The position numbers and the translations under genes were made by a program. This document shows positions 1 through 64,000 of a stretch of 64,000 nucleotides of DNA, piece after piece. The notes beneath the pieces are model-generated. The model did not search any database and was not told the origin of the DNA. It saw only the letters and a program-made list of their open reading frames with translations. The stretch's first letter is position 1; every line of letters begins with the position of its first letter. This DNA is from a virus (Duplodnaviria; Heunggongvirae; Uroviricota; Caudoviricetes). The stretch lies in the IMG/VR virus record IMGVR_UViG_2939521961_000011. The stretch is one strand, 5' to 3'.

Positions 1-70
1 CGCCCGCTCTCCAGCTCAACGCCAATTGCACGACGCCCCAGCGCCATTGCTGCTTTGACGCTACGGACAT

Positions 71-99
71 AAAAAAGCCAGCCACTGGGGGAGGCTGGC
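71..99 (-). terminator. Rho-independent terminator downstream of prophage A Q
   Basis: Stem gccagcc/ggctggc with a 10-nt loop, followed by a T-run on the minus strand. Confidence 0.4.
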
Positions 100-281
100 G
101 AAACTCGTAGAGCAAAAGTGTTGTTACACTAACTTCGTCACAGGGTTATCCTGCAATACTCAAAATACACAATATTTACAAAACTAATAGTATACAAGGC
201 GATCTTTAAGATTTTGTTATTAATTGTGGTCGCACCTTCCTTTCTGTGTACTTTCCGTATAGCTCACAGGATTCTGGGTAC

Positions 282-306
282 AAAAAAACCCGCGCATCGG
301 CGGGTT
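282..306 (-). terminator. tR'-like terminator of the late leader transcript (prophage A)
   Basis: GC stem cccgc/gcggg followed by a T7 run on the minus strand, about 60 nt downstream of a promoter-like element. Confidence 0.5.
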
Positions 307-352
307 CTTAAATCTTATCAACGGTAGACATACAAAGCCCATCATTGGGAAA

Positions 353-381
353 ATCTTATCCATATTTTTTGAAAAATGCAA
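353..381 (-). promoter_or_regulatory. Candidate late promoter pR' immediately downstream of Q (prophage A)
   Basis: Minus strand reads TTGCAT, 17-bp spacer, TAAGAT; position matches lambdoid pR' between Q and tR'. Confidence 0.35.
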
Positions 382-412
382 GCATCATGTCGTCATCTTC
401 GGCGAAAACCAT

Positions 413-1165
413 TTATCTTGTCACCTTTCTCAATTGTATCTCTGCATATGCTTCTTCCTGCCAGCACTTTGTAACCAGTTTATCAATGACATCTGCATAT
501 CCTTTGTACCACTGATAATCCGTCAGGTCTGGTACCAGCTTCTGGACATGAAGCCGCGCCAGTGTGGTTGGTAAACTGCTAAACCGGTTTCCATTGCAAC
601 GCCCACAAACCTTATAAACAGGCGTGCCATGAAGCCGGGTTCTTTTTTCATCCAGGACAATACCTTTACCCTTGCACCCTCTGCATGCTGTGCTGACTTC
701 TCCCTTACCATGACAATGCTGACATAGTTCCTTCACCCACTCTTCCTTAATAACAGATTCCCCGCTTCTGGAGTGTTTCACCACCTCGCGCAATACATTA
801 TGAAATCCAGTACCAGCACAATGCTCACAGCGAGCCTTACTTGCCGCAGACCTGGAATAATCAGCAAAGGCAAAATTCACAAGGTAAGGAATGATCTGTA
901 GCCGGGTTTCTTCACTCAATTTATTCAATGTCGGGTTATCCAGTGCCATCGCGTAATTGAGCAGACCTTCAATCGCAAACTGAGGATCCTGAACACCAAC
1001 TTTTGCCAGGAATAAAGCAAACCCAAGCGGTGCTTTTGACTGCACCATCCCCTGCGCAGCCATCACATCCGTAATTGTTAAACCACCAGAGCCTGTCGCC
1101 GGTGCGTCATCGCTCAGTTTTGGAGATTTCGGGGAGTAATATTTCGGTAAGGCTTCAAGGTTCAT
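413..1165 (-). CDS. Q: Late-gene antitermination protein Q (zinc-finger type)
   Basis: N-terminus LPKYYSPKSP shared with the second Q at 46741..47562; CxxC-GxG zinc-finger repeats; sits upstream of pR'/tR'. Start taken at the internal ATG with a GGAG RBS. Confidence 0.8.
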   Translation of the reverse strand: MNLEALPKYYSPKSPKLSDDAPATGSGGLTITDVMAAQGMVQSKAPLGFALFLAKVGVQDPQFAIEGLLNYAMALDNPTLNKLSEETRLQIIPYLVNFAFADYSRSAASKARCEHCAGTGFHNVLREVVKHSRSGESVIKEEWVKELCQHCHGKGEVSTACRGCKGKGIVLDEKRTRLHGTPVYKVCGRCNGNRFSSLPTTLARLHVQKLVPDLTDYQWYKGYADVIDKLVTKCWQEEAYAEIQLRKVTR

Positions 1166-1178
1166 GCTCGTTCTCCAC

Positions 1179-2228
1179 TTACGCCAGTACGCCAATTGCC
1201 AGCGCACGATCGATAAAACGAAATATCAGCTCCAGCTGAGAGCCATACTTCTCTTCAAATGCCACGGTATCCGCATGAAGCTCGTTGTGATGCTCCCGAC
1301 ACAGCGGTAGCGTGAAAATATCGTGAGATTTTGTCCCCATTCCGCCCTGACCATGACCAATCAGGTGATGGGGATCGTCGGCTGGCTTACCACAACACGC
1401 ACACGGCTGTGTCTTTACCCAGCGTGTGTATTTCTCATTTACCCAGCGGCGACGTTTAGGTCGTTTCATGAAGGATTCCGGAGACTCCGGATCAACGGCA
1501 ATGCTGACCACCGTCTTTTCCTGTGGTGGGTTCTGTTGCTGGTGGGTGTGAGACGGTAGCGCAATATTTTTTGTGCGCTGCTTCAGTATGCTGGTGGCGG
1601 TCTGTTCTCCCGGTATGATGTCGCTTTCACGGTATACGGAGCGGATTTTTTCCGCACGCAACCCCAGCGAACGACGTAATACCGCTTCCGGTAGCGCGTC
1701 CGCCACCTGATTGCGGACCGCCCACCAGGATAATTCAGCCAGCGATAATTCCCGTTCCTGTATGCCATTCATTGCGTGGCGGATGACGTCAATCATCCAT
1801 GCTGACAGGTTTTGTTGAGCAAGTTGCTCGAGTGATTCTGATGTCTGGTCGCGCAGCTGGTTGTCACAGTGCCAGCACAACACCATCGCGCCGGTACCAT
1901 AACGGTGAATGACTGTTTCGCTGTGATGATAATCGCCGTGTGGCCACTGGCAGGATTTCACGTGACGTAATAACCAGTCAGACAGTGCACCTGCACCACC
2001 TGCTGCACGAATAACCCGCTCATCGCTGAAAAATGGCAGTAATGTTTTATCCTCTGCCAGCGGCTGGCGAACGGCAGGAACGACTCCGGACGGCAGACCG
2101 CGCATGTTTTTCGGTTCCGGCTCCACCAATATTCTGCCGTTATGGAATACTGACATTGATTCACGGCCTGGCTTAACGATAACCAGACCGAGTTCCGGTA
2201 CCAGAACAGGTCGAAGTAATACCCGCAC
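1179..2228 (-). CDS. DUF968-family protein with C-terminal HNH-like motif (YdfU-like)
   Basis: 349 aa; C-terminal CACCGKP..HHL..LCREHHNELH motif; paralog at 47946..49049; standard position next to Q. GTG start 1 nt after the upstream stop. Confidence 0.7.
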   Translation of the reverse strand: MRVLLRPVLVPELGLVIVKPGRESMSVFHNGRILVEPEPKNMRGLPSGVVPAVRQPLAEDKTLLPFFSDERVIRAAGGAGALSDWLLRHVKSCQWPHGDYHHSETVIHRYGTGAMVLCWHCDNQLRDQTSESLEQLAQQNLSAWMIDVIRHAMNGIQERELSLAELSWWAVRNQVADALPEAVLRRSLGLRAEKIRSVYRESDIIPGEQTATSILKQRTKNIALPSHTHQQQNPPQEKTVVSIAVDPESPESFMKRPKRRRWVNEKYTRWVKTQPCACCGKPADDPHHLIGHGQGGMGTKSHDIFTLPLCREHHNELHADTVAFEEKYGSQLELIFRFIDRALAIGVLA

Positions 2229-2229
2229 G

Positions 2230-2517
2230 TTACCTCCAGATGCGCTGCTGGAATGTGCGGGACGGACGCGGTGGGCGTTCGGAATAAGGGAGCCTGGCGG
2301 AGATTATCCAGTGACGACGATCGAAGCTGAGATCTTTCTGAAACTCGTAACCACGCCTGCGGTAACACTGGATCAGCCATTCGGCCTGTTCTTCAGTGCA
2401 TAGGGGATGCTGGAACCAGTCGGTTTTAAATACGTGCGAACACCGTCCTTGCCTACTGGCAAGGGCGGCAGAATTGTGCAATCTGCTATCGTGCGCCATC
2501 GGGATCTCCGGTGGCAC
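2230..2517 (-). CDS. Small Rem-like prophage protein, function unknown
   Basis: 95-aa ORF coupled to the DUF968 gene; paralog at 48997..49269 in the same position. Confidence 0.45.
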   Translation of the reverse strand: MPPEIPMAHDSRLHNSAALASRQGRCSHVFKTDWFQHPLCTEEQAEWLIQCYRRRGYEFQKDLSFDRRHWIISARLPYSERPPRPSRTFQQRIWR

Positions 2518-2552
2518 GGTGTTTCTCAGCGACGGTTCAAGTCAGCCTGATT

Positions 2553-2825
2553 TTATAGCTGCTTCTGAATATCATCAACAGGTAATCCTGCCAACTCTCT
2601 TACCTCAGAAAGAAGAGAAAGGCTTACAACAACCTCATTACTTCGCATAACAAAACCACATTGAAAAGAACCATCACTGTTTCTGTAAACAACAACCGGG
2701 CGCGTGCTCTCATAAAACCCCGGGATCAAACTGGCTGGGATTTTCACAACACCTCCTGACGTAAAGGAAATGAAATGCATTATCGCTTCTCTCGGACTAT
2801 AACCATGAAAAGAGACGCATTTCAC
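2553..2825 (-). CDS. Hypothetical small protein
   Basis: 90-aa ORF with GTG start and weak RBS, divergent from the higB-like gene; no recognisable motif. Confidence 0.3.
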   Translation of the reverse strand: MKCVSFHGYSPREAIMHFISFTSGGVVKIPASLIPGFYESTRPVVVYRNSDGSFQCGFVMRSNEVVVSLSLLSEVRELAGLPVDDIQKQL

Positions 2826-3003
2826 TCAGTAAATCTGAGGATTTTATGCGCAAGAACAATGACTTTTTCTGTCTGCCGTTTATACAATCTGAATTACGTC
2901 TGTTTTTTGAACACCGATAAATCAGCAAGCATTCTCAAATAAAGATTGCCTCCATAGTCCACATGGTGTAACACTATGTGTTATATAAAATGCAGAGGCA
3001 GGT

Positions 3004-3375
3004 ATGCGAATTTTCAAAAACGCCTGGTTTGAACGTTTCGCTCGAAAACATCGGATTTCCGATAAATCGCTGCGCAAAATCGTGGAGCAGGCCGATAAGG
3101 GGATCATATCCGCAAATTTGGGTAGTGGTGTCATTAAACAAAGATTAGCCCGAAGTGGTGGCGGAAAATCAGGCGGTTACCGGACAATAATTTTTTACCG
3201 CGTTGCAGAAAAAGCCTTTTTCATCTACGCATACGCAAAGAATGAACGAGAGAATATCACTGCTATAGAGGAAAATGCTTTTCGAAAAGCCGCTCCCCAT
3301 GTCCTCAATCTTACTGATGAACAGCTGGCACAATTGATTCAACAAGGCCAGTTCACGGAGGTACCCAATGAGTAA
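3004..3375 (+). CDS. RelE-superfamily toxin, HigB-2-like
   Basis: GGGKSGGYR and IIFY..AY.KNE motifs typical of HigB-2/RelE-like toxins; overlaps the downstream HTH gene by 8 nt (toxin-first order). Confidence 0.7.
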   Translation: MRIFKNAWFERFARKHRISDKSLRKIVEQADKGIISANLGSGVIKQRLARSGGGKSGGYRTIIFYRVAEKAFFIYAYAKNERENITAIEENAFRKAAPHVLNLTDEQLAQLIQQGQFTEVPNE

Positions 3376-3685
3376 AAATTACCGCAGTGATGCACTTGCA
3401 TCTGTACATGAAATGATGGAGTCACTCCATGATATCGGTGCAATCACAAAACAAACTATGCGCGAATTCGATGAAACTTGTCTTCAGCCTGCGCCGGTAA
3501 TGTCTCCGGAAAGGATCCGTGCACTGCGAGAACGAGAGCATCTGTCTCAACCTGTTTTTGCCAGATACCTCAACGTCAGTAAAAACCTGATATCAGACTG
3601 GGAACGAGGAGTGAAACGCCCGGGAGGTGCAGCTCTTCGGCTTCTTTCAGTTGTCGAGAAAAACGGGATCCAGGTAATATCCTGA
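3368..3685 (+). CDS. HTH antitoxin, HigA-2-like
   Basis: 105 aa with a C-terminal helix-turn-helix region (LSQPVFARYLNVSKNLISDWERG), coupled to the upstream toxin. Confidence 0.7.
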   Translation: MSKNYRSDALASVHEMMESLHDIGAITKQTMREFDETCLQPAPVMSPERIRALREREHLSQPVFARYLNVSKNLISDWERGVKRPGGAALRLLSVVEKNGIQVIS

Positions 3686-3787
3686 TATTCTAATACAACA
3701 AAACCCGCCGAAGCAGGTTAAGTGCGGGTGCGTTGAGGATGCCTGACACATCAGAGGTGGCGAGGGATTTCTCCCTCGCCAGGTCTC

Positions 3788-3943
3788 TTACTCCTCAGGT
3801 TCGTAAGCTGTGAAGACAGCGACCTCCGTCTGGCCGGTTCGGATTCGTACCTCGCAGAGGTCTTTCCTCGTTACCAGTGCCGTCACTATGACGGTTAAAC
3901 AGATGACAATCAGGGCGATTAACATCGCCTTTTGCTGCTTCAT
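3788..3943 (-). CDS. hok: Hok-family type I toxin (HokD/RelF-like)
   Basis: 51 aa MKQQKAMLIALIVICLTVIVTALVTRKDLCEVRIRTGQTEVAVFTAYEPEE, the canonical Hok sequence; AAGGAG RBS. Confidence 0.9.
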   Translation of the reverse strand: MKQQKAMLIALIVICLTVIVTALVTRKDLCEVRIRTGQTEVAVFTAYEPEE

Positions 3944-4170
3944 AGCCTGCTTCTCCTTGCCTTTCGGCACGTAAGAGGCTAACCTACATGTGCAAAGCAT
4001 GAAATTGGCCTCAGATTAATGTTAAGCGTCCTGCAAGACGCGTAATGTTAACTGGGGCTTTTCTCTGTCTGCCTTACGGCGGCATGCCCGAGGCAGACAG
4101 CCTCAAGCACCCGCAGCAATTCTACTTAACTCTTCTTTCCCCGCAAATCATTTTATCCCCGATGGTAATG
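3944..4170. promoter_or_regulatory. hok leader and presumed Sok antisense-RNA region
   Basis: Conserved with the region upstream of the second hok (50011..50220); Hok loci carry an antisense Sok RNA and leader fold-back elements here. Confidence 0.4.
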
Positions 4171-4214
4171 TTCTCCCGATATGGGAATTCCCATATCAAG
4201 GTTAACTCAATCGG

Positions 4215-4766
4215 TTAAAGCTCCATTAATTTTCCGGCCAGTTCATCTCGTGGCATTACCAGCCATCCGCGCGATTTAAGCAAAGCCAGGGCTTCTTCAA
4301 CCGTCACCAGCTGGCCAGGCGCATAACTTCGGATGAAGGCGGTTTTATCGTCACGGATCGCCAGGTGAAAATCGATATTCATTTTTCCCATAGCCCGCTC
4401 TTTCTCGTACTGGTTGAAGTAACTGTCTTCGAGTTTTTCGAATACTTCCCACGCCTGATCGGTTTCGAGCATTTTTGCATGACGGGCTGCTCCGCGTTCT
4501 GTCCAGAGGATGAGAGTGCGGGTTTTGGGAGAAATTTTCACCTCATTTTGCGACTCGTTTAAAACTAGTCGCAAATTTTTGAGCTCATCACCAACAGCTT
4601 TAAAGAAGTGTTTTCCCTCAATAAATCGAGATTTATTTTCATGGTGATTCTGCTGTATACGGATTGCTTCTGTTCCGTAAAGGCGGGCGAGTAACTCAGT
4701 TGTGATTACAGGAATCTGGTTATAAGTGACAGGGGAAAGGTTTTTGACAGTAACTTGAGTCGTCAT
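4215..4766 (-). CDS. Phage antirepressor / Rha-KilA-type regulatory protein
   Basis: 183 aa with the N-terminal ELLARLYG...FIEGKHFF pattern of phage antirepressors; absent from the equivalent place in prophage B. Confidence 0.6.
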   Translation of the reverse strand: MTTQVTVKNLSPVTYNQIPVITTELLARLYGTEAIRIQQNHHENKSRFIEGKHFFKAVGDELKNLRLVLNESQNEVKISPKTRTLILWTERGAARHAKMLETDQAWEVFEKLEDSYFNQYEKERAMGKMNIDFHLAIRDDKTAFIRSYAPGQLVTVEEALALLKSRGWLVMPRDELAGKLMEL

Positions 4767-5037
4767 GATAACGCCCTCTGGTTGATGAATTTAACTATCA
4801 CCACCTTCAGGTCTCAATCATCAGGTGGCGAGACGTACAGGGTTGAGACTACCGGATCAACCAACCGGCCAGCCTTTCGGCTGCCCCATACGCCTCACCA
4901 TAATTCAGATGTGCGTGCGCATACGACAATAAAAAACACGCTCGCGGCGTGTGTCTGTCGCGGTTGAATATCCGGGGTCTCAATCCCGACGGTCAACTCG
5001 ACCGTGCGGTGAATATAGCCCCGGATTAGTAATTACG

Positions 5038-5121
5038 TCAACCCCAGCGGCAAATCGAATAAACCACCAGCGCTACCGCCATTGCAACTCCTGCCGTTAC
5101 GAATGCCTCAGGCCAGGTCAT
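5038..5121 (-). CDS. Conserved 27-aa hydrophobic small protein (MTWPEAFVTAGVAMAVALVVYSICRWG)
   Basis: ATG overlaps the upstream stop (ATGA); GAGGA RBS; near-identical copy at 50221..50304 differing mainly by synonymous changes. Confidence 0.5.
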   Translation of the reverse strand: MTWPEAFVTAGVAMAVALVVYSICRWG

Positions 5122-5303
5122 CGTAAACTATCCTCAGCGCCAATCAGTCCGTTTCGCTTCAGGCAGTCCATCGCTTTATACGGTAATTTGGCTGACAGGC
5201 GAAAATCACCCTGCAGCATCAGGCTTATTCCCTTATCCCGGGCTTTCGCTCTGACCGCTGCCTCGCTACGACCAATCAGACTGCCGATACTTTCGACAGT
5301 CAT
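5118..5303 (-). CDS. Small HTH-like phage protein
   Basis: HTH-like segment IGSLIGRSEAAVRAKARDKGIS; longer paralog at 51734..52015; start chosen to avoid overlap with the upstream gene. Confidence 0.4.
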   Translation of the reverse strand: MTVESIGSLIGRSEAAVRAKARDKGISLMLQGDFRLSAKLPYKAMDCLKRNGLIGAEDSLR

Positions 5304-5362
5304 CGTTCCCGCGCACTGCCGGAGTATCAGAATTTCAGCCCGGCACCACGTCTTCCACCCAC

Positions 5363-6124
5363 TCACCGCTGCTGTTCTCTGGTGGCGGTAATATCCCGGA
5401 GAATATCCCGGCACTTGTTCAGCTCCCGCAGCGCGGCGCAGACTCGCTCCCACTTCTGAACCTGACCTTTTGCCCGGCGCAGCTCGCGGTTAGCCACATG
5501 CAGCGATGGTAAAATCAGCCCATCCGGATGCTTTCTGGTGAACGACGGCTGTGACTGCACTGTGACCGCCACACTTTCCGTTTTTATTTCTTCCTGTGTT
5601 TCCGCTTCCCGGACTGGTAACGCAACACATGCTGGCTGAGGAAAGGCTTTACCATCGGTTTCCGCTACGGATGCAGCTTCCGGCTCTGCCGGTAAATCAG
5701 CGCCCGGTATGCAGTAACGAAATTTACCGTTCTGATTTACGCGTGCCAGGCGCCCCGTTGCTGTTACGACCGCCAACGTGGAAGCAACCTTGCGAATGCT
5801 AACACCGAACTTATCCGCCAGTTCCTCACACGTTTTAGCCCCATCCTGACAGATAAACTCAATCATCATGTCCGCGGTAACTTTTTGTTCGACCTCCCCG
5901 GTCAGCACATCCGGTACTTCAGACTGTGCTGGCTGTTCTTCGGTTACCCCGGATTCACCTTCACCAGCCAGAAACCAGGTGTGACCCGTTTTATCAACAA
6001 CGCCATTTTTTTTGAGTTCCCACAGTTCGTTGAGAACTTCTTCACGGCTGATATCAAGCCGCGCCGCCAGTTCAACAGAATTGGCTTTACCCATCGTTTT
6101 CAGTGCATGCAATACGGTTTCCAT
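5363..6124 (-). CDS. DUF1627-like phage protein with N-terminal winged-helix
   Basis: 253 aa, acidic linker, conserved C-terminus; paralog at 52048..52809; lies directly downstream of the DnaC-like gene. Confidence 0.65.
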
Positions 6125-6153
6125 TAAAACTTCCTCCGGATAAAAATTACTTC

Positions 6154-6894
6154 TCAGTTCCTGTGCTGGCTGACGTTCGGACGCCAGCTCTCCCAGTTAA
6201 ACGTCACCCAGCGACCACCGTTCATGGACATGCGGTCCATCACCCGCTCGCCGAGAAGTGTATTCATCGCTGCATGGTTAAGATTTGTCAGCATCCCCAC
6301 ACTGAGTAACGATGCCGTTCTGCGGTCAACAATCTGATTCAGCGTGACCTGCTCATTACGCGTATCCCGTTGCATGCCAATTTCATCCAGTACCAGCAGG
6401 TCAACGCCACACAATCCCTGCAAAAATTTTTCGCCCGAGTTTTTGTTGTCGTAGCTGCCATGTAACGCCAGCATCACATCCGCCACTGTTATCACAATCA
6501 CACTGCGACCTTTCGCCAGAAGGTGGTTGCCAATAGCCGCCGCCAGGTGGTTTTTTCCTGTGCCAGGCCTGCCACTGAAAACAAAATTCGTACAGCCGCC
6601 TTCCAGCTCTGCCGCAATGGATTTCGCCTGACTCAGGGCATGGCGCTGACCATCGTTCTGCACCCGGTAGTTACCGAACGTACACTTCCGGTGAAGCGGC
6701 TGGATACCGGAGCGGTTAATGATTTTTTCAACCCGCGTCTGATGATTCAGACGATTAACCTCCTCGCTTCGCTTACGCCCTTCAGCAAGCTGCCATTCCC
6801 GCCACTCCGTCACCGTACGGTACGGAGGGATTGCATCCTGCGGCACAAATCTGCTGACTCTTGCCAGAACACCACCTGACGTAATGTTTTTCAT
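6154..6894 (-). CDS. Replication protein, DnaC-like helicase loader (IstB-type AAA+ ATPase)
   Basis: Walker [12 protein letters not shown] and Walker B LLVLDEIG; follows the O-like gene. Confidence 0.85.
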
Positions 6895-6900
6895 GATGCG

Positions 6901-7866
6901 CTACCCCCTGAAACCCGGCGGAATTTCGGTATCCGGTTCAGAAATATGATTCACGCAACGCTGCGCGGGACCACGCCACAGTCGAATAACCAGTTCATCC
7001 CATTTCTCACGGAGTTTTTCCGGGCTCTTGATGTTTTTTATCCAGAACGGATCCCGTTGTGCCCGGCTGAACATTTCGCAAATTTGTCTGTGACTTCTTC
7101 CATCCAGCATCCGCATTGTGCGCACGTCATTGGCCCACGCCGTCCAGTTGGGCTCTTTCGGTCGCGTGATCTCACCATCGTCACTGGCAGCCTGTTCGTA
7201 CAGGTTTACAACCCGCCCCCAGATCCACTGCGCACATGTCAAATCCTCCCGGGTTCCCCACTGGCGTTTTTTCACGCTGAACACAACTGCATCAGGATGG
7301 CGGGTTAAAAACGCCTGTTCAGCCGTCAACTCGTCCGGTTGCGAAGCGTCCGGACAAGAGAGTTTTTTATTCTCTGTTGTATTCTCTGTTGTATTCTCTG
7401 TAGGATCATCGGGCCATTTTGACCTGATGACATTGGGCCGTTTTGAACCAATGGAACGTTTCATTTTGACCTCTTCCATCGTGTCATTTTGACCTGATGG
7501 AGTGGCGCATTTTGACCCGATGGATTCGTTCACTTTGCCATCATCTAAAAGCGCGCTATCGTAGTTAATTGTGTAAAAATTAGTCATATCACGCTTCGAT
7601 TTATTGAGCTTTTCGCTACGCAAAAGCCCCAGCGCTTTCAGACTTGCAAACGCACGCTTTAACGTTGACTCTGACCAGAACGGAAACTGTTCCAGCCATT
7701 GTTCCGTTGTGTTGTAAATCCAGCGAACGCCATCACATTCCATGCCGGAACTGGTATCCCTCAACCAGTAATGCAGTTGCTGCAACACAATGGCTTCGTT
7801 TAAACCAATCTTCATCGCCAGCTGTGTGTTTATAACCAGCGGGCGTTCAGCAAAAAGAAGGCTCAT
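6901..7866 (-). CDS. Replication initiator O-like protein
   Basis: C-terminal domain shared with the second copy; iterons lie inside the ORF; TENTTENTTEN coding repeat. ORF-track start is GTG at 7908; first ATG at 7866. Confidence 0.8.
   Translation of the reverse strand: MSLLFAERPLVINTQLAMKIGLNEAIVLQQLHYWLRDTSSGMECDGVRWIYNTTEQWLEQFPFWSESTLKRAFASLKALGLLRSEKLNKSKRDMTNFYTINYDSALLDDGKVNESIGSKCATPSGQNDTMEEVKMKRSIGSKRPNVIRSKWPDDPTENTTENTTENKKLSCPDASQPDELTAEQAFLTRHPDAVVFSVKKRQWGTREDLTCAQWIWGRVVNLYEQAASDDGEITRPKEPNWTAWANDVRTMRMLDGRSHRQICEMFSRAQRDPFWIKNIKSPEKLREKWDELVIRLWRGPAQRCVNHISEPDTEIPPGFRG
7411..7525. repeat. Replication-origin iterons inside the O-like gene
   Basis: Five copies of CATTTTGACC(T/C)GATGG-like repeats spaced 23-24 bp, followed by an AT-rich stretch; lambda ori has the same layout inside O. 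Confidence 0.6.
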
Positions 7867-8368
7867 AATTCCATCCGGCTTTTTGTTGGTACTGGTGACG
7901 ATAGGCACGCTTGAAAGCGATTGCTTTTTCTATAAGCTCGTCTGTCTCACGTTCCACAACAGCTGGATCTGCAAAAAGCAGCCCGGACTCCACCACATCG
8001 CCATATTCTTTGTTTAACCCGGCAATCATGTACGTAATGCTTTTTCCGTCAGTAATTTCGCGGTACAACCTGAAATCACTAATCCGGATAGCCTCCATAA
8101 TTGCCGGAATCAGCGCCGTGAATTTTTCACGCTTATCCCTGGTGTCGATAGCCTTCCAGCGTTCGAATATCTTCACCCGGTTAACGCCCAGTGCCCGTTG
8201 ATCAACCTCGCCATCATTAAACGTGATGCGTTGAACATCGATGTTCGGGCGTTCTTTCAGAGCCCAGAATGCTTCCGTGATTAATATCGTCGCCTGTTCC
8301 TGTGTCATTCCTGGTCGGCACACCCAGGCATCCAGAGCCTCACAAACCTGTTCAGGGGTGATTTTCAT
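7847..8368 (-). CDS. YdaT-family regulatory protein (cII-position gene)
   Basis: 173 aa sharing the MKI...W...K.F.RW..DT.D...PAI...YREI pattern with the 141-aa copy at 54568..54993; sits between cro-like and O-like genes. Confidence 0.55.
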   Translation of the reverse strand: MKITPEQVCEALDAWVCRPGMTQEQATILITEAFWALKERPNIDVQRITFNDGEVDQRALGVNRVKIFERWKAIDTRDKREKFTALIPAIMEAIRISDFRLYREITDGKSITYMIAGLNKEYGDVVESGLLFADPAVVERETDELIEKAIAFKRAYRHQYQQKAGWNYEPSFC

Positions 8369-8582
8369 TGTTCAACCGCCCCGCCCGCTTTGCCTTACGA
8401 TATTCGTCATAAACTTTGGGGTCGTACTGAAGTTCCCCGCCGGATGCCTCTTGCAGGCGCATCGCGCGACCTTCAGGTACTAGCTCCCCTTTCCAGCTAT
8501 AAAGCGAAGCCAAACGAATACCAGCAGCTTGTGCAAGTTTTGTTTTTGAACCGAAATACAAAAGTGCGTCAGTTTTAAGCAT
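8352..8582 (-). CDS. dicC: Cro-like repressor, DicC-like
   Basis: 76 aa small HTH protein divergent from the repressor gene; sequence matches my recollection of Qin DicC. Confidence 0.75.
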   Translation of the reverse strand: MLKTDALLYFGSKTKLAQAAGIRLASLYSWKGELVPEGRAMRLQEASGGELQYDPKVYDEYRKAKRAGRLNNENHP

Positions 8583-8597
8583 TTAAAGCACCTTGAT

Positions 8598-8615
8598 TGT
8601 TAGCCATGACTAACA
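8598..8615. promoter_or_regulatory. Operator palindrome in the dicC/dicA divergent promoter region
   Basis: TGTTAGCCATGACTAACA inverted repeat; related half-sites TTAGTCATGGC recur at about 9111 and 9147. Confidence 0.5.
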
Positions 8616-8665
8616 AAATAGATGTTAACAAAAACATAGTCAATAAGATTTAGCATTAGCTAACT

Positions 8666-9073
8666 ATGGATACAAAAAATTTAACCATTGGCGAACGCAT
8701 TAGATATCGCCGAAAAAACCTCAAATACACCCAAAGGTCTCTTGCTAAAGTCCTGAAAATTTCTCACGTATCGGTTTCACAATGGGAGCGGGATGATAGC
8801 GAACCTACAGGAAAGAATCTTTTTGCCCTCAGCAAAGTACTGCAGTGCTCGCCAACATGGATTCTATTTGGCGATGAAGACAAGCAGCCATCACCACCTA
8901 TTGAGGAGCCAGTTGCTCTATCCCCCAAAGAACATGAGCTCCTTGAGCTTTTTAATGCATTGCCTGAATCAGAACAGGATGCTCAGCTCACCGAGATGCG
9001 CGCCCGAGTAAAAAATTTCAACAAACTCTTTGAAGAGTTATTAAAAGCCCGTCAACGAACAAACAAAAGATAA
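8666..9073 (+). CDS. dicA: Immunity repressor, DicA-like (HTH_XRE)
   Basis: 135 aa; HTH GERIRYRRKNLKYTQRSLAKVLKISHVSVSQWER; divergent from the cro-like gene with operators between. Confidence 0.85.
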   Translation: MDTKNLTIGERIRYRRKNLKYTQRSLAKVLKISHVSVSQWERDDSEPTGKNLFALSKVLQCSPTWILFGDEDKQPSPPIEEPVALSPKEHELLELFNALPESEQDAQLTEMRARVKNFNKLFEELLKARQRTNKR

Positions 9074-17861: not shown

Positions 17862-19190
17862 TCATTCTCCTGTTCTGCCTGTATCACTGCCCACTTCATC
17901 CAGCCCCTTAACATCCTGCCACGGCCCGTCACCAAACCTGACCTGCAAATGCTGAAACAGCCCCTGAACCTGTGTGGCATCTTTGGGGTCAAGAAAGGTC
18001 AGTCCGGTGATGAGCGCACCATCTGTACCCGGGAACCAGCCATTGCTGTTTGTCTCAATAATGCTCGCCGGCCCCAGACGAAAACGGATTTGTGTCTCCC
18101 CCGGGTCGCCCTTCGGTCCCTGAGGTCCGGTTGCCCCCACCGGGCCAGCCGCACCTGTTTCTCCTTTCGGTCCCTGTGGGCCTGCCGGGCCTGCCGGGCC
18201 TGCCGCACCGGTATCTCCCTTTGGACCCTGTGGACCTGCATTTCCCGTCAGACCGGTCTCTCCCCGCTCTCCCCTGTCGCCTTTCGGCCCCTGCGGGCCT
18301 GCCGGACCAGCATCACCTGCCGGTCCCCGTTCACCGGTTGCCCCGACAGGACCGGTGTCGCCACGCTCTCCTTTATCTCCCTTCGGCCCCTGAGGACCCG
18401 CGGGCCCCGGTTCTCCCTTTGGCCCGGGTGGCCCCACCACTGTGGGGATTCGGTTTACGGCTTCTTCCGCCGCTATCCTGCTTTGTTCCGCTGACTGTGC
18501 GCTTTCTGCTGACTCCCGGGCTTTTTCTGTTGCGGTCGTTGCATCCCTGGCTGCATTACCGGCTGCACTTTCTGCCGTCTTTCTTGACAATTCAGCTTCT
18601 GCTGCACTTTGTGATGACTCACTGGCTTTTTGAGCGGCCGCAGAAGCCGAGGACGAGGACGCATCCTCTGACTGCTTTGCTGAGGCTGCACTTTCTGCCG
18701 CCTGCCGGGCTGACTCCGATGCCTCCCCTGCTGAAGTGTCAGCATTTGCAGCGCTCTCTTCTGCCTGACTGGCTGATATGCCGGCATTCCTCGCTGACGT
18801 CTCCGCCTCTCCGGCATTCTTCTTCGCCTCCTCAGCGTGACGCGCCACCTCTTCCACCATCAGTTCAAAACGGCGCAGTGCCTCCGGCCGGACGTCATCC
18901 TCCGACATGGCACCGAGAAAATCATTCAGCGTACCGGGTTGAGAATCTTCATACACGGTGATGGTCCCGGCATGTGACGGCGGGAAGCCCTCCACCAACA
19001 GAATGACGCTGTACTGACCGTACTCAACGTCCATGCTGTAACGACCGGCTTCATCCGGATTTTCAGAGGCCACCGTGTTCACCACCACCGTGCTGCTGGT
19101 CCGTCTGGCTTTCAGTTGAATGGTGCAGTTCTCTACCGGTTTTCCTGTGCCGTCTTTCAGTACACCTGAAATCTTTACTGCCATATTCAC
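17862..19190 (-). CDS. stf: Side tail fibre protein with collagen-like Gly-X-Y repeats
   Basis: N-terminus [17 protein letters not shown] like lambda Stf; about 40 G-X-Y triplets; distinct C-terminal domain. Confidence 0.85.
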
Positions 19191-19248
19191 CCCACAAAAA
19201 AGCCCGCCTGAAACGGCGGGCTGTCATAACACTGTGTTACCTGGCTAA

Positions 19249-19872
19249 TCAGAACTTATGACCGACCCCCACAATGAAACCGTCAGTGCGCCAGTCGCCA
19301 CTGCCGGAGCCTTCATAAGCAAGGTCAATAACCACCGTCTCTACGGGACTGAACTGAATCCCGGCATTCCAGGCCGTCGACAGATGACGCGCAGTATGGC
19401 CATCACTGGCGGTGGTGGTCTCCTTCACATACCCCGGTTTCACTTCATCACGCCGGTAATCCTGAACACTGTCAGACCAGCGGGTGTACGCCATCCCGGC
19501 CATGCCATAGAGACTGACCCGCTCACTGAGCTGCCAGACAGGGCCGGCCATCAGACTGACATAACGACCGCGCAGGCTTTCATAATGGAAGGTATTTTCA
19601 CCCGTCTTCATCGTGTCACTTTTCTTCACCGATGCATAACTCAGCGCGACAATGCCGCCCAGGTGATCCGTGAACTCATAACGGTATTTCACATTAATCC
19701 CTTTTAAATCACCTGCACGCGCACCGGTACCGGACAATGCCGGTACGCCGCCCGGGTGAACCTGAGCATATCCCACGGAAAATGCACCGTGTCCGCTTTC
19801 AGCCTGTGCAGGAAAGGCAATTCCTGCCAGCAGGGTAGTAAACAATAATATCGTTGCGTATAAATGCCGCAT
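19249..19872 (-). CDS. lom: Outer-membrane protein Lom (Ail/Lom family)
   Basis: Signal peptide, LKGINVKYRYE and C-terminal YEGSGSGDWRTDGFIVGVGHKF match lambda Lom. Confidence 0.9.
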   Translation of the reverse strand: MRHLYATILLFTTLLAGIAFPAQAESGHGAFSVGYAQVHPGGVPALSGTGARAGDLKGINVKYRYEFTDHLGGIVALSYASVKKSDTMKTGENTFHYESLRGRYVSLMAGPVWQLSERVSLYGMAGMAYTRWSDSVQDYRRDEVKPGYVKETTTASDGHTARHLSTAWNAGIQFSPVETVVIDLAYEGSGSGDWRTDGFIVGVGHKF

Positions 19873-19940
19873 GATTACCTCTTTGTTTTCAGTCAATAAA
19901 AAAGGCACCTCCTGAGGTGCCCGTCCGGGTTAATAAACCG

Positions 19941-22900
19941 TCAGCTGATACTGATCCCTGCCGTGGATTTTTTCATGACCACAACCAGTAAATCACTGAT
20001 GTACGTTGTCGGCGTCCAGTTGTTCGCACCGGCCGACGACACATTAAACGTCAGGGTGACATGACCCCGCCCTGCCGGCATATCTATCACCGATGAGAAC
20101 ACCCGGCTGACATCCGTTGCCGGTTCATGGAAAATCTCAACCCCGTTCTTCAGCACCTGCAGCTTACAGGTGGAATACCAGTACGACTGCTGATTCGGGC
20201 TGTTGAAATTCTGGTGTTTCGTCCCGCGAAACAGCACCGGGGGAATGATAATCTGCCGGTCGAAGCCCTGGTCATCGTAAACTGTGACGGTTACCGTCCC
20301 GCTGGCATAACTGTTATTCCGGGGAAAGGCTTTCCCCACCGTCTTCACCAGGTCGCCTTCAATCTGGTTTGCAGACAGTTTCCCTCTGATGACACAGTTC
20401 TCGTTAATGGTGACATTATTGAGCGTGCCGGTATTCGCGGTAATTGCTCCGCTGATATCCGCGTTCCTGGCTGTCAGCTTCCCTTCCGGCGTCAGGGAAA
20501 ACGTCGGGGGGTTGCCGGATGACGTGATACTCGCCGCAAACAGACGCTTCAGGAACACGTCGTTCATGAACAGCTGATTCCCCTGCGCCACAAATAACGG
20601 AGTGCTGTTGCCGCTCTCCGGATTTATCATCGCGATACGGTCAGCCAGCAGCAGTATGTTGCTCAGTGGCTGGCCATCAGTATCCTCAATCCCTGCACCA
20701 ATCCCGGCCACATAGGGAATGCCGTCTTTCGTTTTTTGAACCTTCAGCATGTACAGCGCAGCCAGGTCATCATTTGTGTCCTTCTGCACGCGCTGTATCT
20801 GCTGAATGGTGGCGCTCTGGTCTTCCAGCGTTTTACTGACCGTCTGTGTGATTTCATTGCGGGTTTCGGTGATGGTGGTCTTCATCTCCGCCATCTCATC
20901 CGCAAGCTGGCTGTTGTCTATCAGCTCCCATAGCCCCTGAGCCAGATGCAGTTTTCCTATTTTTTCCCGGAAAAATTCCAGATACCCTTCACCATCATTG
21001 CTGGGCTGCCCGCTGACTTCCACAAACGCAGATTTCCCCACCAGGTTGACGCTGCGCACGTAAAACCAGAAATCCTTCCCGGGCTTAATGTGCGGGCCGG
21101 ATACACTCCACTGACTGCCGGTCCCCAGATAACGGGCAGAGGTTTCCACCTGAGATGTATCTGCGATTTTTGTCTCCGAAAACCAGAACTCAAACTGTAC
21201 CGTCGGGTCATACACCGCAAGACGCGGGACCGCTGTTATCTGAAAATAGCCCGGTGTCAGCTCAATCGTGGCGGGTACCGCAGGTGCATTAATCCTGAAC
21301 GTGGTGGTGGCCGGTTCCCCCTGCTGGCCATAACTGTTAATCGCCCTGACCGTCAGGGTGTATTCCCCCGGCGGCAGACCGCTGAAACGGTGCTCTGTAT
21401 CCGCGGTGATGGCGGTGGTCACCAGACGGCTGTCTTCTCCGCTTCCGCTGGTCAGGCGCAGACTGAAGCGCACCCCCTTCACCACCCGCGGCGTGTCCCA
21501 TTTCACCTGCGCCAGATACTGCCCGTCAGCGGCGCTCACCTCCACCGTGAGATGCTGCACTGCCGGAGGGATGACGCTGTTCAGGGTGCCTGACTGCGGC
21601 TCAAAGCTGGCCCCGTTATCCACGATGGCTTCTTTTTCCGGCACATGCTGCACCGCCGTGATGGCAAAAGTGCCGTCCGTGTTTTCCCGGATGCAGACAC
21701 AGCGAAACAGGCGACGACGCAGTGACGGCAGGGAAAGCCCCCACACACCGTATGTCTCCACACCATCCGGCAGGGTACTGACCTGTATCCGGTCCGGCGC
21801 GGGGTGTGCAGTGATGGCCACGCTCACCGGCTTACCGCTGCCGTTAATCAGGTTCACCGTGGCGGCACCTGTCTCCGGCAGGGTCACCTCACGGTCCAGT
21901 GTCAGGGTGCGGCTGGCGGCATCGATGGACAGGATACGTCCGCCGGTCAGGGTCCCGGCATAGTCGTTATCACAGATTTCAATAATGTCACCGGGTGTGT
22001 GACGCAGCCCCTGTGACCCGAGCGTGAAATCCACCGTCTGCGTTTCCAGCAGTCCGGTCTTTATCACCCACAGCCCGGCACGGTGGGCCTGACCGCGACT
22101 GGTGCAACCGAACGCATCCATCTTCAGCAGGTTGCGCCCGTAGCGCAGTATGGCTTCCGGGTCTTCCACCAGTTCCGTGGAGGTCTGCCAGCCGTTCTGC
22201 GGGTCGGTGTAATTCACCTCCACCGCCGTGTGGCGGTCCTTCAGGGCGCTGAAGCTGTAGCGAAACCCCACGCCGTTATCATCCACCACCACATCGCAGT
22301 TGGTGTACGGCCACACCACATCCGACGGGCGGTCCTGAACGAACGTCAGCGTCTGGCCGTTCCATACCGGCATACAGCGCATCGCCGAGCAGAAATCACT
22401 GAGAACGTCCCACGCCTTACGCTGTTGTGACAGGTACGCATTAAAGGTCATCCGCGGCTCTGTGCCCCCGAAACCATCCGGGACCGTCTGGTCGCAGTAC
22501 TGCGCAATGGCATACAGCGCCCATTTGTCCACGTCTGCCGCCCCCAGACGTTTTCCCATGCCGTAGCGCGGGTGAGTCAGCATGTCCCACAGGCACCAGG
22601 CCGGGTTGTTGCTGTATGCCGGTTTCAGGCTGCCGTCCCAGATGCCGCTGTACGTGCGTTTTTCCGGGTCATAGTTTGACGGTACCTGGATGATGCGACC
22701 GCGGATATGGTAGTTCACCGTCATCTGCTGACCGCCAAACTGCTCCGCATCCACCTGCAGCCCCACAATCGCCGTGTTCGGGTAGCACTGTTTCACATCG
22801 ATGATTTCGGTGTATGACGACCAGAGCGTCTTATTCTGCAGCTGGTCCGTGGTGCTGTCCGCCGTCTCCCTGACCATCCGGATGTTAAAGGGGCGGGGAG

Positions 22901-23417
22901 GCAGATTATCCAGAATCACCGAAGCGAGGAACTGTGAGGTGGTCTTGCCGTTAATGGTGACATCCTTTTCCGTCACCCAGTTACCGTTACGCTGCAGCTG
23001 AATCAGCAGGCGGACGGATGCCGGGTTACGGTCACCCTGTGAGGTGGTCTGCACCAGTGACTGCACCCCGAAGGTGACCCGCAGGCGGTCAATGTTCGCG
23101 GACGTAATGGTGCGCGTCACCGGCTTTGCCTTCGTCACTTCCACGCCCAGTGCGGTTTCAGAGCCGGATGACTCAAAACCTTCCGGCGGTGTCTGCTCCT
23201 GCTCCCCGGCGCGCCAGACCGCTGTCACACCATGTATCACAGGATTACCGTCCGTGTCCGTCAGCGGGGTTTTGTTCACCAGAATACTCTGCAGCCCCTT
23301 CACCGGACCTTCAATCGGCCCTTCACCAATGGCGTCAATCACGCTCATCATCTGCGTGGACTTAAGATTGTCCTTTGCCTCTACCGGCGTGTGCGCCCTG
23401 CCGCCACCTTTACCCAC
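19941..23417 (-). CDS. J: Tail tip / host-specificity protein J
   Basis: 1158 aa directly after gpI; size and position as lambda gpJ; fibronectin-like central region. Confidence 0.95.
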
Positions 23418-23662
23418 TCTGTCCCCCTCTCCTGTCTGATGTCTGAATCTGTTTATGCCCCAAAAACGACAGGCACCCCGGAGGGTGCCTGTGTCATGAC
23501 GGAATAAAATTTCTGAATTTCTTCACATTTTCTGTACGCCCCGTGGCAGATATCATTCCCGGGCGTTACAGTTTTTTCGGGCCAATAAAAACAAAACCCC
23601 CTGTGGTTAATCTTCATTTTCTGTTCCCGCAGCCTCCATACACTGCGGGATTTTTTTATGCT

Positions 23663-24343
23663 TTACCCCTGCCGCCCGATAACCACCACCTTCCCGCCAC
23701 CACCTTCATCACGGGTGCTGATGTCCTGGGAGATTCGCCGGGAGCCAACCAGCATTTCACCGTAAGGCACCGGCATCGGGTTCCCCTGGGCAATCATGTT
23801 GTCCAGTGACGAAAAATACGTGTTCTGTTTACCGTTATCCGTACTTTTGTACTCCGGCGTCTTTGCCTTCGGGGCCAGCATCTGGGCCACACCGCCCAGT
23901 ATCATGCTGGCCCCCAGTGAAAACAGCATCGTGGTGGCAGAAAAACCGCCGGCTGCCAGGGCTGAACCCCATAACGCCATCGTTGCGCCGGCGGTGAAGA
24001 AAGAGCCCACGATGGCTGCCGCCCCCAGCACAATCTGCAGTCCGCCTTTCCCTGCACCGGCCAGTCGCGGCACAATATGGATGACCGTTCCCTCACCCAG
24101 TTGTTCGTGAAGGCGGGCATACACCGCCTCCGGTGCCATGTCTTCACCGGCAATACGTATCTGGTACCAGCCTTCGTTCATCTGACGGCGGAATCCCGGC
24201 ATCTGCATCGACAGGGCACGGATGGCTTCCGCTGCCGTGTTCACATACAGGCTGAGGCGGCGGCCAAATCGTTGCAAATCCCCGTGAAGGCAGATGCGTG
24301 CCAGTGGCGGTGACGCCAGACAGAATGCGTTCGTCGTTGCCAT
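23663..24343 (-). CDS. I: Tail assembly protein I
   Basis: 226 aa, position and Gly/Ala-rich hydrophobic C-half as lambda gpI. Confidence 0.85.
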   Translation of the reverse strand: MATTNAFCLASPPLARICLHGDLQRFGRRLSLYVNTAAEAIRALSMQMPGFRRQMNEGWYQIRIAGEDMAPEAVYARLHEQLGEGTVIHIVPRLAGAGKGGLQIVLGAAAIVGSFFTAGATMALWGSALAAGGFSATTMLFSLGASMILGGVAQMLAPKAKTPEYKSTDNGKQNTYFSSLDNMIAQGNPMPVPYGEMLVGSRRISQDISTRDEGGGGKVVVIGRQG

Positions 24344-24984
24344 TTTTCGGAATACCTCTCCCGTTTACTCAGTTGTTCAGGCAGATGGTGAAGCAGTTCA
24401 CCGTTGCCGCAGTAAATGGCGGCATGATTGGCCACCGATGCGCCAAAGCAGCACAGCAGGATATCGCCCGCCTGTGCAGAGGACAGGGGCACCCGGTAAA
24501 AGCCGGTGACCGCCATATTGTCCAGGTAAAGGTTCTGACCGTTGCGCCACCAGTCATCCTCACGCTCAAAATCCGGCATATCAATTCCCGCCAGATGGTA
24601 TGCATCCCGGAACAGCGTGTAACAGTCCGTCACCCCGTGCTCAAAGCGCCGTCCTGTCAGATGTGGCACACAGCGGAATTTATGAATTTCCCCCCGGCAG
24701 ACCAGCCACCAGGACAGTGCACTTTTTATCTGCAGCCGCCGGTCAGCCTCGCTCAGCCAGGGCAGCCCACCGGGATGACTGTGGACCAGTGCCACAATCT
24801 CCCCCTGCATCTCTGCCCGCAGCCAGTCTTCCGGTGCGATACGAAAATACGCCTCCGGCTCTGCAGAAATATTCACACAAGGGATATACCACTCCCCCTC
24901 CGGCGTGCTTATCACGAAGCCGCACGACTCCGCAGGCGCACACCGCCGGGCATGCGCCAGAATCGCTGATTCTGTCTGTGTCAT
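24241..24984 (-). CDS. K: Tail assembly protein K (MPN/JAB plus NlpC/P60 domains)
   Basis: VHSHPGG JAB motif and a Cys/His peptidase-like C-half; lambda gpK order. Confidence 0.85.
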   Translation of the reverse strand: MTQTESAILAHARRCAPAESCGFVISTPEGEWYIPCVNISAEPEAYFRIAPEDWLRAEMQGEIVALVHSHPGGLPWLSEADRRLQIKSALSWWLVCRGEIHKFRCVPHLTGRRFEHGVTDCYTLFRDAYHLAGIDMPDFEREDDWWRNGQNLYLDNMAVTGFYRVPLSSAQAGDILLCCFGASVANHAAIYCGNGELLHHLPEQLSKRERYSEKWQRRTHSVWRHRHWHASAFTGICNDLAAASACM

Positions 24985-24989
24985 TGGAT

Positions 24990-25688
24990 TTACTGCGAAA
25001 GTTTGTTAATGGAAAGGAAACCGCCAAAATTAGCCACCATGCCGCGCATCTCACACCCGCGCATGCACTTGCTGCATCTGTCCTTACGGATATCGGTGGT
25101 GGGTTTATCGAACTCATCCGCCACCGCAGGACCGTTATACCCGCATTCATCTCCCCGGTAATCCCACATACAGGTGTTCGCCAGCATGATGCGACCGGGA
25201 AACAGCGCCCCATCCGTCTCGGTCGGTGTAGCCAGCACAAACGAGGCCGTCATGGCTGTCAGCTGCGACATCTGCTCCACCACCCAGCGGTCACTCAGCT
25301 CCTGCTCCGGGTCCGCCTCCGGATTGCCCGCAACGAAATTCACCGCATCCAGAAAACGCGCATACACCCGGCGGCGGACCACCGTGGCCCCCACCAGGCT
25401 CTGCAGGTCCTCCGCCATTCCGGTGACCAGACCGAACAGATTCGACACCGTCAGCGACGGGCGGGCACTGCTGCCCTTCCCGTTCATCTCAAAGCCACTG
25501 CCGTCAATCGGGTATGCCTGATATTGCCGCCCCTGCCAGGTAACCGCCTCCCCTTTTTCATTCAGCTCATTGCAGAAAAAATACCGCTCACCACCCTGTA
25601 CCGTCAGGTCGATTTCCCAGAGTACCACCCGCGGTGACTGCTCTGATTTAACCGACTCGTTCAGACTTTCTTCGTGAATATCCTGCAT
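24990..25688 (-). CDS. L: Minor tail protein L
   Basis: 232 aa, same length and position as lambda gpL; C-terminal Cys cluster. Confidence 0.9.
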   Translation of the reverse strand: MQDIHEESLNESVKSEQSPRVVLWEIDLTVQGGERYFFCNELNEKGEAVTWQGRQYQAYPIDGSGFEMNGKGSSARPSLTVSNLFGLVTGMAEDLQSLVGATVVRRRVYARFLDAVNFVAGNPEADPEQELSDRWVVEQMSQLTAMTASFVLATPTETDGALFPGRIMLANTCMWDYRGDECGYNGPAVADEFDKPTTDIRKDRCSKCMRGCEMRGMVANFGGFLSINKLSQ

Positions 25689-26017
25689 CAGTTCACCACC
25701 TGCTTAAACTCCGCGCTGAATTCAACCCGCAGCATGCGAACCCGTGATGACCAGGCGGCACAGGTCACCTTTATCTGCCGCCAGGCATAAGGCGGTGTCC
25801 ACAGAAACGCCTTCCAGCCACCGTGCTCTGCCAGGAATGCCTCCAGATGTCGGGCCTCCTCCCGGGTCACGGAAAGCGTCACACGGTATGTTTTCAGGTC
25901 AGCATTCAGCCCCGCCGCCATACGCTGCGAATACCCGTCACCAAAACGCACTTCACGCACCGATGGCTGCGAGTTCACCTCCATATCCGGCTTCACTTTC
26001 CAGCGAAATGTTTTCAT
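25688..26017 (-). CDS. M: Minor tail protein M
   Basis: 109 aa, same length and position as lambda gpM. Confidence 0.9.
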   Translation of the reverse strand: MKTFRWKVKPDMEVNSQPSVREVRFGDGYSQRMAAGLNADLKTYRVTLSVTREEARHLEAFLAEHGGWKAFLWTPPYAWRQIKVTCAAWSSRVRMLRVEFSAEFKQVVN

Positions 26018-28626
26018 CGCCTGCCTCCGGAAAAGACGCCGCCATCACGCATCTGCGCCTGAATCTCATCCTGCGCCCCCTTGCGGGCCATGTCATACAC
26101 CGCCTTCATCAGCTGCGGCCCCGCCTGTCCGTTGGTGCCGTCGTTCTGAATCACCACGTGATTGTTCTGATTAAAACTAATGCCTTCCGCCCGCCGCATC
26201 TGCGCCGGACTTCCGGCACCGCCCACATAACCACCTTCCGCATACCCGCGCATCAGACGATACAGGTTGCCGACGCCAATCCGGCTGGTTGCCTCCTTCG
26301 TGAAGACAAACTCCCCGCGGTGGACAATACCGGCAGGTTCGTATTTGCCACCGGTTCCCGTAAATCCTCCGGTCGCGAAATGGAAGTTCGCCGCCGCAGC
26401 CTGAATGGCCGTCCCCGTGGAGGCAGACGCCCCACCACCGAAAGCACCACCCATGGCGCTGCCAATACTCCCGACAATCCCCACCATGGCCTGCTTCAGA
26501 AAAATCTCTGTCAGCATGGAGAGCACAGAACGGGTGAAACCACGCCAGCTCTGTTCGCTGCCGGTCAGCATCGCTGCCATATTCTGTGCAATACCGTCAA
26601 AGGTCTGCGTGGCCACGCTTTTAACCTGCGAAAAACTGTCCGTCGCACTTTCTGCCCACTCGCCCCAGCCGGACTTCAGACCGGCCATCCAGCTTCCACG
26701 AAGCTGCTCCTCCGCAGACCAGGTGTTCTTCAGTGCAGATGTGGCCTTCGCCAGCGCATCCGGATTATCACCGTACACGTCACGAAGGCGCTGCTCTTCC
26801 GACTCCCGCTGCACCTGACGGTCGGTGAGGCCCCGCGCCTGGGCACTGATTGCCGCCTGCTTCGCGCCCTGCTGCTGCTCAAACCGCGCAGCCTGCTGTG
26901 CCAGCTCATTCAGCCGTTTCTGGTATTCAACCTTGTCGCCCAGCTCAGCCAGCTGGCGTTTGTACTCCAGCGTCTCGTCTTTATGCGCCAGCAGGGATTT
27001 TTCCTGCTCAGATAACTGTCGTTTCGTGGCAGCCTCTTTCAGGACCGCATACTGACTTTCCGCCTTCCATAAATCACGGCGCTGCCGGCTGATTTTCTCA
27101 TTCGCACCGCTGTGTTTTTCCAGCGTCCTGAGCTCAGCTTCAAGGGCAAGCAGAGCCTCTCTTGCCTGCTCCTCTTCCCTCTCCCCGGCAGAGCGCGTTT
27201 TCGGTGATGTATGCTTTTTACCTGTCAGCTCTTCAGCCAGACGGCTGACGGCTTCCTGCTGCCCCGGACCTTTGCTGACGCCTGTTGCACGCGAACGGTT
27301 GATGTACCCCATTTCCCCCTGGCGTATACGCGCATCCCGTTCCGCAATGGATTTTCTCAGCGCCAGTTCATCGCGTTTTGTTTTCTCAATAAATACGCGG
27401 TTCTCTTCTGCCAGTTCACCAAACAACGCACCAACGCCGGGCACATTCTTTGTCGTTTCCCAGGCTGACTGAATAAATTCAGCCAGCGCCAGATCCCCCT
27501 GCACAAGCAGCAGCTTCACTTGTTCAACGGTTCCGGCCACCACGTCAGTGATCAGACTGAGTGCCCCCAGTGTATGATCACCTATCCATGCCCATGCGTC
27601 AGAAGTCCAGGTTTTAACATCGTCCCAGATTTTTTCCACCGGCGTGGCCGCTTTATCAAGTTGCTCCAGACGTGCATTCATGACATCCGCAAACAGGGAC
27701 ATCGCCTCCGTCACCGCAGCCTGTTTACCTTTCGTGCGCTCAAGCTCATCAATATGGCGTAACTGGGAAACGCTCAGGAAGTTATACTGCTGATTCAGGG
27801 AGGCCAGCGCCTTCACCGGATCTGCTGCAATCCCTTCAAAGGCTTTTTCCACCTTCCCGGCATCGTCCCCCACCGTCTGCAGCCATCTCTGAGAGGTTTC
27901 CCCCATGATCCGTAGCTGCCCGGCGGTATATTTCCCGCTTTCTGCCAGACGGGCCAGATTTTCTGCCGCCTGTCTGATACCACCACCGGCTTCATCGCTG
28001 ATCACCCCGGCCATTTTCCACAATTCTGCCGTTGTGGTGGCAGCCGCCCCTCCGGTCAGGATCAGTGAACGCAATAAGGCCCGGTCAGCCTGCTCTGCCT
28101 GCCAGGCGGCGGCAGCAAGCGCGGCCAGTACGGCAACCCCGCCACCTGCCGCCACACGGGCCACCGACATAAATCGTCCCAGCTCACCGGCATTCCGGGC
28201 ATTTTCAGCCAGTGCATTTGCCGTATCTGACAGCGACTCCTCTGATGATTCAGAGGCATCCCTGATCCCGAGAAGTTCCTCCTTCAGCAGGGTAAGCAGG
28301 CTGAGCGGTCCACCGAATGAATCGCTGATCTGCCCCCCCTGCTGCAGCATGATAAGGAAGGGATTCTGACCACCGGCAAGCTGAGTGACAATATCCGTGA
28401 ACTGTGCGGGCAGTGTGCGCATGGCAGCCTTATACTGTCCGACTGATATCCCGGCTTTTTGTGCCGCCAGCGCCTGTCGGCTCAGCCCCTGTTCAACAGT
28501 ACTGGCGGTTTTTCTGGCATCCGCCTCCAGACTGGAAAAATGACGGCGTACCCGGGCCATCTGTTCATCAAACCGGGCCGCATCCAGACTCAAATCAATA
28601 ACCAGATCACCCGCTGGCTGGGACAT
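26014..28626 (-). CDS. H: Tail tape-measure protein H
   Basis: 870 aa, alpha-helical Ala/Gln/Glu-rich with Gly-rich C-terminal part; lambda gpH position. Confidence 0.9.
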   Translation of the reverse strand: MSQPAGDLVIDLSLDAARFDEQMARVRRHFSSLEADARKTASTVEQGLSRQALAAQKAGISVGQYKAAMRTLPAQFTDIVTQLAGGQNPFLIMLQQGGQISDSFGGPLSLLTLLKEELLGIRDASESSEESLSDTANALAENARNAGELGRFMSVARVAAGGGVAVLAALAAAAWQAEQADRALLRSLILTGGAAATTTAELWKMAGVISDEAGGGIRQAAENLARLAESGKYTAGQLRIMGETSQRWLQTVGDDAGKVEKAFEGIAADPVKALASLNQQYNFLSVSQLRHIDELERTKGKQAAVTEAMSLFADVMNARLEQLDKAATPVEKIWDDVKTWTSDAWAWIGDHTLGALSLITDVVAGTVEQVKLLLVQGDLALAEFIQSAWETTKNVPGVGALFGELAEENRVFIEKTKRDELALRKSIAERDARIRQGEMGYINRSRATGVSKGPGQQEAVSRLAEELTGKKHTSPKTRSAGEREEEQAREALLALEAELRTLEKHSGANEKISRQRRDLWKAESQYAVLKEAATKRQLSEQEKSLLAHKDETLEYKRQLAELGDKVEYQKRLNELAQQAARFEQQQGAKQAAISAQARGLTDRQVQRESEEQRLRDVYGDNPDALAKATSALKNTWSAEEQLRGSWMAGLKSGWGEWAESATDSFSQVKSVATQTFDGIAQNMAAMLTGSEQSWRGFTRSVLSMLTEIFLKQAMVGIVGSIGSAMGGAFGGGASASTGTAIQAAAANFHFATGGFTGTGGKYEPAGIVHRGEFVFTKEATSRIGVGNLYRLMRGYAEGGYVGGAGSPAQMRRAEGISFNQNNHVVIQNDGTNGQAGPQLMKAVYDMARKGAQDEIQAQMRDGGVFSGGRR

Positions 28627-29068
28627 ATCTCACACCTCCGTAAATCCCCGCTGAAGCCATCATTAATGCAACATCATCCTCGCTGACATCCACCACATCC
28701 GCAGAAGGTGAAATATCGCGCCCTCCGTCCCCTCCGAACCGGACGCCTCCGGCAACTCCTGTCGCTTTCTGCATCAGCATTTCTTCCTCGTCCGGCATCT
28801 CCGTCTGCTCTTCCTCACACGCTGGAGCAAGCAGACTGAAATCCGCCGGATGCATATCCGGATCGCCAAAAAACAGGCTGAGTACGGCGTACATCAGCCC
28901 GGAAAAATGAGCGTCCAGTTGGGTATCCTGAAAATAATGCGTGCAGTAAAAACGTCGCCAGTCGGCATATTCGGTGGATGTCATCCCGGCAAGCATGGCG
29001 CGCCAGTCGGGTCTCCCCATCTCTCGCGCCAGTTTCAGGACAAAGTTCAGCTCGCCTTCGAATGCTTT
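28607..29068 (-). CDS. T: T-frame portion of the G-T tail assembly chaperone fusion (-1 frameshift product)
   Basis: ORF in the -1 frame relative to G, entered at the slippery heptamer A AAA AAG at 29065..29071; overlaps the H start. Confidence 0.7.
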   Translation of the reverse strand, partial: KAFEGELNFVLKLAREMGRPDWRAMLAGMTSTEYADWRRFYCTHYFQDTQLDAHFSGLMYAVLSLFFGDPDMHPADFSLLAPACEEEQTEMPDEEEMLMQKATGVAGGVRFGGDGGRDISPSADVVDVSEDDVALMMASAGIYGGVRYVPASG

Positions 29069-29469
29069 TTTGATGTTACCGGCTCAGTCGCTTCTGCTTT
29101 CCCGGTTTGTTCAGGATCGGCATCGTGCCGGTTATCCAGCATACCTGAAAGATAAAGCACCCGGTTCGTTGCCTGATTCAGTGCATCAGCAGGCCATCCC
29201 AGCATCACTTCACGGCGGATCTGCTGCATCTCTGTCTCCGGAGAGGCCAGAGTGCCTTTGAGGGAATGGGAATGCCATAGCGACATCGCCACAAGCAGGG
29301 ATGCCGTTTCCAGATATCGCTGGTTAATGTGCACGACATCATGCTTCGTTGTCTCCTGTTGTTCTGCGTCTGAAACAAACTTTATATAATCAAACCGCTG
29401 CAGCGCAGACAATTCGGAAAGCGTGACGGACACACCGTTATATTCAAATTGTTCTGTTTTCAGAAACAT
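29047..29469 (-). CDS. G: Tail assembly chaperone G
   Basis: 140 aa between V and T/H; contains the slippery site near its 3' end. Confidence 0.85.
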   Translation of the reverse strand: MFLKTEQFEYNGVSVTLSELSALQRFDYIKFVSDAEQQETTKHDVVHINQRYLETASLLVAMSLWHSHSLKGTLASPETEMQQIRREVMLGWPADALNQATNRVLYLSGMLDNRHDADPEQTGKAEATEPVTSKKHSKAS

Positions 29470-29482
29470 GTATTACCTCCGT

Positions 29483-30235
29483 TTACCCTGCAGCGCCCGC
29501 TTCAGTAACGGTGACTTCAGCCACTGCGGCGAACTGACCATTTCCGCTCACCACAGGGATCTGCACCTTACCTGTCGCCACGCCGTTTACCGTAATTGTC
29601 ATATCTTTCACACTAATGGTGGCTTTCGACGGATCGGCGGAAACCGCTCTGAACGTCTTGTCGGTTGCACTTTCCGGCTCAAAAGAAACCGTCAGGGTGG
29701 TTGTTTTCCCTTTTGCCACCGTACCGGATGTCGGCGTCACCTTAATCGCAGTGACCGGCGTAATTTTGCTGCGTTCTTCCGCTACAGAAGGTTTGCCCAC
29801 GTTGGTCACTTTCACCGTGCGGGTGATCACTTCTTTCGCCGTCACGGCCTTACCGATACTGCTGACCCAGCCACGGAACACATCCACCGTGCCATTTGGG
29901 AAACGGATTTTATAGGCCCGCACATCCCCGCTTTCAAACCAGCCTATAAGCCATTTCTGACCTTCTTCTCCCGGTTTCCAGGCCAGCGTAAAACCGGTAT
30001 CTCCTGCAGACTTCTGCCCCTGCCCGGTCGCGGTCCAGTCCGCGTCTTCATCATCCAGGTAGTTATCATCGTAGGGTTCTGCCGTCATCTCGCCCGGCGT
30101 CAGATCCTTCACCTTAGCCAGTCGCTGCCAGTCATCGTCTGACAACGGGTTTGCATAAGCATCACCCTTGCCGTTGTAAACCCACAGAGTGGTACCGGCA
30201 CCTTTTACCGGCTCAAGGGGATTTGGTGTTGCCAT
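29483..30235 (-). CDS. V: Major tail protein V with C-terminal Ig-like domain
   Basis: 250 aa; C-terminal Big_2-like segment; lambda gpV position. Confidence 0.9.
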
Positions 30236-30242
30236 ATCGTCC

Positions 30243-30638
30243 TCACATCTCGTATGTAATGGAATAAGTCAGATCCGCAGAACTCCATAACGCCATATCG
30301 TCATCACGACGATACTCATAGCCCTGCGTAACCATCGTCGTAATCAGGTCTGCCAGTGCCGGGATCGCAGTCACCGCCGGATAAATCCGGCTTTCCATCC
30401 ACTGATCAAGCTCCGAATCCGGTACCTGTGCCGGTAAAAACACCTCAATATGCAGTGTGGCCCGCCAGGTATCTGCATCCAGCTCTTCACCGGTATACTC
30501 TGCATCCGTCAGATAAACCGCGACGGCCGGAAAATCCTCTTCGTCAAAAACAACGGGGCGACCATCAAACAGCGTCGCCCCGTGTTCATGCAGCTCCAGT
30601 GCATCCAGCACTGCCGCACGGATATCAGTATGTTTCAT
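30243..30638 (-). CDS. U: Tail terminator protein U
   Basis: 131 aa, same length and position as lambda gpU. Confidence 0.9.
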
Positions 30639-31168
30639 CGTTTTATCGCAATCCTAAGTTGTTGTTTCAGCGCGTATGCCAGTTCTCCGGGCAGACGTTC
30701 ACGCCGGATACGGTCAATATTCTCATCAAACGCCTGTTTCAGTGGGGCCGCCATCGGGATTTTCACCACATCAATGGGGTAACGGTTTTTCCCGGCCACA
30801 CGCTGCATGACATGCCAGCGACCATTTTTTAATCGCTGGATAAATGCCCGCTGATACCGATGCTGACCAGCTTTAAGTATGCTGTCCGGACGACGGCCCA
30901 GCATCCTGATCCCCAGCTTAATCACAGGGAGATCACCGCGTTTAACGATAATTCTGGCATTCGGATTTCTGACCGTGGCCCGTTTCAGTCTGGACCGTTC
31001 CTTTACCAGTTTCCGGCGTACCTTTGTCTCACGGGCAACCTGTGATGAAGACTGATTAATCGCCGTTGTGGCCACGCGGTTAATGGCCATTGCTGAAGCC
31101 GCCGGAATGGCGTTTTTACGAACCCGGCTCAGATTTTCAATCGCCTGATCAAGCCCTTTTATCGCCAT
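30635..31168 (-). CDS. Z: Tail completion protein Z
   Basis: 177 aa between FII and U. Confidence 0.85.
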   Translation of the reverse strand: MAIKGLDQAIENLSRVRKNAIPAASAMAINRVATTAINQSSSQVARETKVRRKLVKERSRLKRATVRNPNARIIVKRGDLPVIKLGIRMLGRRPDSILKAGQHRYQRAFIQRLKNGRWHVMQRVAGKNRYPIDVVKIPMAAPLKQAFDENIDRIRRERLPGELAYALKQQLRIAIKR

Positions 31169-31182
31169 AATTCACCCTGCGT

Positions 31183-31536
31183 TTATCGTCGCCGGTTAAC
31201 TGCCGGTGGTTGCCCACGGTTGAGCCAGAGATAACAACTCCCTCCGTCATCCGGAGAAACACGGTCCACCCAGAACATCTCGCCGTTAATGGTCAGCGTG
31301 TCACCACGCCGCAGTTGCCGCACATCATCAGTCCGGACAAACAGGGACGGGCTGGAGCCTTCAACGCGCACGCCCTGTCCGGCATAGCTGATATTTTCAG
31401 GGTCATCAAAAACACCACGTATCACAGCACCTGACTGCTCACCGGATGTCATGGTGGCTGACATTCCCATGTACCCGCGTATCGTTTCATCGGCGCGGGC
31501 AATGGCAGCATCGAACAGGTTATCGAAATCAGCCAC
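31183..31536 (-). CDS. FII: Head-tail connector protein FII
   Basis: 117 aa, same length and position as lambda gpFII. Confidence 0.85.
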   Translation of the reverse strand: MADFDNLFDAAIARADETIRGYMGMSATMTSGEQSGAVIRGVFDDPENISYAGQGVRVEGSSPSLFVRTDDVRQLRRGDTLTINGEMFWVDRVSPDDGGSCYLWLNRGQPPAVNRRR

Positions 31537-31547
31537 AGCGCCTCCCG

Positions 31548-31943
31548 TTATTGCATTCTGGCCAGGCCATGTTCTGTCATTTCGGCTGCCACACTGGCAG
31601 AGACACGGAACGCCGTTCCCGGCAGTACGAATGCCACTGGTTCATCCCGCGTGGCGTGAAGTGCAACAGTGTGCAGCGTCACCAGTGCCACGACCGTGAC
31701 CAGAGCAGCCGTATCAGTCACGGTATCCGTCTGTGCTGATACCACCTCATTTTCATGCCCGGTCAGCACATTTTCCTGGCTGAGAGGGGTGTCCTGACCG
31801 GCAGTGTCATCCGTGTCATCAAGCTCTTCTTCCAGCTCTGCCACACGGAGCGCCAGTTCTTCTTTCGTCCCCGTCAGGCTGACATCACGGTTCAGTTGTT
31901 CACCCAGCGAGCGGAGACGGGCAATCAGTTCATCTTTCGTCAT
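31548..31943 (-). CDS. FI: DNA packaging protein FI
   Basis: About 131 aa between E and FII with acidic linker; start taken at the internal ATG. Confidence 0.7.
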   Translation of the reverse strand: MTKDELIARLRSLGEQLNRDVSLTGTKEELALRVAELEEELDDTDDTAGQDTPLSQENVLTGHENEVVSAQTDTVTDTAALVTVVALVTLHTVALHATRDEPVAFVLPGTAFRVSASVAAEMTEHGLARMQ

Positions 31944-31984
31944 GGACTTCTCCACAGAGAGACAATGGCCCCGAAGGGCCATGA

Positions 31985-33010
31985 TTACGCCAGTTGTACG
32001 GACACGAACTCATCAGGGTCAGCCAGCAGCATCAGCGGTGCTGACTGAATCATGGTGAACTCACGCGCCGGATCGCCGGTGGTCACCCAGTTTTTCGGGT
32101 AACGGGCAGAGGCGTTAATGCCTTCGCGCTGTGCGTCCGCATCCTGAATACAGCCATAGGTACGCAGACCGCGTGCCTGAGTGTTCCCCAGCACCATCGT
32201 GTTGTCCGGCAGGAAGTTCTTTTTGACGCCGTTTTCCACGTACTGTCCGGAATACACGACGATGGCCACATCGCCATACATTCCCTTATAAGACACCGCT
32301 TTGCCCAGGTCTTTTACCGCTGTCTCCAGCTCGGAATGAGAGCCGCGACGGGTATCCAGCTTATCCCTGACGGCTTTGAAGGAACGGAACAGCGCCCATC
32401 CTTTCGGATCAAACACGATGATATTCACCACGCCGCTGGCGTTCAGCGCGTAGGCTTCGATATCGTCGGTCGGGTCATACGTGGACTTGTCACGCTTGCT
32501 CCACTCCGTGCCGCCGGACTGCGTGATGTTGTTCGCCGCACTGCGGCCCATATCCACCTCAACCGGATCGAAGGCTTCACCGGTCATGGTGTATTTGCCC
32601 TTGAGCACGGCAGAAACTGCCTGCATCTCTTCGACCTGAGCAATGGCCAGCTCTTCGTCACGCATGTTCTGCATGATGATGCGACGGCGGCGGTAAGCCG
32701 GGTCCGCCAGATTCTGCGGATCTTCATCCGGCAGGCGACGCAGGGTCATCTGCGGATTCACTTCATGCTTCGGCTTGACATATCCCGGCGTAAATTCAGA
32801 GGTGGAGCCGCCACGGGAACGGATAACCTCACCAGAAACAATCGGCGAAACGTACAGCGCCATGTTTACCAGTCCCGGAATTTGTGAGAGATAGACTTTC
32901 TCCGTGGTGAAGGGATAGCTCTCACGGAAAAAGAGACGCAGAAACAGCGGATCAAACTTAAATTTCTGCTCATTTGCCGCCAGCAGTTGGGCGGTTGTGT
33001 ACATCGACAT
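31985..33010 (-). CDS. E: Major capsid protein E
   Basis: Starts MSMYTTAQLLAANEQKFKFDPLFLRLFFRESYPF and ends PLMLLADPDEFVSVQLA, essentially identical to lambda gpE as I recall it. Confidence 0.95.
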   Translation of the reverse strand: MSMYTTAQLLAANEQKFKFDPLFLRLFFRESYPFTTEKVYLSQIPGLVNMALYVSPIVSGEVIRSRGGSTSEFTPGYVKPKHEVNPQMTLRRLPDEDPQNLADPAYRRRRIIMQNMRDEELAIAQVEEMQAVSAVLKGKYTMTGEAFDPVEVDMGRSAANNITQSGGTEWSKRDKSTYDPTDDIEAYALNASGVVNIIVFDPKGWALFRSFKAVRDKLDTRRGSHSELETAVKDLGKAVSYKGMYGDVAIVVYSGQYVENGVKKNFLPDNTMVLGNTQARGLRTYGCIQDADAQREGINASARYPKNWVTTGDPAREFTMIQSAPLMLLADPDEFVSVQLA

Positions 33011-33065
33011 AAAAAAATCCCGTAAAAAAAGCCGCACAGGCGGCCTTTAGTGATGAAGGGTCAGG

Positions 33066-33398
33066 TTAAACGATGCTGATTGCCGTTCCGGCAAACGCGG
33101 TCCGTTTTTTCGTCTCGTCGCTGGCAGCCTCCGGCCAGAGCACATCCTCATAACGGAATGTGCCGGACTTGTAGAACGTCAGCGTGGTGCTGGTCTGGTC
33201 AGCAGCAACCGCAAGAATGCCAACGGCAGCACCGTCGGTGGTGCCATCCCACGCAACCAGCTTACGGCTGGAGGTGTCCAGCATCAGCGGGGTCATTGCA
33301 GGCGCTTTCGCACTCAATCCGCCGGGCGCGGTTGCGGTATGAGCCGGGTCACTGTTGCCCAGCGGCTGGTAATGGGTAAAGGTTTCTTTGCTCGTCAT
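33066..33398 (-). CDS. D: Head decoration protein D
   Basis: [12 protein letters not shown]...[10 protein letters not shown] matches lambda gpD almost exactly. Confidence 0.95.
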
Positions 33399-33407
33399 AA
33401 ACATCCC

Positions 33408-34707
33408 TTACACTGGTGTGTTCAGCAAATCGTTAACGGCATCAGATGCCGGGTTACCTGCAGCCAGCGGTGCCGGTGCCCCCTGCATCAGACGATCCAG
33501 CGCAGTATCACTGCGCGCCTGTGCACTCTGTGGTGCTGCGGCCAGAATGCGGCGGGCCGTTTCCACGGTCATACCGGGGGTTTCTGCCAGCACGCGGGCC
33601 TGTTCTTCGCGTCCGTGAGCCTCCTCACAGTTGAGGATCCCCATAATGCGGCTGTTTTCTGCCGCAACCGCAGCGGTGATCTGCGCGTTCACGTCCGGCT
33701 GCGCCGCGCTGGCGTTTTCGCCCTCCGTCGCTGGCACCACGCCAGTAACGTCAGCCTGCGAAGCAGTGGCTGAAACAGTTGTTGATTGAGTCTCTTTGGT
33801 CATTCGCCCTCCTGAGAGACGGGATTTACGTGCATCCAGTGCATCACGCATAACGGTGATCGCATCGGTGCTGTTGACAAGTTCATCAGCCAGTCCGGCA
33901 TCAATGGCCTCCTGACCGCTGTACACTGCAGCCTCGGTATCCAGCACAGCCTGCACGGACAGGCCGGTATATGCCGACACCTTCTGCGCAAACATCCGGC
34001 GGGTTGCATCCATCCGGGACTGCAGTGTTTCCCGGACATCACCCGGTAGATGGCTGTAGGGGTTGCCATCCACCTTATGGCTGCCGCTGTAAATCAGCGT
34101 GATTTCCACGCCCTGTTTCTCCAGGGCAGCACCGTAATTACTGTGAGCCATCATGACGCCGATGGAGCCTGTCCGGGCGGTCTGCGTGACCAGACGCCGG
34201 GAGGCGGCGCTGGCAAGCAGCTGACCTGCACTGCAGTTCATGTCGTTGGCCAGCGCCCATACCGGTTTTATGTCTCGCACACGGGCGATGATGTCAGCAC
34301 AGTCAAATGCTCCCGCCACCATCCCGCCCGGTGTGTCCATATCCAGCAGAATGCCGTCCACCATCGGATCGCTGGCAGCCTGTTGCAGACGGGCGATAAT
34401 GCCGTTGTAACCGGTCATTCCCGAATACGGCTGCAGCGCCCGCGTCCGGCTGACCAGCGTACCGGACACCGGCAGCACGGCGATGCCGTTCATGACCTGA
34501 TAACTCCGGGCCTGTCGTGGTCCGTCATCATCACCGGATAACGCCAGCGCCGCGGGTGCCTCTCCGGCAGTCAGGCTGTCGCCGGATACTGCATCCGTCA
34601 GGCGGCTGATCCCAAGCTGGCCTGCAAGCGCACAAAAGAAAACCCGCGCATAGGCGGGTTCAAGCATCAGCGGCTCATTAAAAGCCATGCTGGCAATATG
34701 CGGGAGA

Positions 34708-34727
<20 letters not shown>
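33408..34727 (-). CDS. C: Prohead protease / scaffold protein C (S49 ClpP-like)
   Basis: Matches lambda gpC from TAELRNLPHIASMAF to the end; GTG start; overlaps the portal gene by 20 nt. Confidence 0.9.
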
Positions 34728-38408
<3,681 letters not shown>

Positions 38409-38434
<26 letters not shown>

Positions 38435-38954
38435 TCAGCAACCCCGGTATCAGTTCATCCAGCGCGGCTGCTTTGTTCATGGCTTTGATAATATCCCGTT
38501 TCAGGAAATCAACATGTCGGTTTTCCAGTTCCGGAAAACGCCGCTGTACTGAGAGAGGGATCCCGTCAAGAATACTGGCAATTTCACCTGCGATCCGTGA
38601 CAGCACGAAAGTACAGAATGCGGTTTCCACCACTTCTGCGGAGTCTCTGGCATTCTTCAGCTCCTGGGCGTCAGCCTGCGCACGCGTAAGTCGATGGCGT
38701 TCGTACTCAATAGTCCCAGGCTGGAGATCTGCCTCGCTGGCAGCCCTGTAATCCTCAACCTCTTTACGGAGTTTTTCATTTTCGATATCAGCTTCCCTCT
38801 GCGCATACCACTGAATTGCCGTGGCGGTATCAAATACAGATTCAACGCCCTTACCACCTCCGGAGACGCAAGGGAGCCCCTGAGACTGCCAGCGTTCAAT
38901 CGTTCGCGGATCCACGTTGAAAATTTCGGCAAGTTTCTTTTTATTAACCTTCAT
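38409..38954 (-). CDS. nu1: Terminase small subunit Nu1
   Basis: 181 aa; [10 protein letters not shown]...[55 protein letters not shown] matches lambda Nu1. Confidence 0.95.
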
Positions 38955-39094
38955 GAAACAGTCTCACAACAAATACAGGATCCGACATGAAAGTGCCCGA
39001 AAATGACTTTTTCAGGCGTTTTCATGTCGGACCTTTACGGATTCGATATTAGAAAAAACAAATAGTTATGTTCGAGAAGTACCGACATGATTTT

Positions 39095-39141
39095 CCCCGG
39101 AAAATTTTCATAAATAGCGAAAACCCGCGAGGTCGCCGCCC
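39095..39141 (-). other. cos site (cosN cohesive-end sequence plus adjacent cosB-like sequence)
   Basis: Minus strand reads GGGCGGCGACCTCGCGGGTTTTCGCTATTTA, matching the left end of lambda including the 12-nt GGGCGGCGACCT; lies just upstream of Nu1. Confidence 0.85.
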
Positions 39142-39340
39142 CGTAACCTGTCGGATCGCCGGAAAGGACCCGCAAAATGATAATAATTATCATCTACATG
39201 TCACAACGTGCATCTACGCCATCAAACCACGTCAAATAATCAATTATGACGCAGGTATCGTATTAATTGATCTGCGTCAACTTAACGTAAAAACAACTTC
39301 AGACAATACAAATCAGCGACACTGAATACGGGGCAACCTC

Positions 39341-39565
39341 ATGTCAACGAAGAACAGAACCCGCAGAACAACAACCCGCAACATCCGCTTTCCTAACCAA
39401 ATGATTGAACAAATTAACATCGCTCTTGACCTGAAAGGTTCAGGTAATTTTTCAGCGTGGGTTATTGAAGCCTGCAGAAGAAGATTAATTAATGAAAAAT
39501 ATTCTCAATTTGTACCCAACAAAGACAAACACGACCAGAGCACCTGTTCAGACAGGTTTACTTAA
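39341..39565 (+). CDS. Putative ribbon-helix-helix (Arc/CopG-type) DNA-binding protein
   Basis: 74 aa with basic N-terminus and RHH-like core IRFPNQMIEQINIALDLKGSGNFSAWVIEACRRRL; an inverted repeat TGACGCAG...CTGCGTCA lies upstream. Confidence 0.45.
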   Translation: MSTKNRTRRTTTRNIRFPNQMIEQINIALDLKGSGNFSAWVIEACRRRLINEKYSQFVPNKDKHDQSTCSDRFT

Positions 39566-39646
39566 ACGACTTATATATGACACAAAAAGCGACCACTAAA
39601 GTCGCTTTTTCTTATGGTAACAGGCAATAACTCTCTCAGATATTTT

Positions 39647-39961
39647 TTAGCATTTTTTTGACCGCGCGTTTCCGGACGTATTCTGTTCTCCTGTCCCTTT
39701 ATATCGTCGGAATACCCGCCGCTCTTCAAATCCCATTCCCAACTCAGAATGTAGTCTGTTGACCGCTTGTTTTATTTCGGTCAGGTTCACCGGTGAAACC
39801 GGAGTCCGGCGCGCCTTACGCAAACACTCTGCTCGTTTCTGTGCCGCCACTTTTCTTTTCTGGTCATCACTTAGCTGTACCATCACTTTTGCCCATCGTT
39901 CAGCTGCTCTCCGGTACAGTCCTTTTTTCTCCAGACATTCTGCCACGTGATCATGTAGCAT
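39647..39961 (-). CDS. PerC-family transcriptional regulator-like protein (Pch-like)
   Basis: 104 aa with HDHVAECLEKKGLYRRAAERW, which I recall as the PerC-family signature; AT-rich 450-bp upstream region; moron position between cos and lysis genes. Confidence 0.55.
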   Translation of the reverse strand: MLHDHVAECLEKKGLYRRAAERWAKVMVQLSDDQKRKVAAQKRAECLRKARRTPVSPVNLTEIKQAVNRLHSELGMGFEERRVFRRYKGTGEQNTSGNARSKKC

Positions 39962-40426
39962 AAGTGACCTCCGATTATCTACAGACTGCCATCCTGAATT
40001 TACCTTCCCTTAATGAAATAACAATAAAAAACAAACCACGCAAAAACAATAAAACAACACACAAAAAAAACTAAATAATAAACAAAAATAATCACCTTAT
40101 TTTATTATTTTTTGAGGGAGCAATTACTGAACAAAAAACGCTGACTATATACTCAAAACCAAACAACTATTCTGCCAATCAGGTATCATGGCAACACACG
40201 GAATTACCGTGTTTTTGCCTTCTCTGCCCATACAATACGGGCATATACTTCATTCTCTATTGTAATATTTCTATCCATGTGCCCCACTCCATTTACCTGT
40301 AAATAATATTCAAAATATTTATCACAGAAATCGTTTTTGGCCATGAACTGAGCACACTATAAAGTCCGGAACTGACTCTTTGTTAAATTACCTTAACGTT
40401 ACCAGTAACACCTTCATAACAAAACA

Positions 40427-40894
40427 TCACGGTATACACTGGGTACGGATATATTCCTGTGCTCCTTCCAGTTGCTTCTGCATTGCCATCAGCCGTTCTC
40501 TGAGGATGAAATAATCCCGTTCAGCGGCTTCTGCCAGTCGGGGACCGGTTGCATTATCCACGCCGGAGGTGATGGGGGCTTTACGCAAGGAGCCTGGACA
40601 GTTGGCGTTGATGCGCAGGCGCTTACGACCAGCGGCAACATCAGCACGCAGAGTTTCATTTTCAGCTCTCGCATCGGCTAATTCCCTCGAGTATCTGGCA
40701 TCAAGTGCAGCGACATCACGCTGGCGTATCTGCATATCAGTAATTGTCGCGTTCGCCAGCTCCAGCTCACTGGCTTTTTTATCGCGCTGCTCTTTGTAGA
40801 TGATGGCGTGATCACGGTAATGATTCAGCCCCAGACTAAGCGCACCACAGGCCACCAGCAGGACAATGATAACCACGCACAGAACACGGTTCAT
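40427..40894 (-). CDS. Rz: Spanin inner-membrane subunit Rz
   Basis: N-terminal TM helix then coiled coil; contains an embedded Rz1 ORF in the +1 frame. Confidence 0.85.
   Translation of the reverse strand: MNRVLCVVIIVLLVACGALSLGLNHYRDHAIIYKEQRDKKASELELANATITDMQIRQRDVAALDARYSRELADARAENETLRADVAAGRKRLRINANCPGSLRKAPITSGVDNATGPRLAEAAERDYFILRERLMAMQKQLEGAQEYIRTQCIP
40489..40674 (-). CDS. Rz1: Spanin outer-membrane lipoprotein Rz1 (embedded in Rz)
   Basis: 61 aa with lipobox VVSAC and proline-rich CVKPPSPPAWIMQPVPDWQKPLNGIIS, as in lambda Rz1. Confidence 0.8.
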   Translation of the reverse strand: MRELKMKLCVLMLPLVVSACASTPTVQAPCVKPPSPPAWIMQPVPDWQKPLNGIISSSENG

Positions 40895-41225
40895 ATCACC
40901 ACCAACGGATTGCCCAGACCAGAACAGCAATGGCCACAATACGAATGGCAAAAGCTGCCGCTCTTGTTAAATCCAGACTGGCGTCTCCACTTCAATGCCT
41001 TTCATAATGGACAACCTCAGAAAGAATCTTTTATACTTCCTCACAGGGAAAGTACCTCCCTACCCATAATTTCTCCCTTGCCTTACTCAAGGTCAGAAAA
41101 CACAAAACCCCGCTTGCTGCCAACAAACGGGTTTTTTACTTTTATTCACTTAGGTTTTACCAGTTTTCAGGATTTCGTGTTATCCACCCGCGTTGGCCAA
41201 CGTCATTTTTCAGGAAAATATTCTG

Positions 41226-41759
41226 CTATCTGTCGATGTCCCAGCACGCCAGCGCGCTCTCCTGGTCACGCCGTGAGACCTGACCGTAGCAATTATTTGA
41301 ACGGATACGGCAGTCTCTGCCACCGTCCTTAATCCACCAGCGAATCGCCTCACAGGCACCTTTTCGATCGCCTGCATTAATTCGTTTATAAAACGTCGAC
41401 GGGAAGCACTTACCGGGGCCAATGTTGTACGGACAGAATGACGCGATCCCCGCTTTCTGGGGTTCGGTCAGCGGCACCCGGATGTTTTTCTCCACCCATG
41501 CCAGCGCCTTATCACGTTCAATAGCGTTAACCTGGTCGCATTTTTCCTTCGTCAGTTTCATGCCAGGAATAACAGGCTTACCATCCACCCGGGTGGCTCC
41601 ACGGCAGATGGTCCAGATACCCGCACCATCACGGTATGCCGTGGTGTGGTTACCTTCCTTTTCATCCAGAAACTGGTCGAGGATTTCAGGCGCAGACGCC
41701 CCTGCACCAATCAGCGCCAGAACGGCAGCCGACAGGCCGTATTTGATTTTTGCGTTCAT
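41226..41759 (-). CDS. R: SAR endolysin (T4-lysozyme-like, GH24)
   Basis: N-terminal signal-arrest-release helix YGLSAAVLALIGAGASA, then E...D...T catalytic region EGNHTTAYRDGAGIWT. Confidence 0.85.
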   Translation of the reverse strand: MNAKIKYGLSAAVLALIGAGASAPEILDQFLDEKEGNHTTAYRDGAGIWTICRGATRVDGKPVIPGMKLTKEKCDQVNAIERDKALAWVEKNIRVPLTEPQKAGIASFCPYNIGPGKCFPSTFYKRINAGDRKGACEAIRWWIKDGGRDCRIRSNNCYGQVSRRDQESALACWDIDR

Positions 41760-41889
41760 GGATATTTATCAGGATTTATCGGTTCCGAATCCCTGGATAT
41801 GTTAAGCCTTCACCCCACCAGTGGTGGGCACTGGCGGGTTCTTAATTTCCCCGGATGATCGTGGATTACATTCCACCAGGAGATTACTT

Positions 41890-42522
41890 ATGCTTATCTA
41901 TCCAGCGGCAGACCTCCGTTTACAGGGACGCAGAGCACAACCATGGGATAAAACAACCACTCATAAATATCGTCCCGGTCAATATTATGACTTTCGTAAA
42001 CACCCGGAACTGATCGAGACACACCTTGAGGATTTTGTTGAATATTCAGACAGACAAGCGATTCAGACCTTTTTTTCTTTTGTTAAGTGGATCAACAGCA
42101 ATTCATCTGCATTCGAGAGCACGGACTGCATGTTTTCAGGAACACCAAAGGTTGATGAATACGCCCCGGTATTTGGTTGCACCCATGCGTCATCTGGCCG
42201 CTTCGAATTTTTGTTTCGCGATACGAAAATAAACCAAAATGAGCGAGCTGTCGGATGGGTACTTAACAAACTATCGCTCTACCTTCAGAAAGAACGGCCC
42301 GATTTTTGTAAAGGAACCTTTGGCATCGTTCCCCTCATGACGGAATATACCGACTCCGGCGGTAACGAGTTCACCGGTTATCGTATTTGTGTCTATTTCG
42401 ATGCTTACGGGAATGGAACAGAGGATACCTGGACTTCTCTCAACATCATGTTTGATGGCCTCATGAAAGCCACCAAAAGAATGAGCAATGAAACAATCAC
42501 TGGCGAGATGCGTCCCCTTTAA
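41890..42522 (+). CDS. Hypothetical protein inside the lysis-cassette insertion, antisense to the lysis operon
   Basis: 210 aa from an ATG with AGGAGA RBS; its 3' 252 nt overlap the convergent ORF 42271..43062 in the same codon register. Confidence 0.45.
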   Translation: MLIYPAADLRLQGRRAQPWDKTTTHKYRPGQYYDFRKHPELIETHLEDFVEYSDRQAIQTFFSFVKWINSNSSAFESTDCMFSGTPKVDEYAPVFGCTHASSGRFEFLFRDTKINQNERAVGWVLNKLSLYLQKERPDFCKGTFGIVPLMTEYTDSGGNEFTGYRICVYFDAYGNGTEDTWTSLNIMFDGLMKATKRMSNETITGEMRPL

Positions 42523-43062
42523 AAAATTATCCAGAATCTCACTATTTGCAGAGCGCTCTCTGTTTTTTTGAATACGGAAACACTCTGCGAGATTTCTGCT
42601 CATCACTTTCCGGCAATAATCGTAAAACGCCGCGAACTGCTCATCACGGCGTTTTTTTTCACCTTCGGAAGGGATCTGCACCGACAGTTTTTTATTCAGT
42701 TCAACGACGCTGTTCTCCAGTTTTTCAATGCGTGATTCGATATCATCTTTTTCTGACTGTATCGTGTTATATGCATTGTTAATTTGTATGGTATACCGCT
42801 CTTCTGAACAGAGGCGCTTTTCCGGCAACGGTTCGTTCCCTTCACATAACCCGGCAGCAATATCCATGAAAAACTGCTTCGCCTTCTTTTTCGCCTCAGC
42901 TTCGTAAAACTCCAGCGGGGCACCTTCAACACGATCAAGATCAATCACCACATTTGGCAACAACAGTGACGTATACCCACCAGTTTCCAGCGCCACAGTA
43001 ACAGTAATCTTATCCGGGTAAATATTTATCCCTTTAACAACCAGTTCGTATTGTTTATTCAT
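42271..43062 (-). CDS. Hypothetical protein directly downstream of the holin, central coiled coil
   Basis: 263 aa; ATG 3 nt after the holin stop with GGGGAGAG RBS; 3' part overlaps the convergent plus-strand ORF. Confidence 0.45.
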   Translation of the reverse strand: MNKQYELVVKGINIYPDKITVTVALETGGYTSLLLPNVVIDLDRVEGAPLEFYEAEAKKKAKQFFMDIAAGLCEGNEPLPEKRLCSEERYTIQINNAYNTIQSEKDDIESRIEKLENSVVELNKKLSVQIPSEGEKKRRDEQFAAFYDYCRKVMSRNLAECFRIQKNRERSANSEILDNFLKGTHLASDCFIAHSFGGFHEAIKHDVERSPGILCSIPVSIEIDTNTITGELVTAGVGIFRHEGNDAKGSFTKIGPFFLKVER

Positions 43063-43065
43063 CGT

Positions 43066-43272
43066 CTACTCTCCCCGCGCCGCCTTACGACGGTCCTCTC
43101 TGATTTTGAAATACAGGTTAGTAAGATACGTCAGCAGGCCAAACAGCAGACTCCCCAGCACACCTATCGCCACCCACTGGGACGGAGAGACTTTGTCCAG
43201 CAGCTGCAGTAACCAGTATCCCGTCCCCACCGCTGACGTGGTGTATGACACACCTGTTGTGATTTTTTCCAT
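43066..43272 (-). CDS. S: Pinholin, phage-21 S-like
   Basis: 68 aa; ...[51 protein letters not shown] resembles S21. Confidence 0.85.
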
Positions 43273-43450
43273 CTGATGTATGTCTCCGTCACCGCCGACA
43301 GAAAATGAAAGTAAAGAAAAACAAAAAAGCCGCCAGTGTCACCCACTGACGGCCAACGCCGGGAGCCGTGATTATGGCATTCAGGCTCTGCTAAAAATGC
43401 CAGATAACATTCCGGCCTCCCCTGATTCAGGTTATAAATGACACAATATC

Positions 43451-43718
43451 TTGACAACATCCGTCACTGTCTGTCAGAAAATGTACTGCCATATAGAAGC
43501 AACATGTGAAGTACATCTATCCTTTTGAGCCAGCACCTCTCCACCGAAAGTCAGTGCTGGCTGTTTTTTTCCTTAATAAGGCATCTGTAACTGAAACAAT
43601 CCGCATATTGATAATATATTGACAGGCATCATTGCTGTCTGTGAAAAATAAGTCTCTACAAACATATAAGGCCTTTTAGCCAGCGTCTTCTTTTTCAGGT
43701 CAGTCGCTGGCTTTTTTT
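43451..43718 (+). repeat. Two tandem paralogous promoter-like/terminator units (candidate small RNA genes)
   Basis: Units at about 43451..43570 and 43619..43718 each begin TTGACA, share a CTGTCTGT box and end in a gccagc...gctggc hairpin plus T7. Confidence 0.3.
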
Positions 43719-43719
43719 A

Positions 43720-45570
43720 TTATGCTGCCGGTGCATTTATCTCCAGCATCAGACTTTCTATCTCAACGCCATACGCTGCATTTTTTGTAACATCCGTCAG
43801 CGTCAGCGCATTCAGTCCCAGTGTCAGACTGTCTTTTATAACCTGGAATGCCGGGCCAGCCACTCCATTCAGTTTCGGAGTAACCGTGGCACTGCCGGCG
43901 GTGAACACCAGCTCCAGCGTCTGCCAGTCGTTACCGTAATCGCCGAACTCCCCCAGCTTCGTGTTTCCGGCTTTCCTGTGATGCATCAGATTCACTCTGC
44001 CGTCAGTGGTCTGAGTGAAGTACGACATCAGGAACGGATTACCGGTACCCGTCATCGCCACACCATCAGGAACGGGAGCATCTGTATACAGATAAATCCC
44101 CAGCCCGAACTGATTGTTGGTCAGTGCGCCTGACAGGCGGAACTTACAGGTCAGTCTGCCGCCCTGTGTCAGCAGGGTAATTGCGTCATCCACCGGATGC
44201 GTCAGGGACCAGGTTTTATTGCTCTGCTTGGTGATCTTAAATACACCATCTGACAACTGAATTCCGCCATCCTTAATGCTCCAGCCCTGCGCAGCAGCCT
44301 CTCCGGCTGCCGGCAGCAGGGAGATTGTGCGAACGGACGTATCTGCAGACGGACCCGATGGCGTGTTGCCGCCGGGCGAGGGTTTGATTTCCGGTGCCTT
44401 ACCACTGATGAAGGCGGAGGTGCGCCCGGCTGCGTTCAGAATAGCGGTTGCCAGACGATCCGGAATAATGCTCCTGCGCGCCCATGAACTGAAATGTGTC
44501 GGGCGGTTTGATGATACCTGGTTTCCATTCGTTCTCGATGCCGCACCGTAATATCCTGATGCCGGAATATCCGGATCTTCTGCCGGCGCGTTAGTGGCGG
44601 TATTGACACCGTTACCGTCTGTCATGAAGGGCACAAAATAAACGCCCTCACTCTCCCTGTTTTTATACCCGCCGTACACGGTGTCGTACTGGGTAGCGTA
44701 TGTATTTTTCCAGTAATACGTCGTGTCACCACAAATCCACGGCACATCTGCAGCACTGCCACCATGGCACTGCGCGTTAAACACGGAGAGGTCAGCACGA
44801 AACTGTGTCAGCATGGCTGTAAACAGCGCAGGTTGCTGTGCGTGGGTGGCGGCGCTCATGTCAAACTCTCCCTGCATCCAGCACACCGCCAGCAACACAT
44901 TTTTCGGGTTCTTCTGTAATGCAGCTTTAGTGCGCGCAATCAGGTCCTGATATAACGGTTTACCCACACCCCAGCGTGCCGAATCCTGGCTGGCCCCCGT
45001 GTCCGCACTGAATGTCCCCTCCGCGCCCTGGGTGAATGCCGAACCACCACGACAGCATGGTACCAGCAGGATCCCCGCGTTATTCGGGATATACGGGAGC
45101 AGTTTTTTGGCAATATGTAACCCCTGGCCGACACAGCCGTACTGCCCTTTGCTCAGGTCTGCCTTCGGATGATTCAGCGTACTCATATCCTGCACATCAT
45201 GCAGGCAGTGGTCGGCCGGAATAATATCGTTATATCTGCAGGCAGCCCCACCCGGCGTCACTGTACTGCGGCGCGCCAGCTGTTTAATGCGCGGATCCGG
45301 AGCATCGTATGAATCCGGCAGCGGAAGCCCTTCACCGTAAGCCATGGCATTGGACTGCCCGGCCAGTACGATGACGTAGTACCACTCCGGCTCAGTTGCA
45401 CCACTGACCACCACATCACCTTCTGCTGTAATCGCCTGCATCAGGGTATAAGGGGTTATGGCCACCGGACTCCCAAACGGCTGCCAGCCCTCTTTCAGTT
45501 TGTGTGTCAGCTTTTCCGCAAGGTCTGACGGCGACGCCGCCCTGACAACATCATAATGTTTAAATGTCAT
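43720..45570 (-). CDS. Prophage sialate O-acetylesterase-like protein (NanS-p-like)
   Basis: 616 aa with DUF1737-like N-terminus and SGNH/SASA-type GQSN motif (VIVLAGQSNAMAYGEG); Q-downstream position as in Stx-type phages. Confidence 0.7.
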   Translation of the reverse strand: MTFKHYDVVRAASPSDLAEKLTHKLKEGWQPFGSPVAITPYTLMQAITAEGDVVVSGATEPEWYYVIVLAGQSNAMAYGEGLPLPDSYDAPDPRIKQLARRSTVTPGGAACRYNDIIPADHCLHDVQDMSTLNHPKADLSKGQYGCVGQGLHIAKKLLPYIPNNAGILLVPCCRGGSAFTQGAEGTFSADTGASQDSARWGVGKPLYQDLIARTKAALQKNPKNVLLAVCWMQGEFDMSAATHAQQPALFTAMLTQFRADLSVFNAQCHGGSAADVPWICGDTTYYWKNTYATQYDTVYGGYKNRESEGVYFVPFMTDGNGVNTATNAPAEDPDIPASGYYGAASRTNGNQVSSNRPTHFSSWARRSIIPDRLATAILNAAGRTSAFISGKAPEIKPSPGGNTPSGPSADTSVRTISLLPAAGEAAAQGWSIKDGGIQLSDGVFKITKQSNKTWSLTHPVDDAITLLTQGGRLTCKFRLSGALTNNQFGLGIYLYTDAPVPDGVAMTGTGNPFLMSYFTQTTDGRVNLMHHRKAGNTKLGEFGDYGNDWQTLELVFTAGSATVTPKLNGVAGPAFQVIKDSLTLGLNALTLTDVTKNAAYGVEIESLMLEINAPAA

Positions 45571-45784
45571 TATTCCTCCCGGCCGGGATAGTGTATTAAA
45601 TCAGATATGGAGTGGGCTGTAGTCCGGAAGCCTGAATGACACACGGGGACTACAGCCCAAGAAATGAAAAAAGGCCACGCAGTTGCGCAGCCTGATAAAC
45701 CCTGGTTAAAATCCACACGATAACAACACAACAATATCAGTATCTCATGCTATTGCCCGAACCCATTCGGGCATTTTTTACCCA

Positions 45785-45816
45785 TAAAAAAGCCCCTCCG
45801 GAGAGGGGCATGTTTG
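45785..45816. terminator. Bidirectional rho-independent terminator
   Basis: gcccctc cgga gaggggc hairpin flanked by an A-run and a T-rich stretch. Confidence 0.4.
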
Positions 45817-46140
45817 CATGCACATTCTTTTTCTTGCATGGTGCCGGGTGCCTCCCGGTGAATTCAGTATCAGCACCTGAATCCGCGATTATCACATATA
45901 CCTGGTTGCTGATTGCCCCTCCGCACAGGGGGATTCACCATGCAGTAGTATTTTTAATAAACAGTAAACAAAAAAATCAAGCATTATGCAGGCTGTTTCT
46001 TTTTATCACCGGCCACAGCAATACCACAATGCCGCAGACCAGCACCCCATCCGCCAGCACCGACATGATTCTGCTGGTGAAATCCACCATCACCACCAGA
46101 AACAGCAGGAGTGCAGCCACAGCCAGGCGCAGTTTTACCG

Positions 46141-46533
46141 TCACTGGTGATTCTCCAGACGAAGACCCAGAACACCGGCAATCTCTTCCAGCACCTTGCG
46201 CTCTTCCGGCTCAATTTCGCCGTCTGCCTCCGCAATGGCCACCGCCACATCCAGCACATCTTCCGCTTCACGCGTATCGTGTTTCACATCCTCGATCTCA
46301 CGTAACGCCGCACGACGACCAATTTTAAAGTTCGTATCCAGCTGACCGATAATGGTTGCGCTAATCGCATTAATTTCTGACGTAAACGCGGACAGCGCAG
46401 GCTGATTACGCAGTACCTGTTCGATCTTCGCTTTCTAGGAAGCCTCACATTCACCATCTGCACAGGCCACCAGGTAGGCAGCATTAATAACCGCCTGTGC
46501 CAGATCGCGTTTCTCAAACTTTCCTTTTTCCGG
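46141..46533 (-). pseudogene. TerB-like reading frame interrupted by in-frame TAA and TAG stops
   Basis: Translation: PEKGKFEKRDLAQAVINAAYLVACADGECEAS*KAKIEQVL...AIAEADGEIEPEEREVLEEIAGVLGLRLENHQ with a TerB-like AxADGxIxxEE motif pair; no start codon after the upstream TAA. Confidence 0.35.
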
Positions 46534-46635
46534 TTAACGTGACACACCAATAACTCTTGTCGAAAAAGCCAGCAAGCTGAAAGACCGGTATTCACAACCA
46601 CCAGCGCGTTTACTGTACTGGCGTGATTTCAGTCA

Positions 46636-46661
46636 TAAAAAAACCCGCCTGGCGACGGGTG
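46636..46661 (-). terminator. tR'-like terminator downstream of prophage B Q
   Basis: Hairpin acccgcc/ggcgacgggt followed by a T-run on the minus strand, about 80 nt downstream of the Q stop. Confidence 0.4.
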
Positions 46662-46740
46662 TAAAAAATCTTCTAACGTCAGGCATAAAACGCCCATCGT
46701 TAGGGCAAATTTACCACAGATTCGGGAAAAATCAACAAAG

Positions 46741-47562
46741 CTATCTGGTCACCTTTTTCAGTTGTTGTTCTGCCCATGCTTCTTCAATATCAAACTGCAC
46801 CACCAGCGTATCGTAAAAACGTTTAACTGTTTTTTTCCATGTATCAAGAGATATGGCATCGGTTACATTACATATGGCATTAAATGCCTCCGTTGAAGGT
46901 AATCTTTCATAGCCACGACCACCACAACGCTGGCAGTCTCTGATAACAGGCATACCACGTTTTACCGACTCTTCACGATGAATGGCAACACCGCGCCCAC
47001 GACAATCTTTACAGGCGGTGGAAACCTCCCCCTTCCCTCCACACTCCGGACAGGCAACTTTTACCACCTCCCTGACTTTTTTCCATTCCTCCCAGTAAGA
47101 CGGATACACGCCTTTTGTGCACTTTGCCCACACTGGCGGCTTACCATCCGGATACTGGATCTTGTTTGTAAAAACCTCGCTTTCAATAAATTTTTTTCCG
47201 TGACAACAGGGGCACTGTTTTTTGCTCGCCGCGCTACGGGCATAATCTTCAAACGCATACGAAGCCATAATACGCATCACTGCCGGTTTTATTTCTGCCG
47301 GGAGTTTTCTTAACGCCGCCACGCGATCACACCGACTGAGTGCATATTCTGTCAGCAATTCTGTTGCCCGCTCTCTGTCATTCATACTAATGCCCATTTT
47401 CCCAAGGAACGCAGAAAACCCCATCTCAGCCCAATTCTGTGTCATGCCCTGCGCGGCCATCACATCAGTGATACTCAGCGTATCTTTCGACGTTGAGGCC
47501 GATGCATCAGTCAGGCCGGGGGATTTTGGGGAGTAGTATTTCGGTAAATCTTCCAGTTTCAT
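46741..47562 (-). CDS. Q: Late-gene antitermination protein Q (zinc-finger type)
   Basis: 273 aa; shares the LPKYYSPKSP N-terminus and CxxC zinc-finger repeats with the prophage A Q. Confidence 0.8.
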   Translation of the reverse strand: MKLEDLPKYYSPKSPGLTDASASTSKDTLSITDVMAAQGMTQNWAEMGFSAFLGKMGISMNDRERATELLTEYALSRCDRVAALRKLPAEIKPAVMRIMASYAFEDYARSAASKKQCPCCHGKKFIESEVFTNKIQYPDGKPPVWAKCTKGVYPSYWEEWKKVREVVKVACPECGGKGEVSTACKDCRGRGVAIHREESVKRGMPVIRDCQRCGGRGYERLPSTEAFNAICNVTDAISLDTWKKTVKRFYDTLVVQFDIEEAWAEQQLKKVTR

Positions 47563-47933
47563 TTTTTGACCAGCCCTTCAAGCATTATGGGGTAAATCTT
47601 CACCCCCAGACGTCCACCAGATACTGGCTGACCACGAACGATATTGATTTCATCAAACTGCTCATCGTCCATTAACACTCCCGCATGCGTCAGCGCATCC
47701 AGCGGCGCTTTCAGAATATTGTCCAGGTCACGGCGGCGCTTATCCGGTGGCTCGGCAATAATCTTTATCGCCAGCCTTCCGGACAGGCTTAATTTCAGCC
47801 GCTGCTGGCGAACAATAAGCGCCACAGCCCGGCGATAACGCTCACCGGCTTTTGATACAAAATATGTGCTGCCACGACGTCGCCAGTAGGTGTTCACCGT
47901 CGGCGGGTAAAGCAAAACAAACTCTATACGCAT
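47559..47933 (-). CDS. rusA: Holliday-junction resolvase RusA
   Basis: 124 aa; YPPTVNTYWRRRG...RRRDLDNILKAPLDALTHAGV matches the RusA family; classic nin-region position. Confidence 0.85.
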   Translation of the reverse strand: MRIEFVLLYPPTVNTYWRRRGSTYFVSKAGERYRRAVALIVRQQRLKLSLSGRLAIKIIAEPPDKRRRDLDNILKAPLDALTHAGVLMDDEQFDEINIVRGQPVSGGRLGVKIYPIMLEGLVKK

Positions 47934-47945
47934 CAGTAACCTCTT

Positions 47946-49049
47946 TTACCCGAGCACGCCGGTTGCAAAGGCGTGATCAAGAAAACGAAAAATTAAATCA
48001 ACCTGGGAACCATGCTTTTCTTCGAACGCCAGCGGATCCGCATGAAGCTCGTTGTGATGCTCCCGACACAGCGGTAGCGTGAAAATATCGTGGGATTTTG
48101 TTCCCATTCCACCCTGACCATGACCAATCAGATGATGAGGATCGTCCGCTGGCTTACCACAACACGCACACGGCTGTGTCTTTACCCAGCGTGTGTATTT
48201 CTCATTTACCCAGCGGCGACGTTTAGGTCGTTTCATGAAGGATTCCGGAGACTCCGGATCAACGGCAATGCTGACCACCGTCTTTTCCTGTGGTGGGTTC
48301 TGTTGCTGGTGGGTGTGAGGCGGTAGCGCAATATTTTTTGTGCGCTGCTTCAGTATGCTGGTGGCGGTCTGTTCTCCCGGTATGATGTCGCTTTCACGGT
48401 ATACGGAGCGGATTTTTTCCGCCGGTAATCCCAGAGAGCGACGCGATACTGCCTCAGGTAATGCGTCCACCACCTGATTGCAGACTGCCCACCAGGATAA
48501 TTCAGCCAGCGATAATTCCCGCTCCTGCGTGCCATTCATTACATGGCGTATGACGTCAATCATCCAGGCTGTCAGATTTTGTTGAGTAAGTTGCTCAAGT
48601 GATTCGGAGGTCTGGTCGCGCAGCTGGTTGTCGCAGTGCCAGCACAACACCATTGCGCCGGTACCATAACGGTGAATGACGGTTTCACTGTGGTGATAAT
48701 CACCGTGTGGCCACTGGCAGGATTTAACATGGCGCAGTAACCAGTCAGACAATGCGCCAGCGCCACCAGCAGCACGAATCACTCGTTCGTCGCTGAAAAA
48801 TGGCAGTAATGATTTATCTTCCGCCAGCGGCTGGCGAACAGCAGGAACCGCTCCAGATGGCAGCGCCCGCATGTTTTTCGGTTCCGGCTCCACCAGCACC
48901 CTGCCGCGATGAAAAACTGGCAATGATTCACGACCGGGCTTAAGGACCACCAGCCCGAGTTCCGGAACCAGAACAGGTCGAAGTAATACCCGCACATTAC
49001 CTCCAGACGCGCTGACGGTAGCAGGCATGTGTCCGTGGCAGATGTGCAC
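47946..49049 (-). CDS. DUF968-family protein with C-terminal HNH-like motif (YdfU-like)
   Basis: 367 aa, highly similar to 1179..2228 including CACCGKP..HHL..LCREHHNELH. Confidence 0.7.
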   Translation of the reverse strand: MHICHGHMPATVSASGGNVRVLLRPVLVPELGLVVLKPGRESLPVFHRGRVLVEPEPKNMRALPSGAVPAVRQPLAEDKSLLPFFSDERVIRAAGGAGALSDWLLRHVKSCQWPHGDYHHSETVIHRYGTGAMVLCWHCDNQLRDQTSESLEQLTQQNLTAWMIDVIRHVMNGTQERELSLAELSWWAVCNQVVDALPEAVSRRSLGLPAEKIRSVYRESDIIPGEQTATSILKQRTKNIALPPHTHQQQNPPQEKTVVSIAVDPESPESFMKRPKRRRWVNEKYTRWVKTQPCACCGKPADDPHHLIGHGQGGMGTKSHDIFTLPLCREHHNELHADPLAFEEKHGSQVDLIFRFLDHAFATGVLG

Positions 49050-49269
49050 GAACAGGAAGATATACAGAAACGGTCCAGGTCAGACGATCAGCGTTCAGAC
49101 TCCGCTCCACACGGACACCGCGACGCAGATACGCCTCTTGAAGCATATCTGCCTCATCGATCGTACAGAACAGATAGTGAAACCAGCCATACTGAGGCGC
49201 ACGAAAACGCCTCCCCTGCTTAATTTCCGGGTCGGCTTCAGAATTGTGGGATTTTATGTGTTGTGTCAT
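48997..49269 (-). CDS. Small Rem-like prophage protein
   Basis: 90 aa, paralog of 2230..2517 with the same C-terminus RQR(I/V)WR. Confidence 0.4.
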   Translation of the reverse strand: MTQHIKSHNSEADPEIKQGRRFRAPQYGWFHYLFCTIDEADMLQEAYLRRGVRVERSLNADRLTWTVSVYLPVRAHLPRTHACYRQRVWR

Positions 49270-49390
49270 CGGATTCTCCGGTGACAGCAGGTGTCAGTTG
49301 TTCAGGCTGACTGCGCGAATTGTAAGGCAATACGCCGGAATGTACAAACAGAAAACCCGTCAGTAAGACGGGCTTAACAAGCAGGGGCGG

Positions 49391-49735
49391 TTACTTTAAT
49401 AATTTCAGTGCCTTTACATCAACTTCAACACTGCTCAGGTCTTTATCAATTTCACCCTCAATTCTTACTTTGTCTTTCGGAGAAACATTCTGCCCGGCCC
49501 ATACGCTGTCATCAATATCCGTGACAATTGTCCCGCTATTGTCACGAAACTCATAACGTTCATCACCCACTTTTTTAACGATGCTCCCTTCAAGGATAAC
49601 CCATGCATCATCCTTCAGTTCTTTTGCCTGCGCTACTGTTGAACGCTCTGCTTCTGGCCCCTGGAAACCACCCTGCTGTGCAAAAGCGCCAAAAGACACA
49701 CCGGAAATAAGTGCTGCAATCAATACCTTTTTCAT
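49391..49735 (-). CDS. YgiW/YdeI (BOF) family periplasmic OB-fold protein
   Basis: Signal peptide MKKVLIAALISGVSFGAFAQ, then the QGGFQGP...ILEG...YEFRDNSG.I...ID...W pattern of the family. Confidence 0.65.
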   Translation of the reverse strand: MKKVLIAALISGVSFGAFAQQGGFQGPEAERSTVAQAKELKDDAWVILEGSIVKKVGDERYEFRDNSGTIVTDIDDSVWAGQNVSPKDKVRIEGEIDKDLSSVEVDVKALKLLK

Positions 49736-49854
49736 TCATAGTCCTCTTTCAGAGATGAACATTCAAACAGCATTTTCAGTATGGTAAAGCGCGGGTGCGT
49801 TGAGGATGCCTGACACATCAGAGGTGGCGGGAGATTACTCCCCCGCCTGGTCTC

Positions 49855-50010
49855 TTACTTCTCAGATTCGTAGTCTACGAAGACAGCGACCTCCGTCTGA
49901 CCGGTTCGGATTCGCACCTCGCAGAGGTCTTTCCTCGTTACCAGTGCCGTCACTATGACGGTTAAACAGATGACGATCAGGGCGATTAACATCGCCTTTT
50001 GCTGCTTCAT
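49855..50010 (-). CDS. hok: Hok-family type I toxin
   Basis: 51 aa MKQQKAMLIALIVICLTVIVTALVTRKDLCEVRIRTGQTEVAVFVDYESEK; conserved leader/Sok region upstream. Confidence 0.9.
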   Translation of the reverse strand: MKQQKAMLIALIVICLTVIVTALVTRKDLCEVRIRTGQTEVAVFVDYESEK

Positions 50011-50220
50011 AGCCTGCTTCTCCTTGCCTTTCGGCACGTAAGAGGCTAACCTACATGTGTTCAGCATGGATTGAGCCTCAGATTAATGTTAAGCGTCTTG
50101 CAGGACGCGTAATGTTAACTGGGGCTTTTCTCTATCTGCCGTTGGTGTTCATGCCCGAGGCAGATAGCCTCAAGCACCCGCTGCAATTCTACTTAACTAT
50201 CCTTTTCCCGCAAACCGTTT

Positions 50221-50304
50221 TTATCCCCAGCGGCAAATCGAATACACCACCAGCGCCACCGCCATCGCAATTCCTACCGTTGTGAATGCTTCAGGCCAGG
50301 TCAT
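50221..50304 (-). CDS. Conserved 27-aa hydrophobic small protein (MTWPEAFTTVGIAMAVALVVYSICRWG)
   Basis: AGGAGG RBS; ATG overlaps the stop of the DUF551 gene (ATGA); paralog at 5038..5121. Confidence 0.5.
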   Translation of the reverse strand: MTWPEAFTTVGIAMAVALVVYSICRWG

Positions 50305-50858
50305 TGATTCACCTCCTGCGGCGGTTCTGGTAGCGACATCCAGTGGGTTGCTTGCCTAAGATCATTACCCGGACTAACTGCTATACCTCCGCGCCGGAAC
50401 GTGCCTCCGAGATAGCGTGCGGAATATATTAATGGCCCAGCCTCGCTATCGATATTCATCGAAATAAGCACGTTCTGGCTCTTTTCAGGCATTCGCTCAG
50501 TACAGCTTATCCAGCCATCCAGAGTTATCGGAGATCTGGTTGACGTTTCCGAGATTTCCCGAAAATTGTTGGTTGACGAATTCTTATTTTCCCGAAAGTT
50601 TCCGGCCTGAAGCATGGCGACGCGGCAGGCGTTCCAGCCATCAGCATATGTTTTAGTTACACCGTCGAGATGGCAGGTAAGCAAATCCATTTCATCAGGC
50701 ACTACCATTGCTATCGGCTCTGCTTCCAGTGATGCCAGCGCGATACGAAACACATTAGCCAGCAGGCTGTCTGAAGACTTGTTATCGTGCGCCGAGTCGC
50801 TCAGGAAGCCTGTGATGTATGATTTAATCTCCGCGCGTTCTCTGGTAATAGTGCTCAT
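50301..50858 (-). CDS. DUF551-type phage protein
   Basis: 185 aa with C-terminal W.SC.ERMPE...THWM.LPEPP pattern that I associate with DUF551. Confidence 0.55.
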   Translation of the reverse strand: MSTITRERAEIKSYITGFLSDSAHDNKSSDSLLANVFRIALASLEAEPIAMVVPDEMDLLTCHLDGVTKTYADGWNACRVAMLQAGNFRENKNSSTNNFREISETSTRSPITLDGWISCTERMPEKSQNVLISMNIDSEAGPLIYSARYLGGTFRRGGIAVSPGNDLRQATHWMSLPEPPQEVNQ

Positions 50859-50859
50859 A

Positions 50860-51078
50860 TCAGTTTTCCTTATACGGATTAATTTTATTGTGCAGTGCGC
50901 TGAATGATTCCCATGTCACATCGGTATATAGCTCAATAACTGGTTCAAATGTCCTTCCAATTATCCAGACCAGTAATAGCGGGGATATCGGTATCATCAA
51001 CACTATAAACAGAATGAAAAACAGAAACTCTGTTGTTCTGCTCTTTCGTGGGTAATTTTTTTCTAAATAATGTTTCAT
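50860..51078 (-). CDS. Hypothetical small membrane protein
   Basis: 72-aa ORF with one strongly hydrophobic helix FLFFILFIVLMIPISPLLLVWII. Confidence 0.35.
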   Translation of the reverse strand: MKHYLEKNYPRKSRTTEFLFFILFIVLMIPISPLLLVWIIGRTFEPVIELYTDVTWESFSALHNKINPYKEN

Positions 51079-51205
51079 TTCTTACCGCCCTTTCGGGCGG
51101 CCTCCTGATGTTCTGAGGGTGCAGGAATCCCTCCGGTTAAGGATTTAATAAAAATCGTTTCTGATTTAAATCTTCAGTATTTAGTTGTTAGTTGGTTTAT
51201 CGCCT

Positions 51206-51517
51206 TTATGCTTCAGCCTTATTTCGCAACCAGACACAAACCGGGCCATCTTCCGTATCATGAATGGAACCAATAAACCAGCCATCGCCCTCTGGTCGTT
51301 CCGGTTCCCATGCAGAAATATCAGCATCACACGCATCAAGGTCAGCACATCCTTCATCTCTGAAGCAGAGGACGTATTGAAGATTATTTTCCTCCATCCA
51401 GGCGTTAAACTCTTCCGTTGAAATATATTCCCGACCATCACAGAATTTTTCATATTCAGGATGTGTCCAGTAGCCATATCCGTCACGAACTACCGGCATT
51501 TCTTTAATTTCACTCAC
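51206..51517 (-). CDS. Hypothetical acidic phage protein
   Basis: 103-aa ORF in the nin region, operon-like packing with neighbours. Confidence 0.45.
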   Translation of the reverse strand: MSEIKEMPVVRDGYGYWTHPEYEKFCDGREYISTEEFNAWMEENNLQYVLCFRDEGCADLDACDADISAWEPERPEGDGWFIGSIHDTEDGPVCVWLRNKAEA

Positions 51518-51737
51518 TGTTAACCTCCTGCAACGCTACACGATACGCCTTCTTTATCCACGCCTTACTGCCATATAATTTCGTCTTCATAATAAACACA
51601 CCTGCACGACTCGCCGATATCCCCGGACAGGTTAACAGCACAGCATCCACCACACGGTTATGCTTCCGAAACTCCATTACAGTACTGCTGATAACCACCT
51701 GCCCCACCGGGCCGTAATCCTGATACAGGATTTTCAC
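51510..51737 (-). CDS. Hypothetical phage protein
   Basis: 75-aa ORF overlapping its neighbours by 8 and 4 nt. Confidence 0.4.
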   Translation of the reverse strand: MKILYQDYGPVGQVVISSTVMEFRKHNRVVDAVLLTCPGISASRAGVFIMKTKLYGSKAWIKKAYRVALQEVNSE

Positions 51738-52015
51738 GCAGACACCCTCCTGTCGAAATAAACGTAGTTATTCACTATGCGCAGCGGCATGCCTAATTTT
51801 CTGGCAATTTCCCTTCTTTGCATGCCTCTCTGATGCAGTTGCCGCGCCAGCTCAATATCACGCTGAGAATATTTTGCCGACGGGTGAAAATCACCACGTA
51901 ACATCATGCTGATGCCCAGCTCCCGTGCCTTCGTTCTCACTGCCGCTTCAGTTCGTCCGATAAGTGCGCCAACGCTTTTTACCTTCATCGTTCCCGCACA
52001 CTGCCGGAGTATCAT
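51734..52015 (-). CDS. Small HTH-like phage protein (two HTH-like segments)
   Basis: Paralog of 5118..5303 with a C-terminal extension; start chosen at an internal ATG. Confidence 0.4.
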   Translation of the reverse strand: MILRQCAGTMKVKSVGALIGRTEAAVRTKARELGISMMLRGDFHPSAKYSQRDIELARQLHQRGMQRREIARKLGMPLRIVNNYVYFDRRVSA

Positions 52016-52047
52016 GATTTCCGCCCGGCACCACGTCTTCCACCCAC

Positions 52048-52809
52048 TCACCGCTGCTGTTCTCTGGTGGCGGTAATATCCCGGAGAATATCCCGGCACT
52101 TGTTCAGCTCCCGCAGCGCGGCGCAGACTCGCTCCCACTTCTGAACCTGACCTTTTGCCCGGCGCAGCTCGCGGTTAGCCACATGCAGCGATGGTAAAAT
52201 CAGACCATCCGGATGCTTTCTGGTGAACGACGGCTGTGACTGCACTGTGACCGCCACACTTTCCGTTTTTATTTCTTCCTGTGTTGCGGCTTCCCGGACT
52301 GGTAACGCAGCACCTGCTGGCTGAGGAAAGGCCTTACCATCATTTTTCGTTACCGGCGCGGCTTTCGGATCTGCTGGTAAATTCCCCCCCGACATGCAGT
52401 AACGAAATTTACCGTTCTGATTAACGCGTGCCAGCCGCCCCGTTGCGGTTACCACCGCCAGCGTGGAAGCAACCTTGCGAGTACTGACGCCGAACTTACC
52501 CGCCAGTTCCTCACACGTTTTAGCACCATCCTGACCGATAAACTCAACCATCATGTCTGCGGTAACTTTTGGAGCGACCTCTTCGGTTACCACATCCGGC
52601 GCTTCAGGTTGTAGTGCCTGCCCTTCGGTTACCCCGGCTTCACCTTCGACAGCCAGAAACCAGGTGTGACCCGTTTTATCAACAACGCCATTTTTTTTGA
52701 GTTCCCACAGTTCGTTAAGAACTTCTTCACGGCTGATATCAAGCCGCGCCGCCAGTTCAACAGAATTGGCTTTTCCCATCGCTTTCAGTGCATGCAATAC
52801 AGTTTCCAT
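52048..52809 (-). CDS. DUF1627-like phage protein
   Basis: 253 aa, about 90 percent identical to 5363..6124. Confidence 0.65.
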   Translation of the reverse strand: METVLHALKAMGKANSVELAARLDISREEVLNELWELKKNGVVDKTGHTWFLAVEGEAGVTEGQALQPEAPDVVTEEVAPKVTADMMVEFIGQDGAKTCEELAGKFGVSTRKVASTLAVVTATGRLARVNQNGKFRYCMSGGNLPADPKAAPVTKNDGKAFPQPAGAALPVREAATQEEIKTESVAVTVQSQPSFTRKHPDGLILPSLHVANRELRRAKGQVQKWERVCAALRELNKCRDILRDITATREQQR

Positions 52810-52834
52810 CGAAAATTTACCTCGTCAAAAATTC

Positions 52835-53566
52835 TCACATACCCTGACGTCCAACGTTTGACCGCCAGCTCTCCCAGTTAAAATTCACCCAACGACCACC
52901 ATTCATGGTCATACGGTCCATCACCCGATCTCCGAGGAGTGTGCTCATCGCTGCGTGATTCAGGTTCGTCAGCATTCCGACACTACGCATCGAAGCCGTT
53001 CTGCGGTCGACTATCTGGTTCAGCGTGACCTGCTCGTTGCGCGTATCCCGCTGCATGCCAATTTCATCAAGGACCAGAAGGTCAACTCCACAAAGCTCCT
53101 GTAAAAATTTTTCCCCGGACTGGCCGTTGTCGTAGCCGTCATGCAACACGCTCATGACATCGGACACGGTGACGATAATCACGCTTCTCCCCTTCGCCAT
53201 CAGCCGATTGCCAATCGCTGCTGCCAGGTGATTTTTACCGGTACCAGGTTTACCGCTGAACACGAAGTTTGTACATCCGGTCATCAATTCATCGGCAATG
53301 GATTTCGCCTGGCTCAGAGCATGGCGCTGACCGTCGTTCTGCACCCGGTAGTTCCCGAATGAGCACTTCCTGTGAAGCGGCTGGATGCCCGCACGGTTCA
53401 GGATTTTTTCAACCCGCACCTGATGATTCAGGCGGTTAATCTCCTCGCTGCGTTTTCGTCCTTCAGCAAGTTGCCATTCCCGCCACTCCTCCACCGTCCG
53501 GTACGGTGGAACCGCCCCCCTGTGGTGCAAGTCTGCGAATACGTTCAAGAACCCCAACTGCCGCAA
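52835..53566 (-). CDS. Replication protein, DnaC-like helicase loader
   Basis: Walker [12 protein letters not shown] and Walker B LLVLDEIG; paralog of 6154..6894. Confidence 0.85.
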   Translation of the reverse strand: MRQLGFLNVFADLHHRGAVPPYRTVEEWREWQLAEGRKRSEEINRLNHQVRVEKILNRAGIQPLHRKCSFGNYRVQNDGQRHALSQAKSIADELMTGCTNFVFSGKPGTGKNHLAAAIGNRLMAKGRSVIIVTVSDVMSVLHDGYDNGQSGEKFLQELCGVDLLVLDEIGMQRDTRNEQVTLNQIVDRRTASMRSVGMLTNLNHAAMSTLLGDRVMDRMTMNGGRWVNFNWESWRSNVGRQGM

Positions 53567-53582
53567 TGTTTTTCATGACACG

Positions 53583-54545
53583 TCACCCCCTGAATCCCGG
53601 CGGTATTTCAGTGTCCGGTTCAGAAATGTGATTCACGCAACGCTGCGCGGGCGAACGCCCCAGGCGGATAACCAGTTCATCCCATTTTTCCCGGAGTTTT
53701 GCCGGACTCATGATGTTTTTTACCCAGAACGAATCCCGCTGGAGACGCCCAAACATTTCACAAATTTGTCTGTGAGTTCTGCCATCCAGCATCCGCATTG
53801 TCCGCACGTCATTGGCCCATGCAGTCCAGTTGGGTTCTTTCGGTCTCGTGATCTCGCCATCATCGCTGGCCGCCTGCTCGTAAAGACTCACGATTCGTCC
53901 CCAGATCCACTGTGCGCACACCAAATCTTCCTGACTTCCCCACTGGCGTTTTTTCGCACTGAACACAACCGCGTCAGGGTGTCGGGTTAAAAAATCCTGT
54001 TCAGCCGTCTGCGGGTCCGGTTGCGAAGCGTCCGGACAAGAAGATCTTTTATCTGACGGATCAGGTTTTAATACTGACGGATCGGGGTCAATCATCGCCC
54101 CCCTAATCGGCAGTTTGTTATCAACAGTTGATCCATCAAAATTTGACGGGTCAACCGTTGAGGGGGCAATATTTGACGGGTCAACTGTTAACGGGTCATT
54201 TTTTGCCGGGCTAATTTTTCTTTTCGGTTTATATGACTCACGCGCCGCCGCCGCAGCTGCTTCGAGTTTTTCCACATTAAGCCGATAGATATTGCTTACA
54301 TTACGCCCACCGACCTTACGCTCTTCCTTCGTCAGCCAGCCCTCTTTCGCCAGTTCTGCAATAGCCGATTTCACTGTGGATTCACTTCTTGCACCGATCT
54401 GACGCCGGATAGTTTCAATGGCAGGCCATGACACGCCCTCGTCATTGCTGTAGTCTGCAAGACGGGCCATAACCGCCACCCTGGATAAGATCATGCCGGT
54501 GAAGGCGCACCCTTCCCAGACAAGACCATGAAGCTTGCTGCTCAT
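53583..54545 (-). CDS. Replication initiator O-like protein
   Basis: C-terminal about 150 aa nearly identical to 6901..7866; different winged-helix N-terminal domain; iterons inside the ORF. First ATG used. Confidence 0.8.
   Translation of the reverse strand: MSSKLHGLVWEGCAFTGMILSRVAVMARLADYSNDEGVSWPAIETIRRQIGARSESTVKSAIAELAKEGWLTKEERKVGGRNVSNIYRLNVEKLEAAAAAARESYKPKRKISPAKNDPLTVDPSNIAPSTVDPSNFDGSTVDNKLPIRGAMIDPDPSVLKPDPSDKRSSCPDASQPDPQTAEQDFLTRHPDAVVFSAKKRQWGSQEDLVCAQWIWGRIVSLYEQAASDDGEITRPKEPNWTAWANDVRTMRMLDGRTHRQICEMFGRLQRDSFWVKNIMSPAKLREKWDELVIRLGRSPAQRCVNHISEPDTEIPPGFRG
54040..54230. repeat. Replication-origin iterons (second type) inside the O-like gene
   Basis: Repeated TTTGACGGGTCAAC / CTGACGGATC units followed by an AT-rich stretch. 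Confidence 0.5.
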
Positions 54546-54567
54546 AAAACCCCCGAACACCGTGCTT

Positions 54568-54993
54568 TTAGTGCATCACCACAGCATTCCCTGCCGGGCC
54601 GCCGCGATTCATCTGGTCATACAAAACAACCGCTGACGCAACAAAATCATCGACATCCTTCACCAGCCGATCCCTCCGTTCGACGATCTCACGGTAATAT
54701 TCAGAACTGTGGCTGCGCATACGGGCCACCAGCAAAGGCGGCATCGCCTTTTCGATCGCCGGTAACAGAGCCTGCATTTTTTCAACAGCATCAGGGGTGT
54801 CTTTATCCAGCCAACGGAAAATTTTCTGGGTATTACGGGCCAGGGCTTCCGGATGGCTGTCGTCATACAGTTCCGGGAACGTCATTCCCAGCTCGAAATA
54901 CGCTTTGGTAATTTTCGCAGCCGGTACTTTTTCGCCGTCCGGATGCGCCCAGACATTCATCGCCATGCGGATGTGTTCATGCTTGATTTTCAT
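54568..54993 (-). CDS. ydaT: YdaT-family protein
   Basis: 141 aa starting MKIKHEHIRMAMNVWAHPDGEK, matching my recollection of Rac YdaT; located after the cro-like gene. Confidence 0.65.
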   Translation of the reverse strand: MKIKHEHIRMAMNVWAHPDGEKVPAAKITKAYFELGMTFPELYDDSHPEALARNTQKIFRWLDKDTPDAVEKMQALLPAIEKAMPPLLVARMRSHSSEYYREIVERRDRLVKDVDDFVASAVVLYDQMNRGGPAGNAVVMH

Positions 54994-55292
54994 GAATCAA
55001 CTCCATCAGATAAGCATGCACTACAATCACCTTCAGCATGAACTACATGTGTTTGCCCCAAACGAATGCCGCTCGCATACTCAGGCCAAATAAGCTCCCA
55101 ATCATGAGGTCGTAGCTCCGCCCTACTTACTTGGCCTTCCGTCGCAGATTCGATCATAAGGGCGCGGGTTGGAGATATAGCTGTTCGTCCAGACGCCATT
55201 TGCGATAAGTAAGATGGCGATACACCAAGTCTGGCCGCGAATTTCTTAGCATCACCAACCCTTAATGATTTAATAAACTCTTTTAATGTCAT
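54990..55292 (-). CDS. ydaS: Cro-like HTH protein YdaS
   Basis: 100 aa with HTH AKKFAARLGVSPSYLSQMASGRTAISP; divergent from the repressor gene. Confidence 0.7.
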   Translation of the reverse strand: MTLKEFIKSLRVGDAKKFAARLGVSPSYLSQMASGRTAISPTRALMIESATEGQVSRAELRPHDWELIWPEYASGIRLGQTHVVHAEGDCSACLSDGVDS

Positions 55293-55380
55293 ACCTTCCT
55301 CGGTTTAGTGTTTTTTTGCGAGTTTAGTGTTTAATAAACCATTAAGTCAAGTATTTGCTTGTTTAGTGATTACTAAAGAT
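55293..55380. promoter_or_regulatory. Immunity-region operators (GTTTAGTG repeats)
   Basis: GGTTTAGTGTTTTTTT, GAGTTTAGTGTTTAAT and GTTTAGTGATTACTAAAG repeats between the divergent cro-like and repressor genes; similar repeats at about 56325-56350. Confidence 0.45.
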
Positions 55381-55761
55381 AATTACCACATGCAAAAAAA
55401 AGAAATTCGCCGTTTACGTCTCAAGGAGTGGTTTAAAGATAAAACTCTGCCACCCAAAGAGAAGAGCTACCTATCTCAACTAATGAGTGGGAGAGCCTCG
55501 TTTGGAGAAAAGGCTGCCAGAAGAATAGAGCAAACATACGGGATGCCGGAAGGGTATCTGGATGCGGAATACGCAGAACAACCGGGGGTTTCTCCACCAC
55601 ATGCAGGGTTAACGTCTAATCAACTGGAATTATTGCAGATTTTTTCAGCCTTCCCTGAGGATGAGCAACGCCAGATAATCAGCGAGTTAAAGCAGAAAAA
55701 AGAATCAATGGAAGATCTCATAGCGAGATGGATTGCGGCGCAAAAATGCCGCCGCGCCTGA
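55327..55761 (+). CDS. racR: Rac-type immunity repressor RacR-like
   Basis: 144-aa ORF (true start may be the internal MQKKEIRR); HTH-containing, divergent from ydaS; Rac gene order. Confidence 0.7.
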   Translation: MFNKPLSQVFACLVITKDNYHMQKKEIRRLRLKEWFKDKTLPPKEKSYLSQLMSGRASFGEKAARRIEQTYGMPEGYLDAEYAEQPGVSPPHAGLTSNQLELLQIFSAFPEDEQRQIISELKQKKESMEDLIARWIAAQKCRRA

Positions 55762-55781
55762 GTTATAAAACCGGAGGAAAC

Positions 55782-55973
55782 ATGAATAGAGCCCTTTCAC
55801 CAATGGTTTCTGAATTTGAAACCATTGAACAAGAAAACAGTTACAACGAATGGCTGCGTGCGAAAGTAGCAACGAGCCTTGCAGATCCGCGCCCAGCAAT
55901 TCCCCATGACGAAGTTGAGCGCAGAATGGCAGAACGCTTTGCTAAGATGCGCAAGGAACGGAGCAAGCAGTAA
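55782..55973 (+). CDS. ParD-like antitoxin
   Basis: 63 aa; stop overlaps the start of the downstream ParE-like toxin (TAAAATG). Confidence 0.55.
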   Translation: MNRALSPMVSEFETIEQENSYNEWLRAKVATSLADPRPAIPHDEVERRMAERFAKMRKERSKQ

Positions 55974-55974
55974 A

Positions 55975-56253
55975 ATGTTACCCGTGTTATGGCTTGAAAG
56001 CGCAGATACCGACCTAGATGATATAACTAGTTATATTGCTCGTTTCGACATAGATGCGGCTGAACGCTTATGGCAGCGATTAAGGGGTTGTGTGCTGCCG
56101 TTATCCGAACATCCGTATTTATACCCACCAAGCGACAGAGTACCTAGCTTGCGTGAGATTGTAGCCCACCCTAACTATATAATTCTATACCGCGTAACAA
56201 CATCAAGCGTTGAAGTAGTAAACGTGATCCACGCAAGACGCCAGTTTCCCTAA
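55975..56253 (+). CDS. ParE/RelE-family toxin
   Basis: 92 aa with the ParE-type pattern ADTDLDDITSYIARFD...YRVTTSSVEVVNVIHARR. Confidence 0.65.
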   Translation: MLPVLWLESADTDLDDITSYIARFDIDAAERLWQRLRGCVLPLSEHPYLYPPSDRVPSLREIVAHPNYIILYRVTTSSVEVVNVIHARRQFP

Positions 56254-56539
56254 CTTTCACTACCAATAGAAACATAACAACCGCAACGACTTTATCAAAA
56301 GCGTTGTGTTTGTTATGTCCCGCGGTTTAGTTTTTACTTGACTTAAGTTTAATGTTTATTAAACTAAAAATACCACCCCGCCCCACAGAACGCAGGGAAA
56401 TACTTCGAGTTACCCGGCAGTGGTCAGGGGTTAAGTAGCCAGCCCGAGGCGTATGAACATGACGGCAGGGTTCAACTTTAATAACTATGCAGCAGGTTTT
56501 TGTTCCGCTACCCCGGCGTTAAGGGGAAATGAGGTCAGC

Positions 56540-56692
56540 ATGGATACTATCGATCTTGGCAACAACGCATCTCTGGTGTACGGCGTGTTTCCAAACCAGG
56601 ACGGCACGTTCACCGCAATGACGTATACCAAAAGCAAAACGTTTAAAACCGAAAATGGTGCCCGTCGCTGGCTTGCCAAAAATACCAGCTAA
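56540..56692 (+). CDS. DUF1391-type small protein (YdaF/YdfA-like)
   Basis: 50 aa MDTIDLGNNASLVYGVFPNQDGTFTAMTYTKSKTFKTE...; paralog of 9240..9392. Confidence 0.65.
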   Translation: MDTIDLGNNASLVYGVFPNQDGTFTAMTYTKSKTFKTENGARRWLAKNTS

Positions 56693-56884
56693 ACCATTTA
56701 TTGGATTAATTCAATATTCTTGCTGTAGGGGTATAGCCGAGGCCACCAAAGCCCGGAGGTGGTGAAATAAAACCGGGCACAACACGAAGGCGCATTTCCG
56801 GTATCCATAAAGAGTCGGTCTTGTCTGTTAAATTTAAATGGTGGGAGTGCGCCTCCGGTTGTGAATAACAACACTGCTGTGTGT

Positions 56885-56937
56885 AGTCTTGGCGGCATCA
56901 GTTTTTTCTTGAAGTTCGACTGATGTCCGCCCTTTTT
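56885..56937 (+). ncRNA. DicF-like small RNA variant
   Basis: Shares the 5' GGCGGCATCAGTTTT and the terminator end with DicF but the internal segment differs; followed by the same conserved downstream leader as in prophage A. Confidence 0.3.
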
Positions 56938-57112
56938 AAAGTGAATTTTGTGATGCGGTGAATGCGGCTAAGCGCACGCGGCACAGTTAAAAGTCATGTT
57001 AGTCCTTATTGGTTTGGGTGGGAAAGCCGACTGTAATTGTTAACTGGTTGCAGTCACCTGGAGGCACCAGGCACCGCATCAACAAAGTTCATTTGTAAAA
57101 ATGGAGATAATT

Positions 57113-57334
57113 ATGATTGCACATCACTTCGGAACTGATGAAATACCACGTCAGTGTGTGACTCCTGGTGATTATGTTCTTCATGAAGGCCGGACATATA
57201 TCGCCTCGGCAAACAATATTAAAAAGCGAAAACTTTATATTCGTAACCTGACTACAAAAACATGCATTTCTGACTGCATGATTAAAGTCTTCCTCGGTCG
57301 TGATGGTTTACCTGTAAAGGCGGAGTCATGGTGA
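57113..57334 (+). CDS. kilR: Cell-division inhibitor KilR
   Basis: 73 aa [46 protein letters not shown]..., matching my recollection of Rac KilR. Confidence 0.75.
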
Positions 57335-57504
57335 TGACTAAGAAAATAAAATGTGCTTACCACCTTTGCAATAAAGGAATTGAAGAAAGCAAAAGCATTA
57401 AAAGACCACTTCATTTCATGCGTGGAGTTATCCCAACGACGGAAATGAAAAAATATTGTAGTGAAAATTGTGCCGAAAAAGACCAGATGGCACACGAACT
57501 TTAA
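57334..57504 (+). CDS. ydaE: YdaE-like small zinc-binding protein
   Basis: 56 aa [15 protein letters not shown]...KYCSENCAEKDQMAHEL; ATG overlaps the kilR stop (TGATG). Below the ORF-track size cut-off. Confidence 0.55.
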   Translation: MTKKIKCAYHLCNKGIEESKSIKRPLHFMRGVIPTTEMKKYCSENCAEKDQMAHEL

Positions 57505-57577
57505 TTAACTGACTATGCGAAACTGAATTTATGCCAGCAATGGCAGGGATTCGCTCAACCTTAATTAAGGAGAAAAA

Positions 57578-57853
57578 ATGATTACCAATTATGAAGTCAC
57601 TGTTGTAACTACCGATGACATTGTTCACGAGGTTAATCTGGAAGGAAAGCGTATTGGCTACGTGATTAAAACAGAAAATAAAGAAACCCCATTCACTGTG
57701 GTTGATATTGACGGTCCATCAGGCAACGTAAAAACACTTGATGAAGGTGTCACAAAAATGAGTCTGGTTCACATCGGAAAGAATCTGCCCGCAGAAAAAA
57801 AAGCCGGATTTCTGGCAACTCTGATTGCAATGAAATTAAAAGGTGAAATCTGA
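57578..57853 (+). CDS. racC: RacC-like protein
   Basis: 91 aa directly upstream of recE, as in Rac; AGGAGA RBS. Confidence 0.65.
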   Translation: MITNYEVTVVTTDDIVHEVNLEGKRIGYVIKTENKETPFTVVDIDGPSGNVKTLDEGVTKMSLVHIGKNLPAEKKAGFLATLIAMKLKGEI

Positions 57854-57951
57854 AAAAAGAAAGCCTGCACAACGTGCAGGCCTGAGTGAAGAACCTGGGA
57901 CATTTATTCATCACTCGCAGTAATTTTAATCTGAGTTGAGGTTAAAAAACA

Positions 57952-60603
57952 ATGAGCACAAAACCACTCTTCCTTTTACGGAAAGCGAAAAAATCATCCG
58001 GTGAACCTGACGTCGTCCTGTGGGCAAGCGACGATTTTGAATCAACCTGTGCCACTCTGGACTACCTGATCGTTAAGTCAGGTAAAAAACTGAGCAACTA
58101 TTTTAAAGCTGTTGCCACAAATTTTCCTGTCGTTAATGACCTTCCCCCTGAAGGTGAGATCGATTTTACCTGGAGTGAACGCTATCAACTCAGCAAAGAC
58201 TCCATGACCTGGGAACTAAAACCGGGAGCAGCGCCAGACGACGTTCACCATCAGGAGGATGCACCGGAAACCGAAGAACCGACGGGAGGCCAGGAAGAAA
58301 ACGCGCAGGCAGACGCCCACGAGGATTGCCAGGATTGCGAAGTCTCTGTAGCCACTTTGCGGTTCACACAGCGTCTTCTGCACATTTTTACGTATGCAGC
58401 CGGGGATCGAAAATACCTGCATCATGCCACCCGTGAACAACGCAAACACATTACTGCTCTTGAGATGGATCAGGAAAACAGCTATGTCCAGAATCTGCTG
58501 TTGGCCATACGCAGCATGGCAGAACCGACAACTCTGGATAATGCCGCCCTGCTCCGCCTGACTGATGCAATTAAGGCAGTGTTCTCTATCACGAAAAAAC
58601 ATCAGCCCTATGAATTTAAGAATTTCATTTCAGCCTGGCTGGATACCGAACACATTGATCGCGGTCTTCTGACAAAAGAATGGCGAAAAGGGAATCGTGT
58701 TTCACGCATCACTCGCACGGCTTCCGGTGCTAATGCTGGCGGCGGGAACCTCACCGATCGCGGCGAAGGTTTCGTCCACGATCTGACATCACTGGCGCGC
58801 GATGTAGCCACTGGCGTACTGGCCCGTTCAATGGACGTGGACATCTATAACCTTCATCCGGCACACGCTAAACGCATTGAGGAAATTATCGCTGAAAATA
58901 AACCACCCTTTTCTGTTTTCCGCGACAAATTCATCACCATGCCTGGCGGGCTGGATTATTCCCGCGCCATCGTGGTTGCGTCCGTGAAAGAAGCACCAAT
59001 TGGGATCGAGGTCATCCCCGCACACGTCACTGAATATCTGAACAAAGTACTGACTGAAACCGATCATGCCAACCCTGATCCGGAAATCGTGGATATTGCC
59101 TGCGGTCGCTCCTCGGCCCCGATGCCGCAACGAGTAACAGAAGAAGGAAAACAGGACGATGAAGAAAAACCACAACCATCTGGCGCAATGGCAGATGAAC
59201 GGGCAACGGCTGAAACAGTGGAACCGAATGCAACTGAACATCATCAGAACACGCAGCCGCTGGATGCTCAGTCACAGGTAAATTCTGTTGATGCGAAATA
59301 TCAGGAACTGCGGGCAGAACTCCATGAAGCCCGGAAAAACATTCCATCAAAAAATCCTGTCGATGCCGATAAATTGCTTGCTGCATCACGTGGTGAATTT
59401 GTTGACGGAATTAGCGACCCGAACGATCCGAAATGGGTTAAGGGGATCCAGACTCGCGATTCTGTGTACCAGAACCAGCCAGAAACGGAAAAAATCAGCC
59501 CGGATGCGAAACAACCTGAGCCAGTAGTGCAACAGGAACCGGAAATAGTCTGCAATGCCTGCGGTCAGACTGGCGGGGATAACTGCCCTGACTGTGGTGC
59601 GGTGATGGGCGACGCAACATACCAGGAAACATTCGGTGAAGAGAATCAGGTTGAAGCTAAGGAAAAAGATCCGGAGGAAATGGAAGGCGCTGAACATCCG
59701 CACAATGAGAATGCTGGCAGCGATCCGCATCGCGATTGCAGTGATGAAACTGGCGAAGTCGCAGATCCCGTAATCGTAGAAGACATAGAGCCAGGTATTT
59801 ATTACGGAATTTCGAATGAGAATTACCACGCGGGTCCCGGCGTCAGTAAGTCTCAGCTCGATGACATTGCTGATACTCCGGCACTGTATTTGTGGCGTAA
59901 AAATGCCCCCGTGGACACTACAAAGACAAAAACGCTCGATTTAGGAACCGCTTTCCACTGCCGGGTACTTGAACCGGAAGAATTCAGTAACCGCTTTATC
60001 GTAGCACCTGAATTTAACCGCCGTACAAACGCCGGAAAAGAAGAAGAGAAAGCGTTTCTGATGGAATGCGCAAGCACAGGAAAAACGGTTATCACTGCGG
60101 AAGAAGGCCGGAAAATTGAACTCATGTATCAACGCGTTATGGCTTTGCCGCTGGGGCAATGGCTTGTTGAAAGCGCCGGACACGCTGAATCATCAATTTA
60201 CTGGGAAGATCCGGAAACAGGAATTTTGTGTCGGTGCCGTCCGGACAAAATTATTCCTGAATTTCACTGGATCATGGACGTGAAAACCACAGCGGATATT
60301 CAACGATTCAAAACGGCTTATTACGACTACCGCTATCACGTTCAGGATGCATTCTACAGTGACGGTTATGAAGCACAGTTTGGCGTGCTGCCAACTTTCG
60401 TTTTTCTGGTTGCCAGCACAACTGTTGAATGCGGACGTTACCCGGTTGAGATTTTCATGATGGGCGAAGAAGCAAAACTGGCAGGCCAGCAGGAATATCA
60501 CCGCAATCTGAGGACCCTGGCTGACTGCCTGAATACCGATGAATGGCCAGCTATTAAAACGTTATCACTGCCCCGCTGGGCTAAGGAGTATGCAAATGAC
60601 TAA
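57952..60603 (+). CDS. recE: Exodeoxyribonuclease VIII RecE
   Basis: 883 aa; C-terminal PD-(D/E)XK RecE-fold nuclease region ([21 protein letters not shown]...); followed by overlapping recT. Confidence 0.9.
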
Positions 60604-61405
60604 GCAACCACCTATCGCAAAAGCCGATCTGCAAAAAACCCAGGGAAACCGTGCACCAGCAGCAGTAAAAAATAACGACGTGATCAGCTTTATTAATCAG
60701 CCATCAATGAAAGAGCAACTGGCAGCAGCTCTCCCACGCCATATGACGGCTGAACGAATGATACGTATCGCCACCACAGAAATTCGTAAGGTTCCGGCGC
60801 TAGGAAACTGTGACACCATGAGTTTTGTCAGTGCGATCGTTCAGTGTTCACAGCTCGGCCTTGAGCCAGGTAGCGCCCTCGGCCACGCATATTTACTGCC
60901 TTTTGGTAATAAAAACGAAAAGAGCGGTAAAAAGAACGTTCAGCTAATCATTGGTTATCGCGGCATGATTGATCTGGCTCGCCGTTCTGGTCAAATCGCC
61001 AGCCTGTCAGCCCGTGTTGTCCGTGAAGGTGACGAGTTTAGTTTTGAATTTGGCCTTGATGAAAAGTTAATACACCGCCCGGGAGAAAACGAAGATGCAC
61101 CAGTGACCCACGTCTATGCTGTCGCAAGACTGAAAGACGGAGGGACTCAGTTTGAAGTTATGACGCGCAAACAGATTGAACTGGTGCGCAGCCAGAGTAA
61201 GGCTGGTAATAACGGGCCATGGGTAACTCACTGGGAAGAAATGGCAAAAAAAACGGCTATTCGTCGCCTGTTTAAATACCTGCCTGTCTCAATTGAAATC
61301 CAGCGTGCAGTATCAATGGATGAAAAGGAACCACTGACAATCGATCCGGCAGACTCCTCTGTATTAACCGGGGAATACAGTGTAATCGATAATTCAGAAG
61401 AATAA
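60596..61405 (+). CDS. recT: Single-strand annealing recombinase RecT
   Basis: 269 aa [35 protein letters not shown]..., matching RecT as I recall it; start overlaps the recE stop. Confidence 0.95.
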
Positions 61406-61449
61406 TTCAGCCTGGCGGTGTAATGCACCGCCAACGTGAGACAGTTTTT

Positions 61450-61656
61450 ATGACAAAAATTATGAGATATGACGATGTTAAACCATGTCCGTTTTGTGGT
61501 TGTCCATCTGTTACAGTGAAAGCAATTTCAGGATATTACCGGGCAAAATGCAACGGATGCGAATCCCGAACTGGCTATGGTGGAAGTGAAAAAGAAGCAC
61601 TCGAAAGATGGAATAAACGAACTACTGGAAATAATAATGGAGGTGTTCATGTATAA
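61450..61656 (+). CDS. ralR: Restriction alleviation protein Lar (RalR)
   Basis: MTKIMRYDDVKPCPFCGCPSVTVKAISGYYRAKCNGCESRTGYGG... with Cys4 zinc ribbon, as Rac Lar. Confidence 0.8.
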   Translation: MTKIMRYDDVKPCPFCGCPSVTVKAISGYYRAKCNGCESRTGYGGSEKEALERWNKRTTGNNNGGVHV

Positions 61657-61837
61657 AATAACTGCCACTATTGAAAAAGAAGGTGGCACTCCTACTAACT
61701 GGACAAGATATTCAAAATCTAAATTAACGAAATCAGAATGCGAAAAAATGCTCTCAGGGAAAAAAGAAGCAGGCGTGTCCAGAGAGCAGAAAGTAAAGCT
61801 GATAAATTTTAATTGCGAGAAACTTCTGTCCTCGTGA
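61637..61837 (+). CDS. ydaC: YdaC-like small protein
   Basis: Small ORF overlapping the lar 3' end, in the Rac order lar-ydaC-xis-int; start uncertain. Confidence 0.5.
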   Translation: MEVFMYKITATIEKEGGTPTNWTRYSKSKLTKSECEKMLSGKKEAGVSREQKVKLINFNCEKLLSS

Positions 61838-61937
61838 GTTGCATTATATACAAATTAGAACTTCATAGCTGATTATTAAAAATCAACCACACCCGCCAGT
61901 ATTCTGTATATTTACTGGCGGTCATATCGTAAGAGGT

Positions 61938-62225
61938 ATGGCAATGAATCTTGTGACACTCAAAACGTGGGGAAAACTCAGATATCCGGATAACCCACCA
62001 TCAATATCAACGCTGAGACGATGGGCAAGGAATGGAAACATTTATCCTGCACCTGAACTACACGGGAGGAGTTACAGGGTGGTTCCGGAAGCTTTCTATA
62101 TCAACCCAAATAAGGTTGATACCGATATAACACACCATCAGCCTAATGGGCGACAAGGGAGAGACAGTCCGTTACTGGAGAAGTTAAAACATGCAGCGGA
62201 AAAAATACGATCCCAATTTACCTAA
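61938..62225 (+). CDS. xis: Excisionase (lambda Xis-like)
   Basis: 95 aa with the W.K..YPDNPPSISTLRRWARNGNIYPAP..HGRSY pattern resembling lambda Xis; overlaps the int start. Confidence 0.6.
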   Translation: MAMNLVTLKTWGKLRYPDNPPSISTLRRWARNGNIYPAPELHGRSYRVVPEAFYINPNKVDTDITHHQPNGRQGRDSPLLEKLKHAAEKIRSQFT

Positions 62226-63306
62226 AAACTTAACATATCGAAGGAGGGACAAAGCATATTACTGGCGCAACCCTCTGACGAAAGAAGAATTTACACTAGG
62301 TAAAATTTCAAGAAGAGATGCAGTAGCGCAGGCAATTGAAGCAAATCATTATATATACAAAAACTACTCTCCTGCTGCCTTAATTGAAAAACTAAAAGGG
62401 TTCGACTCATTTACTATGGCAGACTGGATTGAACGTTACAAAACGATTCTTATAAGGAGAAAAGTGTCCAGAAATACTTATAAAATTCGGGTAAATCAAC
62501 TGGAGACAATAAAAGAAAAATTAGGAGGGGTTTTACTGACAGAAATAACCACTCGCCATATTGCCGAGTTTCTTGATTTGTGGATTGAAGGAGGGAAAAA
62601 CACGATGGCAGGATCAATGCGTTCTGTGTTATCTGATATGTTCCGCGAGGCCATTGTTGAAGGACGTATATCTCAAAATCCAGTAACGCCAACAAGAGCA
62701 CCGAAAATAGTAGTTACAAGAGAACGGCTGAAACTAAAGACATACAACTGCATCAGGGAGGCAGCAGATCAACTTCCGACATGGTTCCCATTAGCTATGG
62801 ACTTAGCCCTTGTAACAGGACAACGTCGCGAAGACATAACAAATATGCGGTTCAGTGAGATTTATGATGATCGTCTCCACATCAGGCAAATTAAGACAGG
62901 AATGATGATTGCTATCCCCCTGTCACTCAGCCTTCCTGTCGCTGGTTTACGACTTGGTACAGTAGTTGAACAGTGCCGCATGGTAAGTAGGGGGGATTAT
63001 CTAATCAGTGCCGGGATTAGAAAAAACAGCCCTGACGGCAGCATTCACCCGGACGGCCTGACAAAGAAATTTGTCGCAGCCAGAAAATTAACAGGTATCC
63101 AGTTCAGTGAAAACCCACCAACTTTTCACGAGATCAGAAGCCTGGCTGGACGATTGTACAAAGAAACATGTGGGGAAGAATTTGCTCAACGTCTACTTGG
63201 CCACACATCGGAGAAGACAACAAAAATGTATCTTGATGAGAGAGAAAAAACGTACTACTGCTCTGATTTTAACGTAAATGGATTGTTAAATGTGTTTTGG
63301 TTGTGA
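62191..63306 (+). CDS. int: Lambda-family tyrosine integrase
   Basis: 371 aa; N-terminus [27 protein letters not shown] and C-terminus [15 protein letters not shown]...[13 protein letters not shown] parallel lambda Int. Confidence 0.9.
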
Positions 63307-63584
63307 TATAACCAAAAAAGACCGGAATACAGAAATTCGAGTAAATTTCGAGTAATTTCGGGGAGACGTTTGCAACTAATTGATTTTAAATACAATTAAA
63401 AAAAGACCGAATACGATTCCTGTATTCGGTCCAGGGAAATGGCTCTTGGGAGAGAGCCGTGCGCTAAAAGTTGGCATTAATGCAGGCTTAGTTGCCTTGC
63501 CCTTTAAGAATAGATGACGACGCCAGGTTTTCCAGTTTGCGTGCAAAATGGTCAATAAAAAGCGTGGTGGTCATCAGCTGAAAT

Positions 63585-63628
63585 GTTAAAAACCGCCCGT
63601 TCTGGTGAAAGAACTGAGGCGGTTTTTT
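63585..63628. terminator. Bidirectional rho-independent terminator between prophage B end and host gene
   Basis: Hairpin accgcccg...ggcggt flanked by an A-run and a T-run. Confidence 0.4.
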
Positions 63629-63658
63629 TATTGGAAATCAAAAGGCTATTTTAGGTAA

Positions 63659-64000: not shown

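What the first reader, a model, noticed from the sequence alone, without database searches (positions are those of the whole stretch)
43451..43718. Two tandem paralogous promoter-like/terminator units between NanS-p and the holin, antisense to late transcription
Each unit (about 43451..43570 and 43619..43718) starts with TTGACA, contains a CTGTCTGT box and ends in a strong hairpin plus T7 on the plus strand, the layout expected for short independently transcribed RNAs. Neither has a clear -10 element. They are antisense to the late operon and lie just upstream of the holin, so they could encode anti-sRNAs of the kind reported in pathogenic E. coli prophages or modulate holin expression.
Basis: inference. 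Interest (0 to 1): 0.5.

Follow-up and report, generated by a model that had tools for sequence, protein, structure and literature searches.

The report
Known prophage sRNA PasA plus paralogue
The two units are real, tandem, related small-RNA genes in a lambdoid prophage: the first is the published Hfq-dependent sRNA PasA, and the second has been detected as an Hfq-bound RNA but never named as a separate gene, so the finding is correct but largely already known.

Summary
Between nanS-p (43720..45570, -) and the P21-type holin (43066..43272, -), the + strand carries two units. Each has TTGACA-N10-CTGTCTGT, then an AGCCAGC...GCTGGCT hairpin and a T7 run. The units are significantly alike (z about 9). 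The spacer is 100% identical to E. coli E2348/69 prophage PP2 and to phage 434.

Unit 1 is PasA. Its published 85-nt form maps to 43486..43570, which puts TTGACA exactly at -35. Its published minor 236-nt form ends at the unit 2 terminator. PasA was confirmed by Northern blot, needs Hfq for stability, and pairs mainly with mRNAs.

The unit 2 3' end meets the EPEC RIL-seq criteria for an sRNA. After correcting a coordinate offset, the EHEC Hfq-CRAC peaks EcOnc51 and EcOnc52 fall on unit 2 and begin at its predicted +1. Unit 2 is probably a separate RNA of about 66 nt, but this is unproven.

Both promoters read as a consensus -35, an 18-nt spacer ending in TGn (extended -10), and a weak -10.

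The units are not AgvB/AsxR-type anti-sRNAs. A true AgvB lies at 45718..45779. A role in holin control is untested. Novelty: already known. Interest is low.

The parts
43451..43456 (+). Unit 1 (pasA) -35 hexamer TTGACA
   Evidence: 6/6 match to consensus. It lies exactly at -35..-30 relative to the published PasA 5' end. PasC in E2348/69 PP5 has the same promoter, and its 5' end falls at the same base.
43472..43480 (+). Unit 1 TGT (extended -10 TGn) plus weak -10 CAGAAA, 18-nt spacer
   Evidence: Read from the sequence. TGn-nAnAAA is kept in all variants seen, including TGC-CAAAAA in L141. Its function is inferred, not shown.
43486..43570 (+). PasA sRNA, major 85-nt form
   Evidence: Table S6 of PMC8550237 gives NC_011601 (-) 743499->743415. 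This was mapped through the 100%-identical alignment. The Northern probe matches 43537-43561. The fold shows a 5' stem-loop, a CCUUUUG linker and the terminator.
43529..43538 (+). Published PasA seed GCCAGCACCU (5' arm of the terminator stem)
   Evidence: Fig. S5 text of PMC8550237. Zhu et al. 2026 report it as conserved across PasA variants.
43528..43570 (+). Unit 1 intrinsic terminator (9-bp stem, 17-nt loop, G, U7)
   Evidence: A compensatory C:G to U:A change occurs in the D1-type allele. The terminator is leaky, since the 236-nt form exists.
43619..43624 (+). Unit 2 -35 hexamer TTGACA
   Evidence: It is retained, with only 17-20 nt of upstream sequence, in loci where an IS element or other DNA has replaced unit 1.
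43640..43648 (+). Unit 2 TGT plus weak -10 GAAAAA, 18-nt spacer
   Evidence: Same geometry as unit 1. Inferred.
43654..43718 (+). Predicted unit 2 sRNA (about 65-66 nt), equivalent to EcOnc51/EcOnc52 and to 'pasA.E2348C_0688.IGR'
   Evidence: The 5' end is predicted from the -35 position. The 5' edges of EcOnc52 and of offset-corrected EcOnc51 fall within 3 nt of it. RIL-seq RNA2 fragments map to 43691-43718. The fold has a single-stranded 25-nt 5' region plus the terminator, z = -3.7.
43678..43718 (+). Unit 2 intrinsic terminator (8-bp stem, U7); also the 3' end of the 236-nt PasA read-through form
43742..43752 (-). CUGAUGCUGGA motif in the last codons of nanS-p, a RIL-seq PasA target site
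   Evidence: Table S7 of PMC8550237 lists E2348C_0688_743175_743305, site at position 59. The motif is present in the window. Only about 7 bp pair with the seed, so this is weak.
43318..43354 (-). Context only: - strand terminator-like hairpin plus T-run between the pasA promoter and the holin start
   Evidence: Annotated as a terminator in the phage 434 record.

Best explanation
The nanS-p/holin spacer carries two tandem, paralogous sRNA genes on the strand opposite the late operon.

Each gene has:
- a sigma-70 promoter with a consensus -35, an 18-nt spacer ending in TGn, and a weak -10;
- a short variable 5' body;
- a U-rich linker (CCUUUU);
- an intrinsic terminator with a U7 tail. The linker plus terminator is the usual Hfq-binding module.

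Gene 1 is pasA.
- RNA polymerase starts at about 43486 and mostly stops at 43570, giving the 85-nt Hfq-stabilised PasA.
- PasA pairs in trans with core-genome and accessory mRNAs, through a seed that overlaps the 5' arm of its terminator.
- A minority of transcripts read through to the second terminator, giving the 236-nt form.

Gene 2 most likely starts at about 43654 and ends at 43718. That would give an RNA of about 66 nt with a different single-stranded 5' region, and so different targets.

The two + strand terminators stop these transcripts from running antisense into nanS-p.

Shown by published experiments on identical sequence: PasA's existence, size, strand, Hfq dependence and RNA partners, and Hfq binding at the unit 2 3' end.
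Inferred here: that the PasA 5' end is a primary start, the extended -10 reading, and independent initiation of unit 2.
For: - The spacer is 100% identical to E2348/69 PP2 and to phage 434.
- PasA coordinates, strand, probe, sizes (85 and 236 nt) and rank come from Table S6 of PMC8550237. The same paper reports the Northern blot and Hfq dependence.
- The mapped 5' end of PasA puts TTGACA exactly at -35. The PasC 5' end is at the same base behind an identical promoter.
- The two published 3' ends coincide with the two terminators.
- The unit 2 entry 'pasA.E2348C_0688.IGR' separately met all four RIL-seq sRNA criteria. Its RNA2 fragments lie at 743267-743294, which is 43691-43718.
- EcOnc52 (Sakai Sp4) lies where IS629 has removed unit 1. 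Its 5' edge at 1182075 sits next to the predicted +1 at 1182074.
- The offset between the Tree 2014 coordinates and NC_002695.2 is +137..142 at AsxR, AgvB1 and HnrS. That places EcOnc51 on unit 2 of Sp12.
- Paralogy z is about 9.
- In the terminator stem, 2 of 8 pairs show compensatory changes.
- Among 120 IMG/VR loci, 65 (+6 whose unit 2 terminator was not detected) have the tandem A-B arrangement, 38 (+4 without a detected terminator) have A alone, and 6 have B alone.
- The element is found in 692 of 5426 complete E. coli genomes, with a median of 5 copies.
Against: - Neither promoter has a canonical -10, and the scanner called neither.
- Zhu et al. 2026 state that the PasA 5' end is thought to arise by cleavage of a longer transcript. 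However, Table S6 gives both forms the same 5' end.
- No experiment separates a 66-nt unit 2 RNA from the 3' part of the 236-nt read-through. The published probe lies in unit 1.
- The unit 2 copies in Sp4 and Sp12 are identical, so CRAC reads cannot be assigned to the copy that lacks unit 1.
- The zero offset assumed for the Sp4 coordinates is inferred, not measured.
- Family members are all at least about 87% identical, so conservation of the promoter boxes says little about selection.
Confidence: 0.85

Rival explanations
1. Only unit 1 is a gene. Unit 2 is a decayed duplicate that now serves only as a back-up terminator, catching PasA read-through before it enters nanS-p. All RNA ending at 43718 would then be the 236-nt form or fragments of it.
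For: - The 236-nt PasA form shares the PasA 5' end and stops at the unit 2 terminator.
- The unit 1 terminator has a long loop and a G before the U-run, so leakiness is plausible.
- Unit 2 has far fewer RIL-seq chimeras than PasA: 119/54 against 4983/116.
Against: - Unit 2 keeps a perfect -35, the TGn, and the same spacing as unit 1.
- The EcOnc51/52 peaks are 77-78 nt wide and begin at the predicted unit 2 +1, not upstream of it.
- Unit 2 persists, promoter intact, in several loci where unit 1 has been lost.
Confidence: 0.35
2. The units are AgvB/AsxR-type anti-sRNAs (sponges) that sequester core-genome sRNAs.
For: - They share the general setting: prophage late region, convergent with late transcription, Hfq-bound.
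- A few sRNA-sRNA chimeras exist in the neighbourhood, namely rne5::PasC and pasA.E2348C_0689.IGR::PasB.
Against: - The AgvB and AsxR covariance models give no match at E <= 1.
- The units lack the conserved 42-nt 3' region of that class, and at 85 nt and about 66 nt they are longer than its 51-60 nt.
- PasA partners are predominantly CDS or 5'UTR.
- The window has its own bona fide AgvB elsewhere.
Confidence: 0.07
3. Their main role is in cis. As perfect antisense RNAs, or through convergent transcription, they would act on the late transcript between nanS-p and S. This would uncouple nanS-p from the lysis genes, or tune holin expression and lysis timing.
For: - Both RNAs are fully complementary to the late mRNA 215-450 nt upstream of the S start codon.
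- RIL-seq records the nanS-p 3' region as a PasA partner.
Against: - No data exist on lysis timing.
- PasA is expressed in uninduced lysogens and has many trans targets.
- Many prophages have lost or truncated one unit through IS insertion.
Confidence: 0.15
4. The hairpins are merely terminators for read-through + strand transcription from upstream, and no functional RNA is made.
For: The phage 434 annotators marked them only as terminators.
Against: - A discrete 85-nt Hfq-dependent RNA with 41 interaction partners has been demonstrated for the identical sequence.
- No convincing + strand gene lies upstream. The 53-aa ORF at 43280-43441 has no ribosome-binding site. The 233-aa ORF at 41821-42522 has no Pfam match and overlaps a DUF1327 gene.
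Confidence: 0.03

Closest known systems
PasA / PasC (pathogenicity-associated sRNAs of EPEC E2348/69; Pearl Mizrahi et al. 2021, PMC8550237; Zhu, Shabalina and Storz 2026, doi 10.64898/2026.05.13.724894)
   Same: - Unit 1 is PasA itself: identical sequence, strand, synteny (SASA esterase - pasA - class II holin), terminator and seed.
- PasC has the unit 1 promoter and 5' body joined to a unit 2-type stem (AGCCAGCG/CGCTGGCT) that abuts nanS-p.
   Different: - The literature treats the locus as one gene with a minor 236-nt form.
- It does not describe unit 2 as a paralogous promoter-plus-terminator module.
- Zhu et al. attribute the PasA 5' end to processing. The -35 position suggests a primary start instead.
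EcOnc51 / EcOnc52 (Hfq-CRAC peaks in EHEC Sakai prophages Sp12 and Sp4; Tree et al. 2014, PMC4104026, Table S2)
   Same: After coordinate correction, both peaks cover unit 2 from its predicted +1 to just past the U-run. Unit 2 in Sakai differs from the window only by a 2-nt loop deletion and a 2-nt insertion before the U-run.
   Different: - They were never validated by Northern blot or named.
- Pearl Mizrahi et al. list them simply as 'homologues' of PasA.
- They correspond to unit 2, not to the 85-nt PasA.
AgvB / AsxR anti-sRNAs (Rfam RF02702, RF02703)
   Same: Prophage late-region location, convergent with late transcription, Hfq-binding, short, with an intrinsic terminator.
   Different: - Unrelated sequence and structure.
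- Different site: directly after the PR' terminator.
- Sponge mechanism.
- The window's AgvB is at 45718-45779.
HnrS (EcOnc10-12; 66-nt multicopy prophage sRNA repressing hha; Poudyal et al. 2026, PMC13502914)
   Same: Same size class as the predicted unit 2 RNA, multicopy in EHEC and EPEC prophage late regions, and Hfq-bound.
   Different: It is a different locus, downstream of Rz and about 3.2 kb away in Sp12, with a different sequence. My hypothesis that unit 2 is HnrS was tested and rejected.

Membership tests
PasA/PasC sRNA family | Sequence identity to PasA of E2348/69 (NC_011601 743415-743499, - strand) | tested here: met
   100% identity over the whole 447-nt spacer. The probe matches 43537-43561 exactly.
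PasA/PasC sRNA family | Synteny: between the sialate O-acetylesterase (SASA) gene and the holin/lysozyme operon, on the opposite strand | tested here: met
   ORFs and Pfam: SASA+DUF1737+DUF6645 at 43720-45570 (-) and the P21 holin at 43066-43272 (-). This matches the published description.
PasA/PasC sRNA family | 3' stem-loop plus poly-U, and a conserved seed overlapping the 5' arm of the stem | tested here: met
   The seed GCCAGCACCU is at 43529-43538.
PasA/PasC sRNA family | Hfq-dependent accumulation of an RNA of about 85 nt | not testable with these tools
   Published for the identical sequence in E2348/69. Not measured for the source of this window.
PasA/PasC sRNA family (unit 2 as a member) | Alignable to PasA/PasC over promoter, linker and terminator | tested here: met
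   Full-length similarity z about 9. Unit 2 shares the AGCCAGCG stem with PasC. BLAST alone does not link units 1 and 2.
PasA/PasC sRNA family (unit 2 as a member) | Independent transcript with its own 5' end | tested here: inconclusive
   The EcOnc51/52 edges and the RIL-seq 3'-end fragments fit. Read-through from pasA and multi-mapping are not excluded.
AgvB/AsxR anti-sRNAs (RF02702/RF02703) | Match to the covariance model and its conserved 3' domain of about 42 nt | tested here: not met
   No hit in 43451-43718 at E <= 1, while AgvB scores 96.5 bits at 45718-45779.
AgvB/AsxR anti-sRNAs (RF02702/RF02703) | 5' region mimicking the target site of a core sRNA, so that the RNA acts as a sponge | not tested
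   I only noted by eye a C/A-rich stretch (CAAACAUA) in the unit 2 5' region. There was no test against GcvB. The published partners of PasA are mostly mRNAs.
Sigma-70 promoter | -35 and -10 hexamers at 16-18 nt spacing, upstream of a mapped 5' end | tested here: inconclusive
   The -35 is 6/6 at the right distance from the mapped PasA and PasC 5' ends. The -10 is only 3/6, although preceded by TGn. The scanner did not call it.
Intrinsic (Rho-independent) terminator | GC-rich hairpin immediately followed by a U-run, at a mapped RNA 3' end | tested here: met
   Both published PasA 3' ends (743415 and 743264) coincide with the two U-runs.

The most novel reading that the evidence does not exclude
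Unit 2 is a separate, independently transcribed Hfq-dependent sRNA gene of about 66 nt. It would be a tandem paralogue of pasA with its own extended -10 promoter and a different single-stranded 5' targeting region. The nanS-p/holin spacer would then hold a two-gene sRNA array. PasC and the single-unit alleles would be recombinants between the two modules, and EcOnc51/52 would be this second gene rather than PasA.
Probability: 0.55. Interest if true: 0.3.

Novelty: already known. Interest (0 to 1): 0.2.

Why it matters
PasA is among the most connected accessory-genome sRNAs in EPEC, and its partners include T3SS and bfp mRNAs. Correct gene boundaries therefore matter for anyone deleting or over-expressing it.

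Two small clarifications follow from this work:
- The 'long form' of PasA is a 3' read-through to a second terminator. It is not evidence that the 5' end is processed.
- The Hfq-bound RNA called EcOnc51/52 in EHEC corresponds to the second unit. A 'pasA deletion' that leaves unit 2 in place may therefore leave a related regulator behind.

Neither point changes the general picture of prophage-encoded sRNAs.

Tried and rejected
1. My first collection scan used TTGACA-N11-CTGTCTGT. The true spacing is N10, so the 5 hits were chance matches. I repeated it correctly.
2. Rfam at E <= 1 gave nothing in the units, so no curated family exists for them.
3. I tested whether unit 2 is HnrS, the 66-nt multicopy sRNA. 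It is not: HnrS lies downstream of Rz and has a different sequence.
4. I tested for a Fur box over the promoters, because PasA and RyhB show the same condition bias in RIL-seq. The best matches were 11-12 of 19, which is background level.
5. I looked by eye for LexA or CII sites in the CTGTCTGT box and saw no convincing match. This was not scored.
6. The genome-contig scan gave 56 hits, about the chance number. The only real one is the tandem pair in Escherichia albertii, which agrees with the published Escherichia/Shigella restriction.
7. Locating the EcOnc38 and EcOnc13 probes to fix the coordinate offsets failed. The EcOnc42 probe was uninformative. AsxR, AgvB1 and HnrS gave the offset instead.
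8. The + strand ORFs at 43280-43441 (53 aa) and 41821-42522 (233 aa) are not credible genes that would need these terminators.
9. The supplements of the dRNA-seq papers are not held, so start sites could not be read directly.

Full report
**Setting.** The finding lies in the late region of a lambdoid prophage that is transcribed on the - strand. In order along that strand:
- Antiterminator Q, 46741-47562.
- A PR'-type short RNA (Rfam STnc100, PasD-like), 45780-45969.
- nanS-p, 43720-45570, with SASA, DUF1737 and DUF6645 domains.
- A 447-nt spacer.
- A P21-type class II holin, 43066-43272.
- A DUF1327 protein, then lysozyme and Rz.

 The two units occupy the + strand of the spacer.

**Observation.**
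- TTGACA-N10-CTGTCTGT occurs only at 43451 and 43619 in the whole window. About 0.02 matches are expected by chance.
- The AGCCAGYR...YRCTGGCT-N-TTTTT hairpin pattern occurs only at 43528 and 43678.
- BLAST does not link the two units. A full-length alignment does, with z about 9 against 2000 dinucleotide shuffles.
- Shared blocks are an AT-rich stretch upstream of the -35, the -35 itself, the CTGTCTGT box, a nAnAAA hexamer, a CC(U)UUU linker, the stem arms and the T7 run.
- The hairpins terminate only + strand transcription.

**Identity of unit 1.** The spacer is 100% identical to phage 434 and 99.3% identical to Stx1a phages and phage YYZ-2008. The phage 434 annotators marked two + strand terminators and one - strand terminator there. 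The spacer is also 100% identical to prophage PP2 of EPEC E2348/69.

In that strain, Pearl Mizrahi et al. (PMC8550237) defined PasA by RIL-seq, RNA-seq and Northern blot.
- Table S6 places it on the strand opposite its neighbours, running 743499 to 743415 (major form, 85 nt) or to 743264 (minor form, 236 nt).
- The probe is GCCAGCACTGACTTTCGGTGGAGAG.
- Through the identical alignment these coordinates become 43486-43570 and about 43721.
- The probe is the reverse complement of 43537-43561.

So unit 1 is pasA. Its two 3' ends are the two terminators, and both forms share one 5' end. PasA needs Hfq for stability, is more abundant under virulence-activating conditions, ranks 12th by number of interactions, and pairs mostly with CDS or 5'UTR segments, including T3SS and bfp mRNAs.

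**Promoter.**
- The mapped 5' end at 43486 puts TTGACA at exactly -35..-30.
- The 18-nt spacer ends in TGT (43472-43474), followed by CAGAAA.
- Unit 2 has the same geometry, with TGT followed by GAAAAA.
- Diverged alleles keep TGn plus nAnAAA.
- PasC, in another E2348/69 prophage, has an identical promoter, and its independently mapped 5' end falls on the same base.

I therefore read the PasA 5' end as a primary start from an extended -10 promoter. Zhu et al. 2026 instead suggest cleavage from a longer transcript. However, the longer species in Table S6 is extended at the 3' end, not the 5' end. My reading is inference; no TEX or RACE data could be accessed.

**Unit 2: EPEC evidence.** The entry 'pasA.E2348C_0688.IGR' separately satisfied the four RIL-seq sRNA criteria:
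- it is always RNA2;
- it has a U-tract of 7;
- it has 5 interactions;
- its partners are mostly mRNAs.

Its fragments map to 743267-743294, which is 43691-43718.

**Unit 2: EHEC evidence.** Tree et al. 2014 list the Hfq-CRAC peaks EcOnc51 (Sp12) and EcOnc52 (Sp4).
- In Sp4, IS629 has replaced everything upstream of a point 20 nt before the unit 2 -35.
- The 5' edge of EcOnc52, at 1182075, is next to the predicted +1 at 1182074.
- The coordinates of Tree et al. differ from NC_002695.2 by +137..142 at AsxR, AgvB1 and HnrS. The HnrS landmark is only 3 kb from EcOnc51.
- With that offset, EcOnc51 covers unit 2 of Sp12 from its predicted +1 to about 10 nt past the U-run, the same relative position as EcOnc52.

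Caveats:
- The two Sakai copies of unit 2 are identical, so reads cannot be assigned to the copy that lacks unit 1.
- The zero offset at Sp4 is inferred. It rests on the matching widths and heights of the two peaks, and on the published statement that EcOnc52 is a PasA homologue.
- No probe specific to unit 2 has been used.

I put independent transcription of unit 2 at about 0.55-0.6.

**Family survey.**
- The element occurs in 692 of 5426 complete E. coli genomes, with a median of 5 and a maximum of 9 copies.
- A scan of one genome per species found it outside E. coli only in E. albertii.
- Among 120 IMG/VR loci, 65 (+6 whose unit 2 terminator was not detected) are tandem A-B at 167-169 nt spacing, 38 (+4 without a detected terminator) have the A promoter alone, and 6 have B alone.
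- Variation is concentrated in the first 40 nt or so of the A transcript. The alleles are PasA, PasA-2, PasC-like and a 'D1' type.
- Terminators come as exchangeable modules. PasC combines the A body with a B-type stem. The D1 type has the A stem with a compensatory C:G to U:A change and abuts nanS-p directly.
- Only the 8-bp terminator stem is common to all members, and 2 of its pairs show compensatory changes.
- All members are close relatives, so conservation is weak evidence of constraint.

**What it is not.**
- The AgvB and AsxR covariance models do not match the units. A genuine AgvB lies at 45718-45779, convergent with the PR' RNA.
- HnrS, another 66-nt multicopy prophage sRNA, is a different locus and sequence.
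- No Fur box is present.

**Mechanism and rivals.** The best-supported reading is two trans-acting, Hfq-dependent sRNA genes. Terminator 1 is leaky, and terminator 2 protects nanS-p from antisense transcription. The rivals are:
- unit 2 as a mere back-up terminator (0.35);
- a cis-antisense role on the late transcript or on holin timing (0.15, untested);
- a sponge function (0.07);
- terminators only (0.03, refuted for unit 1).

**Verdict.** The specific anti-sRNA and holin suggestions are unsupported. The feature is already in the literature as PasA and as EcOnc51/52. The only new points are that the locus is a tandem pair of paralogous modules, and that EcOnc51/52 correspond to the second module.

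Noticed in passing
window 45718-45779 (+) and 45780-45969 (-): A full-length AgvB anti-GcvB sRNA (RF02702, 96.5 bits) lies convergent with, and abutting, a PR'-type short RNA (STnc100, PasD-like, 147.8 bits), just upstream of nanS-p. This is the classic 'convergent sRNA pair at the moron site'.
   Followed up: partly
window 40151-40216 (+): A candidate 66-nt sRNA downstream of Rz, with hairpin ACACGG/CCGTGT plus T5. It has the same position and orientation as HnrS in Sakai Sp12 and shares a CCAATCAG core, but overall similarity is weak (z = 2.8). It may be a divergent positional analogue of HnrS.
   Followed up: partly
window 43318-43354 (-), and weaker at 43399-43416 (-): A strong - strand terminator-like hairpin plus T-run lies about 45 nt upstream of the holin start. 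In a lysogen it would stop non-antiterminated transcription leaving nanS-p before it reaches the lysis genes.
   Followed up: no
related loci L006, L007, L026, L064, L068, L111, L129, L130: IS629/IS1203-type insertions recur at different points of this spacer: in the unit 1 terminator stem, in its T-run, 17-20 nt upstream of the unit 2 -35, and in the unit 2 body. This looks like an insertion hot spot. It probably explains the terminator-less 'PasA-3' variant described by Zhu et al. 2026.
   Followed up: partly
Sakai coordinates (NC_002695.2 compared with Tree et al. 2014, Table S2): The EcOnc coordinates published in 2014 are offset by about +137 to +142 nt from the current RefSeq version at 1.27, 1.94 and 2.23 Mb, but apparently not at 1.18 Mb. 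Anyone reusing that table needs to correct for this.
   Followed up: partly
window 3938-4112 (-), 4821-5005 (-), 10591-10642 (+), 50005-50179 (-), 61655-61833 (-), 63394-63538 (both strands): Other Rfam hits above the gathering score are sok (two copies), C4, isrK, DicF, RalA, and the core pair SraC/RyeA with SdsR/RyeB. The window is unusually dense in prophage-borne regulatory RNAs.
   Followed up: no
window 41821-42522 (+) and 42271-43062 (-): A 233-aa + strand ORF with no Pfam match overlaps, by 250 nt, the 3' part of a 263-aa DUF1327 (YdfR-like) gene lying between the holin and the lysozyme. The DUF1327 protein is much longer than typical YdfR. Which ORF is real in the overlap was not resolved.
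   Followed up: no

Follow-up and report, generated by a model that had tools for sequence, protein, structure and literature searches.

The window analysed in this study is a 64,000-nucleotide stretch of the viral record IMGVR_UViG_2939521961_000011, and all positions below refer to it unless another sequence is named. The region of interest lies on the minus strand, 3' of an antiterminator Q gene of the QuuQ type (46741..47562, 273 aa), which was taken from the ORF list and from the PGAP/GenBank annotation of identical or near-identical copies. A putative late promoter, TTGATT-16 nt-TGgTAAATT with an extended -10 element (46708..46735, minus strand), was read from the sequence and scores below the scan threshold; we take it to be PR' from its position and its resemblance to lambda PR'. 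The intrinsic terminator that follows (46636..46660, minus strand) consists of a stem (ACCCGTCGCCAGGCGGGT) and a T-run. It was called as strong by the terminator scan (46660..46643), and its position 3' of Q suggests that it is tR'. The next stretch (46523..46635, minus strand) is the leader between tR' and a 65-codon ORF (orf65) that has been lost from the window. This leader runs into a deletion junction (46520..46529, minus strand), beyond which lies a pseudogene remnant of tciA, comprising codons ~18/19 to 143 and the TGA (46141..46522, minus strand). The remnant was delimited by the Pfam TerB match, the alignment of intact homologues, the BLAST boundary and the PGAP pseudogene call. tciA is a TerB-family accessory gene whose name was first given in phage P1.

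The remnant is followed by an intact tciB (45977..46144, minus strand), which encodes a small hydrophobic protein of 55 aa with a DUF3927 domain (Pfam DUF3927, E=4.3e-17; PHROG 1470 'TciB-like', E=4e-30). The GTG start of tciB overlaps the TGA of tciA (GTGA), and a GGAG is located 8 nt upstream of the GTG; tciB is probably still expressed from this ribosome-binding site of its own. The next late-operon gene in the ORF list encodes a nanS-p-type SASA-family carbohydrate esterase (43720..45570, minus strand), and PGAP annotates a SASA family carbohydrate esterase of the same size (1,851 nt) at the same position in E. coli E2865. The spacer between tciB and nanS-p contains an Rfam match to STnc100 on the late-operon strand, beginning just after the tciB stop (45780..45969, minus strand; 147.8 bits, gathering score 47). 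Abutting it in convergent orientation on the opposite strand is a match to AgvB, a prophage anti-GcvB sRNA (45718..45779, plus strand; 96.5 bits, gathering score 56). An AsxR match overlapping AgvB was below the Rfam threshold.

Translation of 46141-46602 on the minus strand reads GGCEYRSFSLLAFSTRVIGVSR, stop, PEKGKFEKRDLAQAVINAAYLVACADGECEAS, stop, KAKIEQVLRNQPALSAFTSEINAISATIIGQLDTNFKIGRRAALREIEDVKHDTREAEDVLDVAVAIAEADGEIEPEERKVLEEIAGVLGLRLENHQ, stop, where the stops are a TAA (46536..46534), a TAG (46437..46435) and the terminal TGA (46143..46141). Around the stops, the frame runs ...GVSR, stop, PEKGKFEKRDLAQAVINAAYLVACADGECEAS, stop, KAKIEQVL...AIAEADGEIEPEERKVLEEIAGVLGLRLENHQ, stop. The first-pass annotation had described a TerB-like frame here that was marked by two motifs and interrupted by in-frame TAG and TAA codons. 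The frame, both stops and both motifs are present; however, the TAA and the TAG had been placed at about 46531 and 46434, a few bases from their actual positions, and the second motif is EERKVLEE, one residue of which had been misread (EEREVLEE). The same annotation had noted that no start codon follows the TAA. The 32-codon interval between TAA and TAG indeed contains neither ATG nor TTG, and its sole start-like codon is a GTG at 46470, 11 codons 5' of the TAG. The stretch from TAG to TGA, which had been counted as a clean ORF of 98 codons, is open but comprises 97 sense codons without an ATG. Its first GTG, at 46287, opens a 48-aa ORF in the ORF list. Because the remnant has no start codon, no full-length product is possible.

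The similarity of this frame to TerB is far beyond chance. With the TAG masked as X, the frame matched Pfam PF05099 (TerB) with E=1.7e-11 and 44.8 bits, above the cut-off of 24.4, over profile positions 2-109 of 118 and across the TAG. The profile search thus bears out the TerB-like assignment that had been made from the sequence alone. The intact homologue matched PHROG 632 ('tellurite resistance') from end to end (E=1.7e-69) and the Klebsiella TerB structure 2JXU over residues 14-137 on 20-144 (E=4.4e-8); compared with P1 TciA along its whole length, it shows 42-51% identity. Full-length relatives were found in 130 records of phages, both temperate and virulent, and TciA relatives are encoded in 551 IMG/VR stretches. 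The NCBIfam search returned just weak partial matches to DjlA and YmfL. Membership in anti-phage defence was considered and rejected, since the PADLOC match was below threshold (E=0.0035) with no domain passing. The window remnant derives from the TciA family and is not an intact member of it. It has the profile score and the 2JXU similarity of a PF05099 protein, but it is not an uninterrupted translatable coding sequence (no start, TAG at codon 46). Likewise, the TciA/TciB module of the P1 tciA-tciB type (PHROG 632 and PHROG 1470) is represented by the adjacent, overlapping tciB, but not by a TciA of ~143 aa.

The 811-nt segment 45950-46760 was compared with complete E. coli genomes and phages by megablast, in which 2,457 E. 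coli genomes gave a match to at least some part of it. Intact copies of 143 aa were found in phage Evi, phage JLK-2012 (annotated tciA) and E. coli CUVET21-H2, and they occupy the same late-operon slot in all three. These copies share the frame of the remnant and have GAG (Glu46) at the site where the window has TAG (46435..46437, minus strand). In the first ADGxxxxxE motif, Glu46 takes the final position. The intact translation is MFGIFKKKTRRAAAEIKKFEKRDLAQAVINAAYLVAYADGECEASEKAKIEQVL...ENHL, and its N-terminus, MFGIFKKK..., is missing in the window, where nothing is kept upstream of KFEKRD. Codons 19-143 of the remnant are near-identical to the Evi and JLK-2012 proteins. Apart from the nonsense codon, the window has two polymorphic substitutions relative to the intact homologues, Y37C and L143Q, and the second motif, ADGEIEPEE, is unchanged in all sampled copies. 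Window and Evi differ at ~20 positions, almost all of them synonymous, which gives the look of a gene that was under purifying selection until recently.

A tciA variant with a different N-terminus, (C)LVFLVKKARRAAT, and no ATG is present in strain CAU16175 (L004, 2454..2882) and in IMG/VR loci such as L178. In CAU16175, the PGAP pseudogene begins with the Leu codon of this N-terminus, and this choice, rather than a reading of the codon itself, suggests a non-ATG (TTG-type) start. About 31 copies of the variant carry the TAG and about 13 have an intact Glu46; a few MFGIF-type copies also carry the TAG. Since the TAG is found on both N-terminal types, either recombination has moved it between them or it has originated repeatedly.

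The TAA has a different origin from the TAG. Homology to tciA begins at ~46522 in the BLAST comparison, that is, 3' of the TAA. Window 46795..46520, which covers the 3' end of Q, PR', tR' and the orf65 leader, corresponds to positions 300..575 of the CUVET21-H2 locus (L005), and window 46522..46100 corresponds to L005 2501..2923. The two segments overlap by 3 nt (46522..46520), and L005 576..2500 is unmatched. Within these ~1,925 bp lie orf65, the gene of a DNA methyltransferase, a set of three tRNA genes and the initial 50 nt of tciA. ARAGORN found no tRNA gene in the window. The deletion placed tciA codon 18/19 (AAG TTT GAG) directly behind the A-rich ribosome-binding region of orf65 (CCGGAAAAAGGAAAG). 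The break lies in A-rich microhomology: one parent reads CGGAAAAGGGAAAAAG followed by ACATG and the other CGGAAATTAAAAAG followed by TTTGAG, and the window reads CGGAAAAAGGAAAG followed by TTTGAG. In the window, the junction falls 2 nt short of a plain fusion of the two compared parents; the true parents may have been others, or the A-run may have slipped later. MAFFT misplaced the large gap in the alignment of the window with Evi, and the junction was set by direct parental comparison and BLAST.

The TAA (46534..46536, minus strand) sits within the sequence GTTAACC of the orf65 leader, outside the tciA homology, and loci L005, L007 and L008, whose leaders are undeleted, carry the same GTTAACC. 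Because it lies in a foreign leader upstream of the junction, the TAA is not a decayed tciA codon, and the initial reading of it as an in-frame lesion of the gene has to be given up. The lesions of the gene are one nonsense codon and a 5' truncation with loss of the ATG, not two internal stops, and the TAA should not be counted among them. The deletion has also brought the ribosome-binding site of orf65 (AAGGAAAG) to within a few bases 5' of an in-frame TTG of a 105-codon ORF (46284..46601, minus strand) that overlaps the tciA remnant in the +1 frame. A spurious peptide could initiate at the TTG of this junk frame.

The 241-nt block from the end of Q to the junction, of which the leader is a part, is 99.6% identical to the Stx2a phage Stx2_EH1910. 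In that phage a 198-nt ORF (65 codons) begins with an ATG located 6 nt beyond the end of the match. The gene order in Stx2_EH1910, Q-PR'-tR'-orf65-methylase-three tRNAs-stx2AB, is the same as in the window lineage up to the cargo. The cargo is tciAB in the window lineage, whereas it is stx in Stx2_EH1910, and the orf65-methylase-tRNA segment is deleted in the window. CUVET21-H2 has the same order as Stx2_EH1910, with tciA-tciB-nanS-p replacing stx. The proposal of a decaying accessory gene (moron) between tR' and nanS-p was right in substance, and its identification of the slot as the one where Stx phages carry stx agrees with the position of stx2AB behind the nearly identical block of Stx2_EH1910. 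The deletion and the intact tciB had escaped the first-pass annotation.

Both lesions are widespread. The junction was found in 477 of 5,426 complete E. coli genomes (~9%) when a 90-nt query spanning it had to be covered to at least 80%. O157:H7 and O26:H11 strains are among the carriers, which come from different serotypes and laboratories. The 811-nt sequence is 100% identical in the independent complete genomes of E2865 and strain 10159. A degenerate pattern with TAG at codon 46 recovered the nonsense allele in 89 IMG/VR contigs, and the same pattern with GAR gave at least 120 IMG/VR matches. After identical regions had been removed, the TAG was present in all 34 of the distinct junction-bearing IMG/VR copies, and the junction was in none of the GAR copies among the matches listed. 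Two GAR copies that a simple N-terminus classifier had put with the truncated set start with DVCIFGKK... and are full length. A further 17 distinct IMG/VR copies have the TAG in a full-length frame, as does the tciA of strain CAU16175, which lies beside tRNA genes. Because all junction copies carry the TAG and the TAG also occurs on full-length copies, the nonsense mutation was probably first. The most economical history, judged from this distribution of alleles, is that nonsense preceded deletion and that the deletion probably struck an already dead copy.

Codon variants private to the TAG copies were 6 non-synonymous to 3 synonymous with the nonsense codon itself left out, compared with 35:134 in intact copies (Fisher p=0.005); these nine variants come from related, non-independent copies. 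TAG copies are thus enriched for amino-acid changes, which indicates relaxed constraint, and the direction of this shift argues against readthrough or retained function. A parallel decay of tciB was examined and rejected, as the share of IMG/VR copies with a full-length tciB, 35 of 51 with the TAG and 71 of 88 with intact tciA, did not differ significantly (p=0.15). In both E2865, whose copy is identical, and O157:H7, PGAP gives the gene the label 'tellurite resistance TerB family protein, pseudo, internal stop'. The feature is therefore already known as an annotated pseudogene in public genomes, and it is an ordinary one.

The identical copy in E2865 lies in a prophage next to yebY (L295). 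Its tape-measure and replication ATPase genes are frameshifted, an ISEc22 element (IS66-family) is located between the tail-tip gene J and a lom-type gene, and nleG7 is present. These features suggest that the E2865 prophage is defective overall, which may not hold for the prophage of the window, since the two are not colinear without gaps. Colinearity of the window with E2865 over 50 kb was rejected when an ungapped single-offset comparison failed; there were 121 mismatches across the surrounding 6.8 kb. The E2865 annotation was accordingly applied just to the genes immediately around the locus. In E. coli A7 (L296, 2448..2561), a 37-nt piece that is 97% identical to tciA codons 18-30 lies beside fucP and an IS200 tnpA, inside a fragment that PGAP calls a partial 'DUF3927 domain-containing protein'. 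Pieces of the A7 type occur at a non-prophage chromosomal site in several strains, and the A7 piece is probably an old prophage scar. The A7 remnant and the ST131 locus (L008) were set aside as unrelated or different remnants.

Taken together, the region is very probably a non-functional tciA pseudogene in the late operon of a lambdoid E. coli prophage, passively transcribed with the late genes and not translated in the TerB frame; no observation spoke against the pseudogene reading. In its intact form, the 143-aa TerB-domain tciA is carried together with tciB, 3' of Q, PR', tR' and a tRNA cluster. Two events inactivated the gene, probably in the following order. A G-to-T change turned the GAG of Glu46 into TAG. 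A deletion of ~1.9 kb via the short A-rich microhomology joined the orf65 leader to tciA codon 18/19, taking with it orf65, the DNA methyltransferase gene and the three tRNA genes; tciA itself lost its ribosome-binding site, its ATG and about 17 codons at its 5' end. Late transcripts made under Q antitermination probably still include the remnant.

We consider it very unlikely that the 3' half is retained for a C-terminal 48-aa peptide with the TerB motif, or in cis for the expression of tciB and the STnc100/AgvB sRNA locus. The more specific idea, that translation still yields the C-terminal part of the TerB domain as a small protein, e.g. the 48 aa from the GTG at 46287, and that this half domain has kept a role, for instance in binding metal or in pairing with TciB, is somewhat less likely still. 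The frame is open for 97 codons past the TAG, the motif ADGEIEPEE is constant across the sampled copies, and the 48-position profile phrog_3920 matches TciA residues 96-143 (window 46141..46287, minus strand) with E=7e-36, a span that coincides with the GTG ORF of the pseudogene copies. However, this profile probably represents a family of gene calls on tciA pseudogenes and not a real protein, and 97 open codons are expected without selection in a recent pseudogene. The only candidate ribosome-binding sequence before the GTG is a GAGG two bases away, which is poor spacing. In addition, half of a helical-bundle domain would be unlikely to fold, and the variants private to TAG copies lean toward non-synonymous changes.

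Readthrough of the TAG, by a suppressor tRNA or in a programmed manner, would give a near full-length TerB protein. In its favour, the TAG is common (89 IMG/VR contigs) and also occurs on copies of 142-143 codons, but readthrough is highly improbable. The ATG is deleted in the window, the TAA lies 32 codons before the TAG, and the window is without a tRNA gene. ARAGORN calls the tRNAs beside full-length TAG copies Met(CAT), Lys and Arg, PGAP annotates them as Ile and Arg, and none has a suppressor anticodon. More widely, no suppressor anticodon was found in the tRNAs beside related copies (Met(CAT), Lys, Arg, Asn and Gly by ARAGORN; Ile, Arg, Asn, Thr and Gly in the records), and the relaxed constraint on TAG copies is a further argument against readthrough. 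An intact gene into which faulty sequencing or assembly has introduced the stops can be dismissed almost entirely, given the 811 nt shared without a mismatch by E2865 and 10159, the junction together with the TAG region in 477 complete genomes and the TAG in 89 contigs.

The locus shows in textbook fashion how prophage cargo decays step by step: a nonsense mutation probably came before a deletion at microhomology, by which a methyltransferase gene and the phage tRNA cluster were lost as well. The junction sequence is a handy marker of one prophage lineage that is present in ~9% of complete E. coli genomes.

The name TciA itself was derived from similarity to TerB, i.e. from homology (PMC10695390; PMC9603915). 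In phage P1, tciA, tciB and tciC were non-essential in a CRISPRi screen (PMC10695390), and the tci operon is often missing from P1-like elements, so that its presence is variable (PMC9603915). In the literature on tciA, tciB and DUF3927, we found no functional study. TerB of the terZABCDE operon (Klebsiella, PDB 2JXU; PF05099) has the same domain, and two acidic motifs of the ADGxxxxxE type are found in both. In contrast to terB in its operon, the window gene is a phage gene that stands on its own, with a DUF3927 membrane peptide as its partner. terZ, terA, terC, terD and terE are absent beside the remnant, whose neighbours are Q, tciB and the nanS-p esterase, and by its neighbour genes the locus does not belong to a ter operon. 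P1 TciA (tciABC operon) and the lambdoid orthologues in JLK-2012 and Evi are of the same family and length class and have the same tciB partner. The window copy differs from them in that its ATG and first ~17 codons are gone and codon 46 is TAG.

Follow-up and report, generated by a model that had tools for sequence, protein, structure and literature searches.

The DNA analysed in this study is a stretch of 64,000 nucleotides, which is referred to as "the window". Two + strand open reading frames, 55782-55973 and 55975-56253, were found exactly where an earlier reading made from the sequence alone had placed a coupled pair of genes for proteins of 63 and 92 amino acids. The first of these, paaA2 (55782..55973, + strand), begins with an ATG at 55782, carries a GGAGG 6 nt upstream of this codon, and ends with a TAA at 55971-55973; its 63-aa product is MNRALSPMVSEF...KERSKQ. 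The second, parE2 (55975..56253, + strand), extends from an ATG at 55975 to a TAA at 56251-56253 and encodes a 92-aa protein, MLPVLWLESADT...ARRQFP. The stop codon of paaA2 and the start codon of parE2 are separated by a gap of one base.

PaaA2 is identical at 62/62 aligned residues (E=5.5e-37) to the protein in PDB entries 3ZBE and 5CW7, and also in 5CZE, and its profile match is the Pfam family PaaA2 (PF21217, E=1e-19). PF21217 was the sole Pfam match at E<=10, and no ParD, RHH or other DNA-binding domain was detected at that threshold. The paaA2 product (RefSeq WP_001302048.1, a protein common to O26 and O157) is an intrinsically disordered antitoxin. The sequence-only reading had called it ParD-like; since PaaA2 is devoid of a DNA-binding domain, this is wrong at the level of the family. 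The other half of that reading, a toxin of the ParE family, was borne out by a profile search: ParE2 matches Pfam ParE_toxin (PF05016) over its full length (E=2.9e-16, 60 bits versus a cut-off of 23), and is identical at 91/92 residues to PDB 5CW7_B, the protein of the O157:H7 prophage CP-933P (E=5.7e-59), the single change being G58S. The RelE/StbE subfamily model TIGR02385 gave 20.7 bits, which is under its cut-off of 27.9; ParE2 fits the ParE model clearly better than this subfamily. Judging from matches that lie far beyond chance, paaA2 and parE2 are real genes.

Directly upstream of the pair lies paaR2 (55390..55761, + strand), the leaderless first gene of the operon, whose product starts with MQKKE and is, according to PDB and the literature, an analogue of the CI repressor. 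The toxin-antitoxin (TA) module therefore does adjoin the repressor in the immunity region, as had been proposed. Residues 1-66 of the 123-aa PaaR2 are identical to PDB 7NKV and 8C3K, which were deposited as 'Phage repressor protein CI'. The spacer between paaR2 and paaA2 is 20 nt, and the promoter scan called no separate promoter there. On the other side of the repressor gene, and on the - strand, are ydaS (54990..55292), encoding the Cro analogue (Pfam YdaS_toxin and HTH_3, RefSeq, PMC8630535), and ydaT (54568..54993), encoding the CII analogue that activates a PRE-like promoter toward paaR2-paaA2-parE2 (Pfam YdaT_toxin, PDB, PMC8630535, PMC9986795). YdaS has the RefSeq accession WP_000172738.1, which is the same in O26 and O157:H7, and YdaT is identical at 140/140 residues to PDB 8BT1, the YdaT protein of CP-933P; Pfam names both of them 'toxins' still. 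All of the sequence-testable features of the three-component PaaR-PaaA-ParE family were found, i.e., ParE encoded last, a short coupled PaaA, and an HTH-containing PaaR upstream. The region from 54500 to 57400 is a 100% match to E. coli O26:H11 genomes. The locus is a paaR2-paaA2-parE2 three-component type II TA operon in a lambdoid prophage of an O26:H11-type strain. As side observations, the window is collinear with O26:H11 strain 11368 only beyond ~43 kb, its first 25 kb are covered to more than 90% by none of the complete genomes, and the prophage is defective elsewhere, its DnaC-like gene being frameshifted.

The spacer between ydaS and paaR2 is exactly 97 bp, matching the published length, and is identical to that in O157:H7 strain 86-24. 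Repeats and the promoter scan define it as the OR region (55293..55389), with GTTTAGT-type repeats and divergent PR and PRM promoters; three of the five GTTTAGT cores in the 64-kb window fall within it. The scan called a PR-type promoter, TTGACT-18-TAAACT, on the - strand (55350->55321) and directed toward ydaS. The OR repeats (55298-55377) recur in inverted orientation at 56320-56364, ~990 bp away (repeats I1/I3 and D1/D2), and bracket the three-gene operon. There, the OL operators and the PL promoter (56320..56365, + strand), located by the promoter scan and the repeats, lead into the ydaF-like/kilR/recET arm. PL itself (TTGACT-16-TAAACT, 56338-56365, + strand) has the same hexamers as PR, points away from the operon, agrees with the published PL933P, and is identical in sequence to that of O157:H7. 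Thus, the locus has what a lambda-like switch has: divergent repressor and cro-like genes, an operator-rich OR, and a second OL/PL beyond the repressor operon. The high-affinity operator of YdaT, OM, recognised by its published motif (PMC9986795), is found at the ydaS/ydaT junction (54983..55000); the exact TTGATTN6AATCAA is present in one copy in the 64-kb window, the chance expectation at up to one mismatch being 0.28.

Downstream of parE2 and before OL/PL, an inverted repeat (I2) with 22-nt arms forms a hairpin (56272..56318, + strand), for which folding gave -24 kcal/mol and a z of -5.1. It has no T-tract, and the consensus terminator scan gave no call. This hairpin is likely to act as an operon-end terminator or as a transcript stabiliser, although the former role can only be suggested since the T-tract is missing. 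A conserved leader follows PL (56373..56527, + strand); it was delimited by alignment to Rac and forms the left edge of the exchangeable immunity cassette described below. No Rfam family matched this leader at E<=1 except for a sub-threshold DicF-like match farther downstream. The idea that the leader is a structured RNA (put-like or a small RNA) was dropped, there being no Rfam family and a fold z of +1.2.

Much is already known about the equivalent locus of O157:H7. As cited in later work, paaR2-paaA2-parE2 was first described in the E. coli O157:H7 cryptic prophage CP-933P/Sp12 (Hallez et al. 2010). According to Jurenas et al. 2021 (PMC8630535), the three genes constitute one operon and PaaR2 is an analogue of lambda CI with leaderless translation; instead of forming a TA pair, YdaS and YdaT correspond to Cro and CII. 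Both PaaR2 and YdaS bind to operators in the 97-bp spacer and at PL933P beyond the operon, and both repress PL933P, PaaR2 being a repressor of PR- and PL-type promoters; YdaT activates a PRE-like promoter, and the locus as a whole is bistable (PMC8630535). PaaA2, which lacks a DNA-binding domain, is a substrate for degradation by ClpAP and ClpXP, and ParE2 induces the SOS response (PMC8630535). Toxicity, its neutralisation by the antitoxin and post-segregational killing have likewise been demonstrated with the O157 proteins (PMC8630535). An unstable mini-F plasmid was stabilised by the O157 locus as efficiently as by ccdAB, ParE2 activation was absent in both states of the switch in single-cell work, and stabilisation of the prophage immunity region in nature was proposed by the authors (PMC8630535). 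The paaA2-parE2 pair has been said to 'replace' rexA and rexB (PMC9986795).

Within 54489-56375 (~1.9 kb), the window differs from O157:H7 strain 86-24 by three substitutions only: a synonymous one in ydaS, one giving V67 in PaaR2 (G67 in 86-24), and one (base 56146, G->A) giving G58S in ParE2. The OR region, the hairpin and OL/PL contain none of the three, and with so few base differences, conservation extends to the OR operators, OL/PL and the YdaT site alike. PaaR2 (WP_001169687.1) is one residue off the O157 protein, being 122/123 identical to that of 86-24. The changed residue is part of a linker just past the crystallised N-domain, and this linker also differs in phage Evi (EI for GV). 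As for ParE2, the column of position 58 in the distant crystallised ParE proteins 6X0A, 3KXE and 5CEG, to all of which phmmer gave weak matches, holds A, A and S, and serine is therefore within the range tolerated by the family. The paaA2 and parE2 open reading frames are both intact and do not differ among many O26 genomes. Because residue 58 is tolerated, residue 67 of PaaR2 lies in a variable linker, and the reading frames are intact, we infer with good confidence from the 99-100% identity that the O26 alleles would function like the O157 proteins, although G58S might alter the toxicity of ParE2. Beyond these two substitutions, both conservative, nothing is particular to this locus except for a mosaic junction to a Rac-type left arm, which is itself common.

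The sequence-only reading had assigned the locus to a Rac-type immunity region, with the pair at the positions of ydaG and sieB and the TA module replacing an exclusion gene. Comparison with the Rac prophage of K-12 does not agree with this. The left arm does have counterparts in K-12 Rac by tblastn: KilR (96%), YdaE (73%), RacC (96%), RecE (84%), RecT (99%), RalR (98%) and YdaF (86%). However, K-12 RacR has no tblastn match in the window, and identity to the Rac proteins is only 40% for YdaS and 31% for YdaT. Rac homology resumes at a ydaF/ydfA-like DUF1391 gene (56540..56692, + strand; tblastn, Pfam and RefSeq), which is the first gene of the PL arm and lies outside the TA module. The Rac DNA between racR and ydaG (7466-7613 of the Rac sequence L002) is 87% identical to 56373-56527 of the window, directly downstream of PL; this PL leader is common to Rac, CP-933P and RMDEC364 in spite of their differing immunity cassettes. 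As the racR-ydaG DNA of Rac aligns downstream of PL, the TA pair is on the repressor side, inside the repressor operon, and its being a replacement for ydaG and sieB was rejected. At the ydaG gap (~56527/56549), 162 bp in Rac correspond to ~21 bp here, and at the sieB gap (~56671/56718), ~540 bp in Rac correspond to ~46 bp. Two independent indels beyond PL account for the absence of ydaG and sieB.

One part of the earlier reading, namely that no sieB-like open reading frame is present, is correct. Searches with K-12 SieB and YdaG (tblastn) found nothing in the 64 kb, and none of the open reading frames between parE2 and kilR matched Pfam SieB. A hidden sieB was rejected as both searches were empty and the positive control, K-12 SieB, worked (1.5e-31). 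What the paaA2-parE2 pair fills is the slot between the repressor gene and PL, which is the slot of rexAB in lambda, and the correct analogy is cI-rexA-rexB, as has been published (PMC9986795). In K-12 Rac, the interval from the repressor to PL contains no gene. The window also includes a second prophage, in which a DicA-type repressor gene (8666-9073) is directly followed by a DUF1391 gene, so this slot is empty as well; the C-terminal domain of that repressor resembles that of PaaR2. From the comparisons made here, the immunity region is best described as a CP-933P cassette joined to a Rac-type left arm, and is itself not Rac-type.

With a threshold of at least 80% coverage, the three-gene locus was detected in 595 of the 5,426 complete E. 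coli genomes (~11%), at >=99% identity in 579 of them; O157:H7, O26, O111 and ATCC 25922 are among the genomes bearing it. On its own, the paaR2 gene matched 593 complete genomes; for the TA pair, the number was 633. Comparison of the numbers for paaR2 and for the locus (593 versus 595) indicates that paaR2 essentially never occurs without the TA pair. Recent common descent might be enough to explain such tight linkage, 573 of the 593 paaR2 copies being >=99% identical. In ~38 genomes, related paaA-parE genes are found under other regulators. One of them, strain RMDEC364, has the order PaaR2-type repressor, a second PaaR paralogue (153 aa, with a canonical HTH and 30% identical to PaaR2), paaA-parE, and an IS66 element. 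One deposited phage genome, that of Escherichia phage Evi, has the whole cassette at 95.4% identity; its parE2 is intact and left unannotated. The O26-type junction, i.e., the cassette plus a Rac-type arm, was seen in 213 complete genomes. In O157:H7, the same cassette leads into an arm of the Qin/dicB type, and the two arrangements part at ~56530, after the PL leader. The CP-933P immunity cassette is thus cleanly an exchangeable unit, bounded on its left by the PL leader and present on at least two left arms (Rac-type and Qin-type).

Very probably, this TA operon, which rides in the transcript of a CI-like repressor, is an addiction device stabilising the immunity region or the prophage. In the lysogenic (RAE2-on) state, a leaderless PRM-type transcript would yield PaaR2, PaaA2 and ParE2; PaaR2 would repress PR and PL, and the disordered, Clp-labile PaaA2 would fold around ParE2 and thereby neutralise it. 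As PaaA2 cannot bind DNA, transcription of the operon would be controlled by the prophage switch, being set by PaaR2 versus YdaS at OR and OL together with YdaT at the PRE-like promoter. When the cassette is lost or replaced, PaaA2 would decay and the stable ParE2 would be freed, and it is this release that would make the module an addiction device. Freed ParE2, which is nucleoid-associated and SOS-inducing, would then kill or arrest the cell. A stabilising role had also been suggested in the sequence-only reading, and experiments on the near-identical O157:H7 locus have demonstrated addiction (PMC8630535). Overall, then, that reading was right about the ParE toxin, the TA pair and the stabilisation, and went astray on the ParD family, the Rac-type region and the ydaG/sieB site. 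That stabilisation of the prophage is the function selected for is something we infer. As ParE2 activation was seen in neither state of the switch, both its trigger in nature and the benefit under selection are hypothetical.

A different view, which is compatible with addiction, is that the pair mainly serves in abortive infection or exclusion in the manner of rexAB. A superinfecting phage might shut off transcription of the host or prophage or activate Clp proteolysis, PaaA2 would decay, and ParE2 would kill the cell before the cycle of the invader is complete. The rexAB slot, co-transcription with the repressor gene in lysogens, a prophage without sieB, and the occurrence of the cassette in the sequenced phage Evi are all consistent with such a role, as is the fact that other TA systems serve in phage defence (reviewed in PMC10440598 and PMC7167474). 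However, the PADLOC models gave zero matches for PaaR2, PaaA2 and ParE2 at E<=0.01, and membership in a catalogued defence system was rejected on this basis. The literature searched contained no anti-phage report for PaaA2-ParE2, and where PaaA2 and abortive infection were both named, the two terms were unconnected among the matches listed, including the two reviews just cited. ParE2 activation was seen in neither switch state, and sieB and ydaG are absent via indels elsewhere, not through replacement. We therefore regard both this role and the route leading to it as unlikely. Slightly less likely still is the specific form in which paaA2-parE2 would be a repressor-coupled device for abortive infection or heteroimmune exclusion, fired by PRM shut-off or by recombination of the cassette; if true, it would represent the first ParE-type TA system with a defined anti-phage trigger.

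Three further explanations concern the origin and the state of the module. PaaR2 might primarily be the module's own regulator (a 'split antitoxin'), having arrived with the pair instead of being the resident repressor. The second PaaR between the repressor and paaA-parE in RMDEC364 does suggest that the TA genes can travel with a PaaR of their own, and the near absence of paaR2 without the pair points the same way. Yet PaaR2 is encoded exactly at the position of cI/dicA, opposite the divergent, cro-like ydaS, its operators lie on both sides of the operon, at OR and OL/PL, it represses PR- and PL-type promoters, and its C-terminal domain is common to DicA-type prophage repressors, including that of the second prophage in the window, so that this origin is improbable. 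The O26 module could also be a decaying relic in which ParE2 G58S is inactive and the genes merely hitch-hike with the repressor. Decay would fit with the single non-synonymous difference between this toxin and the allele that has been characterised, and with the frameshift in the DnaC-like gene of the same prophage. Against it, many O26 genomes have both reading frames intact and without a difference, the antitoxin shows 100% conservation, and G58S swaps one small residue for another at a position where other ParE structures have A, A and S; decay is therefore very improbable. Finally, it is hardly credible that this is a canonical two-gene ParD/ParE system, autoregulated by its antitoxin and merely adjoining the repressor, even though the toxin is clearly of the ParE family and NCBI calls the antitoxin RelB-family. 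PaaA2 gave no ParD, RHH or DNA-binding match at E<=10 and has been published as lacking DNA binding, the 20-nt paaR2-paaA2 spacer contains no called promoter, and the operon has been published as a three-gene unit under PaaR2, YdaS and YdaT. An antitoxin without an RHH domain in a three-gene, externally regulated operon refutes membership in the canonical group.

The addiction operon of the repressor transcript is already known: paaA2-parE2 is not new but an ordinary system that has been studied genetically, structurally and at the single-cell level since 2010. Further work on the CP-933P paaR2-paaA2-parE2 genes is reportedly that of Sterckx in 2012-2016. As a discovery, the locus carries little weight, since it has long been characterised and is common in complete E. 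coli genomes. The analysis is of use for annotation: in O26, RefSeq labels paaR2 as 'hypothetical protein', paaA2 as 'RelB family antitoxin', and parE2 as 'RelE/ParE family toxin', and in phage Evi parE2 carries no annotation.

In comparison with canonical ParD/ParE systems (RK2, Caulobacter ParDE1, Vibrio ParDE2), the toxin fold and family (PF05016) are shared, and in both cases an unstable antitoxin neutralises the toxin by wrapping. The differences are that PaaA2 has no RHH domain and that regulation is exerted by a separate repressor, i.e., an RHH antitoxin autoregulating a two-gene operon is not what is present here. In addition, the canonical toxin poisons DNA gyrase, whereas ParE2 has been reported neither to bind GyrA59 nor to inhibit gyrase. 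The lambda cI-rexA-rexB arrangement is similar in having accessory genes between the repressor and OL/PL that are expressed from PRM in lysogens. However, RexAB functions in exclusion and abortive infection and has no sequence relation to PaaA2-ParE2, which has been demonstrated to act in addiction only.

K-12 Rac shares with the prophage described here the order of O/P-like replication genes, ydaT, ydaS and a divergent repressor gene, as well as the PL arm with ydaF, kilR, ydaE, racC, recET and ralR (73-99% at the protein level). It differs in its own RacR, ydaG and sieB, which are absent here, in lacking a gene between the repressor and PL, and in its integrase and integration site, which here adjoins ryeA/ryeB. 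The CP-933P/Sp12 locus of O157:H7 has the same three genes, the divergent ydaS-ydaT, the 97-bp OR, OL/PL, the hairpin and the YdaT operator, with PaaA2, YdaS and YdaT being 100% identical, ParE2 identical at 91/92 residues, and PaaR2 at 122/123. The two prophages differ in their left arms, which is Rac-type here (the ydaF-like gene, kilR, ydaE, racC, recE, recT and ralR) and of the Qin/dicB type in O157:H7 (ydfC, dicB, a DUF1482 gene and an exonuclease gene).

Transcription from PL, the promoter beyond parE2 that reads into the ydaF-like/kilR/recET arm, would enter a leader of about 150 nt (56373-56527) lying directly downstream of it, which is 87% identical to that of K-12 Rac. This leader is common to Rac, to CP-933P (the O157:H7 prophage with a near-identical paaR2-paaA2-parE2 locus) and to strain RMDEC364, the immunity cassettes of which are unrelated, and it is the left recombination boundary of the immunity cassette. 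It matched no Rfam family, and its predicted fold was not unusual (z = +1.2).

The window also provides a comparator for the insertion of the paaA2-parE2 pair between the repressor gene and the PL arm. A second lambdoid prophage has its early region at 400-15400, with an O-like gene (6901-7908), a YdaT/CII-like gene (7847-8368) and a Cro/DicC-like gene (8352-8582) on the minus strand and a DicA-type repressor gene (8666-9073) on the plus strand, as well as a DUF1391 gene (9240-9392), the DicF sRNA (10591-10642), DicB (10712-11005), an exonuclease (11283-13745) and an integrase (14089-15384). No gene lies between the repressor and DUF1391 genes of this prophage, and therefore it represents an "empty slot" within the same stretch of DNA.

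In RMDEC364 (NZ_CM177020.1, 2670-4270), paaA-parE is preceded by two tandem PaaR paralogues, the first a PaaR2-type protein of 123 aa (77% identity to PaaR2) and the second a protein of 153 aa with a canonical HTH (30% identity to PaaR2), and an IS66 element is inserted immediately after parE. This tandem arrangement hints that the toxin-antitoxin pair is able to move together with a PaaR of its own, and that one of the two copies may have disappeared from loci of the CP-933P type. In phage Evi (LR597642.1), parE2 is intact at 6397-6675 and carries the G58 allele found in O157, yet it is unannotated in the deposited genome; the paaR2 homologue is annotated there as a "putative regulator" and the paaA2 homologue as a "hypothetical protein", with nothing further.

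Besides paaA2-parE2, three type I toxin-antitoxin loci are present in the window: two hok/sok loci, with sok antisense RNAs at 3938-4112 and 50005-50179, and RalA with ralR (61462-61833). Thus, the lambdoid prophage bearing paaA2-parE2 combines this pair with hok/sok and ralR/ralA. Known prophage small RNAs were also found, namely AgvB (anti-GcvB) and STnc100 (45718-45969), and the C4 antisense RNA and IsrK (4821-5005). A DicF-like sequence upstream of kilR (56878-56932) scored 42.8 bits, under the Rfam gathering score of 48, and is located roughly where the sRNA KilS is annotated in K-12 Rac.

The DnaC/YdaV-like replication gene (52835-53576) of the prophage bearing paaA2-parE2 is frameshifted, as residues 1-18 and 24-246 of K-12 YdaV match different frames; RefSeq labels the gene in O26:H11 str. 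11368 "frameshifted". Because of this lesion, the prophage is probably replication-defective. The genes for the small RNAs SraC/RyeA and SdsR/RyeB (63394-63538) lie about 90 bp past its integrase (62191-63306), and hence it is integrated beside ryeA/ryeB, not at the site used by Rac in K-12, whose integrase, IntR, is unrelated.

When window positions 1-43000 were compared with O26:H11 str. 11368 (NC_013361.1), collinearity was found to begin only at about 43078. Upstream of this point, the structural-gene region is 89-97% identical to that of 11368 with shifted coordinates, whereas the first 16 kb or so is prophage DNA in the window but chromosomal genes (kdgR...pphA) in 11368. The window therefore derives from an STEC strain other than 11368. 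No complete genome of the collection covered more than 90% of positions 1-25000. The second prophage meets the prophage bearing paaA2-parE2 within 14089-17161: its integrase gene, together with a DinI-like gene (15457-15804), abuts an NleC-type T3SS effector gene (Peptidase_M85; minus strand, 16178-17161) as well as the tail-fibre end of the other prophage. This arrangement is similar to a published pattern in which one prophage has inserted into the effector region of another (PMC8112680).

What the first reader, a model, noticed from the sequence alone, without database searches (positions are those of the whole stretch)
56885..56937. Canonical DicF in prophage A and a DicF-like variant with a replaced internal segment in prophage B
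10590..10648 matches DicF with one mismatch. At the equivalent position upstream of kilR, prophage B has an element with the same 5' end (GGCGGCATCAGTTTT) and terminator but a different internal sequence, followed by the same conserved leader (AAGTGAATTTTGTGATGCGGTGAATGCGGCTAAGCGCACGCGG). If expressed, the variant may have different target specificity or be only a terminator remnant.
Basis: partly seen in the sequence, partly recalled or inferred. Interest (0 to 1): 0.5.

Follow-up and report, generated by a model that had tools for sequence, protein, structure and literature searches.

The report
KilS sRNA: RprA seed, DicF hairpin
The "DicF-like variant" is the 3' half of KilS, a small RNA already annotated upstream of kilR in the E. 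coli K-12 Rac prophage. What seems unreported is that KilS joins the target-recognition segment of the core small RNA RprA to a DicF-type terminator hairpin, which predicts it acts on RprA targets such as csgD rather than on ftsZ.

Summary
DicF lies at 10590-10642 with one mismatch to K-12. A related hairpin plus the same leader lies at 56891-56937, upstream of kilR.

The feature is not new. It is the 3' half of KilS (window 56841-56937), 94% identical to K-12 kilS (b4833). In K-12, KilS is a northern-verified, Hfq-dependent, stationary-phase sRNA with its own start site.

- Only the hairpin stem, U-tail and leader are shared with DicF.
- Both pairing modules of DicF are absent: the 5' seed and the ftsZ-complementary loop.

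The segment just 5' of the hairpin (56860-56893) is homologous to the core sRNA RprA, with 16 identical bases.
- It starts where K-12 data place an RNase E cut, co-linear with processed RprA.
- It is the most conserved part in divergent phage copies.
- It is a perfect 16-nt complement to the csgD 5' UTR.
- KilS's reported RIL-seq partner, yncL, is also an RprA target.

Related phage contigs show a mosaic family in which 5' segments, loops and downstream kil genes reassort.

Verdict: a known sRNA, with a testable and apparently unreported RprA-mimic reading.

The parts
56826..56834 (+). Putative extended -10 promoter element (TGtTAAATT) for KilS
   Evidence: Read from the sequence. It sits at -15 to -7 relative to the start site mapped in K-12. 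The window is identical to K-12 over this stretch. K-12 TSS 1418502 comes from Thomason 2015 as cited in PMC8175672 Suppl. Table 6. The simple sigma-70 scan found no -35/-10 pair, so this assignment is an inference.
56841..56937 (+). KilS small RNA, full-length ortholog (97 nt)
   Evidence: It differs from K-12 ncRNA kilS (b4833; 1418405-1418502, minus strand; 98 nt) by 5 substitutions and one T fewer in the loop. It lies in the same position upstream of kilR.
56872..56937 (+). Predicted RNase E-processed KilS (66 nt): single-stranded RprA-like 5' end plus terminator hairpin
   Evidence: The K-12 RNase E site at 1418471 corresponds to KilS nt 32 (Clarke 2014 data in PMC8175672 Suppl. Table 6). 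It is co-linear with processed RprA, the last 47 nt of RprA, which starts AUUGCUG (PMC9262595). The transfer to this window is an inference.
56860..56893 (+). Block homologous to core sRNA RprA (RprA nt 47-80); exact identity over 56875-56890 (TGCTGTGTGTAGTCTT)
   Evidence: Rfam RprA partial hit. Alignment. Local alignment score 38, against a maximum of 29 in 1000 dinucleotide shuffles. The 14-mer occurs once in the window against 0.01 expected. It is the most conserved part across divergent phage copies.
56872..56887 (+). 16-nt perfect complement (CACUGCUGUGUGUAGU) to the K-12 csgD 5' UTR at -99..-84
   Evidence: Windowed RNAduplex gives -29.6 kcal/mol, z = -4.1 against shuffles (0 of 60). 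RprA at the same site gives -25.5.
56891..56937 (+). DicF-type intrinsic terminator: 13-bp stem with one bulged U (56891-56931), then C and U5 (56933-56937)
   Evidence: Fold energy -19.5 kcal/mol, z = -3.7. The Rfam DicF model aligns to it. Across 18 mosaic variants the stem is 98.2% paired, with 3 pairs changed on both sides.
56938..57112 (+). Conserved structured leader shared with the dicF-dicB locus (STnc100-like)
   Evidence: The first 44 nt are identical to prophage A, and the core TCACCTGGAGGCACCAGGCAC is conserved. Rfam STnc100 scores 37.4 bits, below its gathering score of 47.
57113..57334 (+). kilR (FtsZ inhibitor of Rac-type prophages)
   Evidence: ORF listed. RefSeq names it kilR in the 100% identical stretch of strain E2865. 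Same start as K-12 kilR. No Pfam family matched.
10590..10647 (+). Canonical DicF (53 nt, 10590-10642) plus T-tail, in prophage A
   Evidence: Rfam 75 bits. One mismatch to K-12 dicF, A39G at 10628.
10817..11005 (+). dicB downstream of DicF
   Evidence: Pfam DicB, 125.5 bits.

Best explanation
Window 56841-56937 is the ortholog of KilS, the small RNA made from the 5' leader of kilR in Rac-type prophages. The flagged 53 bases are only its terminator half.

Proposed mechanism:
1. Transcription starts at an extended -10 promoter about 270 nt upstream of kilR and mostly stops at the strong hairpin-U5 terminator. The start site is shown in K-12 and inferred here.
2. In cis, the terminator helps keep the toxic kilR gene silent. 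This step is inferred.
3. The terminated RNA is stabilised by Hfq. This is shown in K-12.
4. RNase E cuts at nt 32, exposing a single-stranded 5' end. The site is mapped in K-12; its role is inferred.
5. That 5' end is a copy of the seed of processed RprA. KilS is therefore expected to pair in trans with RprA targets. These include yncL (chimeras reported for both RNAs) and the 5'-proximal site of csgD mRNA (predicted here). It is not expected to act on DicF targets such as ftsZ or xylR.

In evolutionary terms, KilS and DicF are two members of a mosaic family of prophage sRNAs. The family shares one terminator scaffold and one downstream leader, while 5' segments, loops and kil genes are exchanged.
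For: Identity with KilS:
- K-12 annotation and sequence.
- The same locus occurs in 1772 of 5426 complete E. coli genomes, unannotated outside K-12.
- It also occurs in inducible Rac-like phages.

Expression in K-12 (PMC8175672):
- Northern signal is present in wild type, absent in the hfq deletion, and accumulates in stationary phase.
- The RNA has its own TSS, one internal RNase E site, and yncL as the reported RIL-seq target.

Relation to DicF:
- The Rfam DicF model scores 42.8 bits.
- The two loci share 54 identical bases spanning the 3' stem, the tail and the start of the leader.
- DUF1391 genes lie upstream in both prophages.
- The hairpin shows covariation across variants.

Relation to RprA:
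- 16 identical bases within a block of about 34 nt, 0 of 1000 shuffles reaching the score. DicF shows no such similarity.
- The block begins at the RNase E site, as in processed RprA.
- It is the best-conserved segment in PhiR5_2, GER2 and Citrobacter phage phiNP, where the flanks, the loop and even the downstream gene differ.
- yncL is a common RIL-seq and TRIC-seq target of RprA (bioRxiv 10.1101/2025.09.11.675593).
- There is a perfect 16-nt complement to the csgD 5' UTR, with z = -4.1.

Mosaic family.
Against: - No expression data exist for this strain.
- KilS is a low-abundance RNA with only 3 RIL-seq interactions.
- In the predicted full-length fold, the seed is largely paired with nt 3-12.
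- The predicted KilS-yncL duplex is no better than shuffles (z = -0.55). That link therefore rests on published chimeras. These could in principle be contaminated by mis-mapped RprA reads, because the two RNAs share 16-17 bases.
- One of the two published northern probes overlaps the RprA-like block.
- The csgD pairing is a prediction only.
- The simple promoter scan found no sigma-70 site.
- The cis role of the terminator for kilR is not tested anywhere I could find.
Confidence: 0.7

Rival explanations
1. The element is only a cis-acting terminator/attenuator that keeps kilR silent. The short RNA is a by-product without trans targets, and its resemblance to RprA has no function.
For: - It lies in the 5' leader of a toxic gene.
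- The hairpin is strong, -19.5 kcal/mol.
- RIL-seq interactions are few and abundance is low.
- The energy-based yncL prediction is not significant.
Against: - The RprA-like block, not the hairpin loop or the 5' part, is the most conserved segment in divergent phages. This includes a Citrobacter phage where the downstream gene and leader are different.
- Accumulation depends on Hfq and the RNA has its own promoter.
- yncL is a partner shared with RprA.
- A terminator alone does not need a conserved 16-nt single-stranded segment.
Confidence: 0.2
2. One reading: a DicF paralog of about 53 nt that still acts like DicF, inhibiting cell division through ftsZ mRNA, with somewhat altered specificity.
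For: - The hairpin scaffold, position and leader are shared with DicF.
- The downstream gene is again an FtsZ inhibitor.
- Chimeras with a KilS 5' part and a DicF loop exist in other phage contigs (L094, L116).
Against: - The DicF segments shown to pair with ftsZ/pykA (3' part) and xylR (5' end) (PMC5069750) are both absent.
- The best KilS-ftsZ duplex is no better than shuffles (z = +0.18). This windowed test has low power, however: the validated DicF-ftsZ pair scores only z = -0.61.
- The K-12 RNA is 98 nt with a different 5' end.
- The Rfam score is below the gathering score.
Confidence: 0.05
3. The locus is silent in this strain: a decaying copy in a cryptic prophage that is not transcribed.
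For: There are no expression data for this strain, and there are five substitutions and one indel relative to K-12.
Against: - The promoter region, start site, seed and hairpin are intact, and -26 to +12 is identical to K-12.
- The substitutions preserve the hairpin pairing (A-U in place of G-U).
- One substitution (U34C) improves complementarity to csgD.
- The same allele recurs in 9 of the loci read, including L001 (the E2865 copy) and the window itself.
Confidence: 0.05

Closest known systems
KilS (kilS, b4833), sRNA from the kilR 5' UTR of the E. coli K-12 Rac prophage (Bar et al. 2021, PMC8175672)
   Same: Orthologous sequence (about 94% identity over 98 nt). Same promoter region, same terminator, same position upstream of kilR.
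   Different: - Five substitutions and one fewer U in the loop.
- K-12 has sieB inserted upstream, which is absent here.
- The host prophage here carries a PaaA2-ParE toxin-antitoxin pair.
- The published description does not mention DicF (0 occurrences). None of my literature searches found a paper linking KilS to RprA or DicF.
DicF (Rfam RF00039), Qin-type prophage sRNA upstream of dicB
   Same: - Terminator hairpin base and 5' arm, CCC-U5 tail, and the first 44 nt of the downstream leader are identical.
- The operon position is the same: DUF1391 gene, then sRNA, then structured leader, then an FtsZ-inhibitor gene.
- Both accumulate in stationary phase, bind or depend on Hfq, and involve RNase E.
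   Different: - No DicF 5' seed and no ftsZ-complementary loop.
- Below the Rfam gathering score (42.8 against 48).
- KilS has its own start site, whereas DicF is processed from the long dicBF transcript.
- Primary length is 97-98 nt rather than 53 nt.
RprA (Rfam RF00034), core Rcs-controlled sRNA, especially its processed 47-nt form
   Same: - The single-stranded segment directly 5' of the terminator, (A)UUGCUGUGUGUAGUCUU, plus about 15 nt upstream, is shared.
- An RNase E cut lies at the equivalent position.
- The partner yncL is shared, and the predicted csgD site is the same.
   Different: - KilS lacks RprA's 5' hairpins and its rpoS-pairing segment (nt 32-52).
- The terminator is different.
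- The Rfam score is 24.5 bits against a gathering score of 70.
- KilS is prophage-borne rather than core, so it is presumably not under Rcs control (not tested).
Prophage anti-sRNAs AgvB/AsxR of EHEC (Tree et al. 2014, PMC4104026). An AgvB copy lies in this window at 45718-45779.
   Same: They are prophage-encoded, Hfq-dependent RNAs that plug into a core sRNA network.
   Different: AgvB mimics an mRNA target and sponges GcvB (as I recall from that paper). KilS carries the same-sense seed of a core sRNA, so it would imitate the regulator, not the target.

Membership tests
KilS (K-12 b4833) | Full-length sequence orthology to K-12 kilS | tested here: met
   5 substitutions and a 1-nt indel over 98 nt.
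KilS (K-12 b4833) | Located in the kilR 5' leader, on the same strand, ending at an intrinsic terminator about 175 nt before the kilR start codon | tested here: met
KilS (K-12 b4833) | Own transcription start site, Hfq-dependent accumulation, stationary-phase expression | not testable with these tools
   Only sequence conservation could be checked: the region from -26 to +12 is identical to K-12. The experimental data are from K-12.
DicF (Rfam RF00039) | Covariance-model score at or above the gathering score (48 bits) | tested here: not met
   42.8 bits at 56878-56932. It was not reported in the gathering-threshold scan.
DicF (Rfam RF00039) | 5' single-stranded segment UUUCUGGUGACGUUU (xylR pairing) | tested here: not met
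   Replaced by GCUGUGUGUAGUCUU. The function of the DicF segment is from PMC5069750.
DicF (Rfam RF00039) | Loop/3' arm ACUCCGUGACUGCUCUGCC complementary to the ftsZ ribosome-binding region | tested here: not met
   The loop here is UUUUUUCUUGAAGUUCG. DicF nt 31-52 pair with ftsZ -29..-7 in the windowed duplex, and KilS has no equivalent.
DicF (Rfam RF00039) | GGCGG/CCGCC-based terminator hairpin with U-tail, followed by the conserved leader and a cell-division-inhibitor gene | tested here: met
RprA (Rfam RF00034) | Covariance-model score at or above the gathering score (70 bits) | tested here: not met
   24.5 bits, E 1.5.
RprA (Rfam RF00034) | Seed of the processed form, AUUGCUGUGUGUAGUCUUUG, directly 5' of the terminator | tested here: met
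   16 identical bases in the window copy and 21 of 22 in Citrobacter phage phiNP. 0 of 1000 shuffles reach the alignment score.
RprA (Rfam RF00034) | 5' hairpin and rpoS-leader pairing segment (RprA nt 32-52 in my prediction) | tested here: not met
   There is no homologous sequence upstream of KilS nt 20. RprA nt 32-52 pair with rpoS -112..-93, and KilS has no such site.
RprA (Rfam RF00034) | Core-genome locus under Rcs control | not tested
   KilS lies in a prophage. Its promoter was not compared with the rprA promoter.

The most novel reading that the evidence does not exclude
KilS is a prophage-borne functional mimic of the core sRNA RprA. A Rac-type phage captured the seed of processed RprA and mounted it on the DicF-type terminator scaffold. 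The prophage could then repress csgD (curli and biofilm) and other RprA targets independently of the Rcs envelope-stress signal. More generally, the sRNA slot upstream of lambdoid kil genes would be a modular cassette in which seeds, loops and kill genes are exchanged by recombination. DicF and KilS would be just the two named members.
Probability: 0.5. Interest if true: 0.65.

Novelty: already known. Interest (0 to 1): 0.45.

Why it matters
The flagged element does not add a new kind of feature. It is an ortholog of an annotated sRNA, and multi-copy DicF in pathogenic E. coli is well known.

Two things do matter:
- **A testable function for KilS.** KilS has had no assigned function, only one reported partner (yncL). 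The sequence evidence here gives it concrete targets: the RprA seed, with csgD and yncL as candidates. It also gives an evolutionary origin, an RprA seed on a DicF scaffold. About a third of complete E. coli genomes carry this locus, so a prophage copy of the RprA seed could affect biofilm and envelope-stress regulation in many strains.
- **An annotation gap.** Rfam-based pipelines miss these variants. They score 39-43 bits against a gathering score of 48, and RefSeq shows no feature at this locus outside K-12.

Tried and rejected
- **Genome-contig scan.** I used the gapped pattern TGTGTAGTN{2,8}GGYGGCATC to get the taxonomic spread. The pattern was too loose for 596 Gb. It returned 120 chance hits in unrelated phyla, and only Escherichia ruysiae (L200) looks plausible.
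- **E2865 coordinates.** I assumed the window is collinear with strain E2865 to read its annotation at the DicF locus. It is not; the computed coordinates landed on uspF/ompN.
- **Unrestricted RNAduplex.** Run on full-length RNAs it gave meaningless duplexes with huge loops. I replaced it with 22 x 26-nt windows.
- **Energy tests.** The test of KilS-yncL pairing against shuffles was not significant (z = -0.55). The validated DicF-ftsZ pair also scores poorly (z = -0.61), so this test has low power.
- **Other 5' modules.** I asked whether CCAUGUUGAUUACCUUUU or GUUGAUUGGUACC mimic other known sRNAs. Rfam E-value scans of L106 and L052 gave nothing except sub-threshold DicF. A 9-nt match of L052 to OmrA/B that I recalled from memory is not supported.
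- **In-window target.** I searched the window for a complement of the seed and found none.
- **Papers not held.** Faubladier & Bouché 1994 (PMC205167), which I recall as describing dicF-like sequences in other prophages, is not in the library. Whether the Rac element was already called dicF-like in 1994 therefore could not be checked. The Melamed 2016 RIL-seq supplements are not held either.
- **Promoter scan.** The simple sigma-70 scan found nothing upstream of KilS. The extended -10 is my reading.

Full report
**1. The observation**

The window is E. coli. A 331-base stretch around the finding is 100% identical to strain E2865, although the window as a whole is not collinear with that genome.

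Rfam at gathering thresholds finds DicF at 10591-10642 with 75 bits. Compared with K-12 dicF (b1574), window 10590-10642 has one difference, A39G at 10628. The ORF that follows at 10817-11005 is DicB (Pfam, 125 bits).

Aligning the two loci shows the following for prophage B:
- It has GGCGGCATCAGTTTT where DicF has GGCGGTATCAGTTTT.
- Its loop is different and longer.
- It has the 3' arm ACTGATGTCCGCCC.
- The tail and the next 44 bases of leader are identical. Further conserved blocks follow, up to the start codon of kilR at 57113.

The Rfam DicF model aligns to 56878-56932 at 42.8 bits. This is E 3.8e-8 in a 451-base search, but below the gathering score of 48.

**2. What the element is**

K-12 MG1655 annotates an ncRNA, kilS (b4833), at 1418405-1418502 on the minus strand. 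It is 98 nt long and lies upstream of kilR in the Rac prophage. Its sequence is the ortholog of window 56841-56937, with five substitutions and one fewer T in the loop. The flagged 56885-56937 is therefore the 3' 53 nt of a 97-nt RNA.

KilS was predicted from RIL-seq data and verified by northern blot by Bar et al. 2021 (PMC8175672):
- The signal is present in wild type, absent in the hfq deletion, and accumulates in stationary phase.
- The authors conclude it can be transcribed from its own promoter.
- yncL is listed as its RIL-seq target.
- Their Supplementary Table 6 gives a TSS at 1418502 and a single RNase E site inside the RNA at 1418471, which is KilS nt 32.

The window is identical to K-12 from -26 to +12 around the start site. 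I read an extended -10 element, TGtTAAATT, at 56826-56834. The simple promoter scan found nothing there.

The locus is common. 1772 of 5426 complete E. coli genomes carry at least 80% of the 331-base query, with no annotated feature under the match in any of the 30 records listed. Inducible Rac-like phages such as Rac-SA53 carry it too.

**3. Relation to DicF**

Shared features:
- The base of the hairpin, its 5' arm, the CCC-U5 tail and the structured leader. The leader is an STnc100-like sub-threshold hit of 37.4 bits.
- The operon layout, with a DUF1391 gene upstream in both prophages and an FtsZ inhibitor downstream.

Features not shared are the two parts of DicF that do the pairing. According to PMC5069750, the 5' end of DicF pairs with xylR and the 3' part pairs with ftsZ and pykA.
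- My windowed duplex search recovers DicF nt 31-52 against ftsZ -29..-7.
- KilS has neither segment.
- The best KilS-ftsZ duplex is no better than shuffles (z = +0.18). That test has low power, because the validated DicF-ftsZ pair scores only z = -0.61.

KilS also folds into a much stronger hairpin: 13 bp with one bulged U, at -19.5 kcal/mol and z = -3.7. DicF gives -15.4 kcal/mol.

**4. The RprA block**

The permissive Rfam scan gave a weak RprA hit (24.5 bits, E 1.5) whose core was an exact run. Alignment with K-12 rprA shows:
- TGCTGTGTGTAGTCTT (56875-56890) is identical to RprA nt 62-77.
- Similarity extends over RprA nt 47-80. The local alignment score is 38, against a maximum of 29 in 1000 shuffles.
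- K-12 KilS, phage PhiR5_2 and Citrobacter phage phiNP give scores of 36-40, also 0 of 1000.
- DicF shows no similarity to RprA.

The block sits directly 5' of the terminator, where DicF has its own 5' seed.

Processed RprA is the last 47 nt of RprA (PMC9262595), so it starts at AUUGCUGUGUG. The RNase E site mapped in K-12 KilS at nt 32 gives a product starting CAUUGCUGUGUG, offset by one base.

In divergent copies from phages PhiR5_2, GER2 and phiNP, this block is the best-conserved part. The upstream sequence and the loop differ. In phiNP the leader and the downstream gene differ as well.

**5. Targets**

yncL is reported as a KilS partner. It is also among the targets of RprA common to RIL-seq and TRIC-seq (bioRxiv 10.1101/2025.09.11.675593). 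RprA and KilS give their best local duplex at the same yncL site, +96..+121, through the shared block. The energy is not better than shuffles for KilS, however. This link therefore rests on the published chimeras, not on my prediction.

For csgD, a validated RprA target (as summarised in PMC5861431), the 5' UTR contains UACUACACACAGCAGUGCA at -99..-81.
- Window KilS 56872-56887 is a perfect 16-nt complement. The duplex energy is -29.6 kcal/mol, with z = -4.1 and 0 of 60 shuffles as good.
- K-12 KilS gives -27.2 and RprA gives -25.5.
- The U34C difference between K-12 and this window turns a G-U pair into a G-C pair in that duplex.
- KilS lacks the RprA segment that I predict pairs with the rpoS leader.

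In the predicted full-length fold, the seed is mostly paired with nt 3-12. In the processed form it is as free as in processed RprA.

**6. A mosaic family**

I anchored on the shared leader in IMG/VR and read the 110 bases upstream in the 125 anchor matches found across all loci held and the window. Besides canonical DicF and KilS there are:
- KilS 5' parts joined to the DicF loop, upstream of kilR (L094, L116).
- Qin-type upstream sequence with UGUGUAGUCUUUG and the DicF loop, where the stem carries the compensatory change GGTGG/CCACC (L006, L027, L117).
- At least three further 5' segments and four further loops.
- Three different downstream genes: dicB, kilR and a third type.

Over 18 distinct variants the stem is 98.2% paired, with three pairs changed on both sides. 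The other 5' modules gave no hit to any Rfam family.

**7. Mechanism and confidence**

| Step | Status |
|---|---|
| Orthology to KilS | Shown here |
| Homology of the hairpin and leader to DicF | Shown here |
| Homology of the pre-hairpin block to RprA | Shown here |
| Absence of the DicF pairing modules | Shown here |
| Complementarity to csgD | Shown here |
| Stable Hfq-dependent RNA, TSS, RNase E site, yncL chimeras | Shown by others, in K-12 |
| Expression in this strain | Inferred |
| Processing frees the seed | Inferred |
| Regulation of csgD and yncL through the seed | Inferred |
| The terminator limits kilR expression in cis | Inferred |

The main caveat is that KilS and RprA share 16-17 bases. 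RIL-seq read assignment could be affected, and so could one of the two published probes.

**8. Novelty**

The feature is already known as KilS, and multi-copy DicF in EHEC is known (PMC7873438). In the library I could search, no paper links KilS to DicF or to RprA. The KilS paper never mentions DicF.

I recall that Faubladier & Bouché 1994 described dicF-like sequences in other prophages, possibly including Rac. That paper is not held, so prior knowledge of the DicF relationship cannot be excluded. The RprA relationship appears unreported and is directly testable.

Noticed in passing
window 56934-57120 and 10644-10820; also 45780-45969 (-): The leader between the sRNA terminator and the kil gene matches Rfam STnc100 below threshold (37.4 bits). 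It has a long-range stem, GAUGCGGUG/CACCGCAUC, enclosing the hairpin CCUGG-AGGCA-CCAGG. A full STnc100 copy (147.8 bits) lies at 45780-45969 on the minus strand, with no DicF/KilS hairpin upstream. In Qin this leader is where RNase III makes the 72-nt DicF 3' end (PMC5069750). Its function is otherwise unknown.
   Followed up: partly
window 45718-45779 (+), abutting 45780-45969 (-): An AgvB anti-GcvB sRNA (96.5 bits) lies tail to tail with the STnc100 copy. The two convergent RNAs end at adjacent bases.
   Followed up: no
IMG/VR loci L004-L123 (e.g. L094, L116, L006, L027, L117, L106, L052, L090, L022): The sRNA slot upstream of dicB, kilR or a third gene is mosaic. At least five 5' segments and six loops occur in different combinations on one terminator scaffold, including KilS/DicF chimeras. 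None reach the Rfam DicF gathering score where tested (L052: 38.8 bits).
   Followed up: partly
K-12 yncL 3' end (L125 about 11980-12100, minus strand; yncL +96..+121): The best predicted pairing site for both RprA and KilS on yncL lies just after the stop codon, not at the ribosome-binding site. It is followed by a terminator-like hairpin. The yncL 3' UTR might itself be an RNA partner or sponge rather than a classical target.
   Followed up: no
window 56874 (KilS nt 34): The C here (U in K-12 KilS and in RprA) extends the perfect complementarity to the csgD 5' UTR to 16 nt. This allele recurs in 9 of the loci read, including L001 (the E2865 copy) and the window itself.
   Followed up: partly
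window 55728-56253: A PaaA2 antitoxin (Pfam 69.9 bits) and a ParE toxin (58.9 bits) lie between the repressor-like gene (55327-55761) and the DUF1391 gene. Prophage B therefore resembles the CP-933P type of Rac relative. K-12 Rac has no such pair at this position and has sieB instead, which is absent here.
   Followed up: partly
window 62191-63306 and 63394-63538: A 371-aa ORF, probably the integrase (not checked), ends 88 bases before the convergent SraC/RyeA-SdsR/RyeB sRNA pair. Prophage B therefore seems to be integrated next to that sRNA locus. I recall this locus as a described insertion hot spot in Salmonella.
   Followed up: no
window 3938-4112 (-), 50005-50179 (-), 4821-5005 (-), 61655-61833 (-): There are two sok-type antitoxin RNAs, one per prophage region. 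There is also a C4 antisense RNA with an adjacent isrK-like RNA, and RalA antisense to ralR. The window is unusually dense in prophage regulatory RNAs.
   Followed up: no
window 10628: The DicF copy carries A39G. In the predicted DicF-ftsZ duplex this base falls in an interior loop and does not change the energy (-22.1 for both). The same allele occurs in 5 of the loci read, the window's own copy among them.
   Followed up: partly
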